Of a stretch of DNA of 64,000 nt, positions 1 through 64,000 are shown one piece after another. The first letter of the stretch is position 1. Each line of letters opens with the position of its first letter. The stretch covers positions 1 to 64,000 of the forward strand of contig CALSCP010000257.1 in NCBI GenBank assembly GCA_943704425.1. Reading direction: 5' to 3'. The notes below the pieces were generated by a model. It did no database searches. It worked only from the letters and a program-made list of their open reading frames with translations, and was not told the DNA's origin. The translations under genes and the position numbers were made by a program. The DNA comes from Ministeria vibrans ATCC 50519 (lineage: Eukaryota > Protista > Filasterea).

Positions 1-457
1 CCTGCAGATATTCCAGAATCGCGCCGGACTCCGCCACACCACGCGCTGCTTCGATGCCCCTCCAAACACCTTTTTTCATCCGTTTTTTTTTATTCTTTTA
101 CCAAAGCGAAAAAGTTGATTAGAAAAAAGTGATGAATCAATGATCACCCAAGATCAGGCCAAAGAAACGTTGAATCGATGAATTTCAATGCGGTAATAGG
201 CAGGTGCACTCATGACTCAATAGTCAATTAGTCAATGGCCAATTTTACCAATGCGCTCAATGTGCTTTCTTTGATTGATCGTTTGTTTTTTTGCTGTCAA
301 CTAACAAAATAAATAAAATAAAAACTCACCTGAGAGTAGTAAGAGCCAGAGCCCGGCTGCCCGCTCAGTGTCTCGGTCAAGGACTCAAGGCGGTCATTTG
401 ACATTCAGCTCGTACCCACTTGGCCAGAGAAAAATTCACTCACATCGAAAATTCTAA

Positions 458-2565
<2,108 letters not shown>

Positions 2566-2679
2566 ATTTAATGTCAAATACACGTTTCTTTTTTTATTAT
2601 AATTATTTTTCTTTTTATTATTATATTTCTACGATATAGAGTACAGCTAGATGGTTTTGAAATGAGGAGAGGGGAATTG

Positions 2680-4573
2680 CTAGAGGAGGGCAGCTTCGAT
2701 GGACTGGAGGCGTAGGTAGAGAGTGACAGAGGAGGCGGAGAGAAGGAGGACGAGGCAGGTGAGGGAGAGATGGAGGCAGCAGAGGGTCTTGGAGGGAGAA
2801 TGGAGAAGAGGGGGGGAGTAAGATGAGGAGGAGGAGGGGAGTGGGGGAGAAGGGGAAGAAATAGGACCGGTAGCGGGCAAGACGTGAGTTGCGTGAGAGG
2901 ACGGGAGAGCAGATGGGGCGGTGAGGGGGGCAGGGGAAGACTTGGAGCGCGTCTTGTTGCTGGTGGTAGTGGTAGTGGTAGTGGTGGTAGTGCTAGTGGC
3001 GGTGGATGGTTTCGCAGTAGTGCTGGAGGGGATAGGCATAACGAGGGGAACGGGGACCGACTGACGCAGTTCAGCTACAAATTGGCGAGTGTGACGGTCA
3101 AACTCTGACAGATACATTTTCATGCCCGCATGGTACTGTCGGTTGATGATCACTGCGAGAGAGAGAATGAGTGCTATCTGTATGTATGTATATATATATG
3201 TGTGTGTGTGCGTGTGTATGTATGTATGTATGTATGGATGTACGGTGTGTTGTGTCTTTGTATTGTGTGTGTGTGTGTGGTTCGTACTCTTGACAAAGGT
3301 GCTCTTGAGCCAGGTGATGGTGAGGGAGACGCGCAGATGACACGTGCGGCTGGTGCGAGCAGTGGCACAGTAGCGCACGTGGTTGACAAAGGTGTCACCG
3401 TACATCACTTCCGGGTTGGTTGAGTCGACATTCATGACAAACACGTTACGACAGTCTGCAATGGGCCACGACAAACTGTGCTCCATTGACGTCAGTGCTT
3501 GTTTAGGGCCCTAGACAGAAGTGTGGGATTAAAGAGTCACATAATGCAAGGGAGGAAGAGAGTGGTGCGTGCGTGTGCGTGTACGTATATTATATATAAT
3601 AAATTTATAATTATATTATATAATATTATATATATAAATTATAATTATTATATATGTATGTATGTGTGTGTGTGTGTTTGTGGGGCAGAGGTAGAATGAC
3701 AGGATGAAAGTGAATGATGGAAAATTGTGGTGATACCCAAGACTGGTTCATGGGCATGATGAACTGGATGTGACGCGTGTGGTGCGTCTCACGGTCCGCC
3801 CACGGTTCAATGACAATGTCGCGGTACTTGAGGGACTCGTAGAAGCGCAGGTAGGTCGGAGAGTTGTCGGCGAACATTAACGAATACAGTTCCTCGACGG
3901 TGCAGTTGTAGTCGACGTCGAGGAAGATGTGCTCGTGGTGTTTGGCGCAACCGCACACGGCATTGATTGCTACAGTGGTCAGTGGGGTGAGAAGGAGAGT
4001 TTGCAATCAAAGGAACAGGAGAGTGTACGGTATTCGGGGGTGTCTGCTGAGGGCACGAGAGGGGTCTGGTCGGCCGGAGACGGGTCGAATTCGTCTGACT
4101 CGGGGAGCGAGTCGAGTGTGCTGGCACTGGAGCGGGGAGGGGGCGACGCACTGGCATCGATGGACAGCGCTGAGGGACTCGTACCACTGCCGAGACTGTG
4201 ACGGGGTGGATTCGCAGTGGTAGTGGCGGTGGGAGTGAGTGTGGCCGGGGACGATGCGCTGCGCTGCGAGGGCGCACGGCGCTTGATCACGCGTCGGCCG
4301 CGCACAATGAGCGCCTGATGCCGACCTCCCGCACACCTAGAGAGCAAAGCGTGAACTTTGCTCTACACTATCTCTCATCCGTCTGTCTTTCTCTTCGTAC
4401 CCCACTGCTTTGTACGACTGAAGACACTTTCGGCACGACCCGTGACGCGACGTGAGTGACGCGTGAAATCGGCACGCTGACGTGTGATTTTCGCTCTCGC
4501 TAAAGTACTCACGACACTGTCCACATTTGCTCACCAGATCCTACCCAGAGTAAAAATGTTATTATTTTAATAC

Positions 4574-4610
<37 letters not shown>

Positions 4611-5738
4611 TACCTCGGGGTCTTTTCCACACTCTTCAAAGAATTCGTGGCACTTTTTGTGACAAATTGCATAACACTCTACCCAGTCAAGTGAAGTTGA
4701 GTGAGTTTTGTTTTGTTTTGTTTTGAGTGACACCACAGACACACTTACTGCGACAGGCATAGCCCTGCTTTCCAATTCCCAGAACAGGTTGTGAGCAGTG
4801 AAAGCAGATTTCAATCGAGTGAAAATGCTGAAAAAGAGAGATAGAGAGAAAGAAGGAAGAAACAAAGTGAGAGAGGAGAAAGAAACAAAGTGATAGAGAG
4901 GAGAAAGAAACAAAGTGATAGAGAGGAGAAAGAAACAAAGTGATAGAGAGAGAAAGCGATGAACACACGATGAACACAAAGTGATAGAGAGGAGAAAGAA
5001 ACAAAGTGATAGAGAGAAAGAAACAAAGTGATAGAGAGAGAAAGCAATGAACACAACAAAGTGATAGAGAGAAAGAAACAAAGTGATAGAGAGAGAAAGC
5101 GATGAACGCAACACAATCCATTTTTTAAGAATCGCTTTTACCTTGGCGTAAAATTCGTGGCCATTGACCGCGTGAATGCGGGAATTGGCGGGGTTACTGG
5201 AGGAGGAGACGGACGTGGTGCTGCCTGGACGTGCCTCTTTTGACAGTTTGCGAGAGGAGGAGGCGGAAGGAACGCTGTTGTTGTTGTTGTTGTTGTTGGT
5301 GTTTTGAGGGACCTCCTGCGACGAGCTGTTGCCATCGGTCAGTTCGTCGGGCGTCGAGTCGTCGTCGTCGTCGACATCGGCGGGCGCCCCCACCACGCGA
5401 ATGTGGTAGCGTGCGGAGGGAGTGGAGCCGTCGATGGGCACAACAGCGCCGTCCTCGGCGACCAGGACGATGGGGATGTGGCTTTGTACGGCGCAAGCGG
5501 CCCGGATGCACTTTTCTAAGGCGTCTGCCGTGGTCGACGACGCATACGAAATGCGCACGTCGCTAAACGCCCCCTCGTCGTCCGCCTGGCTGTCGTTGGT
5601 AGTCTCGGCGTCGCTGGGCGCCCGCGAACTGCGCCTGCGTCCGGCGCCTGAGGATGGCACAACCAATGACAGAACTTTGCGTTCTTCCTCCGCTTCGCTC
5701 TTGGCCGGCCCACCGGCCGTTGGAGAACCCTTGGGCAT
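2680..5738 (-). CDS. VASt (Aster/GRAMD1/LAM-like) lipid-transfer protein with N-terminal ubiquitin-like, C1 and CHORD-like Zn domains and a C-terminal TM helix
   Basis: Manual splicing gives C1 HEFYAK|HFHSIEICFHCSQPVLGIGKQGYACR|KCYAICHKKCHEFFEEC; then KCGQCREYFSESENHTSACRFH...CRKC...GCAGGRH; VASt (LDVDYNCTVEELYSLMF...PW...R.IQF...NPEVMYGDTF...RYC...LRVS..I.W.KS..VK); hydrophobic tail CLHLSLTCLVLLLSASSVTLYLRLQSIE. Confidence 0.85.
4846..5108 (-). repeat. Intronic minisatellite, unit about 23-25 nt (ctctctatcactttgtttctttctc), about 9 copies
   Basis: Repeated aaacaaagtgatagagag on the + strand inside intron 1 of the VASt gene. Confidence 0.9.
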
Positions 5739-6066
5739 TTACAATGGACGGAAAAGGGTAAGTGGGAGGGGGTCAATTGACGTTTTAGGTATAAGGTTGA
5801 AGAGAGAATTGAATAAAAATTAAATAATAAATTAAATGGCCCAAATGAGTTCATTCATCATTGAGTTGTCTACACTGTCTAATAAAATGTGAATAAAATG
5901 TCGCCATGTCATTGGTCTGAGCCGAAAAAGGATCACCGTTTACCGACAAAACCCGCCGATCATCTAGAGTTTCTAAATTCTAACACGAAAAGCTGAGGTT
6001 AAGTGGTTTCGTTTGATTTTTGCTTACTAAATTACTAAAGGAGTAAAGGTAAAAGGTCACTTTTTA

Positions 6067-7498
6067 ATGCTCATTAGTCTGCTCGGTAGACGGATCTTTT
6101 CTTTGAAACACTCAGCATCATTTCCTGTCCGAAACCTGGCAATACGCAAGTTTTATCCACGCAATCGACACATGAAGCGAAGCAGTGACTGTGTGGCCGC
6201 AAGCGAGGAAGAGCCCAAGGCAAAGGACAACCGCAAAGGCACAGGGCCGCCTGAGGTGAAGCGTCCTCGTCCAGCTGAGAAGAAGCGTCGTTTTGCCCTC
6301 CTCATTGGCTATGTTGGAACAAAGTACCTCAATCAATCGCACAAGCCATCTCTTCTCAGACTCCCTCCGCCGCCCGCCCGCCCCCTCTCTCCGCAGCTAC
6401 TATGGAATGCAGTCGCAGGTGACCACCGAGGACGAGCACCCGACCATTGAAGGTATCTTGCTTGCACTCGATCGCTGTCATGCGTTGCGCCGATCCTGAC
6501 TGTTTTTTCATGTGCAGGTGCACTTTTGAAGGCATTTAGCGACTCGGGAGCGGTCTCGCTGGACAACGCAATGAATCTAGGGAAGATTAAGTTTCAGCGG
6601 ACGGCGCGCACGGACCGGTATGTGTCGGCGTGCTCGCAGGTGGTCTCCTGCAATCTGTTGCATCATGAGGATCTGGTGGAGCGCATCAACCGCCACCTTC
6701 CCGACGACATCCGCGTGTTTGACGCCATCAGAACCACCGGCAGCTTTCACTGCAAGAACGCTTGCACATCCCGGGAATACAAGGTCAGATTCCACAAGCA
6801 AACGGGCGAGTTGTTTATCGTATTTAATCTGTAGTATCTCGTGCCAACGTTTGCCTTCGCGCCAATGAAAGAAGCCAATTCGGAATTCCGACTTGAGCCT
6901 CAGCGACTCAGTACCATCCGGAGACTGTTATCAGTAATCTAAGAAAGAAACTGTGTGTGTGTATGTTTGTTTCGTAAGTCTGTTTCTCTGACTGTCCTCT
7001 GACTGTGATCGTGTTTGTAGGAGTATGTCGGGACACACCCGTTTCACAACTTCACGTCGGGCAAGGTACAGGGGGACATGAGCGCAAACCGGTTTATTAC
7101 GTCGATTGAGTGCTCAGACCCCTTTGCCATGGACGGATATGAGCTGGTGGAGATGACTCTGTCTGGCCAGTCCTTTATGCTTCACCAGATTCGCAAGATG
7201 CTTGGCCTCGTCATGGCAATGGCTAGTGACCGCTGTACCCAGCCAGACGCAATTCAGACTGTACGTTATGACCACCTTTTGAAAATCCTAATTTTTTTAT
7301 GCCAAAATATCATCTTTCTTTGTATAGGCATTCCGTGCACGCACATTCGACGTCCCGCGTGCGCCCGGGACCGGTCTGGTCCTGCATCGGGTCTTTTTTG
7401 CCGACTACAACCGACATATCCAGGGCCAGCACCCGCCCCTGGTCTTTCCGCACGACTCCCCTGTCGGCCAGCGCATTGCCCTCTTCAAGACCACAAAG
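6067..7498 (+). CDS. PUS1: tRNA pseudouridine synthase PUS1 (TruA family); final exon apparently missing
   Basis: KRRFALLIGYVG..YYGMQ, PTIEG.L, FQRTARTDRYVSA (catalytic Asp), HLPDDIRVF, GTHPFHNFT, GQSFMLHQIRKM, VPRAPGTGLVL; last recognisable exon ends FKTTK|gt at 7498. Confidence 0.92.
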
Positions 7499-7584
7499 GT
7501 CTTCTTGCTCCCCCCCCCCCCCCCCTCATTTTTTGTGTATGTCTCACTTGCATAATGTCTTACTCCTTATTGTTGTTTTTGTAG

Positions 7585-7781
7585 CATTTATTCTTCCTGG
7601 CGCGTGTTACATCAAACTGGCCAGTGGAAAGATTTTGTCGTGGAAGAAATTTCCCGCTTTGCTGTTGACTTCCTTTGGAGTGATCGTACTTGTGGTGGGC
7701 TCAGTGGAGACGATCATTGATGCAGTTGCTGGAAATGGTCCCTCTGGGCTTGTGTGTGGCGGGAACTCAACGCGGACATAA
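7585..7781 (+). CDS. Orphan terminal exon of an SLC38/Aa_trans amino-acid transporter (SLC38A11-like)
   Basis: After acceptor ttgtag: (A)FILPGACYIKLASGKILSWKKFPALLLTSFGVIVLVVGSVETI...C...*; resembles the last two TM segments of SLC38 transporters; out of phase with the PUS1 donor. Confidence 0.7.
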
Positions 7782-7913
7782 AACTCAATAATAAACTTTG
7801 TGTACTCAGAATATTGACTCTTTACTCTACTCCCCGCTCCGTTCTCTCTCTCACTCACTCACTTCTCCCTCTCTCAGTACAACACAAAAGAAAACAAGGG
7901 GATATATGTTTTG

Positions 7914-8371
7914 TTAGAAATCATCAATGACCAGAACACAGGGTCCGCCGTGGATGACGTCGATGCCGCCCTCTTCGGCTCTGCGAACGGCCAAGGGCGA
8001 CTCAGCGCCTGGCTGGAACCACAGCGTTTTGATGTTGAGACGCAGCGCCTCATCCACGATGCGCTCGGTGACCGCAGGCGGTGTGATCACACTGACAGCA
8101 TAGGACGAGGCGTCAGAAAGCTCAGAGAGCGATTTAGAGCAAGCAACGCCCTCAATGGTGGGTCTGAATATAAATATAATGGGGATGGGCTCAGAAATGA
8201 ATTCAAATTTGTTGCGAGAATGAGATACGTTTTCGGGTTGATCGGCACTACCGACTTGTTCAGGGCAACGTAGCGACGCAGCACCTCGTTGCCAATCTTG
8301 GCGCGGTCGGCTGATGCGCCCACAACAGCAAACTTTTCGTGCAACACAAATCTTGCGATTCGTGCCTGCAT
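7914..8371 (-). CDS. CoA-binding domain protein (YccU/CoA_binding_2 family), 1 intron
   Basis: FAVVGASADRAKIGNEVLR...VVPINPK|..IEG...SVITPPAVT..IVDEA...LWFQPGAE...GPCVLV. Confidence 0.9.
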
Positions 8372-8822
8372 TGCGGTAGTGGCAGAGCGAGTCCTCGTGG
8401 TGTATGTTAGGGGCGGATAGGGGTAATCCTTTGGGCTTTGAGAGGAAAAAAGTAAGTGTGAAAGTGACTAGTGACTGACTACCCAACTAAGTTGAAGTGA
8501 AAACTCAACTGAACTTGACTCTGAGGTGGTTTGCCAATTTCGCACCTCACCTCCGCCGCCTCCACACCGCACGGTTTCCCTCAAGCTGACAAGCTCCTTC
8601 TTCAGGTTCTTCTTCTCATTGCACACCAACCCTGCCGAGTGCGTTTGAGCCAAGCTCATCGCAGAGGGTGCACAGTGGGTGAACCTCTCTCTGTGCCGTA
8701 GGAGCACCAGCAGAAAATAAGCAATTGGCCCCCGTCAGGTCTACGCTTTGGCAAACGAATCGAACAATGGCACAGGTACAACAACGTTCGCAGAGTGAAA
8801 ACATCTCACTGTGTGTATTCTT

Positions 8823-11800
8823 TCATGAGGAATACAGGGGTTCCTTGCGCACCTGAGCAATGAGTGCGTCATTGTGTTCGCGTACCAGTGACTGCACATT
8901 AGCCTTCACCTTTGAATAGTCGCTCTCACTTGATTTGCTTGCAATCGTCTAAAAAGATTAATGCAATTATTATTATTAAAAGAAGACATCAATTTTTATG
9001 TAAAAACTCATTGACTCATTCGTGAGTCACAGTCCTCGATAGTCATACTCATTCGTTGATCAGCATCAAAGACTCGGTCATAACACAATTCTACGTATCA
9101 TATGGTCGATTGAGGGTTACCTGACTGACAGTAAAGTTGGTCGACAAGTGTTGGCGCAATTTGGTCTCGAGTGCCGTCAATTGCGAATGTGTCTCGTTCT
9201 CACTCAATTGTTTGCGTTTCTCTTCATAAGCAGAGCTCAACTAAAACACAGACACACACACACACATACATACACACACTGAGTCAAAACGCGCTACTAA
9301 TTTATAGTAAGGAACTTTTTGTTACGGATTTGATGAGCTTCTGATAAGACTGTTTCTGCACGGTCAATTGTTCCATTTCTTCGGCTCGTTTAGCTTTGGT
9401 TTTTGTCGCTTCTCGTTTAACTCGATCAGTGTCTAAAAAATTCTATAATTTAAGCCCTAATAATTATGACGATTGTTACGTCTTACCGGAATAGAGAGAC
9501 AGTTCCGACTTCATTTGGACCATTTTCTCTTTCAATTGTTGCATTTCAGTGGTAATTTTCGCTTCCAACTGTGAAATTTTCAGCAGATCATTCTTCAATT
9601 GATCGCGTTCTAATCACAATAAAATAAGAGCAAGTGGAGAGGTGGATAATGACAAATGACGTTTACGTGTTTCAAGTCCCTTTGCGGTATTTTGGCTGTC
9701 CTTCAAGTGACGAGACTTGACGTTGAGATCACTCTGCATTGCCTGAAAGGAATCCACCGATGGAACTAAACTACTGCTCACAATCACCTAAAACCCAATG
9801 TGAGTATTAGTATACGATTGAAACTGATGGAGGGTTGCACTGAAAGTAAGGTTTGTGGGTGGAATACGTGACGGATTGAGTATCAAACTACTAAGAATTG
9901 AACAACAAAAATAATAGTATTGAGATTCGAATTCTCATTAGTGAGACTAATCAATCAATAATATTGACCTTGTGGTGTTTGAGTGTCAGGGAAAATGGAA
10001 TTTTGAACCATATTGGTTGAAAGAGAGCGAAAAAACAAAACAATAACAATAAGTAATAATAATAATTATAAAATTAGATTTTTTGTAGATGTCTTCTTCT
10101 TCTTCTTCTAGGATTCTTGTGTGTCTTACTCTTGAGATTCGTTCAAGTAATGTCACATTTTGCTTTTGCAGTTGAGCCACTTTCTCGTTCTCACTTTTCA
10201 TTTCTTCTGGAAATGAACTCAAAAACGACTAAACAAAAGATGTATCAATTTCGATCTCGTTGTTTTTCTTCGTACGTCCATTTCTTTCTCTCTTTTGCGC
10301 AGTTCCAAATACTTTTGATGTCGTTCGTCTAAAGAAGTCGGGAAATTTCACAAAATTATCAACCACAATGCATAACACACACACGCGCACACACCCACAT
10401 GCAGACACACACAAAATGCACTCAAGAATACAATCACTCACTCACTATCAAACGGAACCCACAAACAACAACATTCTAACTTACCGTTCTGCTCTTCCTC
10501 TCTCACATCCCATTCGCTAATTTGGTCCTTCACTCGAAACACCTTCTCCTGAACCACCTTTGTCTTTCTTTCCAGTGCCGCAATCTCTTGATTATCGTCC
10601 TTGACCTAAAATACCCAAGAATTATTATTGTTTTATTTTTTAATTATCCATTTGCACCACTCAATTGAGTTTGTTGTTACCTGCTTGAGCAGTTTTTCTC
10701 TCTGTTGTTCTTCTGTTCCTCCTTCCAATTCCCTCATTTCCTTTTCGACACTTTCGATTTTCTCTCTGATTTCACGTCGCTCCTCAGTCAGTCGCGCAGA
10801 GACCTGCGAGAAAAATAGTACCAACCGTTTCAATCATTCTCATGTGCAACAGAATACTTTGTCCCTCTAATTTGTTCTTTCTCTTTTCTTTCTCTCTTTT
10901 TGTTATGCACACACATACACACAACGCCAGTATTGACCTGTCTCAGGGGCTCATCTGCGACAGTGCGCTCGAGCGTATCTCTTCGCTTCTCCACCGTCTC
11001 CATCTGCAGCTGCATCTGCGCCACCTGTTCCCCTGTCCGCCCTGTCTCTTCTTTCAGACGGCTGTACGTTCGTCGCTGGTCACTCCCCAGTGTTGAAATC
11101 AGTGACTCTCCTGCTTTCCGTTCCTACAGCCCGTGCACAAGTCAGCGACACCAATTAATAGTCATACTATTACCTTTGCACAATCTGCTTCCGCCTTTTT
11201 CAGCTTTCCCTCCACCTCACTGCGCTTCTCAAACACTTCATCAATCGCACGTGTTTCATGCTCGTTCTGCAGCGCCAATCGCGCTCGATCTCCCAAAATA
11301 TCGTCAATGTCGCTGTCTGTGTTAATCTATAACAACATAACTTGTTTAGAACATTCCTCTTGGGTTTGGCTTTGTCCCATTAATTTGGAGGTTTTTTACT
11401 TTGTCGACAAGTGTGTTGTAGTCGCCAAGCTCTCCTTGCAGCACACGGATCTCGTGGGCGATTCCTTCCGCCTTCTTCTCGTACGCCAGAGCATTCTGAC
11501 TGTCCTGTTGTCGCTCGTCCAAGTCGCCCTGAAGCCGCGTAATTTCGTTGGTCAGCTCGTTCACCTTCTGTCGCAACAGTCCAAAAAAGTATGTCTGATC
11601 CTGGACCACGCGAGTGGGGCCTGCACACAACAATTGTCATAAGTTGGTGACTAATACAAAACGATCCACCACAATACCCTGCGAGCCTGTTTTCAGCCCA
11701 CCAACGCCCTGGCTTGTCAACGGTCGTCCTCCTGCCCCGCTCGCCATCTGCGGCACTATTCCAGGTCTAAACCCTGGTGCTGCGGCGCCACCCACGCCTG

Positions 11801-12183
11801 TTGTGAGGCGTGCTGTTGCTACACAAGAAGAGAGGGCGTTTGTGATTGAGTGATAGAGTTCATAGCAACCAACAAAAGAAAGACAAAACGAAGGCCAACT
11901 CTCAAGGGCCCACCGCTACAAAATGGTATTCACACTTTGAAATATCAGCCACCTTCATGTAGACAGTGCGCCATCGTAGCGTTATAATATATTTGATTTT
12001 GTGTTTTTAAAAAAAACACAGAAAAAAACGAAAATTTTGAGGTAAAAGAGCAGTACCTCCTCGACCAGGACCACCTGCACGACTTGGTACTCGGCCTGCT
12101 ACGCCACCTACCCCACCCACTCCAGCGGCCGCACCGTACCCGCTTGAGGGTCGGCGTCCTCCGCCCGCTCCTCGCGAATCCAT
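8823..12183 (-). CDS. IFT74: Intraflagellar transport protein 74, many exons
   Basis: Gly/Arg-rich N-terminus MDSRGAGGGRRPSS; RPLTSQGVGGLKTG..GPTRVVQDQTYFFGLLRQK; YEKKAE...LQGELGDYNTLVDK; REKLLKQVK.DN.EIA.LE; ENETHSQLTALETK; IASKSSESDY; stop at 8825-8823. Confidence 0.93.
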
Positions 12184-12457
12184 CGTTCAAACAGCCAAGC
12201 GATCCGATCAAATGACAAATCTACTCTCAAGGGGTGTGCACTTGTGCACTCGTGCTCAAAGAAAGAATAGAAATAATTAATTTTATTATTATTTTATTTT
12301 TGAAAAATTAATTGATTTTGACATTGATTGACTCATTTGACTGTATTATTTCAATTTTTGCTTCACTCCACCCTCATCAAGCTGACAAGTGGCACCGCCA
12401 CACAGCCCTCTTGCGGTCTTGTCACGCCTGTTTCCTAACCGCTGTTTCGATTTCCTC

Positions 12458-15400
12458 ATGGACTCACCTCCAAATGTCCTTAGCGACAGGAGCTCTCGTC
12501 CATCACCAACGATAGCTCTGACACCACTGTCACCGACAATGACATCCTCTTCGCCTGCTCTCTTTATTGCACACATGCCAACAGCTGCGACGGTGCTTCT
12601 TGACGAACTGCACGGGATTCAGTCGTTGTCCTCCTCCAGCGACATGGCAACGGAGCGCTGCCTCGCCGCGCTCACGTCGCTTGCTCGTCTCGTCGAAGAG
12701 GACGACAAGGTTCGCAAAGGCCTTCGATCGCGCTCCAACGGTGCCTTTGCCATTGTCACGCGTGCCGCCGAGGCGTCTAATAATGTCGCAGTCATAACGG
12801 TCGCGCGCGACATCTACAGACGCCTCCTCCAAGGATGCTCCAAGCCAAGTATGTCGGCCTTGCTGGCCAAGGGCATCACGCGGAGCATCATCAACTTGCT
12901 CCTTGTGGTCAATCTGAAAGAGCCTCGGGGCCAGCTGTTTGGCTCTCTCCTCGCTCTGCTGGTAGGTCTTGCATCGCGTGACAGCAAGTTTGCCATCCAG
13001 TGTCGTCTTGCAGGTCTCCTGCCCATTCTTCTTGACTGCCTCAACGCAGAGCCGGCAGAAGTGAGCCTCATTGACATGGCTGCAAGCGTCTTGTATCCCA
13101 TTTGCTCGTCGTCGCCCAGTCGAGTGCTCCTTGGCAAACTCAATACGCTTCAGACACTGGCACGTCTCATTTGTCCGACGCAACTCCCACCTCTTGATCC
13201 AGCGCAGCAGCCCTCATCGATTGCATCGCAGATCATTTCACCATCATCCACCACAATGGTTACCCTCCTGGGCTGTCTCGCAAGGCTCACCTCTGAACGC
13301 AGCATTGCCAAGGGATCTGCCTCACACTCGCTCACCCGTCGTCTCGTCACGGTGTTTGTCAGCTGGTGCAGCACAGAAGAGACAACCGAGCGTGCTGCCT
13401 TGCTCAATAGCTCTCTTGCAATACTGTCCGTCTTGCGCAATCTCGCACACAACTCACCAGCATACCTTGTCGAATGCAATGCCTTCCACACACTCTACGC
13501 AGCTGTCATGGCTCTGCCTTCACAAGACGCCTCCTCTGTACAACTTCTCACAGCCCTCTCATCACTTCTCCAGCGCAACACAACCTCCTCATTGCCCTCC
13601 CCCATTCCCACGGGCCCTTCTTTTATCTGGCGTGCCCCTGTCGTATCCGCCTCCCTTCACGGTGCCACTAGTGAGTCTATCAGTGTTTCCACCTCCGACA
13701 ACACGCGCACGTCCACTCTCTTTCTCGAGCTGCTTCATGACACTCTCCCTGCCTCGACGCCCTACACTCCTGCAATCATCCGCTTTGCCCGTCCCAACAT
13801 TGCTCCTGCCAGCCCTGCCTTGCTCACCCACCACCATCCGTGCCACCTCGAGCCTGAGCCGCTCTACGTGCGCCCACCCTCCCTCCAACGCACCCTTGCT
13901 TTTGCCAACATCGAACGTCACCTCTGTCAGGACAAGGTGCTCAATCACAAGGTCTACGACGCCAACGGTGCACCGCCATCTGCACTCATTCCCACTCGTG
14001 ACCTCTCAGCGCCCCTCCAATTCAACGCCCATTTTGACAGTGGCAATCTCTGGCAGGCTGTGCGTGTCTACGAGCACGAATACGACCTTGTGCTCTCACC
14101 CGACATCAACACAGAAGGGCACACCCAATGGTTCTACTTTGAAGCGCGTGGCATGCAGTCCAACCAGTGCTACCGCTTTAACATTGTCAATCTGCTTAAG
14201 CCTGGTAGTGAGTTCAATCGTGGCATGCAGCCGTGTGTGTGGACAAAAGCACGTGGTTGGCATCGCGCCGGCTCCGACATTTTCTACTACCGCAACTCGT
14301 ACGCTCGTCAGACCACCACTGGCAGCACTAATGTGACGAGTGGAAGTGCGAGTGGGACAGCAGCAACCCACTTTACTGCGACCTTCACTCTGACGTTTGA
14401 CGCGACAGAGCTCGCTCATCAAGACAGTCCTGTTCTCGTGGCGTACCATTATCCTTACGAGGCCCTCTTTCTTGAGCAGCGTCTTGCGCACCTGCTTGCA
14501 CACCCGCAGGCACACGCTCGAGTTCGCCGACAGACGCTGTGCCAATCGCTCGCAGGCAATCCGGTGCATCTTCTTACCATCACCGCATTCGACGACACGG
14601 ACAGTGGCAGTCCCACTAGTAGTGTGAGTCGTCGTCTCATTTGCATTTCGGCGCGTGTGCATCCGGGCGAGTCCAACTCCAGCTGGATGATCGACGGACT
14701 GCTGGAGTTTCTTATTACGAGTGACGATGCGCTTGCCGAGTCGCTGCGACGCACATTTGTCTTCAAGATTGTCCCAATGCTCAACGTCGATGGCGTTGCC
14801 AATGGCAACCATCGCACGTCCTTGTCGGGCGAAGATCTCAACCGCCAGTGGCTGTCGCCTTCGTCGCTCATGCATCCACCCATCCATCATTGGCGGGCTC
14901 TCCTGGAAGCAGCCATATCTCACCAGCGGCCTCCGTTGCTCTTCTGCGACCTCCATGGCCACTCGCGTCGCAAAAACGTCTTCATCTTTGCGTGTGATCC
15001 TACGCGTTCCAACAGTAGCACTGCCTCGGGTGAAAACGTCGAGCGTCTCTTTCCGCGCATTCTCTCGTCGATTGCGCCAGCGTTTAGTTTGAGTGACTGT
15101 GCGTTTACGGTTGAGCGCAGCAAAGAAACGACGGCACGTGTGGTGTGCTGGCGCCACTTGGGCATTCCTTGCTCGTTTACCCTCGAGAGCAGCTATTGCG
15201 GCGCCAGCCAAGGTCCGCTGAACGGTCTCCATTTTAATGTGGAGACGTTGCGTGCAATGGGCCGCGACTTCCTCCGGGCACTACCGCTCTTTGCGCAAGA
15301 GGTGGCGGCTCGTGACGATGGTTGGAGGCGACGCAACGGCATGCTTGTGGACACGGTGCGTCGATCGGTGTCACTTGGTGAGTGTGCAATGATGGATGCA

Positions 15401-15496
15401 GCAGTACAAGGGGACAAGGGAGATCTGAGTGACAATGAGAATGAAGAGGAAGGTGATGGTGAGGGCGAGCAAGAGGAGGATGAAGAGCCAGAGTAG
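12458..15496 (+). CDS. AGTPBP1: Cytosolic carboxypeptidase 1 (Nna1/CCP1, tubulin deglutamylase), single exon
   Basis: N-terminal armadillo-like region; FNAHFDSGNL, EYDL, QWFYF, AYHYPY, SARVHPGESNSSW, PMLNVDGV.NGNHR, DLNRQW, DLHGHS, FTLESSYCG M14D motifs. Confidence 0.93.
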   Translation: MDSPPNVLSDRSSRPSPTIALTPLSPTMTSSSPALFIAHMPTAATVLLDELHGIQSLSSSSDMATERCLAALTSLARLVEEDDKVRKGLRSRSNGAFAIVTRAAEASNNVAVITVARDIYRRLLQGCSKPSMSALLAKGITRSIINLLLVVNLKEPRGQLFGSLLALLVGLASRDSKFAIQCRLAGLLPILLDCLNAEPAEVSLIDMAASVLYPICSSSPSRVLLGKLNTLQTLARLICPTQLPPLDPAQQPSSIASQIISPSSTTMVTLLGCLARLTSERSIAKGSASHSLTRRLVTVFVSWCSTEETTERAALLNSSLAILSVLRNLAHNSPAYLVECNAFHTLYAAVMALPSQDASSVQLLTALSSLLQRNTTSSLPSPIPTGPSFIWRAPVVSASLHGATSESISVSTSDNTRTSTLFLELLHDTLPASTPYTPAIIRFARPNIAPASPALLTHHHPCHLEPEPLYVRPPSLQRTLAFANIERHLCQDKVLNHKVYDANGAPPSALIPTRDLSAPLQFNAHFDSGNLWQAVRVYEHEYDLVLSPDINTEGHTQWFYFEARGMQSNQCYRFNIVNLLKPGSEFNRGMQPCVWTKARGWHRAGSDIFYYRNSYARQTTTGSTNVTSGSASGTAATHFTATFTLTFDATELAHQDSPVLVAYHYPYEALFLEQRLAHLLAHPQAHARVRRQTLCQSLAGNPVHLLTITAFDDTDSGSPTSSVSRRLICISARVHPGESNSSWMIDGLLEFLITSDDALAESLRRTFVFKIVPMLNVDGVANGNHRTSLSGEDLNRQWLSPSSLMHPPIHHWRALLEAAISHQRPPLLFCDLHGHSRRKNVFIFACDPTRSNSSTASGENVERLFPRILSSIAPAFSLSDCAFTVERSKETTARVVCWRHLGIPCSFTLESSYCGASQGPLNGLHFNVETLRAMGRDFLRALPLFAQEVAARDDGWRRRNGMLVDTVRRSVSLGECAMMDAAVQGDKGDLSDNENEEEGDGEGEQEEDEEPE

Positions 15497-15856
15497 TGTA
15501 AAATGTAAAATTATTTCATTTTTTGATTTCCAGGCTCGATAGTTCCGTGGTAGTCCATGATCATAATGTCTTTTTCAAAGGTCCAGAAAGATCTTTGAAG
15601 TTTTTTTTTTGATGAGATTTGACTTATAGTGACTTTTAAGTGTTGAGGCTTAGATTGATTGATTAGAAAAGCGAATCATTCAACGTGTGATATCAAGTCA
15701 GAAGTGACTCAGAACTCAGAAGTTATGTGTATTCCGCATTTTGAAATGCATTTTGCATCTTGATTGAAAAACCTGGCGAAAAAGTGTGCATTTTTCTATT
15801 CATGATTTTTCAACGAAGTACGAATAATTCTTATATTTTTTTGTTGATGGTGAAGG

Positions 15857-16882
15857 ATGCTGGCTGGGCAGCTTGCCTCGTACCCGTGCACTGTGTGCTA
15901 CAATGACATGTGTGGACGATACGTGACGGCGTCGCGTGATTTGGACTCGGGTGAGGTGGTGTGTCGTGCGGAAGAGTTGTTCTTCGTGCTTGACGAGAAG
16001 CACCGCAAGCGCATTTGTGCGTGCTGCCACGGACGAATGGAAGGAGCGCCGCTGGGCTGCTCAGCGTGTCGACGAACCTACTATTGCAGTGAAGCGTGCC
16101 GTGCGCGGGATGCGCCGTGCCACGTTTGGATCTGCGCGTCGTCGCGTCGTCTTGCCAACGCCAAAGTGGATGTCAATGTGTCGGTTGCCTTGAAAATCAT
16201 GCTCACGGTGGCGGGACAGCGAAGTCGACAACAAGGGGATAGACATGACGATGAAGGGGACCGTTGGCACGGCGGCGGGGACGAGCCCTTGACAGCGCCG
16301 TTGGTGAACCTCTTTGATGAGTTGGTCGGGCATGCCTTGTCGACAGACGACACGTTGGAGCTTCGTCGGCGCTTCCGCTTGATTCAGCACGACGATTGTG
16401 ATGATGGCACGCCTCTAGTGACATTTGAAGAGGGAATCCGGGCGGTGGAGCGAGCGGATGCCAACTCATTTGGCGTTTTTGTTGAGGGTCATCTGGTGGG
16501 CAAGGCGTGCTTCCCTGGCGCCTCACTTTTCAATCATTCGTGTCGCCCTAATGTTGAGGCGAGCGCGTACAGTCCTGCAATTGAGTTGCGCACAACGCGT
16601 GCCGTACGCGCTGGCGAAGAGTTGTGCATTTGTTATGTGGACGAGGCACTGCCGCGGTCAACACGACGCGCTCTGCTGCTCGAGCAGTATGCCTTTGAGT
16701 GTGTTTGTGTGCGCTGTTGCGAGGAGGAGTTCGTGCGCCCGCGCGCTTTCTACGCGGCAAGCGTGTACCGACACAGGGAAAAGGGTGCAAAGAAGAAGAA
16801 GAAGGCGAAGGCGAAGAAGGAGGAGGAGTTTGAGGAGGATGGGAATCTCGAACTGGAGGACAGAGCAATTAGCTCTCACTGA
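15857..16882 (+). CDS. SET and MYND domain lysine methyltransferase (SMYD family)
   Basis: GRYVTASRDL..GE, MYND CACC...CSAC...YYCSEAC...H...C, FNHSCRPN, ELCICY, post-SET FECVCVRC. Confidence 0.92.
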   Translation: MLAGQLASYPCTVCYNDMCGRYVTASRDLDSGEVVCRAEELFFVLDEKHRKRICACCHGRMEGAPLGCSACRRTYYCSEACRARDAPCHVWICASSRRLANAKVDVNVSVALKIMLTVAGQRSRQQGDRHDDEGDRWHGGGDEPLTAPLVNLFDELVGHALSTDDTLELRRRFRLIQHDDCDDGTPLVTFEEGIRAVERADANSFGVFVEGHLVGKACFPGASLFNHSCRPNVEASAYSPAIELRTTRAVRAGEELCICYVDEALPRSTRRALLLEQYAFECVCVRCCEEEFVRPRAFYAASVYRHREKGAKKKKKAKAKKEEEFEEDGNLELEDRAISSH

Positions 16883-16945
16883 GATTTTGCGAAAATTCTT
16901 CTGAATTTGCAGTCTGCCAGTCGTGGTGGTATGGTGGACTGTGTC

Positions 16946-16947
<2 letters not shown>

Positions 16948-17017
<70 letters not shown>
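16948..17017 (+). repeat. (TG)35 microsatellite
   Basis: Perfect TG tract. Confidence 0.97.
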
Positions 17018-17021
<4 letters not shown>

Positions 17022-17116
17022 ATAGAGAGAGGGTGTGTATGTGTGTGTGTTTCTCGATATGTGTGTGTGTCGAATGTGTGTCCTTATGCATTTTTGTTTG
17101 GGTTTTGTTTTTGTAG

Positions 17117-18788
17117 CATATGTCGCAGTTTGAGTGTATATGTGAGGACCATTCTCCATTGCCGGAGCTAGCCATTCCCCCTAAATCACATGAGAAGGAG
17201 CGCATTGGGCATTTCATTGCAGAGAATCTAGTTCAAAACGGCGCATGTCTTCAAGTAAGAGAAACGAGAAGGAGCGAGCGAGCGAGTGTATGTGTGTGTA
17301 TATGTGTGTGTGTGAGTAACATCACATGCTAACCCGAACCCCAACCGCCTAATTCTCAAAACCACACGTCAATATTAGTCTGTATAACTGATTACGATTT
17401 GGTCTTTAGATGGGGATTGGGGCGATTCCTGATGCAGTTCTGTCACAGTTGGGGTCGCATCGTGATCTGGGGATCCACACGGAGATGATGAGTGATGGAG
17501 TGGTGGATCTAGTGCACAAGGGAGTCGTGACCAATTCAGAGAAGGAGGTTCATATTCATTATAGTTATTATTATTATATTTTTGTATTATTCTTGTGTGT
17601 GTGTGTGCGTGTTTTGATTGTGATTGCATTTTGTGTGTTTTTTCTTCTCTTTTTTGTGAGTTTGTGGGTTGTTTGTATTGTGGTAGTGGATCTTTTTTGA
17701 TGTCCGAATTGGACGCTCTTTGGGTTCGGGTTAACTGTGGTCTGTGTGTTTATGTGTAGGTTCTTCCGGGAATGATTGTTGCGGGATTTTGTCTTGGAAC
17801 TAAGAAACTGTATGATTTCATTGATGATAATCCAATGGTATGTAATAGTTTGAGAGAGAGAGAGAGGTACCAGAGGGAGAAAGACACAAATTGATAGAAA
17901 AAAACAAAGTGATGGAAAGTGATAGAGGGAGCTCGAGAAACGAAGGGATAAATATACAAATTGAGACTTGACAGATTGATTTTTTTTTGTTTTCTTTTTT
18001 GTTTTGGTTATGTGTGTAGGTTCGAATGTGTGACATTGGGTTTGTGAATGATATTGGAGTGATTCAGCAGAACAATCGAGTAACTGCGATCAATTCAGCG
18101 GTTGAAGTAGATTTGACGGGTCAGATTGTGAGTGACTCGATGGGCCATCGGATGTACAGCGGAGTCGGTGGACAGGTGGCCCTCATCAAAAGAACCCTAA
18201 CTCTACACCTATTGCCAACTCGATCCCTAATATCTATATCATCTCCCCTCTTCACTTATAGGTTGACTTCATTCGCGGCGCTTCGCTCTCCTCCGAAGGG
18301 CGACCCATCATTGCGCTGCCCAGCACCACCGGCGACCATTCACGCTCTCGCATCGTTGCGACCCTGACACCCGGTGGCGGTGTCGTCACCACCCGCGCCC
18401 ATGCCCACTATATCGTCACCGAGTACGGCATTGCCCAGCTTCATGGTCGCACCCTCGAGGAGCGCGCTCATGCTCTCATCAGCGTACGTCTCATCTCTCC
18501 TTCCTTTAACTGTCAAAACTCAATTAATTCGTACCCCCGAACCCTCATTTTAACTCTAACCCTAACCCTGTTGAGAAGTGTAATGTATCACTAAATCAAC
18601 CCTATTCCCAATGCCAACGCCCACTCTACTCCTAATGACAACTCAATTTCTATTTTATTGACCCCATCGCTATGATTAAACCTTTCTCCGCAATCACTTA
18701 AATGCCCGTCTTTGCGTAGATCGCTCATCCAAAGTTTCGCGAGCAACTTTCAAAAGAGCTTTTTGAGACTCGTCATTTACGAGGGTAA
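17117..18788 (+). CDS. 4-hydroxybutyrate CoA-transferase / acetyl-CoA hydrolase family; only the C-terminal half (6 exons) is present
   Basis: IG.FIAENLV.NGACLQ|MGIGAIPDAVL..L..H.DLGIHTEM.SDG, AINSAVEVDLTGQ, YSGVGGQ|VDFIRGA, GGVVTTRAHAHYIVTEYGIA.L.G, IAHPKFRE. Confidence 0.92.
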
Positions 18789-18905
18789 CGCAACACAAAA
18801 TGAATAAAAAACAAAATTTTGATTGTAATGATTGGAACGTGTTTACTTTTTTTGTAATGATTGGAAAGTTTTTACTTTTGAACGTTACAAATGAAAAACA
18901 AACGC

Positions 18906-19727
18906 TCACTTCCAATTCGATTGAGCAGCGACTACAAGAAAGAAAGAAAAGTAAGAGAAAGTGAGAGAAGGAAACGATAACAATGAAGACTTACAGGCGA
19001 GAGTGTGAAGAGGGCTGTTAGGGAAGGGGTGAGCGTACGAGTGGGAAGAAGAAGAAAAGACAAAGGGAGTTGGGGCCCAGGTGGCGGATGGAGGGGGTGG
19101 GGGAGGGTAATAGAGGGAGTGGGGTTGGTAGTAGACGGGATGGGGTTGATAGTGGGGGAGTTGCTGCTGTGGAGGTCCTGTGGATGGGAGGGTGGTGTGG
19201 TAGTAAGACTGCGCTGCAGTGGTTGTTGTGGGCGTCGTTGTCGTCGTCGTTGTGGTCGTCGTGGTGGTGGTGGCGGCGGCGGGGGTTGCCGCTGCACCGA
19301 GGCGTTTTGCTGTAGATCGAGGAGGAGGAGATGTCTTGTGTCGTTTGAAAGAGGCGCGTGCTGATGAGATGGTGTAGTCGGTGTCGGCGTTGTCGTCGAG
19401 GTGGTCGTCGTCCACGTCGGAGTAGCATTCGTCGTACGCGGTGCTTGACGACTGGAGCGACGACGGCGGACGGCGCTTGCGACGACGCGGCAGGTCTGAA
19501 GTCGCCAAGGCAGCGTCACCGCCTTCGGTGCTACTGCTGGCGCTTGACGATGTCATGGCCATAGACGTGCTGACTGACGCACTGCTCACGTTTGCGCCTG
19601 CCCGATAGTCAAAGTCGGGAAACCGTTCCTTATGCATGCGGAACATGTCCTTGGCAGCGTCCTGATAGCGCTGGCGGTCCCCCACCGGCATTCCCGCCCA
19701 GACGTCACCAAGTGTGCGCGAAATGAG
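18906..19727 (-). CDS. Sequence-specific HMG-box transcription factor (SOX/TCF/HBP1/CIC-like); 5' exons absent
   Basis: After acceptor T23-gacttattag: LISRTLGDVWAGMPVGDRQRYQDAAKDMFRMHKERFPDFDYR, i.e. helices 2-3 of an HMG box; low-complexity S/T/P tail. Confidence 0.8.
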   Translation of the reverse strand, partial: LISRTLGDVWAGMPVGDRQRYQDAAKDMFRMHKERFPDFDYRAGANVSSASVSTSMAMTSSSASSSTEGGDAALATSDLPRRRKRRPPSSLQSSSTAYDECYSDVDDDHLDDNADTDYTISSARASFKRHKTSPPPRSTAKRLGAAATPAAATTTTTTTTTTTTTPTTTTAAQSYYHTTLPSTGPPQQQLPHYQPHPVYYQPHSLYYPPPPPPSATWAPTPFVFSSSSHSYAHPFPNSPLHTLACKSSLLSFPSLTFSYFSFFLVVAAQSNWK

Positions 19728-19807
19728 CTAATAAGTCAAAAAAAAAAAAAAAAAAAAAAATACTCACTCTCCTCTCTCTCTCTCTCCCTCTCTCTCTGCC
19801 CCGCTAG

Positions 19808-22800
19808 GCTGGCCGTCGAATCGGCGACTTTGCCAAATCAGACGTACGGCAATGCCTGTGGCTGCCACAGGGCGAGCCGGCGCGACGAGGGACCGGTACC
19901 ACTATGATGGGTGACGAAGACGAGCCATCGTCGGCGCAGTCGGTCGCGCATCGCGTTGACACTGTGCTCGTCACCCTCACCACCGACGACGCTCTTCTCG
20001 TGTACCGAGTTGCCGAAGACGAGTCCGGTCCGTCCGGCTGGGACATCCAAGAGCGACACTTGCCACTTCGGGAGGTGCGCAAAGCTCTCGGCATCAGCAA
20101 AGGTCCGTCATCCTCACTCATCCCCCCCTTCCCCCCCCCTTATTTTTTTGCTGATACTGTTTGCCTCTGATTTAAAATGTACAGCTGCCGAAGCGGCAAC
20201 AGGGCGCGCCAACATGGCAGGTGTTGACAGCGACGGTCGACTTGTTCTCTTCCTTGGTCCGTCCACCGTGGCGCTTCTCTCCTTTGAGGGCTTCTGGAAT
20301 GTCCTCCAGGCTGTCGGCTCGTATGCTCTCCCTGACGCTGACGCACTCATCAAGTCGCCTATCAGCTCCACGGCAGTTGTCCATCGCATTGCAGCAAACA
20401 CTCTCTTCTCCTTGTACCCGTCAGGCATAGTCGACATCCTCGAGTGCGGCTCAGGGACCCGTCTTGGTCACGTCGACCTTCTCGCTGTTGCTCCATTCGA
20501 GACGGAGACCACCGACAACCTTGACTCATTATCAGCATCATTGTCATCATCATCGCCCGCAGTATCATCGACTACAACATCAACAGCAGCGCCAACAAAA
20601 ACCTCATCACCCCGTGTGTTCAAGACAATGCACGTCACTCCCGATCGCCGTTTCCTCACCATTGGCGAAGGATCCTCTTCGCCCTCACGTGTCACCGTCG
20701 TTGATCTTACTCTATACTTTACGCAATTTCCCGACCATCGTCGTCGCACCGAGAACGAGTCAAATGCCAGCACTGTCGCTGCCATGCTCGCCAATGCGGC
20801 CGCCAATAGTACCCCTGGCCAAACGACCGCTTCCACCTCCTCTGCGTCCAGTGGTGCAGCTACCACAACCTTGTCCTCTGCAATCTCTTCCTCCTTCTCC
20901 TCTACACCTCTCTCCTCACCGTCCAGTCTCCCCTCCGCGCATCTCGTGTGGACCGCCAAACTCAATTTACTTGTCGATGCTTTTCCGCAGACCACTCACG
21001 TCGTCACGTCGAAAGGCCCGCCACGCGCCTGGTACGAAGTCGACAGTGCCACGGCGGACACAGGCGCAAGCGGCATGTCCCCTGCCCTTGTCTCCGTCCG
21101 CGAGCGTTCTTCACGCGCCGCCGCCGCTCAATTTGCTTTTGATCCCAGCACTTTGACGTCTCACGCGCGATTTGTCGAGCCTGACCCCTCGTCCGAACTT
21201 GGCTCTCGTGACGAAGGCGCCGCAGCTAGTACTGCTACTACTACTCTTGCTGCTACTACTACAGCTTCGATTGCCTCTGCAGCCCATACCCCCCCTCTCT
21301 CGCTTGCCTCCAATCATCAGCGCCCGACCACCGCGTCGGCGCCTATCTCTCCCTGTATGCGACACATTGTGCCCGAACTTGACGAAGGCGAAACGCTCGT
21401 GGACGCTGTTCTCTCGCCGGGGGCCGTGCTCGTGCCCGTTCGCCGGGGGTTCCTTTGCACCCGCATCTATGTGTACAACATGACGCAGAGCCGAGGTGCG
21501 ACCTTTGACTACACCGATGGGGTCTTTGTGTGCGAACCGTCCGGCAACGATGCCACCGCCTATGTGCTCACCGATGACGACCTGGGTGCGCTCGTGCCGA
21601 GCACGTCGCAACAAGACCTTCTGACCAACGCGATTGCTTTTGAGTCAACGTCGCTCGCCGACACTCTTTGTCGCACCAACGAGTGGGATGGGCGTCTATT
21701 GCGCATGCACGCGCTCTCGTCGGGCCTGCGCTACCGCCAGCTTGACGTCATCTGGATGGCCTTGCGTGGCGTGGGCACCCAGCAACGCCTTACTGCCTGC
21801 GAAGTGCTTGTCGATGCCATTGCAAACTACTCGTCGCAAAGCCACTACTCTGAATTTGCCGAACAACTCTTGCAAATTGGCCTGGCCTTCATGGCGGAAA
21901 CCATCCACGAGGCGTCCAGCGCGTCAGACACGCCCTCGCCGGAAGATCTTGCCCAGCTTGCGGGCATTGTTGATCGACTCGTATCTGCTCGCTCCTTCGT
22001 CACCAATCCTAAAAGGCCGCCTGAGACCCTTCCCACTCGCCCCTCACATCCTTTCAGCTCGCCCATGGCCAGTCCACGACGATACGGCCCTACCAGCCCA
22101 TCCATTGTACGCAGCGAACCAGCGCTCTCATTGTCCCTCTCCATCTCTTCGAACACCTCACCTTCTCGCACCAGCCCCGGCGTGTCTGCCTCGGCCGGGT
22201 CTCGTCGTCGCCGAACCCCTCGCCGTACCCCGCGTATGCCGTTGAGCGTCGAGAAGCGTCGTCGCGAACAAGTATCGGGCTTGGGACCGCGCAAGGACAC
22301 TCCCGTCTTTAAGCGTCTTCAGCGATCCGCCATTGCCGAGTGGCGTTCCGACCGTGACGATGCCAATCAAGAAGATCTTGCCGAAAACGACGAAGAAGAG
22401 CCGCAGTCGACCCACATTGTCGCTAGTACGAACGTTGGTGGCACCGCCAGCACCACCACTTCTACCACCGTCAACGTCGACGAGGTTGACGACATGGATG
22501 ACATTGTGCCTCTTGATCGACTCGACGCGACGTCGCCGTCTTTGTCGCCTGTTAATGGCGCTTCATCGCCCACCTTCCGTCCTTCCACCCTTCCCTCTTC
22601 CACGTCGGTGTTTTTGCGCGAGCCTCTCAAGGGTGCACACGCACGTTGGAGTCATCATGCAGACGTAGATGTGGTGCGCGACGCGCTTCTCAACGCCTGT
22701 GTACCTCTCGCACAGTCCTACCTGATTGCACGCGCTTCCACTCGCACCTCCAGCGAGACCGATCAGGAGACACACGTGCTTGGGGACCTGCGCGAGTTTC

Positions 22801-25800
22801 AGCTGATTGCTCTCGCCGTTGCGTACGAATCGTTGCGCGATGGTCACTGCGATCGTGCCGTAACCGCCATTGAGAGTATCGGCTTAGATTGTGTCGAGCC
22901 GTTGCGTGAGCTTTTGTACAACACAGTAGACCCGTGCGTGCGTCGCCATGCAGCTGCCGAACTGCAGCGTCGTGGACAGCTCAGCGAAGACGAAAGCAAG
23001 TGTCTAGCTTGGGATGAGTGGTCGCACGCCAACAACAATGGTCGCTATGAAGTGTGTCGCGCCGCCGTGGGCCAGTCGCTCAACCCCGTCGAACCCATGC
23101 ACGACGACAGTGTTGTACGTAGCGGTTCCGTTACCGACGGGTTTCACACTGCCTCACTTGTCGATGTGCACAACCCAGATGCGTTGGTGAGGGCTGTCAT
23201 TGCCGACGACAACAACATCATCAGCAACAATTTGACCACTGCCAACAGCTGTGACGGCGACGACGACGATGTGGAGGACTCGCCCGGTGCTGCCTACTGG
23301 CAGGCGCCTCTCGCATGGCTTCTCGACTGGGACGCGACCACTCGCTCGTTGTGCCGTCTCGAGGCTCACGGGACACAGACGTCCGACGACAGTGATGGCA
23401 CCCACTGTGCGGTGGCACCAGAAGTTGCACTACAGTTTTATGTGCGCCGCGCCAACCTTGCCGCTACCAACAGCTGGTCGCACAACGCGTCTGCAGTCTC
23501 CTTTGAACACGCCGCGCCTTTCGTGCGCGACCACGTCGCTATTCACGCGTGTGAGCAGGGTACATCACTGCCAACTCGCATTGCTTTGGAGCCAGCCTCG
23601 CTGTTGCGCGTCGTTTGTCTTGCCGAGCGTCTTTTCTCGCCAACTCTTCGTCGTGAACAGTGGCATCCCGCCGTGCGTGCCGGCGGTGACGCAGCTGCCT
23701 TTGATGCGTTTATCGTTCGTCTGTGTCGTCGTCATGCTCTTCACGAAGTTCTCTACAGCTATCTCGACCGTCTGTCGCTTGCCACCACACCTGACGCTGC
23801 TCATTCACTGCTGTCGGTGCACGACAGCGACATGTACACGGACACAAGGAACGACAATGAATCCGAGTCGGACGCGTGGATCGAAGCGTTGTTCCATTTC
23901 CGTCTTATTGCCGACAAAGACCGTGTTGTGCGCGCGGACGCGTGTCTCCGCGCTTCACTGGCCTGTGGCAAAGCTCTGGGGATGACCACCGTTGTCGACA
24001 TGATTGAGCGGGGGCGTCCACTCATGGCACTTGCTACGCTCATGTTTGCGGGCAGTGCTCTGTCGGAACACGTCAGCACCGAACAACTGCGCCTCCTTGC
24101 TGCACCCTATCCCGAACTCGAGTTGGCACTCTTTGAAGACGAGCTCGCTGGCGACACTCTGGACGCCGCCACCAATACTTTTAATGTTTACTCGATGCTC
24201 AAGCCTGAAGGAGGCATCTCGCCGGACACGGTGCTCGCTTGGCGTAGCAGCGATGGTGCCGAAATGCCTCACTTCAGTGACCCATCCATGTTGGAAATGG
24301 CCGACACCGCACGCGCTGGTAGCGGGGGTGCCGAGGGTGGTGTTCCCATTAGCGAAAAGATTCTTTACTTTCTCGGCAAGGGACGTCCACTTGAGGCATT
24401 GCGCTGTGCGGGCACGCACGCCCATGATTACATTGACAACGTCGAGAGGTTTGCCTATGCGTCGTTGGCGACGACCCGCGCCTCGTCGGCCTGCGTCGTC
24501 TATTTGCTACATGTGTCGTGTCCCGTGAAACGTCTTGATCGACTACGCGTTCGCCTTGCCGTTGGCATCCGCGTGTTGCGTGGTCCCAGCAACGACGGGA
24601 GTGTTTCTCTGTCTCCAGCGGATACGGCCACTCTCGTGGCCGCACTCTCTCTCGCGGAGCCGGCCGAACATGATGATAGGGCGACTCTTTTGGATGTGCG
24701 CGACCGCGCGAGTGCAGCTACAGCACAACTGGCGAAACGGCGTCGTGTGAGCCCAGGATCGCCCGAAGAGCGTGCTCTCTATGCGGTTGTTCAAGCGTTC
24801 TGTCGCGACGCGCGCCTTTCGCTGGATACAACCTACATTGAACATTGTGCGGCGCGCAATGATTGGCTGGCCTTCCTTGCAGCAGTGCACGTAGATTGCA
24901 TCGACCACGAGGACGCAGCCCGTATCGTCAGCGAACACACGACGGACGTGCCTCTTCGCGAACACCTTGCAACCTTCTTGCGTCGTCATCTGCCGTCGGA
25001 TAACTCGTTGCCTTCCGCCATGGCCAACGACGGTGGCGATGATCCCAACGTAAACGACGATAGTGGCATGTCCAACGATTTGTTTGAAGTGGTCGCGCAA
25101 CATGGGCACAGTGTGGAGACATTGTTGCAAGTGGCACGCGACACCAATCGACCCTTTCTTGCGGTTCTCGCGGCGGCTAGCCAGGAGACAAGCCGCACCG
25201 AAACGGAGGAGTCGCTGACATCCGAGGCATCGTTGCGTTTTGCCGACGCTGCCTACACCTGGCTGCGTTGCTCGTGTGCCGACGTGCTTCAGCGCAAGGC
25301 GTCGGCGTCCCTTACGACGACACGCGTACCCGTGGTGGTGGTTGACGCGAGTGGTGGCCCTGCTGATGGCGTTAATGACGAGGAAGACGCGGCAGAGCTT
25401 ATGACATTGGCATTTGTCGAGGCTGGCGACACGGCCTCTGACCGATTTGGACGCTTGTGTGTGCTACTTGCAGGCGACGGTATGTGGCGATCGCTCTCGG
25501 ATTGTCTCATCATCTTTGATCCTTGCTCGCCTCTACTGCGTTTTATGCAATTTGTGGAGGCGCTCGAGCAGCGTCGCGAGGAGGTTGCTAAAGACCATTT
25601 GGCGGCGTACCTGGCGCAAAGCCAAGGAGACGCGTTGTACGCATACCGCATCGGTTCGCACGTGTGGGTGCGCCAAGTGGCCGAGCAGTGTTGCACAGCG
25701 CTTCTTCGACGATGCACCACGTCGTACGAGCGCACCCAGCTGCTTCGGATGCTCGGTGATGACTTCAGTCCGGCCATGGCCAAGTTGCGCGGCGTGCAGA

Positions 25801-27884
25801 CGGTACTCGAGGAGGCAGGTGTCGCCGTGGTGCCCCACGCGAACCCATCGTCGGTGCGTCGTCGGCTCATTGACGCATGTGCCTTTGATGCAGCACGACA
25901 GTACGCGCGTGCGTACGGACTCGCCACCGAGGAGATCACCCTGTTGGAGATGGAGCATCAGCTACGTCGTTTGCGCACCAGCTCAATGTATGGACGAGCT
26001 CACGCTCGAGAAGAGTTTTTTATGCGATGCCATGAGACCTTCCTCCAACACGCTTGCGACCTTGACAGTTGCGGTGCATTCTTTGAGCGTCTCTCCGACT
26101 CGGATGTGGAATTGCCGTCGCGCGAACGTGCCATGTTGTTGGGACTTGCCCTCATCTGGTTTGACGGAACGGCGCGTGGTCAGGATGCCGACAAGGGCCG
26201 TGTGACCAAGAGTGCCGAGTACCTACAGCAGCTGGAGAATCGAATTTGGCTCATGACCATTGCGAGTGAGGCGGAGGTTCAGTCGCGTCTTCTGAGTGGC
26301 ACTGTAGCATCCAGCACTGCTGCTGCTGGTGGTGGCTCGCCTGGGCGAGCGCGTTCCGGCTTGGCGGCGCTTCTTTTGGATGCGGCAGTGTCGCCGGGAC
26401 GCATTGGCACACAACGTACCTTCTCCTTTCGCAGCGACGATGATGTCAGTGATGGAACTGGTCGTTCTGGTGGCGGAGTAGGTGTAGGCTCGTCGTCGTT
26501 GCCGTCGTCGTCGCGTCGGCGACCCATTGACTTTGTGCTGGCCGTGCTGAACCGTCGTGACTTTGCGCACGATCTCATTGGAGACGCAGGCGCTGACGAG
26601 AACGACGCCTTGACGGCGCTGCAGTCGCTCAATGACAGTAGGAGTGACTCAGGCGATGGGGGTGAGAAAGAGGCCGAACAGCCGTCGTTGTTGACGTCCC
26701 TCCACGAGTTGCGTGCGTTTGAGTTGATCATTGGACGGCTGTTAGATGCCGGTTCGTCGGCCCAAGCACGGCACTTGTGTCATCACTTTCGACAGCCATC
26801 GCGCGATCTGGGAGCATTTGATGTGGCCGTGGCCGTTGCAAAGGGTCTAGTGTCGACGACCGAAGTACCCGCCTACCTGGCGAGTGTAAAGGCCATTGCG
26901 TCGGCGACGGCGGGCAGGACAAGCTCGGGAGCGGATTTGACGGTGGTGGATACAGGGTCCATGGAGGCAGTGCAAGTGCTGGAACATTTGCGGACATGTG
27001 TGGCGATTCACGCCAAACGGTGTTTGGATCGCGTGAGTGTGTGCTATGCGGTGGCACAGACGCTCAACTCAACCTACGACATGGTAGTGTCGCGCGATCC
27101 ACTCGACACGCTCAAGCAGCTGTTGATGTGTGGTCATGCGAGTGTGTACACCCTCACCCAGCGGTTTCTGGCCGACATGGGTACCGAGTCCAAAGTGGTT
27201 GCCGAGCGTCTGTGTGACATTCTGCTGCGCGTGCTTGTCGACGAACATGCCTCCATTGTCGATGAGGGACAGCTTTTGTCGGGCCCCGGGTTCTCTCTTG
27301 ACCCCGGTCTGAGCAACTCGGAGTTTACGCAGTGCGCCAACCTATGTAGCGACCCAGGAGACCTTGGGCGTGCACTGGTGCACTGTGTGCAAATGAGCAA
27401 TGAACCACCGCCCGACCAAATGACGACGGTCGTTGCGCCCGAGGTGGAAGTGGAGCTCATTGTACGTGCCCACTTCTGCTATGTGCTCGTGGGCAACATG
27501 GAGGGTATCTCGCATGTGCTCGAGCTGGTGCGCTCGCGCGTCTCCGTTTACGTCGACGCGCGGATGTTCCGTCTGCTCGTGCGTCTACTCACAGGGATCA
27601 AAAAGTACCGTGAAATGCAGTACATATTTGATGTGCTCCTCAAGCACGATCAGTTTGAGCTGGTGCTCAGCAAGGTATATAATAAAACGAGAGGCAGGAA
27701 GAAAGGAAATGAAAGAATGAACTTCTTTTGTCTTAATTATTACAGGTGATGGACAAGGGAGGACAAATGGAGTTGAAGATGGCGCTCTATGACTATCTGA
27801 AGCGCCATCGACCAGACGACCAAGTACGAAGGGGCATTTTGTATATTCTGTCTATGAATCGTTTTCTTAAACTGCATCTGTGTG

Positions 27885-27915
<31 letters not shown>

Positions 27916-28672
27916 TTTTTTTTTCTTGCAGGAGCGCCTTCAAATGGTCTTCCTGCATTTTAACATGTACCGTGAGATTGGGGACACTCTGAATGCACAG
28001 GCGGAGGCGCACTTGCAGGCGCTCCCCGTCGGCATGGCAAGTACTCCCGCTCTCCTCGACATCATGCAGCTCTTTCTCGAGGCTGCCGAGAGCTATGCCA
28101 AGGAGGAGTGCATGATGGTACCTTTTCACACTAATTTGTTGTTGCAGAGGATCTCTCTGACTTTGTTTTTTGTATTTTTTTTTTTGTTTGGCTTTCTCTC
28201 GTTGTAGCGGAATGAGCGGTGCTTATCAATGGCGCGTCTGATTGCGCTTCAAATCCGACTGCCGCGCCACCTTCTGTTGAATTTGTCTCATGACGAGATT
28301 CTCACGACAATGGGTCAGCTTCCGCGCTTTTATGAGACACATGTGGTGGCGTCGGCGTACGGCGTTGGCTCGCATCCCGTCGAGTGGGCGTCGGCCGTCT
28401 TTGCGCACGCTGTGCTCAAGGCCAACTTTGCCTTTATCGAGGACTTCCGTAAGGTCATGTCGCTGAACGAGTCGCTCTGCAACGACCTGGCACGTCGCTT
28501 CCGTGCGCTGCCACAAGCCAAGCGTGCTCAGTGCGTGCCCAACATGAAGCGTCTTCTGCTCGACTACGTTGACGATGTCAACATTCGCTTTGCTATTGCG
28601 TCTGACCTGCGCTTTGACGATCTCTGCGAGGCACTTCTTTCCTCGACCAGTGGTATTTTGCTTCAGAAGTAA
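19808..28672 (+). CDS. SPG11: Spatacsin (SPG11); 5'-most exon(s) absent
   Basis: LC..N.W...L..HAL..GLRYRQLD; CA.RNDWL.FL; C-terminal VELIVRAHFCY...NMEGI..VL, RLLVRLLTGI..YREM.YIFD.L..HDQFEL..K, LK.AL.DYLKR, L.F.MYREIG, A.L.ALQI. Confidence 0.92.
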
Positions 28673-28829
28673 TAAAATAATAGTAGAAATAATAAGAATA
28701 ACAATCATAGTAATAAGAATAAGAATAAGAATAATAATTTGTCATTAATTTTATTATTCTGACTGCTTATATTTTCATCTCAAACAAATTCCATGACGAG
28801 TAAAATTACACTTTTTTCTTTTTTCTTTG

Positions 28830-29516
28830 ATGAACAGTATTAGAGTGATTGCGTTCTCTGTTGTGGCTCTCGCCTTTCCTATTGGCGCTCTTGTGGTGGC
28901 GGCGAATCCTTCCTTGCGTTTCGTTGTTGCCAATGCCCTCTCTCTTCTTTACGGATTTGGTCTTCCCATTGGAATCTATGCCAGCTTTTTGCCCCTCAGG
29001 TCTCTGCAGGGCTGGACACGTCTGCAGCGAATGGAGTCTGCGGTGTTGTCGTACCTTTCTCTCTCGTATGTGACGCACTTGACGTGGGAGTTGGGCTGGT
29101 TAGCGTGCCATCCATGGATCATTGCGAATCGCGATTCCCCGCTCGCCTTTGCCTGGTGGGCTTACATCGACGGCGGCGATTCGCGCTACGCGGCGCCCAC
29201 CACACTCTTGCTTGTGATGGAGACTCTCTCTGTGTGCAACGGACTTGTTGGCTCTTTCGCGCTTTGGCGGTTTTTGCGCTCGAAAAGACGCAGTCACTCT
29301 GCCATTCTCATGCTGAGTGCGACGGCCGTTGTCCACCTGTATTCTGCTCTCGTCTACTATGCCACCGAGATTGTCGACGATTTTCCCAGTGTCCAACACA
29401 CCTTCTTGAGCTTATACGTCAAGTTTTTCCTTGCCAACTCTCCCTGGGTCGTCACTCCTCCCCTCGTGCTGTGGTGGGCCTCTTTGCGTCTTGAGTCCAC
29501 CTCCAAAGTCGACTGA
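28830..29516 (+). CDS. Emopamil-binding/EXPERA domain membrane protein (sterol isomerase-like), intronless
   Basis: THLTWELGW, WWAYIDGGDSRY, VMETLSV, HLYSALVYY.TE, FFLANSPWVV.P; multiple TM segments. Confidence 0.8.
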   Translation: MNSIRVIAFSVVALAFPIGALVVAANPSLRFVVANALSLLYGFGLPIGIYASFLPLRSLQGWTRLQRMESAVLSYLSLSYVTHLTWELGWLACHPWIIANRDSPLAFAWWAYIDGGDSRYAAPTTLLLVMETLSVCNGLVGSFALWRFLRSKRRSHSAILMLSATAVVHLYSALVYYATEIVDDFPSVQHTFLSLYVKFFLANSPWVVTPPLVLWWASLRLESTSKVD

Positions 29517-29791
29517 ATCTAGGCCAACGATTTACGATACAGTCTAGTGCATTGTATGTTGTGGTTGAGTTTGCAAGGCGGTCTGGTTGTGTCTTCGCCT
29601 GGTGACTGTCTCATAAATAAATGTGTTGTAGTTCTATTTTCTGGTGCACAATAATATAAAGTAATAAATATTAGTAAATGCTTCCGCCGTAGACATAAAA
29701 TAATATTATGCTAAGTTTTCATCAATAACAATTATTAATTCATGATAGTGTACTGTTAGATTTGATAATAGATTGGAAATTGTCATCTCGT

Positions 29792-32743
29792 TCAAATGGC
29801 ATCATCGTCGTCTTCGTCATCGTCTATGTCATATCGGCCACGCGATACACTGGCGGTCGACGAGCGGGGCACGACGACGGTGGTTGTCTGCGCGGCTCCT
29901 GCGTTGGCAGCCAGTCTCCGACTCCCATTGTCACGCATATCGGCAAGGATCACCTCGTCGTCATCATCATCATCAAAGTCATCATCAAAGTCAAGCTCGT
30001 CCAGAGCAGCATAACGTTGACCTCGTGCCCGCGCACGGCCATTGAGGGGATTGCGCATGACAAAACCACGCATCGTGTCGGGAACAGCACTGGTGCCAGT
30101 ATACCAGCGGTAGCCATAGTACACGACAAGCGACACGACAAGCACACTTCCCGTCACCACGCCCACCACCATCAGAATCCACGACGGCAACTTGTGTGCC
30201 GTCCCTCCCGCCGTATTCAAGGCGGGGTCCTTGGCCGCATCGTCATTGCTCGAGTTGGACAATTCAAAATGAACCGGAACTATATAAGAATTAAAAAATT
30301 AATATGCTCGATTGCCAACAGCCAATAAATAGTTCATACCAATGACATCTTGAGATGTGCCATAGAGTTTCAGGGTCCAGTCGCGAATGGTGCCGGTGCG
30401 GCCGTTGGCGGCCTGGTCCAGCACGTGTAGCTTCCACTTCCCTTTAGGGTTCTCGCCCCAATGGGCCACGCTCATAAAGGTCCAGTCGACAAAGCCGGCA
30501 GCGGACGAGTCACTCGAGCGACGGGTCAGCAGCGTCGACGTCATGCCCGATGGCGACTCAAGCACCACTGAGAGATCACCGCGTCGCTCGTGCGCAATGT
30601 TGACCACCACTTGGACGTGCTCAAGTGCATCAACCACCGCCCCCGAGTCGCTGTGACAACCCGTCGAGTCGTGCTCGAGCACCACTTCGCCCGAGCCATC
30701 CGGTAATGGCTTATTCGCTGTCATGACAGGCGACACACATTGATGCCATGCCCCCACATTCTTCCAGCTCTGTGCCATGGCCACAATCAATTCGGCGTCA
30801 ATCACGCCATACCCAAAGGTGTGACTGAAAAAGAGCCCCGCGCCATTCTTCACCCACGAGTCGCTAGCGTGCACCCGACGCGCCGCCCGCACCACCAAAT
30901 GCTGCATGTCGCGCCACGTCAACGCCGCATTCGCCTCGAGAACCAGTGCAAAAACAGCCGATGCCAACGGAGCGCTGGCGGACGTGCCCGAGTGCGAATT
31001 GGTGCACGAGTGATGCAAATCGGTCGTTGATATACTCCGCGAATACGATCCTCCACTGCTCCACGTCACCGCCATCTATTATAATAAGTCATAGATTACG
31101 AATCATTGTACATGCGAGGGCGGCGTCTTGTGCCTCTGACCTGAGCGGAACACTGCTCGGCATACCAGGGCTTCTCCTCTGTGTCCGTCACCGACCCAAT
31201 CGAAATGGTGTACATGCTGTTTGTGTACCCTATGAGACAAACCATCATAAACCATTAGTGCTAAATTAATAATAATAATAATTATTATTATGATTATGAT
31301 TATGAGAATAACCAACAGTAATGATATAATAACGTAATTGGTATTGTAAAACTCACCATCGCAGTTGCAGTTGTCGCCGTAGCGACCACCGTTGCCCGAG
31401 GCAAACACAAATATATTTCCTTTTCCGGCACGTCCGCGCGTGATGCCGCGCTGAAAGGCGGCCGACGCAAGACGACCGGGCGCCTCGACGGTGCGCCCGT
31501 CGTCGTCCGGACCCCACGACGAGCTGTACACGTCAATGAGCTCTTGCTTGAATCCAATCGAGTTGGCCTCCAGCGTGTCAGTCACAGGTCCATCCAACAT
31601 GCGCACTCCTGAGCAGGAAGAAAAAAAAAATAAAAAAATAAAAAAAAAACGACACACAATGCACGGGAGGTTGTTGAGATACGTCTTTAATAATATCGAC
31701 CATTAAGATTTTCTTCCGTTCTCTAGGGTACCTCCGACTTTGGCACCGTAGGCGACACCCACCCCGCAGACGGTGTTGGGATCGGCTGCAATCTCACCGG
31801 CACAGCGCGTGCCGTGTTTGTTGATGTTCGTCGACTCGTAGCGTGGGTACGGATCCGGGTCGTTGCTATTGTAGTCGAAGCTAGCCTCGGCCATGTAGGA
31901 CTCCTGGAAGTCTTTATGGTCGTGCTACAATAATAATAATAGTAACAACAATAAGAATAATAGAATGGGTTAGTACGTCTTATATCATTCCTGACGTGTT
32001 TTCACCTCAATGCCGTCATCAAGAACACACACTACGACACCTTTGCCGGTAAAGCCCTTGTCCCACACGGACTCGACATTGAGGTCGCGGCCAACTTGCT
32101 TGGTGTTGTGAATGTGCCATTGGTTGGGGAAGAGCGGGTCGACGAAATGTGTGTAGGCGTTGTCGCGACGCTGGCGACTGAGCGCCCTCTGCTGCTCGGC
32201 CCATGCCACGCGCCCGTCAGCGCCAATGCGCTCACTGAGTTCCGCGTCGCGGCGGTGCTTCTGGTGCAGCCCCGTGGCAATGGTCTCTGCGCAAAGAACG
32301 GCAGTCAGAGAGCGATGTCATCCAAAACGAGCGAAAAACACCCATTTGCGCAACACCTACTCGCACACGGAGGGGGGAGGGGTTGGCACAAGAAGAGTGT
32401 CCACCCCTGCATCCAACACAGCGTGCACTGAATCCCCCCAGGCAAACAGCACATACAGTTCACACACACACAAAAAAAGAAAAAAAAAAAAAAAAAGACA
32501 GAAAGAAGAGAAAATGTTACCTGTGTGGTCGAGTGGAGCGAGCGAGAAGTGGCCGTGGAGCCCGGCAATGCCGCCGAGAACACTCATGCCGTGGTCGCGG
32601 GCGACCTGCTCGGCCACAGTGCGTGTTTGCGCGGCACTCAAACTGCCGGCACTGTCAAGCTCAATGGCCCACGTATTCATGTGCACGTTGGCCGACGCGA
32701 CAGCAACGATCGCCAATAGTCCAAGTCCTAGCCGCCACTTCAT
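29792..32743 (-). CDS. Kexin/furin-family proprotein convertase (type I membrane, PC7/furin-like)
   Basis: Signal peptide; prodomain ending RQRR; DPLFPNQWH; VLDDG (Asp); HGTRCAGE (His); SWGPDDDG; ASGNGG; GTSASAP (Ser); P domain with RRGDL; TM helix; acidic cytosolic tail. Confidence 0.95.
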
Positions 32744-32998
32744 CTTGGGATGAATGACGAAAATTTGTGTGGTCCACTCACTCTAAAGTTCAAACTTTAA
32801 AGTAGAAACTGGAGATAACTGATCTTTTTGATTTTGCCGTCTTGCCATGCCGACGGGTAAGTCTGATCGGTGTGGGTTCACCGTTGGAATGAGCAGTGAA
32901 AAAAACTTGCCACAATGTCTGCCACTCTGACAGCCTGCTTTCGACATAATGATCAAAAGTTCTTATTCAAACTCCAATAATCCATTCCATTTGTTGTC

Positions 32999-35900
32999 AT
33001 GTCGAAAAAAGCTGCAATAAAAGCTGCTCGCGATGCATTGCGTGCCAAGGAATACGACCGTGCACTCGAATTGTCCTTGGGCATCGCTGAAGACGAGCCT
33101 CGAAAGTACGCAAGAACGTTTTGTGTGTCGCATCGCATTTGACGGCTCTTCCTCCTCCTCCTCCACAGCTACAATGCGCTCGTCTTTGGCGGTGCTGCGG
33201 CAGAAGGTCTTCAACACTATGTACAGTCGCAAGAGGTACCTACCCGTGACGGCTACACGTCACAATGTGTGTTGTCGTTTGATCCACACTTTTCCTTTCG
33301 ACTCACCGATAGCTTTACGAGCGCGCTCTGGACGTCGACAGCGATTCGCCTCTCGCCTGGCAAGGCCTTGTCAAGCTTTTTGATACGATGAAGCCGCCCC
33401 CGTCGGCAGTGGATCGTGTCCGTGTCTATCGCGGCGCGCTCGAACGACTCAGCGACGATACGAAGCAACGCGAGCTGAGTCTCCTCTTGACGCAGGCGCT
33501 CGACGACAGTTGTGGCGGAACCAGCTCCAGCGCTAATGTTGACGTAGTGGTTGACACTGTGGCACGTTGGCACACCATTGCGTGCGACGACCATGGCAGC
33601 AACGCGGCGGATGTACGACGGCGTGCTCGGGAGAGCCTGGCGCACCTCATGATGCGTCGTGCCGACTGTGTTGACCACAGTTGCGTTGCATATCTTGTGA
33701 GCGCCGTCGAGATTCTTGCCAGCGAGGCGAACACCGAGAAAGACAATGCGGATTCCACCTGCTGGGATACGCTCTTGCTAGACGCATTGTGGGCACGTGT
33801 TCGTACAGTCGGTACCTTGTCGCTCATTGCCACGGCAGCGCGCCGTTGTGTGGCGCAACATCCGCAGCTACTTGCCGCTCACGAGGCAATGTGCAATGTG
33901 TACGCATTTGACTGCGAGCTCGTGAGCGAACACGAGTTTTTGCACCATGCCAACCAATTGGCATCGCTGTCAAGCACCAGCTCCGACAATGCTCCATCCG
34001 TCGTTCTTTTTATGCGTGCAGCCAGCTCAGGCGACAATGATGCACTCGCAACACTTGCCAATACGCCGGGCGCCTATCCTCTGGTGCACCTTGCTCTCAC
34101 TGATGCTCTCATGGAACGCGGCGACCATGCTCAGGCTCGCCTCGCCGCCAGCGTCAATCCTTTTCCTCAGCTCGCGTCATTGTCTTCCTCAGCACCACCC
34201 ACTCCCGACAGCAGCAGCAGCAACAACAACAACACGGATGAGGCGGGCACCTCGACGACGACTGGTTTTGACATATCTGTGCGACAGCTCGATCCCAAGA
34301 GTCTTTGGCTCAGCGATTCGCTGCGCGTCTGTCGTGCCGAAATTGCCGCGCATCTGGGTCAACACGCGCGCGCATTGACAGCTCTTGAAGAAACGATTGA
34401 AGCATCACCCCACCGAACGGCTGTCGTGCGCGCACATCTTTCGCGTGCACAGCTTGTCGCCGCTCACAGTAGCGGCACCGACAGCTCACCCTTGCATGCT
34501 TCGTTGCGGTCTCTTGTGGCGCTCTCCTTGGCCACACTCGATGCACGCGTGCTCGAATCACTCACGGCCGCTGTCGATTTGTCCACACAAAAGGGCTCCT
34601 CTGTGCCACAGCACACGCGTCTACTGGCGATGGCTCGCCTTGCTTGGCTGCGTCGCGACATTGAGACGCTTACAGAGACGGCCGCCGCCAACAGCAACAG
34701 CAAGTGTGCCTTTCCGTCGTACGAGATTCTTTTACGTCTCGGCGTTGCGCTGCTCGCTCGAAGCGGTGCCTCGATGGTCACTGTTGAGTGTCGCGATGCG
34801 CTCCTCAAGGCTGCAAAGCTTCGCCCGAGCGTCGCACTGTGTTTTGAGGCACTCGGCGACTTCTACGAGGCGACTGCTGATCCGGCACGCGCTATCAAGT
34901 GTCGTCGTCGTGTGCTACTTTTGGATCCGGCGCATCCTGCAGGACCCGCCCTCATCCGTACTATGTCCGATAGTGATCCGGAGAAGTGCGCGTTGCTGCA
35001 GCAGATTACCACGGCTGCAGGAAGTGGCAAGGCGCGCTGGGCCTGGCTTGCGCTTGCGACTTTGCAGCGCAGTGCAGGCGACACATCGGCAGCGGTACTC
35101 TCGTACCAGGCAGCGTTGAGAGGAAACACACGCGATCCTCAAACTTGGCGATTGCTTGCCTCGTGCTACTTGGCCGAAGGCAAGCAAATTGCTGCACTCA
35201 AGGCGTACCGTCATACGCTCACCATGGACCCAGCTCACGTCGAGACCCACTATGCGATTGCGACGACACTCGCCGCCATGGGCAGTTTCACAGACGCGAT
35301 TGGCGCGTATCGCGCTGTGCTTCACACTCCCGATGGCGCATCACATGTACCAGCCCATTTTGGCATTGCAAACGCTCTCCATGCCAGTGCACGCGAGCAC
35401 TTGTTGCAAGGTAGCGTTGCGCGCGCCTCCGATATGCTTCGTGACGCACTTAAGCATGCCTTTGTCGTGGTCACCGCTGCCGCCGTGGCCGCTGAGGGTC
35501 GAGGGTCGGTGTGCGCCTGGAAACTCGTTGGTGACTTGTGTACACAGTTTCATCACCTGCCCGAACACCTCTGCCATGTTGTCGACGAGGGTGGCGTCAA
35601 CGTGTCCTCACGTTCGCATGTGCTTGCGTTGGGTGCGCGTGCCTACGAACGTGCCATCAGTAAGTCCACCGATCCAGTTACGGGAGCGCTCTGGCACGAT
35701 CTGGCACTTGCACGGTACTACACGGGTGACCGCGAGTCGATTGTAAAGGCACTTGAGGCTGTGCGGGTTGCGATACACATGGTACCGCGTCAAGTGGAGT
35801 TTTTTTGCACGGCCGGAGTGATTGCCAGCCATCCTCTGTCACGCAACGCCCGCTTTGCTCAACACTGCTTTCTGCGAGCGATTCAACTTGATCTGGCCAA

Positions 35901-37488
35901 TGCCGCCGCGTGGACCGGCCTGGGCACGCTTTACCTGAGCAACGGCTATATCCAATTGGCGCACCTTGCTTACCAGCGAGCCCAGGCTGCCGACCCGTCA
36001 CACGCCAGCGCTTGGGCCGGCCAGGCTCTTGTAGCCGAATCTCTTGTGCCCGATCAGGCACTGGGCCTGCATCGTCACGCGGCGGAGCTTGATGCGCACC
36101 CGGAGGCAGACTTTCGCTTTGCGCTGCATCATTTGCGTGCGTGTGGCACCACTACTGCCCCCAGCGTGACCGTGTCCGATTCGCAACTGGCAAATGCGCG
36201 TGCACTTGAAGCGGCCGAACGATGTTGTCAGCGTAACCCACGCGACGCTGATGCACACAATGTCTACGCATTGCTGTTGGAACGTGCCGGACTGCGTCGT
36301 CTCGCGTGTGAGCACGCCGCTCGTACTGTTGCTCTGCTTGCCGCTGCCTCCGCAACGACAACCACAGCCAAACTAACTGCGGCGCGCGCCAACCATGCGC
36401 GATTGCTTGCCTCGGTGCAACACCACGCGGAGTCGCTGTCACTCTTTGAGGCGTGCGCATCGGAGCTGTCGGTTGATGCTGAAGCAGTGGCCAACTATGC
36501 GCGAACACTAGCCGCTGCGGGTCGACCCAAGGAGGCTTACGAGCGATATGCAGCTCTCTTGGCTGCAGTCGAGTCTACATCGAGTAGCTCCACTCTGCGT
36601 CGCATCGCCGACCTCAAAGTGGCACTTGCGGTGTGTGCAGCACGCTGCGACAATCACACGGTGGCACGCCAGCTGCTTCTGGAGGCAGCTCAGGTGTGCG
36701 CAGGGCACCAACAGGCATTGTTGACGCTCTGTGCACTCTCACTGATTCACAGCGATGGGCAAACGGCCGTGAGTGCGCTCGGTGAGCTGTTGCGTGCGAA
36801 CACTCGCGAACGCTCCTTCGAAGGCGACACGGACGTTGCCGTGATTTTTGGTGCGCTGTTCACATTGCAAAAGCACACAGGCAAGGCACGGAATCATTTG
36901 TTGCGCCTGGTGCACGCCTATCCACACATGGCACGCAGCTGGCAGTTGGTGGCGGGCTTTTTGGTAACACGTGGTACAACTGGCACGGCCACCAGTTTGT
37001 TGTGTGCGCGCACGGCACAGGCTGTGCGACGAGCGCGCGTGAGAGTCTTTGACGATATTGCCGGCGCGACAGGCGGTGTCTGTCCCCAGCCTGACTCACT
37101 ATTGGCACTCACTCTCCAGTGCAGCACGGCGCGCGTTGTGTCGCCGGTGGCACAGCGACGACAGGCGGCTCGCAGTGTCTTTATGCATCCCACAGACCCA
37201 CTTGCCTGGCAGTGTCTTGCGGCAGCCGTGCGTCAAGACACCAAACTGTTGTCGGCGCCCGAGTCATGTGCACGCGTGTGTGCCACCACCATGCTATTGT
37301 TGAACAAGCGAGACACTGCGGTGGCCTGGAGCGAGCGTTTGAAAGCAGAGTGTCACGTTGCTGCTATTGAAGTTGATCCCAAGCGACCAGTGTCCGCTGA
37401 GAAGGCGAGTGAAGCTGACGCGGCCATTCAACGCGTATTGGCACACGCCGACCAACAACAACAACAACAACTACAACAACAAAAACAG

Positions 37489-37520
<32 letters not shown>

Positions 37521-38130
37521 GTATGACCCACAAGAACAGGTGATTGGGTTGTGGTTGCATGGGCGTCTGGCATTGCAGTTGGGACAGACAGCGGCTGCAC
37601 TGACGTCGCTCAAGCGTGGTCTTCAGCTGGCGCTTTTGAGATCTCCCGCCCTTGCTGACCGTTTGTGGGCTCTACTTGCGAGTGTATATGAGTTACTGGG
37701 GCTCCAGCGTGCCTCACAGCTGTGCCAGAGTGTACCGGCTGGTGGTACTGTCGTGGCGACGTTGAGGTGTGCTTTGGGAGCGTTGCGTCGCGGGGACACA
37801 AGCGAAGCGGTTAAGCAGGCGGGAAGGGTGATTGCGACAACGGAGTCTGGTAGTGAGACGCAGACGGCGGCGCACACGCTCATCGCGCTTGCGAGTGCTG
37901 TCACGAGCGAGACACGATCACTGCGGCGCAGCGCGCAAGCAGTATTGGCAAACGGTCACGATACGTCTCCTGTGAGCGCCTCACTCGTGCTCTGCGCTCA
38001 ACTGAGTGCCAGTGCGGCCAAGCAGGACACGGACACTCTCTTGGCCACGGCCGACCAACTTCAAGCGCTTGCTCGTCGTCACACTGTCACGCCACACACC
38101 GCGGCTCTTCTGGCGCAGTGTGCACAATAG
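32999..38130 (+). CDS. TTC37: Superkiller complex TPR subunit SKI3/TTC37
   Basis: IKAARDALRAKEY; NYNALVF.G; LAWQGL; KC.RR.LLLDP; ARWAWL.L; YQAALR...D...W..LA.CY..EGK..AALK.Y; AWKL.GD; AQHCFLRAIQ; AW.GLG.LYL; AQA.DP....W.GQAL.AE. Confidence 0.9.
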
Positions 38131-38345
38131 ACACTTTGATTGTTTTTTAAAGTAATACTATGGTATTGACAATTGCTTTTGTTGATTCTTCATTTCTTTT
38201 GGTTGCGTTTGTCTCCGTTGAAAAACAAAGAGATTGAGAAGAGAAAGGGAGTGTGAGAAGAAAAAAGAGGGAGAAAGAAACAAGGTGATGGAGGAAGGAG
38301 AAAACAAGTATAGAGGGGGTGTGTGTGAGAGGGAGAGCGAGCGCT

Positions 38346-40315
38346 CTAAATTCGGGGCACTGGTTTTCCCAAATTCATGTTCTTGCTCCCGCGGATTTGC
38401 AGTTCGTGCGTTGTGTAGTAGAGCAGCATTTCCATAACTGACTCGAATGGTCGACTGCGTGCCCCCAAAATGTACCGGTCATTTTCATACTTGATTTTCA
38501 TGTGGTTCAGCTCTTGCTCGTTCCTGCACAACCACACAAGAAAATGGTACACGATGTCAAAAAGAGGACAACGGAGATGCAATGGTAGATTACTTGAAGG
38601 AGAGAGTGAAAGAGTCGCCAGACTCGCGCACGAGGTAGGCGCCGTGCTCGCGCGACCGCAGGATGGCCTCGGCACCCTGGCGGTCCAGCCGCCCGTGGAA
38701 CCACTCTTGACGTTCCAGTGCTCGTCGGTGAACATCCACAGGCTGAGAGAGAGAGTGTTTGAGAGTTTGAGAGTTTGAGAGAGAGAGTTTGAGAGTTTGA
38801 GAGTTTGAGAGAGAGAGTTTGAGAGTTTGAGAGTTTGAGAGAGAGAGTTTGAGAGTTTGAGAGTTTGAGAGTTTGAGAGAGAGAGAGAAGGGAGGGAGAG
38901 AAGGGAGGGAGATGGAAAGAAAAAAATAGAAGTAGTCTATAAATTAAACTGGTCGCATACCATGGCGGAGACAACAGGATGGGCGAAATTCTCGGCGGGC
39001 GGGACGACCTCGTTGTAAGCGTGTTTTTTAGTAGGAGGGGCGGCGGCGGCCACTGCAGCGGCCGTGGCGGCGGCCGTGACGGGAGGCGGGCGCTTGGACT
39101 CGGCGACGTGGGCGGCGGCATTGGAAGGCATGGGGGTCTTTTTGGGAGGCGCCTGATCGCCAGCACCACCACCACCACCACTACCTCCCCCACCTTTGAT
39201 TTGTGAAGGAGGCGGTGTTGTAGACTGTTGTGACTGGTGAGGCGCAGCACGAGACTGCTGCTGTTGCTGCGCTGCCTCTTGCTCGGGCCAAGGGTCTTCG
39301 TAGCCCTGACCATCTGCATCATCACTTGCGTCCTGAGGCGCCACGTACGTCGTTGCAGCCGCACCTTCCGAATGCCGCTGCGGTCTTGGCATACCGCCTT
39401 CCCAAGGATCACTGGGAAACCACAGAAGCACAGTCGACGTCAACAATGGCCGACAAGGAAAAAATGGTATTTTTTTTTACCTGTAACCAAGCCGTTGGTT
39501 TCGGGCAACTGTCCCAACGGTCGAAGGAGCGCCCACGGACATGCCTGCAACATTTAGACCACTGGCCGACACGTCGTCCTCTTCGAGTTCGACACCAGGG
39601 TCACTCCATGCCGGTTCGTAGTCGCCTTCGGATACAAAGTGGGCGAACGTGTGAGAAAAAAAAACCCCCTTCGCACATATAGACGATTGCTTTACCTGGC
39701 ACTGGCGCTGGCTCGTCCGCTTTGGGTTTGTCTTCGGGCCAAGGATCCTCATAGCCTGTGTGGCAGTGAGTAAGAGAGAAAAAAATCAGATTGATCGAGT
39801 GCGTATGTATGTTGCATGAGTGTGTGTTTGCACATGTTTGCATACAGTGTGTGTATGACTGCATGCATTATGTGCATTGTGTGTGTGTGTGTGTGTGTGT
39901 GCCTTGCACACAAACGACGTACCATCAGGAGAGGCCTGGGGAGCACCCGGCGGATTCGGCTTGGGCGTCTCGCCAAACGGGTAGGTGTAGCCCTCCTTGT
40001 CCAATGTCTTGTCTCCAGACTGACCGCGCGCGGCGCGCATCCGCTCGTCGCGCTCCTGCTGCGCCATGGCTGCCGCACTGTCGGGAATCTCCAAATCAGG
40101 GTCCACATAGTCGGGTCCTGCACAGAAAAGAGAGAGAAAGAGAGCGACGGAGGAGAAAAAAAAGTATTATCAAACGCTGCGGGAAACAATAACAGGAAGA
40201 ATCGAGAATATTGGACAAGGGTGCGGAAACCACAAGAACGTAGAGAGAGCGAGTGCAAGAAAGGGAGAATCGGCCACCAAAGACAAGTGGAAAACGCCAA
40301 TTTCGAGAATGAGGT

Positions 40316-40352
<37 letters not shown>

Positions 40353-40883
40353 AANNNNNNNNNNNNNNNNNNNNNNNNNNNNNNNNNNNNNNNNNNNNNN
40401 NNNNNNNNNNNNNNNNNNNNNNNNNNNNNNNNNNNNNNNNNNNNNNNNNNNNNNNNNNNNNNNNNNNNNNNNNNNNNNNNNNNNNNNNNNNNNNNNNNNN
40501 NNNNNNNNNNNNNNNNNNNNNNNNNNNNNNNNNNNNNNNNNNNNNNNNNNNNNNNNNNNNNNNNNNNNNNNNNNNNNNNNNNNNNNNNNNNNNNNNNNNN
40601 NNNNNNNNNNNNNNNNNNNNNNNNNNNNNNNNNNNNNNNNNNNNNNNNNNNNNNNNNNNNNNNNNNNNNNNNNNNNNNNNNNNNNNNNNNNNNNNNNNNN
40701 NNNNNNNNNNNNNNNNNNNNNNNNGGGGGTGGAGGGGGGACGACGGACGGACGGGGACGCAAGGGCGGGCAGGTGAGGGGAAAGCGACATGGGCGTTATA
40801 TTTATTACATCATTCCCATCGAAATCCCGCACCGGGGGCGTCGGGCCACTCGTCGATTTCCTTTTCTTTCCAAAGAATCCCAT
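38346..40883 (-). CDS. SHB/SHD/SHE/SHF-family SH2 adaptor (multiple YxxP motifs + C-terminal SH2); interrupted by an assembly gap
   Basis: LERQEWFHGRLDRQGAEAILR...YLVRES..FTLSFK|...HMKI...RYILG..SRPFESV.EMLLYYTTHELQIRGS..MNL..PV; YVDP, YTYP, YEDPW x2 and YSDPW motifs. Confidence 0.85.
38755..38888 (-). repeat. Intronic tandem repeat of ctctcaaa / (ctctcaaactctcaaactctct)n
   Basis: gagagttt repeats on the + strand. Confidence 0.9.
40355..40724. other. Assembly gap (370 N), flanked by an A-run and a G-rich run
   Basis: N stretch. Confidence 1.
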
Positions 40884-41307
40884 GCTGAAAAATGAGGGGA
40901 AAAAAGTTGAAAATGAAAAATAAAAGTTATTCATAATTCAAGTACCCATCCATTACGCCCGCACTCACATCATCCCCAACAAGGACAAATGGAATGAGAT
41001 TTTAGAAGACATATCACATATGTATGATGTAATCAGTAATATTTTATTTTTTATTGTGCTGCTCTATGTTTCACACAGTTTTCTTGTATCTCTTCTCTTG
41101 TGTTGACATTCAGTTATTTTCATTCTCTATTTATTTTCTTCTTCTTCTTTTTATTTTCTGGTTTCACACAGTTTAGGCATTTATCGGAGTGAATGAGCCA
41201 TCAATAAGAATGACACGCAATGGTAGACTTACTGGTAGTTGTGCTGATCGATATTCACTGTTATACCGAGGAGACCGGGAAGGGGGGGTTATGTACAAGG
41301 TAGTTAT

Positions 41308-43626
41308 TTACAAGAGGGTAACAACAGGCTTGGCGTTGGCTGAGGCAGCTGCAGAGGGCTGAGAGGGGCGCCGTTGACGCTGTTGGAGGGCTGAGAGGAG
41401 CTTTCGGAATGGATTTCGATGGCGTTCTTTTGTGACAGGTTCGCGCACGAGTCGAGCACTACGCGGCACAGGTGAGACGCTGCGTGAGGGTGGCGCACTC
41501 GAACACTCAGACGAGTTTGGTGAGAGAAACGAATCGTCGGTGCGAGGTGTGCGGGCGTGACTCTTGTTCTTGGAAAGTTGGAAGCGAGTGCGCTTCGCGG
41601 TGCTCCTGCCTAAGACGGGTGAGCCAGAGCGTGACGTGGGCGCAGACGCGGCTTCAACCCTGCGTGGCTCGGCCGTTGGGCTGGTCATGGTGCTTGCGGC
41701 TGGGAGCTCTGTCGTGCTCCTGCTCACTTTGGATTTGCGGGTAGACAGACGAAGGCGCGCAAGAGGATTGCTTCGCTTGGTGGTCTTTAGTAGACCATTA
41801 ACAGGCTCAACAATGACCACGGTGTGACGTCGCTTGCTCACAGGGGACACGTTGCGCGACACGGGCGCACTCTGGCTGGCGGTCACCGCACCATTAGCAC
41901 AATCGTCGTCCTCGTCAACATCAGCACCCTCGTTACGCCGCTGCGCCATGAGCTGATCCAGGGTTGTTGCGCTTGTAATATCATCGCGACGACGCCGACG
42001 TGTCGACAGCCACAAGCGTACTCGCCCGGCAGGACCAGCACTACGATGGCCAGGTGCACGTGGAGCCAGCAGCGAGTCTTCGGCCCACATTGTCGCAGGC
42101 GGCGGTGGCAGTGCAAATTCCTCTGACGGCAGCGCATCGTCGGTCGTGGTGGTCGTAGACAAGAGAAGCGTGGACGGAGCGGATTGGCGACGGATCGCTC
42201 GCTTCGCCTCGTGCGCTCGTTTCTCCAGTATCAGATGGTACACATTGACGTGGTTGTCAAACACGCGCGCACGCAGCGACTCCATCACCTCGACCACCGA
42301 AAACCCCATGTCCGCCATCTCGTCAATCACCGTCTCATCCACAACATCACTCTCCAGAACGTCATTCATGGACGCCCGCTCGTGGTTGCGTGTCGGCCCA
42401 CTGTATCCTACATCAGATGAACATTCAAGATGAGCTTGAAAAAAGGGAAAACGCCCCTCCCTGGCTGCAATCTTCGACTTCCAATTCTTCTACCTTGGCT
42501 CAGCCACGGGTGCAATCGCACTTCGTCCATTGACAGACGATCTTCAGGCTCCTTCTCAAGCATACCATTGAGCAAATCGATACAGTCTAGCATACGGAAA
42601 GTGTGAATTGCTCATCGACTCGAGGGTGTATTGTAACGTATTTTCGGTACCTTCGGTAAGACGCGATTCGGGCAGTTTGGGTCTCTTCACGAGAATTTCA
42701 TTGAATATCTCGTCAAGACTCTCACCACTGAAGGGGTAGCAATTCAAAAGAGATGCATACAAAATACACCCAAGACTCCACACGTCAACCTTTCCAAACC
42801 ATGTTTGATACAAACGAGAAAGTTGATGATTAGATAGGGGGGGGAATTAAAGTAAGTTATTGTGCATACCTTTGGGCCGTACGTTGCACCCTTGAGGATC
42901 TCCGGAGAGATATAATGCGGGCTTCCACAGATAGTCTCCATTGAAGAGGTTTGTTCGTCAAACGAAGTCGAGTAGCCGAAATCGATGATTTTTATCGCAC
43001 TCAGGGTCTGCACCACGCGCGTGAGAAACACACAGTCGAAATTCTGTCATCGACGAATCAATCGTAAAACTCGCGCTTACCTGGTCCACCAGGATATTCT
43101 CTGGCTTCAAATCTCGATGACTGATGTTACGATTGTGCGCGTAAGCGAGCGCGTCGACCATCTGGCGGAATAATGGGCGAAACCGTCGCTCGCTGAGAGC
43201 GCGTCGTGATATCGTCGAGAAAAGCTCGTCACCTTCGAAATACTCCATGATAAGGTACACCGTTTGCTCACGGGTACGAACCTCGTCCAGTCGGATGATA
43301 TTGGGGTGATTTAAGAGCGAGAGGAACGCCTGATGGAGGTGATAAATTGGGTTGAGTTCGGATTTTTTTGACGCGTGACCTGCGTACAATTTCTCTCTTA
43401 AGGTTCTTATCGGCAAAACCGTCGTCTTCTTGACGATGTACAACTTTGATGGCGACCTAGGAAGTTGAGACGAGGAGGACGTCAGTCTCCTTGGGGCTGT
43501 ATCACCGCGTTGCTGTACCTTCGCCTTGGTCAGCTTATGCTTGCCAAGAATGACAACACCGCTGCTCCCCGAGCCTAGCTCTGATACAAGCGTGTAGTCG
43601 CATAGCTCACCTGCGTGTTCTTCCAT
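41308..43626 (-). CDS. AMPK-related (CAMKL: MARK/SIK/NUAK-like) Ser/Thr kinase with UBA domain and basic low-complexity tail
   Basis: LGSGSSGVV, VAIK, HPNII.L, HRDLKPEN, DFG, ETICGSPHYISPE, DVWSLG, RLSM.EV..HPW, UBA VIDEMADMGF...VYHLI. Confidence 0.9.
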
Positions 43627-43810
43627 GAAACGCACAAAGAAAAAGTGTGTGACTGAACTGAAGTCAAATTATAACGGATAGATAAGACAATCAGGCTCGA
43701 TCAGTGAGTCTGACCAGAGTCGAACGGACGGGCTGACTGAGTTAAATGGATTCATTCGAAATGAGAGACTCAGTGAGTCGAAAGAATTTTTTTTGGTACT
43801 TTTAATACAA

Positions 43811-46540
43811 TTAATTGAGATATACAGCGTAGGCAATGTCACACTGATCGAGAGTCGGTGATGCGTAAGTGCAATCGACCAACTCGAGCATCGTGATGCT
43901 GAGACAACGTCCACCTTTCAAGACTTCAATCCGTATAGTAAAGATGGTTGCGAGTGCCTCAATGTAACGAGGGTTCTGCGTGAGCATGCAGAGCGAAGCC
44001 GCAAGGTGCACCGTCGACTCGCCCTGTGGATTGTCCGCACCGAGCGCTCGCACGATCTGGTACAGTTTTTCACAGAGAAATCGATGCTGCGTAAAAACAC
44101 AGCGTGACCGACAAGAGTGGGAGAATCGCGTGAAGAATGAAGTCTCCTTGAGCGCATTCTGCACAGAAACAACACATATAAATTAGAATCATCCCTGTCA
44201 AAAAAAAAAGAAAAACAGGAATTACCATGGCAATCGTAACCGTGGGCTTCCAGGAGGATTCAGGCCAATAGGATTGGTGCATTTCAAGAGCACATAAGAC
44301 GGCGGGCGGCCAAGAGCGCACAGGAGCAAGACTGTCCTTGTGCTGGGCAAGCCACTCGGGAGAGTAATACGAGTCAGAGCGAGCAAGAGTCGTCGCTTCA
44401 CTCGCGCCTCCTTGCGGGGTTGTTTCGGGGGCTACAGTCAATGAGCGCCAAAAGGACCAGAAGGACTGCCACAATGAAGAGACCCAATGGGGCAAATATC
44501 GCTCAACGAACCGCACAGAAAGTCGCGAGAGGAACGGAACAATGGAAAACGAGGGGAAAGAGGAGAAAGATGAATGGACCGACGTGATGTAGTCAAGAGG
44601 CACAGACTCGGACTTGCCAACCCGCTCGCTTGTCTCGGACTTAAATACTCGCTCGCTCGACTGGGCCTCAGCGCCTCTCTCGCTTACCCTCGGCTCGGCG
44701 GTAGTCCCGCTCCTACTTGGTGTACCTTCCTTTGCATAAAGATTGGCACAGACAAAAGCGCGCATGTCACTCTGCGCAGCGCCCTCATCAAAGAGCGCTC
44801 CGGGTGAAAAGTTGGTCGTTGAGCGTTCAGTGATACATCGCAGTTGGCCACTGCGACAAGACACTTTCAGGCTGGCTCGTCGCCAAGGACTGTTAAAGGC
44901 ATAAATGGCGCGAGTCAGGGTCAACAAAGAAGAACGAGCGGATTCATCTGTGCTTCCGTCGCTATCTGTGGCCATCAAGTCTGTTGGTGACTTGCCGAGT
45001 GGAAGGGGCAGTTCGTCGGGAGTATCGTCAAGGAAGCAATTTGGCGCATCGGCGAAGACTGTGAGGACAATGCGCTCGGCGACACGACGTTCAGCAAGAC
45101 ATGAACGAGCGTGCTCGACTAGAGAGGCTGTGGGCAGAGTGTCGAGGGTCGGCATAGACTCGGTACCGACTACCGACAGTAATAGTTGCAAAGCACGGAG
45201 ATGCCATGCCTTCAATAGGTCGCTTGCAAAGTCGCTGTGAATAGAATACTGTTGAATGAGTTGTTCAGGATCGATTGTGGCCAGTGTCTCGAGTGTCAGG
45301 TGATTGTAGACGAATCGTCGTATGGCTGTCTGGTAGAGCACCTTGAGCAAGGTGGGAAATTCGTGCCTTTGCTCGAGTGAAAGCCGCAAAAAAGACGAGC
45401 GGTCCGCCCACCAGGGCAAGAGGTGAGCACAGTCGGTTGCAATGGGACGCGAAAGGTCAATGGCATGGAGAAGATCAACAAGAAAGCGTTCGGTGATGGC
45501 AAACAGGGCGTACATGACAAGCGAGTGCGACGAACCCGTGCTGGCATGAATGCGATGGACTTGTTGGCGTCGATGAGCAATTTGGCGTGCCAAATTCCGC
45601 TCCTTTGCTGCAAATGACACAACACCATCCTCACTGTCCTCATTGTCAACGGCTGCCGCACCATCATTACGATTGATTCCTTGTTCCTCCTCCTCCTCCT
45701 CATCATCATTGTCTCCATCACCATCGGCCGAAAGCCACGCTGCAACTTCACACCCACACGAGGCACAGGTAAGCTCGATTGTTGAGCACAAGTGAGTCGC
45801 AAGCAGACTCGCTCCCGAGTCGGCGTCCACCAATGAGTGCCGCAGCCACAATTGCATCACGTGAGGAGGTACGTGCAATGGGAGAATGTCCATTGCAACC
45901 TCATGAAAAGCACTGTGAATGCCAGAGCGTCGTACAAGTTCCTCGTGCGTAAGACACACGACGGGTGGTACATGGGAAGTCTCCTCAAAGACTGCCGTCC
46001 ACCAGCGCCGCTGGTTTCTCGCAGCCCACTTCGCCCAGAGGGTGTGGTCAAGAAAGCGGAGCGAATCGACGATAAACGCCCGAAAAGCCACCGGCATCTG
46101 CTCCAACAGCTCGTCCGGCGACCGAAACGGATCAAACACCGACTCGACAAGGTCATGACTGTCCTCTAGCATACGCCCGCGGAGTATGGTGCGCAAGGAT
46201 GTCACGTACTCGGCGTGGACCGCACAGCGCTGGACACACGCATCGAAAGTTTCACCATCGCGAAACTCCTGTTCGGCCCAACGATGAAGGATTGCGGGCA
46301 TCTGCTCGGAAAAAACGTTGCGAGCAAGCAAGTGGAGTTGTGGGAGAAGTCGGTGCAGCGCCAGAAGCTCGTCGAGGCTCTTGTCGATGCGAAAAAAGTC
46401 GGGATCCTTAAAGAGACGGCGCAACGCGGCATCGTGAGCGTGAACCACAAGACGGGCGCGAAGTGCCTCAGAGCAGTTCGCAAACAACTGGCCTGTAAAA
46501 GGAAGAGCTCCAGTTGCAATGCTCGTCGCGGTTAAAGCAG

Positions 46541-46584
<44 letters not shown>

Positions 46585-48074
46585 GACTTTGTCGTCGTGG
46601 CGGCCGTGAGGTAGTGTCGAATGCGAGAGAGAGGGAGTTTGTCGACGTGAGCGCATGCAATGCTGTGCAGGTCCACTTTGAAGTCATACGTGTCGGGGAG
46701 AAGTTCACTTTCGTCGGGCATGCTTGTTCGGGCAAGCAGGCGCTCACTGCACGAGAAAGATTCAAAGATCTCGCTGTAGTCATTGCGAGGCGAGACGCTC
46801 ACGGGATCTTCTGCTGTCGATAGGGCATTTATCAAAAGTGAAGGATGACGGCGGCGGTGATGGTGGCGACTGCTACTGCGAGCATGTCCACCGCGTCGAG
46901 CAGAGACGCGCACTGGAGCTGGTAAAGCAGAGTGTGTCACTTGTACATCTGGACAAGCAGCGCCATTGCCGCCGCCGCCACTGCCACTGCGATTGTTGAC
47001 GTCGTCGTCGTTGCCATGATTGTCATCATCACTGTCACCGCCATGCAACGAGTCGTTTTCGTTGTTAGAGGTGCCGTCGAGAAAGCCCGTGACGTGCTCT
47101 GGAGGACGATGCATCGAGAGCTGCGTGGCAATATAATCACGATCGGCAATGGCCAAAGCAAGTTGGTGAAGCAGCATAATGTCGTTAGTGTGACTCGACA
47201 TGATGTACCATCGCTCCAAGGTCACTTTCCGTCTATCTGAAGAGACGTGCGCGGGGAGTTTGGACACGTCTGCGCCGACGAGGTGTAGCGCATCCTGGAG
47301 CTTCTTGTAGCGACGATAGTGGTACTCAACGATACAGTCGCCGCCAAGTATCGCTTGGCATCCACTGCATCCATGGCAAACAGGGTAGTCTAAAGGTACG
47401 AGAGCGTCGTAGCAGTGGCGGCACACTCGGTCGTCGAGGAGCGATTTGAACACCCGCTGGTCAACAACGGGAGTGGTAGTAGGCAGCAAGTGGAGTTCGC
47501 GTTGATCGTCGGCAGAGAGGGGTGCAACGAGACGGCGGGCGGCGTAGCGAAATGCAAATTGGGCAACGTCGCGCCAGACACGGCATGTGGCGCTGCAGCG
47601 ACTGAGGCTGCGTGCGTCCAACAGTCCAAATATGAGCAAGAGAATGTCGGTGGTGAACAGCGCCGAGTGCGGTCGCTGCTGCTGCTGCTGCTGCTGGTGT
47701 TGTTGTTGGCTTTGTCGCTGTTGCTGCGTCGTATCTAGTTGGCGACGTGCCTCTGCATCGAAGTCGTGTGTGAGAGCGGGCACAAACTCCAAACTTGTCT
47801 TTTTCGCGTCCGCTCGGCCTGGCTGCTGCTGTCGCTGTGAGGGCGACGCCTTGAAGATAAACGTACGAGGACCGCTGTCATTGGCGTCGTCATCGGTGTG
47901 GTCGCCGCCGAGTCGAGGGAGGGTGAAGCAGCTTGAGCTTGACGGTCGAAAGGCAGGCGGTGCTGGAGCATCCCCGACCGCCTTCACCGTTGCTATGGGG
48001 TGACGCCGATCTGACGACGAGCGTCCTGCACGAGAAGTACTCTTGCCGTCCTGAGGAAAACCCTTGCGTTTCAT
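43811..48074 (-). CDS. Large F-box protein of unknown function (about 1400 aa, 2 exons)
   Basis: F-box LFTTDILLLIFGLLDARSLSRCSATCRVWRDVA; long ORF; intron near 44224-44160. Confidence 0.75.
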
Positions 48075-48527
48075 AGATCGAGAATATACAAGTAAGTATG
48101 TCAAAAAAACTCGTCGTAATTAACAAGTTCAATCGTCAGTTCACAATGAATAATAAATAATCATATTATTTTGTATTCGGTGCTCACGTTATCTGTACAG
48201 CACCAGTTCAAGCCGCAAAACATTACCAATCGTTCGAGAAGCGAGAACCATGGAGTCGTAAGAAATAGAAATCAGAAAAGAAAACGACCCTCTTTCTCCA
48301 AATCTTGTGTGGTGCATTTGAACGGCCTACTACGTACAATGTCTACCACCGCCATTCCTGTTTTCTACCTTTTTTCGTGTCGATTTTGACAGTTGTTGGA
48401 AAAAAAACATTGATGAAAAAAGAACCATTGTATTGATATACAAGAGAGATTGTTGTTTATCGCACACGCTTTTGGGGGGCTCTTGCTCTCTGATACGCGG
48501 CGGTTGCGGCGGGGCCGACTGGAAGGC

Positions 48528-48560
<33 letters not shown>

Positions 48561-48569
48561 GCTTTGTAG

Positions 48570-51500
48570 AACTGTCCGATGGCGATATTAAAAGCTTTCT
48601 TAAGGCGCTGTTTGGGACGCTGCATCGGTATCGCGATCGAGCGTCCAAGCTGGGCGTGCTCAACACCTTTTCGGCATTGTGTGCACGCGATGCTTCGCGC
48701 GTCGCCTCCTTCGCCCTGCCGGCGCTCACTCGCATTTCCACCAGCTCTGTGGGTGCCTGTGCGGTCCTCATGGACTGGTCGTGCTGCGTCGTCGCCGCCG
48801 CGCCCGTCCAGCTGTTTACCGAGAAGCCAGCGTTGATCAAGGCAGCGCTCGCCGCTCAGGGAACCCTTCTCGTTGTCGCCGGTGACGCCAACGGAGTCTC
48901 CGCCTACCAGAAGATTGCTCGTCGTCTCGTCGCCATGCTTCAAAAGGGCCCGGCCTCGCTCGTGTCCATCTACTGGAGCACCGTCTTGGCGGCGTGCAAG
49001 GACAGCCCCTCGCAGACCGACCTTGCCATTGGGTCGCTGCTCTCCACCTGCTCCTCCTCCCCTCCGTCGACCGACCACGCCCTGCTCAAGCCTCTCTACA
49101 CCGCCTACGCCACCATGGTGACGAGCTCGCGTAGCGTTCCCTCAGCCGGCATCCTCGTTGCCACCGCGCCCCTCTTTGCCGTGGCGACCCTCGAAGACCT
49201 ACGCGACATTATCGTGCCGGCCTTTGAACGCGCCCTTCTCCGCGTCCCCGAGTGTGTCCTCGATGCCCTTGCCTACACCCTTGGCCACGTGTCCAAGGTT
49301 GACATTAGTCCTTTCTTGGGGTCGCTCGGCAACACCGTCTGCAGTCAGCTCCTTGCAAAATCCATCGCTGTACGTGCCGCCTCCCTCACCACCCTCAGCA
49401 CTATGGCCCGCTGTTCGCAGTCCGCTGACGCCCTTCTTGTTCTTGCAAACACTCTCTTGGAGACGCTGGCAGGCAAAAAGAGTGGGAAAATCACGAGTGC
49501 GGAATTGCGCGTGACGCTCTTGGCTGGACTTGTTGCCGTTGCCGATGTCGACGGTTCCACCTTCTCGCTCACCCAACGCGCCTTTGCAACCAGTTTTACG
49601 TCAACTGCAGTCGCCACTGCAGGTAGTGCCGCATCTGCATCGTCGACAACGTCGTCGGCAGCAGCTGCGACTGCAAGCGCACCAGGTGCAGGCACTGCGG
49701 GATCTTCGGCGGCTCTCTCTGCCGACTCTTCCAACCTGCTTGCTGCACCTCCTGTGATCGCTGTCGCGGACGCCTCGTCCTCTTCCTCCTCCTCCTCGTC
49801 GTCGTCGCGTGTTTCTGCCGAGTCGCTCTCAATGACCGCCTCGCATGTGATCCAGCAGCTCATGACCGTGATTGCGACCGAGGCAAACGAACTTGTGCAG
49901 ACGACCGCGACCATTGCCTTGCGCGCCTGGTCGAGCCGCCTTCAGTCGTGGCCCGATGCCCTCAGCGAACCCTGTACCAAGGCCCTGGCGGCCGCTCCGT
50001 CCAAGACGCCTGCTGCCAACCTCCTTGCCGATCGCTGGCTCGTCTGTCTCGAGGCTGTCTCCTCCGTCTGCGCCCCCTCCATTCCTGCCAGCATCTCCAA
50101 AGCACTCGGCGAGCTTGTTGTGCGCGACATAGCCGCCGGCGTGCCCAACACCCTTGCGTCGAGTGCCGCCATTGCTGCGAATGTCCTCTTGGGCATTTGC
50201 ATCGAGACCGCAACCAATCCCAGCGCCGCCTTCTGGGCATCTGTCTGCTCGCCACGCATCTTTATGACCGAGCGTCAGAGCCAATCGGCGTCGCACGACG
50301 TGCAACTCACTCAAGTCAACCTTATCGGCCGCTTGGTGCGTGTCAGTGTCAACAAGGACGACAGCGCCACCGTCTCATCCGTCTCTAATTTGTGCACCAC
50401 TAGTGTTCTCTTGCTTCTCGCGTCGAAACTGTGGCGTGTGCGCACCGCCGCAGCCGACATTCTCGTTGCGGCAGCCATTGTCAATGGTTCCCTCGCCTAC
50501 GCCGAGTCTCTCGTACGCGCCTACATTACCTTGGTATCGACACGCAACAACGTCTCTCACGGTGGTCGCGCTGCCAACCGTGATCTAGCGGGCGTCCTCG
50601 CTGCATGCTGTGCTTTACCCACCGCCACCACAGACCCCTCGGTGGGCAATGCGGCAAATGCTTCACTTGCCGCTCTTGCCTTAGCTGCTGCGCAGCTTCC
50701 AGCCGTGCGCGCCTTCGCCCCGTCGTCCTGGCACACCGCTGTGACCGCTTGCACCGGGGCGGTTGACGCCGAAAAGTACGTGTGTCGCTTTGCGACGTCT
50801 CTCTTGCGCTTTCTCGCCGCCGAAGCAACCGCGTGTGTTGCCACCGATGCTGACTGGCAGGATGCTTGTCTACGTGCCATTACGGTCGTCGCTACGTGCC
50901 TTGCCGACTCGGACTCAATGGACGCCGTGCCCGTCGTGCACGCACTCAAGCCCATCTTTGCTGACTGGCTCAATGTCACTGCCGTTGGCGAGCTCACTCC
51001 GCGCGACGTTGGCGTGTACCTTACCAACGAGGGCACACTCTTTGACTCGAGCGCCGTCGACGCTCTTGGCTCGTCGGGTGCGGGTGCTCGGTCGGGCGGC
51101 AAGGACGCCGCGTGGGAGGCGCAGGTGCGCGCGGAGCTTGCCAAGAAGAAGGGTGAAGTCGTGTTGACGGCCAAGCAGAAACAGGTGCAGGCTCAGTTGC
51201 TCAAGGACGAAGCAGAGGTGCGTGAGCGCGTAGCGCTCGTAGACCAGGTCGTCTCACGCGGCCTCAACCTTGCACTGCTTTTGTGCCGTCGCCTCTCGAC
51301 AGCGTGTGAACTTGCCGAACGCCTGGTGCCCACTCTGTTGCACCTGTCTGGTTTGCCGCTGACTGGCAAGCGTGCAGCACTCGCCTGGATCGAACTGCTG
51401 CGTACTCTTGCGGCGCTGCCTGCCTTCAGCGCCACCTTTCCCTTTGGTACACTCGAAACCATCGGTTTTGTCACGTTGCGTCGTGCAGTGCACGGTGCAG

Positions 51501-54500
51501 CCCAGTCGGGCGCCCTCTTCGACCCCGAGTGGTGTGTTGAGCCTCTTGCGCAGGCAATGGATCGTTCGCTCGCCAACGTCGCTCACTCCATTGCTCTTGT
51601 GCCCATTACCACAGCACTTTTTGCTTGTCTCTGGCCCGTCTCGCGTGTCGTTCTCACGGATCAGGCCGCGCCCGCGTCCCTCGTCGAGTCCGCCGTCACC
51701 ATTGTCGCACAACACGCATCGCTCGGTGTCACCTGGGCCGGCGATAGTTCGCTGCCACCCTCCATTGTTGCCGCACTTTCAGCCTCGGTGGAACTTCACG
51801 CGTCGGCGTGTGCACGCGCGCGTGACGCCGTCGTCGATTGGAGCACCAACTGTGGGGCGTCCATGAGCCACGGCGCGGGTCTTTCGGCCCTGTGCAACGG
51901 TCTCTGGTCGCCGAGCTCGCCTTTGCGTGAGGGCTGTTTGCGTGCACTGACGGCACTCTCCGAGTCGCTTGAGATGCCCGCCGATTCGGTGCACATTTGG
52001 ACGGCGACCTTTGACGATGTGCTCACCAATGTGGACCTGGCACAGGCATTGTGGCGTCGTTTCGGCGTGCCCCACACCGCCGGCCGATGCCTTTCTCTTG
52101 TTGAGCTCACCTCGTCCGACGTCGACTACGTGCGTGACGTTGCCACCAAGGCGCTGGCCGCGTCACTTGACAATCTCGGTGACACGGAGGACGCCGAGGC
52201 GACCGCGGCTCTTCTCACCGATCGTCTCATTGAGATGCACGCGGACCTGTCGCGCGTAATCGCACCGGAGCGTGATCAATTTGGTAACTTGGTGGGCGAG
52301 CCGCCGCGCGATCGATGGCAGGCACGCGTGGGCGTCGCAACAGCCATGGAGCGAGCTGCCGTGGGACTGTGTCGCTCGACCCCCGCCATCATGCGTATCT
52401 TCCAGTTGCTCGCCGATGGCAACGCACTGGGCGACCGCGAATCGAGTGTGCGCGCCGCGATCCTCAAGGCAGGCATGGCGCTGATTGACGCTTGTGGTGC
52501 GCGGCTCTCCACCGAGCTGCTGGCGGTCTTTGAAGACTTTCTTGATGCGCCGCACACCTCGAGCAGCATATACGACTACACACGCGAAGGTGTCGTTGTG
52601 CTGATGGGATCGCTGGCGCGTCATTTTGGTGCAGGCGAGTCGGATCGTGTGGGACCCGTCGTGGACAAACTCATCCTGGCGCTGTCGACACCATCACAGA
52701 GTGTACAGCAGGCTGTGTCGCGCTGCCTGCCGGCACTCGTGCCGCGCATTAGTGCACGTGTGCCCGAACTCATTGAACAGCTGCTGCAGGATGTCCTCGA
52801 GGGCTCGTCGTACGGCGTGCGTCGTGGCGCAGCCTTTGGTCTGGCGGGTCTGGTCAAGGGTCAGGGTCTCAGTTCGTTGAAACAATGTAACATTATGAGT
52901 CGACTGCAGGAAGCAGTGCAGAACAAGAAGCGCGTAGTGCATCGCGAGGGTGCTCTACTTGCCTTTGAGACTCTCTGCGTGACACTTGGACGTCTCTTTG
53001 AACCGTACATCATCACGGTGCTGCCCCACATGCTGGCGTGCTTTGGCGATGGCAACAAAGACGTGCGTGCGGCGACAGAAGACACAGCACGTGTCATCAT
53101 GGGCAACCTGAGCGCCCATGGCGTCAAACTGGTGCTGCCGGCGCTTCTTGAGGCACTCGAAGACCGCGCCTGGCGAACCAAGCAAGGTAGCGCCGAAATG
53201 CTCGGCAAGATGGCCTTTTGTGCGCCCAAGCAGCTCTCGTCGTGTCTGCCTACCATTGTCCCTCGTCTCACCGAAGTGCTTGCTGACTCGCACATCAAAG
53301 TGCAAGAGGCAGGTGCACTCGCCCTGAAGCAAATTGGCTCGGTGATTCGCAATCCCGAAGTGCAACTTATTGTGCCTACGCTGCTCGATGCGCTCGCGCG
53401 TCCTGACGCCGCTGCACAGCGTTCCTTGTCGCAACTGCTTCACACTGAATTTGTGCACTTTATCGATGCACCATCGCTCGCGCTCATCATGCCCATTGTG
53501 GAGCGTGCGCTCATGTCGCGCTCAACCGACACCAAGCGCATGGCGGCGCAGATTGTCGGCAACATGAGTAACCTGACGGACCACAAGGATCTGGCGCCCT
53601 ACCTGCCCTCACTGGTGCCGGGCATCAAGCAGGTGCTGCTCGATCCGATTCCTGAGGTGCGTGGCATTGCAAGCAAGGCGCTCGGTCGCATGGTGCGTGC
53701 CATGGGCGAGCAAACCTTCAACGATCTGGTGCCCTGGTTGCGTGCCACGATGGAGGCGGACACGGGCACTGTGGATCGCGCTGGTGCCGCTCAGGGACTC
53801 AGCGAGGTGCTGCTCACGCTGGGCACGGACCGCCTGCGTGACTTTATGGAGGTGGCCATTGAGGGCTGTCGCTCCGAGTTCCCCTGGACTCGCGAAGGCT
53901 ACACCATGCTCTTCATTTACATGCCGTCCGTGTTTGGCGATGCGCTCCTGCCCTACGTGGGCCCCGTGCTGCCGGCGCTTCTTGAGGGCCTGGCTGACGA
54001 GCACGAGTATGTGCGCGATGCGGCACTCAAGGCCGGCCAAATGATTATTAACCACTTTGCCGACACATCAGTGGAGCTTCTCTTGCCGCACCTTGACCAG
54101 GGTCTGTGCGACGCCAACTGGCGTATCCGTCAGTCGAGCGTGCAACTGTTGGGTGACCTGCTCTACTCGCTGGGCGGACTCAGTGGCAAGAAGTCGACCA
54201 TTGGCGACGAGGACGAGGGCTTTGGCACTGAAGAGGCGCAAAAGATGATTGCCGTGGCGCTGGGCGCCGAACGTCGTCGTCGTGTGCTTGCGGGACTGTA
54301 CCTGGCGCGCCAGGATGTGCAATTGGTGGTGCGTCAACTGGCGATGCACGTGTGGAAGACGGTCGTGGTGAACACGACGCGAACCGTGCGCGAACTGCTG
54401 CCGGTGCTCATGACTCTCATTCTCGATGCGCTTGCAAGCACCACGGTCGACCGACGCACCGTGGCGGCACGCACACTTGGCGACATTGTGCGCAAACTTG

Positions 54501-56722
54501 GCGACCGTGTGCTGCCGGACATTCTGCAGATTATCGAGACGGGTCTGAATGCGGCGAGCGAGCCAGGACGACGAGAGGGCGTGTGCATTGCGCTGCACGA
54601 GATCATTTCGAGCACGACCCGCGACACCATTGAGAGTTACACCTCGATCCTAATCATGTCGGTACGTCGTGCGCTCAGTGACGAGTCGGAGGCGGTGCGC
54701 AAGGCGGCAGGAAAGACGTTTGCGGCGTTGTACGGTGCATGCGGTGCGGTCGCCATTGATGGCGTGGTGCCACCTCTGCTGTCGGCACTCAAGTCGACGG
54801 ACGAGTCGAAGTCGACGCTGGCACTTGCGGGTCTACGTGAGCTTATGGGGGTTAAAAGCAACGCCGTGTTACCCTTCCTTGTGCCCAAGCTGACGGTGCA
54901 GCCAGTGACACCGTTTAATGCGCAAGCACTTGCATCACTGGTCGGAGTCGCAGGTGAGGCGCTCAACCGACACCTGCCGGTGATCATCAAGGCGCTTGTG
55001 ATGTCGGTAAGTGCGCGAGGCTGCTCGCCGGCGGTTGAGGAGGCCGCGTGTGAGCTCATTTCCAAGGTGGAGACGGTCGATGGCGTGCTCTCGATGACGG
55101 AGGATTTGTGTGCTTTGATGCGTGAGCAGTTGCCGGAGGTGCGCTGTGCGGCCACCAAGCTACTGTGTGCTTACTGCGGCAGCGAGTCGTTTGTCTATGA
55201 CGAGGAGGTCTTTGACACGCTGTTGGATGCGGCAATGCAGCGTATGGCGGACGCCGCCGAGGATGTCGTGGCCATCTCTTGGGAGGCGTTCAACCACTTG
55301 ATGGAGCAAGCGCCCGCCGAGGAGCTGCCGGTCATCCTGCCGATGATTCGTCGTGCACTGAGTGCGCACACGTCGGGGCTGACTCTCTTGCCGGGATTCT
55401 GTCTTGCGCACGGCAATGGTATCAAGCCCGTGCTGGGACTGCTGCTGACGGGGATGAAGAGCGGTACGAGCGAGACGCGCGAGCAGTGCGCGTCGACGCT
55501 GAGTGACGTGATTTGTCTGACGGACCAGGTGGGTCTCAAGGCGCACATTCGCACCATCACGGGCAAGCTTATTGGAGTGTTTGGTGAGCAGTCGAGTCCG
55601 CATGTCAAGGCGAGTCTGCTCTATGCGATGCGTGATCTCATGAAGCAGGCGCAGCTGCTCATCAAGATGTTCTTGCCGCAGCTGCAGCCCACTTGCACCA
55701 AGGCACTGCGCGATCCCAAGCGGCCTGTGCGTGTGGCCGCGGGTGCCGCCCTCGAGTACCTCGTCATGTACATTCCGCGTCTGGACCGTCTGCTCGCCGA
55801 GGTGAACACGGCGGTGCAGACGCACGGGACGGACGCGGAGGCGGACGTGTGCGAGACGACCCTGGCCGCTCTGGTGAAGATCTTGTCAGCGAGCCTTGAA
55901 CGCGCGAGTGACGAGAACAAGCGTTTGTTGATGGAGTCGCTGCAGGGCTGTTTGGCACACCCCTCGTCGACATTGCGCGACTCTGCGGCCGACGCACTCT
56001 CAGTGCTGTACACGGGTCTCAACGAGGAGCAACAGAGCGCCATTGTGAGCGCCGCCACGGCCACTGTGAGTACCGACGATGCCGAGGGTGTTGCCCTCAC
56101 GCTGGGTCGTATCCAGCTACTTTCACGTCTGCTCTACCGCGATGCCTCGGGTGTCCTGGCTGAGCCCGCCACGGCCGACCTGATTGGGCGTCTTCTGCGC
56201 TCCTCCAACATTACACTGGTGCGCTCAGTCGCGTCCACTGCTGCACTCTTCTGCGCCCAATCACTCGCGTACAACCAACAGTCGCCTCCATCCGAGATGA
56301 TTCAGCTTCTAGTGAGTCGCACGGACGCACAGAACAGCAACGACACAGTGATCCCAATCCTCGATGCGATCCGGTTCGCGACCAAGCACGCACCGCTCGG
56401 CCGGGCGGGACTGCGACCCTTGCTGCTCTCTGCCTGCCTCGCCGCCGTCGGCCGCGACCGCAGCCAACCTGTCCGCCATGCTGCCGACCGCGCCATTTAC
56501 TACCTTTTTTCCGTCGATCAGGGTCTTGCCGAAGTTGATGTACGAAAGTTGTCTCTGTTGTTGTTGTTGTGTGTATTAATTTTTTTTTTTTTGTTGTTGC
56601 TCTTGTAGAGTTATGTGGCGTCCAAGAAGATTGTCGATGCCAATGTGGCCAAAATGCTTTCGGATACTGCTCGGCGGGCGTTGGAGAATGCGTTGGAGGC
56701 TGATAGTGATGCCGAAAGTTGA
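48570..56722 (+). CDS. GCN1: GCN1 eIF2-alpha kinase activator (HEAT repeats); first exon (about 40 aa) not found
   Basis: LF.TLHRYRD.AS; LSTPS.SVQ.AV..CLP.LV; RRGAAFGLAGLVKG; LGRLFEPYI; NLSAHGVKLVLP.LL; WRTKQGS; FCAPKQLSSCLP.IVP; FVHFIDAPSLALIMPI; NWRIRQSSVQLLGDLL; FLPQLQ.T. Confidence 0.96.
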
Positions 56723-57024
56723 AAATGTGTCAAAAGATCAGAGAGAAACCGAGAGAAAGAGAGAGGTGTGTGAGAGTAAATTGGTTCAAGACTTAACTTT
56801 CACACTTTTACTTCTTTCAACAGCTGTATGTCACGTCTGCGATAAAATTCATAGAGAAGGGAGTGGCACGTGGTAGTAGACTAGTAGTGGGGTACATGGA
56901 CAGACGATGACTGGTGAAATATTGTGGCGCTAAGACAAATAATTAATAGAGAAAATCATTTTCTTCAAATAAACTACAAAATAAAAAATAAAATAATTAT
57001 TATTTTTCTTTAGAGATTCCGTAC

Positions 57025-58340
57025 ATGTCAAGTGCGCGAACGGAGGGCCTGGAGCCGCCTGGGGGAGACCAAGTGGAGCGAATGGACACAACAAGCGCTG
57101 ATGGAGTTTCAACGGCTGAAAAAGCAACGGAGAAGACGGCGGACGAGGGCGTCGTGGGTGACTCCAACAGCGATGATGGAGCCAAGGAGAGCGGCGGAGA
57201 CGAAGAAAGCGGCTCGAACGGCGACTACGGAAAAGATTTTGACGTTGGCGCGTTTGCCCCAAAGCGCATTTTGCGCGCGCGCGGAGTTCAGGTGGGTCGT
57301 CTGCACTAACCGAGTAGATGCATTGTGCTTTAATCCGTAGGGTGGAGAAAGGCGTGCGGCCATCCATGAATTTCTTCTGAGCGCGAAGCGAACAATTCTT
57401 TTGTGTCGCGTCTCTGCCCTGCAAACCAGTTTCCGTCGCCGTCTCCCACCGAAATGCACGTCGTTCGCATTGCCGCAATCCTCAAAAGTTCCCGAGTGTT
57501 CCTGTGATACTGCTCCTTGCGTTGTTTCACGTGTTGTGACTTGCTCAGGGGGTTTTTTTGCGTATGCGTATTATTCGTGTGGGTCGTCAAAAAAAAAAAA
57601 AGGATGAAAAGAAAAATGTGTTTCGTCTTTTCGTCTCTCATTTGTCGCATAGCACGTTGACAGCGTTTGTTGCATGTACGACATTTGGCTGTGTGCATTT
57701 CTCTTTGCCCATTTTTTGGTTATCATGTTTGAGACAGAATAATCTATGTCATTGTGTCCCGTTGTGTGCAACTAATTTTAAATTTTGCAACAAAAATTTT
57801 TTCATTGTGTGTGTGCGAGGGCGAAATGGAAAGAAGGACATAATTGAGCAGGACTGAACTGAATGTTTTCTTTCTTTCTTTTTTTTGTGTGTGCGCAGAA
57901 AGAGAACAGTAGCAACAGTGAAGGGACGAGTGGAAATGGCGGAGAACGACAGACGAACGATGCGCCAATGGTGGAACCGCCAAAACGAGTGGGAGTTCCT
58001 TTGAAGTCACTTGACAAGGATCAGTTGGCCACTGAGGTAATAATGGATACAGTGACAGACAGAGAGGTTTAGGGACTTTTTGATTGATTGTGTTCATTTG
58101 TGTTAGCTGGATGCGATTGCCGATGATGTGACGATGAGGGGACGATTTGGGAAGAAGGGGCGCAGGAAAGGTGTTGTGCCGCGCACTGCGGACGGAGAGC
58201 CCTGTGAGGTGTTTGTGTACGGGCTCAAGACGTGCACTGACGCATACAATGTAAGCCTAAGCCACAGTCCATTGTCCTGTCTGTGTCCCTATGTTGTTTC
58301 ACTTTATTCTTCTCTTTCCTCTCTCCCATCTCGTCGTCTC

Positions 58341-58384
<44 letters not shown>

Positions 58385-59706
58385 TCACACACTCACTCAT
58401 TCACTCACTCACTCACTCTGTTTCTCTATCGTTATGTTTTGTTTTTTTTTGTTGGTAGTCTGAGGAGGAGGAGGAGGAGCTTGAGGAAAATGATGAATAC
58501 TGTCAGATGTGTACGGAGGGAGGAGAGTTGGTGTGCTGTGATGAGTGCCCGGCATCGTTTCATTTGGAGTGTGCCGAGCCGCCGCTGACTGAGGCGCCTG
58601 TTGGGGCGTACTCGTGCAAGCAGTGTCGGGATCGCAAGGAACTGGCGACGTGGAAGGAGAAGGAGAAGGCCGAGGCGAAGCGCAAGGCGGAGCGGGGCGC
58701 AGCGGAGAGGGCGCGTGTGGCGGCGCAGGCAGCGAGACGAAAGAAGGCACAGGAAGAAGAGGGAAAGAGTGACGAGGAGGACGGGCCAGCGCGAAAGAGA
58801 AGAGGGAGGGGGACGAGTAGTGCGGAAGATGGAAAGAGCAATGAGGAGAGCGATGAGGATTCGTCCGAGGGCGCAAAGGGGAAAGTCGCTAAGAGCAAGC
58901 AGCAGAAGCAACAGTCGGGAAGGAGCGCAAGACGGAAGGGGAGAAGCGATTCCGAGTCGGGCACTTCGGAAGAGTCGACGGATGAGGAGGATGACGACGA
59001 CGACGACGACATGGTGTTGTCGCGGTCGCGACGACGTGGTGGTGGGAGTACGACGACAACCGTGACTGCTTCGCGACCACGACGACGTGCGGCTCGTGGC
59101 AAGGCTCGTGGTGGTGGGAGTGACGAGGATGGGGCAACGTCTGCCTTTACCGATGAGGACACACCACTATCGATGCGACTGCAAGATCTTGACGGGACCT
59201 TGCTACAGGAACGACGAGGCATGCGTGCTGTGCGACGTGGTGCGATTGGCAAGAAACTGATGGAGCCGCTGCTGGAGCGTCTCTACTCGATCAAACCGTC
59301 GTGTTTCTCGTGTCCCAAGGAAGTCCAAGAGGCCTGTGTACAGATGGCTGCACCGCCGCCGACCATTCGTCGTCCGTTGCGCGACCGTAGTCGCATTGGC
59401 GGTGCCTCGTCGTCACTCAACGGCAGTACCACCACGACGACAGTTGCGGCAGACAAGGCAACAGCAAGTGGCAATGGTGTCAATGCGAGTTCCGCCACTG
59501 GCACGGACCTGGTTGATCTGGACTATGCGCGCAGTGCCAAAGTCACCATTTGCTTCCAGTGTCAAGGCAAGAGCACCGCTCGTCCGCTCTTTGGCACAGC
59601 GGCTCCACCGCCGTCACAGTCGAAAATGGCCTCTTGTTCACAGGTAACTTATATTGTTGTTTGCTCTAACTCTACTTCTCTTACATCACATTATTCTTTC
59701 CTCCCT

Positions 59707-59804
<98 letters not shown>

Positions 59805-59871
59805 CTTTGTTTCTTTTTTCCTCTCTTTCTTTCTTTCTCTCAAACCATTCGTGACGATAATATGATTATTA

Positions 59872-59928
<57 letters not shown>

Positions 59929-61202
59929 TGTACTGTTATTAATATTATTGTCTCATTTTGTATTATTATTAGTGTCCACTGACGTTTCATTTGGACTGTG
60001 TGAACCCACCTTTGAGCCACATGCCCAAGAGAGGGTGGCTGTGTCCCGCACACGGACAGGCACTGCTCAAGCAACGAACCAGCTCGCGCAAGACAGACCA
60101 GGAGAATGCCATGGCCATTGATATGCTCACGCTTAATGCGGAGCTCGTCAAGCTCAACTTTGCGGCGCGTGTGCGCTCAAGTGTGGTTGCAGATGCACTG
60201 CAACACGTTCCCTCGGCACCTGCCGTACCTATGGTTCCACTTGCAGTAAGACACAAGAAGGAGAAAAAAAAATAAGGAAAGAGAGAACGAGTTTGAAATA
60301 CCCTTGTGTGTGTGATAGGTGCTCGAGGCGTATCATGGCGCCAGTGCAGAGGCAGTGGCGTCTGCGACGGAGCGCGACGCAGCACTGGGGTTGTTGCGGT
60401 GCAGCGCAAGCACTCCCGAGACCACGGGCGATATGCTGTCTGGCGGCAGTACAAGTGAAAGTCCAGAGAGCAATGGAGAGTCAGCGTCGTTGAGCAAGAA
60501 GCGACGCACTAGTGACGACGATGAGTGGGCGCCTGAACACAGTGGCGGTGTGAATGCAGAGTGTGGGGTTGAGCCAGCAAAGAGCAAGCGAGCACGTCTG
60601 GCGGTCGCCGGAAACCCTTGTGACTGTCGTCTGCACGACCCGCGCAACCCCAATGATGCGCATGCAGTGCTCTACTTTGGACCGGGCGCAGTGGTATGAC
60701 ATGTTGAAAATTGCCAGGATTTATTTTAAACTATTTTTTTTTGTTGTTAGCTCGCATCCTATGTGTACAATGATGTGCTGAGCATCTGCTGTGGAATACC
60801 AGAAGGTAAGAGAAGACGACCAAAAAGAGAGACGGACGAACAATCTCACATGTGGCGACAGAGTGTGCGGGACGTGAGGGAGTGCTTGATCTTGCACGGT
60901 TTGGCGCGCACGCTACCAACGAACGAGGGCCCCACTGTACTCTCTGCCGCGACCCCTTTGACGGCTCTTATTCCCTTGTGACACGCAAGACTGTCGTTGT
61001 CAACAAATCTGGTAGAGAAACAAAACAAAAAATGTGTGAGCCGAGCTGTCTTTGCCTCTCTGACTTACGTTTGTCTTTTTTTTTTTGTGTGTGTTTTTAA
61101 AAAGTGTTCGCCGAGGGCTCTTCCGTACCTGTACTTGACCGGGCGACCATTGTTGTTGCTGGTGTGTCGCTGCTATTTCGCTGTCGACCCGTCTCACTGT
61201 AA
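57025..61202 (+). CDS. PHF12: PHF12/Rco1-like double-PHD Sin3-HDAC complex subunit with degenerate FHA; 5' exon structure uncertain
   Basis: PHD1 NDEYCQMCTEGGELVCCDECPASFHLECAEPPL; P...L...KP..F..P.E segment; PHD2 CFQC...CSQ|CPLTFHLDCVNPPL..MP..GWLCPAH; VKLNF..RV; C-terminal FHA-like LDLARFG...HCTL..D...YSL. Confidence 0.8.
59712..59926 (+). repeat. (CT)n and (ATT)n microsatellites in a PHF12 intron
   Basis: Directly visible. Confidence 0.95.
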
Positions 61203-61274
61203 GCCATGTGCTCCACTTTGCTCCGTTATAGTACAAAATCGTTTTTTTATATTCTCTTCATCTACATTAAGCGC

Positions 61275-62109
61275 TTAATTCACGACTGTGTCGGAAAGTT
61301 GACGTGCTTCGCGTGCGCAAACAAGTGCGACGTAGTCTTGATCAGTGATGTTACGGCTGTTGCCAAAGCGGCGTAGAGCGACTGACAATTGAACGGCAAG
61401 AATGTGTTTGCACTAGACGTAGAGAAGAAAGATGGAGTGTCGACTTGCGTCTCTTGCAAAAACAAGTCAACAACATGATTCGTACTGTGACACTGTCACT
61501 GCGTTGCAAAACAGAATAGGTGAATGACGGGCAGGTGCAGTAGTTGGAGACGGGTAAGCAGAGGTAGTGATTCCCTGAAGAGCCCATGACCTAATAAAAA
61601 AAAACATAATAAGAGAGATAGGAGAAAGAATCAAAGTGACGAAGAGTGCAAGTCAAGTGCGAATAATTTATTATGATATTATGGTGTACTTGAAATAGCT
61701 CTCGGCCACTGGGCGTGACGAGCTGGGTGACAAATGAGCGGTCGATGAGGTCAAGGGCGTGCAAGAGCTGGTCGCCGTACACAAAGGAGAGGCTAAAGAA
61801 GAAAACAAAAAACGTTGAGGGGACGGGAGAGAAACGCGAACGAAACGTACGCAGACAAAACTTCGTCCGGCACTACAAAAAAGGAAGTTAGAAGGGTAGA
61901 TCTGCTGTTGGCTGGTAGCATGGCAACACGTGACAAGTCGTACCGCGTTCGGCAGGATCGTTTCGGGCGGAAAGCTCGCGAATCAACAGCGAACCAATTT
62001 CCGACAGACATACTGGCTCGGCGGCTTGCTGCTGTAGTTGTTGAGCTATAGGGGACTTTATCTGACGGGGGGATGTCCCATGATGATGATGTGATGAAGC
62101 TTGGTCCAT
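61275..62109 (-). CDS. ZSWIM7: SWIM zinc-finger protein 7 (SWS1, Shu complex)
   Basis: VPDEVLSA|L.FVYG..LLHALDLID...V......SGR..FQ|V.GSSG..Y.CL...NYCTCPSF.YSVL...|CKHILAV. Confidence 0.9.
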
Positions 62110-62221
62110 GAATAAATAATAAAATAATATGGATTAAGTCTCAACAGTTTAAAAACTAAAAATAATTTTAAATTTTTATTTTCTATTGTTACACACGTCG
62201 CCTAAGTTTTTACCAAGCACC

Positions 62222-63828
62222 ATGCCATCTAATGTGCGCGATCGCGGCGCGAAAAAGACAAGTGCAGGCACAGAAACAAAGCTCAAGGAATACTCAATGA
62301 AACAAGTCGCACAACACGACAACGCCGAAGGTACTGCGCCACAGCCAGCGCCCAATGCCCTTCCTTCAACTGCGCTCTCCTCCTCCTTCCTTCCTGTGCA
62401 TCTCTCCTTTGTTTTTTGTCTTTGAATCTTCCAACTCATCCAAAAAAAAAAAAAAAAAAAAAAAACGAAAGAGAGAGAGAAGAGTGAACGAGTGCGATTT
62501 TCATCGCATTTGCACCACTACGGACTTTGCGATAGAGCCCTAAGGGGCACACGGCGTGCTTTTGTACGAATGTGTTTCGTGTTATGGTGTGTGAGGGGCT
62601 GTACAGTCTTGTTTGGATGGACTTTGGGCAAACACGATTAATTTGCTTCAATCATCCATAGATTGTTGGATTATCTGCGATGGGTACGTTTACGACGTGA
62701 CTGAGTTCGTCAGCCAGCATCCAGGCGGCGGGGAGATTCTTCTTGACCATGCGGGCACAGACGCAACCTTGGCAATGCGCGTACGTGTCGTTTTCACGTT
62801 GTTTCCTCCACGAGCTATTTTGATCAACCTATTGCTTCTCTGTCGCTTTGTTTCTTTCTCTCTTTCTCTCTCGCTCTCGCTCTGCAGGAGGCTGAAGTCC
62901 ATTCGCACACAATGAGTGCCTTTAACATTCTCGACGGCTACAAGATTGGTGTGATTGAAGGCGTCAATGTGAGTAGTGCGAACCTTTTCATTATACAGTG
63001 TGTGACTCGTGTCTCTTTTCTTTTACTTCAGCTGGACAATCTCCAGAAGCACTACACCAACGACCCCGTAGACTACAACAAGGCAACACTGTACCAAGTG
63101 GGTCATTTAGGCAAAGAATACGACGCATGGGTGCACACAGCCATTGTGCCGCCCAATGGCACAGTTCGCCTCTTCACGACCGACCTTATGGAGTTTTTCA
63201 CGCACACCCACTGGTGGCTTGTCCCTACGCTGTGGCTTCCTGTCGTTGCCATGTGCTTCCACCTGAGCACCACCGGCTTCAACGGCCTCTACCCTTCCTG
63301 CTCCATTCCCAACGCCGCTGCACTGTTCCCCTTTGGCATGCTCATCTGGTCGCTTCTCGAGTACTCCCTCCATCGCTGGGTCTTCCATACCGTTCCCTCC
63401 ACCTACTGGCTCATTACCATTCACTATCTCATTCACGGTTAGAAAGAGAGTGTACCTATGAATCGTACTCAACTGAGTGTGTACCAATCGTATTTTCTCA
63501 AACTGTGTGTGTGTGCATTAATCAAACTCACGACTCCTCCGTGTGTGTGTGTCTCAATCAAACTCTTCTCTCACTCTATTTCTTTCTTTCTCTCTCTCTC
63601 TATCTCTTTGTTTTTTTTCTCCCTCCTCCCTCTCTCTATCACTTTGTTTCTTTCTCCCTCCTCTCTCTCACTCTCTCTTAAACTCTCTCTCTCTATGGGT
63701 GTGTTTAGGTCTTCATCACAAGACTCCCATGGAAAAGGGGCGTCTTGTCTTCCCGCCCCCACTTGCAGTCATCGTCGCATCCCCCATTCTGATGCTCCTC
63801 TGGTCCCTCACAGACCCCTCCACCGCAA
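62222..63828 (+). CDS. FA2H: Fatty acid 2-hydroxylase (cytochrome b5 + hydroxylase domain); runs past the window end
   Basis: V..H....DCW....VYDVT.F...HPGG; QVG.LG..YD.WVH; THWW.VP..WLP; WSL.EY.LHRW.FH; HYLIHG|LHHK.PM...RLVFPP. Confidence 0.95.
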
Positions 63829-63910
63829 TGTATTGTAGTCTCACACACGCACACACACTCTCTTTCTCTATCACTTTGTTTCTTTCTCCTCTCTCTCTCT
63901 CTCTATCACT

Positions 63911-63915
<5 letters not shown>

Positions 63916-64000
<85 letters not shown>
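63916..64000 (+). repeat. (CT)n microsatellite at the window end
   Basis: Directly visible. Confidence 0.95.

Follow-up and report, generated by a model that had tools for sequence, protein, structure and literature searches.

A VASt-family protein of Ministeria vibrans and Pigoraptor with ubiquitin-like, C1 and zinc domains where GRAM would be

A gene on the minus strand of Ministeria vibrans ATCC 50519, at positions 5738-2680 of the window (the whole stretch of 64,000 nucleotides that was analysed), is real, spliced and common to Ministeria vibrans and two Pigoraptor species, both unicellular organisms related to animals. By its sequence, the product belongs to the LAM/Aster (VASt) family. 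GRAMD1A-C/Aster and yeast Lam1-6 share with it the VASt domain, an unstructured linker and a C-terminal hydrophobic helix with a short tail, whereas the Ministeria protein has a ubiquitin-like domain, a C1 finger and a further zinc module where their GRAM/PH domain would be. This conserved architecture has apparently not been described before, in a family whose members are known to differ in their accessory domains. The product is not GRAMD1, not an atypical PKC and not a proven PB1 or CHORD protein. Our preferred reading, to which we give somewhat better than even odds (about 0.55), is a sterol shuttle anchored in the ER, whose likely diacylglycerol (DAG)-insensitive head of C1, zinc module and basic residues replaces GRAM and docks it on a second, anionic membrane. 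The C-terminal tail would hold the protein in the ER, and the C1 finger, the zinc module and a basic patch would, judging from the anatomy, act as one membrane-binding unit in the place of GRAM. This unit would dock on an anionic membrane with no need of DAG, the ubiquitin-like domain might supply a protein contact that tunes the docking site (again a reading of the anatomy), and VASt would carry sterol across the gap between the membranes.

The gene model comes from three-frame reading and a splice-site search, which gave eight exons with GT-AG ends at all seven introns. The spliced product is 705 aa in a single frame with one stop, and an in-frame TAA lies directly 5' of the ATG. Junction 7/8 was placed by homology only, through a gap-free alignment to the Pigoraptor homologue P0006; intron 7 is itself in frame and stop-free. 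A first-pass annotation made from the letters alone had named five features in this interval, and all five are present on the minus strand, among those listed here.

5142..5738, minus strand: exon 1, aa 1-199, with the start codon, the ubiquitin-like domain, an acidic/Asn-Ser linker and the first six C1 residues
5391..5678, minus strand: ubiquitin-like (beta-grasp) domain, aa 21-116, with a long loop after strand 1; PB1-like, not PB1 by Pfam; fold taken from P0006
4629..5159, minus strand: C1 zinc finger, aa 194-242, over exons 1-3, with Ile11, Gly23, Gln27 and Gly28
4828..5141, minus strand: intron 1, 314 nt, containing a minisatellite; absent from the spliced contigs of three runs
4749..4827, minus strand: exon 2, C1 with both ligand loops
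4614..4678, minus strand: exon 3, end of C1; the contigs of runs X1 and X2 have 63 letters separating exon 2 from exon 4, and a loose end in run X5 matches the 5' part of exon 3
4401..4540, minus strand: exon 4, the bulk of the zinc module
4318..4525, minus strand: zinc module, CCCH-CCCH, eight ligands, CHORD/Btk-like, aa 253-300
4029..4336, minus strand: exon 5, end of the zinc module and a low-complexity linker
4276..4302, minus strand: basic patch, aa 306-314, C-terminal to the zinc module
3737..3969, minus strand: exon 6, a CxCxxH motif at 3955-3938, then the first half of VASt
3288..3510, minus strand: exon 7, latter half of VASt; a loose end in run X5 gives junction 6/7
3073..3925, minus strand: VASt/StARkin domain and closing helix, about aa 412-575, exons 6-8
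2680..3152, minus strand: exon 8, which runs from the closing helix of VASt through a Thr/Ser/Pro linker and the hydrophobic anchor to a short tail and the stop
2713..2787, minus strand: predicted C-terminal TM helix, aa 671-695, with a short Y-x-R-[LI] tail behind it

With exon 7 as the query, a full HMMER search over 1.84 billion representatives returned 15 proteins, only one of which combines C1 with VASt; the others have VASt alone or with GRAM, PH, BAR or C2. That one relative is P0006 from Pigoraptor vietnamica (Filasterea). When P0006 served as the query against 7993 candidates of 288-919 aa, a range in which orthologues above 919 aa would be missed, five matches were obtained: P0006 itself, P0018 from Pigoraptor chileana and three PKCs. 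Both Pigoraptor proteins have the order found in Ministeria (ubiquitin-like domain, C1, eight-ligand zinc module, VASt, C-terminal hydrophobic helix) and are likewise without GRAM, which brings the sure members of the architecture to three. The Ministeria protein and P0006 are colinear over 517 columns (E 2e-86). Identity is 18/57 in the ubiquitin-like domain, 17/46 in the zinc module and 10/32 in the tail, and C1 is the best-kept domain at 33/49 as against 61/164 (37%) for VASt. The ubiquitin-like and zinc segments score 41 and 52 bits against the Pigoraptor protein, with maxima of 19 and 22 bits in 40 shuffles each; the TM segment alone scores 11.5 bits against P0006, below its shuffle maximum of 13.9. 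A VASt tree of 15 rows, built with no animal rows and with the VASt copies of P0002, P0010, P0014 and P0015 among those left out by the anchor pattern, groups the Ministeria domain with Pigoraptor only weakly (73/81). A further protein, P0007, is a fragment lacking the N-terminal half, with similar VASt and tail.

Other searches added no members. Word-indexed searches with exons 1 and 7 gave no match, which is weak evidence since the same method with P0006 also missed the Ministeria protein. A metagenome scan with P0006 gave 68 pattern matches, none of them confirmed, and an Atlas search with whole P0006 gave no usable match. Two loci picked up by a degenerate C1-loop pattern are chance matches: they are near-identical to each other, have stops around the match and carry no other domain.

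The first-pass annotation did not recognise the architecture and named an already common annotated family among the things that would refute its reading; the combination is no such family. One in 15 VASt relatives carries C1, and the survey PMC4082322, whose text and ten supplements were searched by term, names GRAM, C2, FCH, Pex24p and PH as VASt partners and not C1. Parts of PMC6940019 served as a further literature source, and no C1, VASt and ubiquitin-like combination was found in the literature searched, a body that most subscription papers lie outside. LAM/Aster proteins set the sites of sterol movement between the ER and other membranes, with GRAM as the sensor in animals and yeast. A new accessory domain on a LAM protein is not very surprising in a family known for such additions. 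In this gene a kinase-type signalling head stands in the place of GRAM, a natural exchange that at least three species retain. It could show directly whether the carrier half can function with docking heads of any kind, and what is bound by a conserved C1 that lacks Pro11.

The C1 finger is where the preferred reading and its strongest competitor part. Although split over three exons, the finger has all eight zinc ligands at canonical spacing (H-x12-C-x2-C-x13-C-x2-C-x4-H-x2-C-x(6-7)-C), and Pfam C1_1 scores 42-43 bits in the Pigoraptor homologues; on exon 2 alone, Pfam detects half a C1 (E 6e-4). The earlier description of a complete C1 that keeps G-x-x-K-Q-G and lacks Pro11 was thus accurate, with Ile at position 11. 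That annotation went on to propose recruitment by diacylglycerol or another lipid, with a link to PLC-type signalling. A C1 that senses DAG, with PLC signalling recruiting an ER-anchored sterol shuttle, agrees with the strong conservation of the finger, with its full set of zinc ligands and the retained Gly23, Gln27 and Gly28 of DAG-sensitive C1 domains, and with the fact that the closest solved C1 domains are those of DAG-responsive PKCs. The loop residues speak against it. Passages of PMC9110374 describe Pro11 as strictly conserved in DAG-sensitive C1 domains and positions 13, 20, 22 and 24 as a hydrophobic ligand cage. The three PKCs compared have six C1 domains, and every one of these keeps Pro11, an aromatic residue at 13 and Trp/Tyr at 22, whereas all three filasterean proteins have Ile at 11, Ile/Leu at 13 and Leu/Ala at 22. 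Positions 7-9 and 11-12 (H-F-H-x-I-E) moreover carry identical non-PKC residues in all three species; therefore, the C1 loop changed and was then held, seemingly for a new job that has been kept. C1 is likely DAG-insensitive as judged from these residues, and DAG-driven recruitment with its PLC link is weakened to a rather unlikely reading. Weak DAG binding is possible, given that Gly23, Gln27 and Gly28 are kept and that the rim has no arginine cluster. Of the two options originally offered, "another lipid" would fit these residues better than diacylglycerol. Glu12 and the histidines seem to offer no obvious anionic-lipid surface of their own.

Docking of the combined head on an anionic membrane has a functional precedent in PDZD8 (TM-SMP-PDZ-C1-coiled coil), the best one that we found. 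PDZD8, a lipid-transfer protein anchored in the ER, tethers a second membrane through its C1, which, in the portion of PMC7486383 consulted, binds PS and PI4P and not DAG. It differs from the Ministeria protein in its unrelated SMP carrier fold, its N-terminal anchor and its lack of a ubiquitin-like or second zinc domain. The GRAM domain that the head would replace reads anionic lipid plus sterol (excerpts of PMC6905856).

The zinc module and basic patch would contribute to the same surface. All eight ligands of the module (C253, C256, C270, H273, C283, C286, C295 and H300) are conserved in both homologues, and the gap between C1 and the module is exactly ten residues in all three species. The 16 residues that follow include six K+R and no D/E in Ministeria and four K+R in each homologue, and the net charge of C1, zinc module and these 16 residues comes to +10, +7 and +6 in the three proteins. 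The CHORD/Btk-like character proposed by the first-pass annotation survives as a lead. CHORD/Btk zinc domains have eight CCCH-CCCH ligands as the Ministeria module does, and the Atlas neighbours of exon 4 are an unnamed cluster (0.94), one with CHORD in 19% of members (0.90) and one with BTK in 13% (0.88), which count as leads at a recognition of 2276, under the 2300 mark. Pfam CHORD or BTK gave no match in the exons or the homologues. Both Cys pairs of the module are CxxC, which we take to be unlike CHORD. C1 and the zinc module lie below pLDDT 55 in both models, and the zinc region of P0006 is below pLDDT 50.

A PKC-like character of the head, which had escaped the first-pass annotation, emerges from the comparisons with solved structures. 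A single stretch of alignment (E 5.4e-13 in the table row) joins residues 35-185 of P0018 to PKC iota 33-194, and PKC iota is the top Foldseek row (E 1.2e-3). P0006 aligns to PKC iota over C1 only (103-169), and the scores of PKC beta C1A are equal or higher (first domain, 49.7-56.3 bits). The finger is closer to PKC C1A (18-22 of 42) than to C1B (14-16 of 42). Upstream of C1, a Pigoraptor G-x-L-K-x-x-K-V-H stretch matches the pseudosubstrate-C1A junction, and the polybasic pseudosubstrate is gone. The N-terminal regulatory region of some PKC looks like the source of the head, which has a ubiquitin-like domain, an apparent pseudosubstrate remnant and a single C1A-type finger, and whose layout, a ubiquitin-fold domain followed by such a remnant and one Pro11-less C1, looks like that of an atypical PKC. 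Atypical PKC (iota/zeta) likewise has a ubiquitin-fold domain and then a single C1 without the DAG-type loop residues. In contrast, the Ministeria gene and its homologues have no kinase domain, no polybasic pseudosubstrate, no arginine rim and a PB1 score below cut-off, and they add the zinc module and VASt. An aPKC orthologue has been reported from Capsaspora, a filasterean (part of PMC7104321), and the atypical PKC PB1-PS-C1 module binds membranes independently of DAG (part of PMC10333572). A stronger version would make the head a true copy of the atypical-PKC PB1-pseudosubstrate-C1 region on an Aster-type carrier, with a PB1 polarity partner directing the transfer of sterol from ER to membrane towards one side of the cell, at a time before there were animals; we consider this improbable. 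If the head did come from an atypical PKC, it would bear on the single-cell role of parts of the animal polarity kinase.

The N-terminal domain is also central to the possibility that targeting is mainly by protein, with the ubiquitin-like domain binding a small GTPase or a PB1 partner and C1 only helping, as in Raf RBD-C1, PKD ULD-C1a or atypical PKC PB1-C1. The first-pass annotation had suspected a ubiquitin-like fold in a segment that corresponds to aa 63-116, and modelling of the homologue bears this out. It had also likened the segment to the N-terminal part of PDE9A, a resemblance on which a literature search gave only unrelated papers. Alignments put the start of the domain before this segment: strand 1 is at about aa 21-28, and a long loop comes after it. 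The P0006 model is a beta-grasp with pLDDT 83-87 over residues 31-80, so that a ubiquitin-like fold for the N-terminal domain is supported at the level of the model. Structural matches run from the TBK1 ULD (Z 8.1, rmsd 2.5, 72 aligned) down to Z 6.4, with PB1 rows at 6.5-6.6. Atlas neighbours of aa 50-125 are similarly mixed: GRHL1_C (0.91), TDP-43_N (0.90), Ubiquitin_GT-1 (0.89) and a cluster with PB1 in 20% of members (0.86). A PDB sequence search with the Ministeria segment gave no hits. Assignment to PB1 fails on two counts. Pfam PB1 scores 12.3 bits in P0006 against a cut-off of 23.6 and finds no match in P0018 or the Ministeria protein, and the second PB1 helix is missing from the P0006 model (one helix only). 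A clear conserved strand-1 Lys is not seen, and the PB1 acidic motif (D-x-D/E-x-D/E) is present in P0006 and P0018, where D-A-E-G-D with a Tyr before it fits the definition in part of PMC7051960, and is degenerate or absent in the Ministeria protein. Targeting by protein draws on this Pigoraptor motif, on the beta-grasp fold and on the known kinase cassette of a ubiquitin-like domain right before C1, as in PKD and Raf (part of PMC6768651). Those cassettes sit on kinases, however, and PDB sequence and structure searches found no sequence link to either ubiquitin-like domain. Also against it are the low identity between Ministeria and P0006 in this domain, the loss of the acidic motif in Ministeria, the low-complexity linker of about 70 residues that separates the domain from C1 there, and the absence of any ubiquitin-like subfamily that stands out. 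We find it unlikely that a protein partner is the main determinant of targeting.

In the carrier half, exons 6 and 7 taken singly are both above the Pfam PF16016 (VASt) cut-off of 27 (46.5 and 44.9 bits), in agreement with the VASt domain read from the letters at the outset, and the homologues score 104 and 117 bits. Among solved structures, GRAMD1A is matched by P0006 (E 1.9e-15), P0018 (E 9.7e-17) and exon 6 alone (E 0.0022); Aster-A and Aster-C are the nearest solved VASt relatives, and LAM domains of plants and of yeast (Ysp2, Lam4) come after them. Pfam found no GRAM or PH in any of the eight exons (E up to 5) or in P0006 and P0018 (E up to 10), and the other domains fill that space, just as the first-pass annotation had supposed. 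The C-terminal TM anchor of that annotation stands as a prediction: the 19-residue Kyte-Doolittle mean is 1.96 in Ministeria, which is only moderate, and 2.86 and 2.75 in the homologues, and the full-length P0006 model has a long helix at 487-524 (pLDDT 82-88). GRAMD1 also ends in a hydrophobic helix and short tail (as PMC6905856 describes in part). The conserved C-terminal tail of 12-16 residues, checked against the luminal amphipathic helix of GRAMD1, has a hydrophobic moment of only 0.12-0.24. A simple pattern search gave no FFAT-like motif. Family knowledge (part of PMC4463742) makes it likely that VASt moves sterol and that the tail anchors the protein in the ER. That VASt instead carries a non-sterol lipid, or serves only as a sensor or tether, would be in keeping with its identity of only 37% to the orthologue and with the low pLDDT of 43 of the full-length model that would show the pocket residues. 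Yet the nearest solved relatives are Aster and LAM domains, and the G-P-K loop and the Y-G-D and R-Y-C segments are retained, so we regard this as very unlikely. Foldseek rows of the full-length model, with Aster first, were given no weight at that pLDDT and an rmsd of about 20.

The first-pass annotation had asked whether the exons form one transcript and had named misassembly at the minisatellite as the alternative. Contigs of four of the 14 runs listed were aligned to 3700-5900. In runs X1 (1478 nt) and X2 (3501 nt), two samples from one study, a single contig spans exons 1-6 with no other letters; between exons 2 and 4 these contigs have 63 unshown letters, which is the length that exon 3 needs when two shared letters are counted. 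In run X5, from a separate study, junctions 1/2, 4/5 and 5/6 lie on short contigs, and loose ends match exons 3 and 7 at the predicted sites. No run is recorded as RNA; X1, X2 and X5 are taken as RNA because their contigs skip GT-AG introns. Run X12 has no splice joints, and its contigs enter intron 1 from both sides; it has no cover over exons 3-6 and proves nothing on this point. The intron with the minisatellite is skipped in single contigs, and therefore C1 and VASt share one transcript, over exons 1-6. Separate genes or a misjoin at the minisatellite could appeal to the dispersed intron-1 repeat, which attracts thousands of contigs, and to the lack of a single DNA contig spanning intron 1 among those aligned, but the idea is refuted by the spliced contigs of X1 and X2 (with junction 1/2 also in X5), DNA contigs running into intron 1 from either side, the exact H-x12-C spacing of C1 across it and the identical domain order of the two Pigoraptor orthologues, and it keeps next to no probability. 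The neighbours of the gene are ordinary eukaryotic ones: RUVBL1, a pseudouridine synthase, a cytosolic carboxypeptidase, spatacsin and GCN1.

The VASt domain of the window protein is immediately preceded by a cysteine-histidine motif that is also found in the homologues from Pigoraptor vietnamica and P. chileana.

3938-3955, minus strand: C-x-C-x-x-H motif, directly N-terminal to VASt

This motif also lies ahead of VASt copies in 8 of the 14 remaining HMMER relatives of exon 7, BAR/PH-type LAMs included, and in none of the three C2-GRAM-type proteins among those 14. Together with a Cys from the VASt R-Y-C strand, it could constitute a zinc site. The relative P0007, a 349-aa fragment whose N-terminal half is absent, has a VASt domain and a Y-x-R-L tail resembling those of the window protein and may be a fourth member beside it and the two Pigoraptor homologues.

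Further features lie within the gene and at its 3′ side.

4509-5738, minus strand: exon-1 open frame continuing across introns 1-3, 409 aa
4833-5113: minisatellite within intron 1
3153-3287, minus strand: intron 7, 135 nt, stop-free and in frame
474-2565, plus strand: RUVBL1, tail to tail with the VASt gene
2566-2679: gap between the two stop codons, 114 nt

The read-through frame is a pitfall for gene callers, as a model built on it would lack C1 and VASt. Thousands of contigs from X12 (the run without splice joints) and hundreds from the intron-skipping samples X1 and X2 match the minisatellite, a member of a dispersed repeat. Retention of intron 7 would insert 45 low-complexity residues inside VASt, N-terminal to its closing helix. 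An X2 contig extends 2040 nt beyond exon 6, whereas exons 7-8 account for just 696 nt, which suggests that the RUVBL1 and VASt-gene 3′ ends overlap and were joined during contig assembly.

Elsewhere in the window, three very long frames are without introns, while other genes of the region have many short ones.

19908-27749, plus strand: spatacsin C-terminal match
33313-38130, plus strand: TPR protein
48494-56608, plus strand: GCN1-like HEAT repeats
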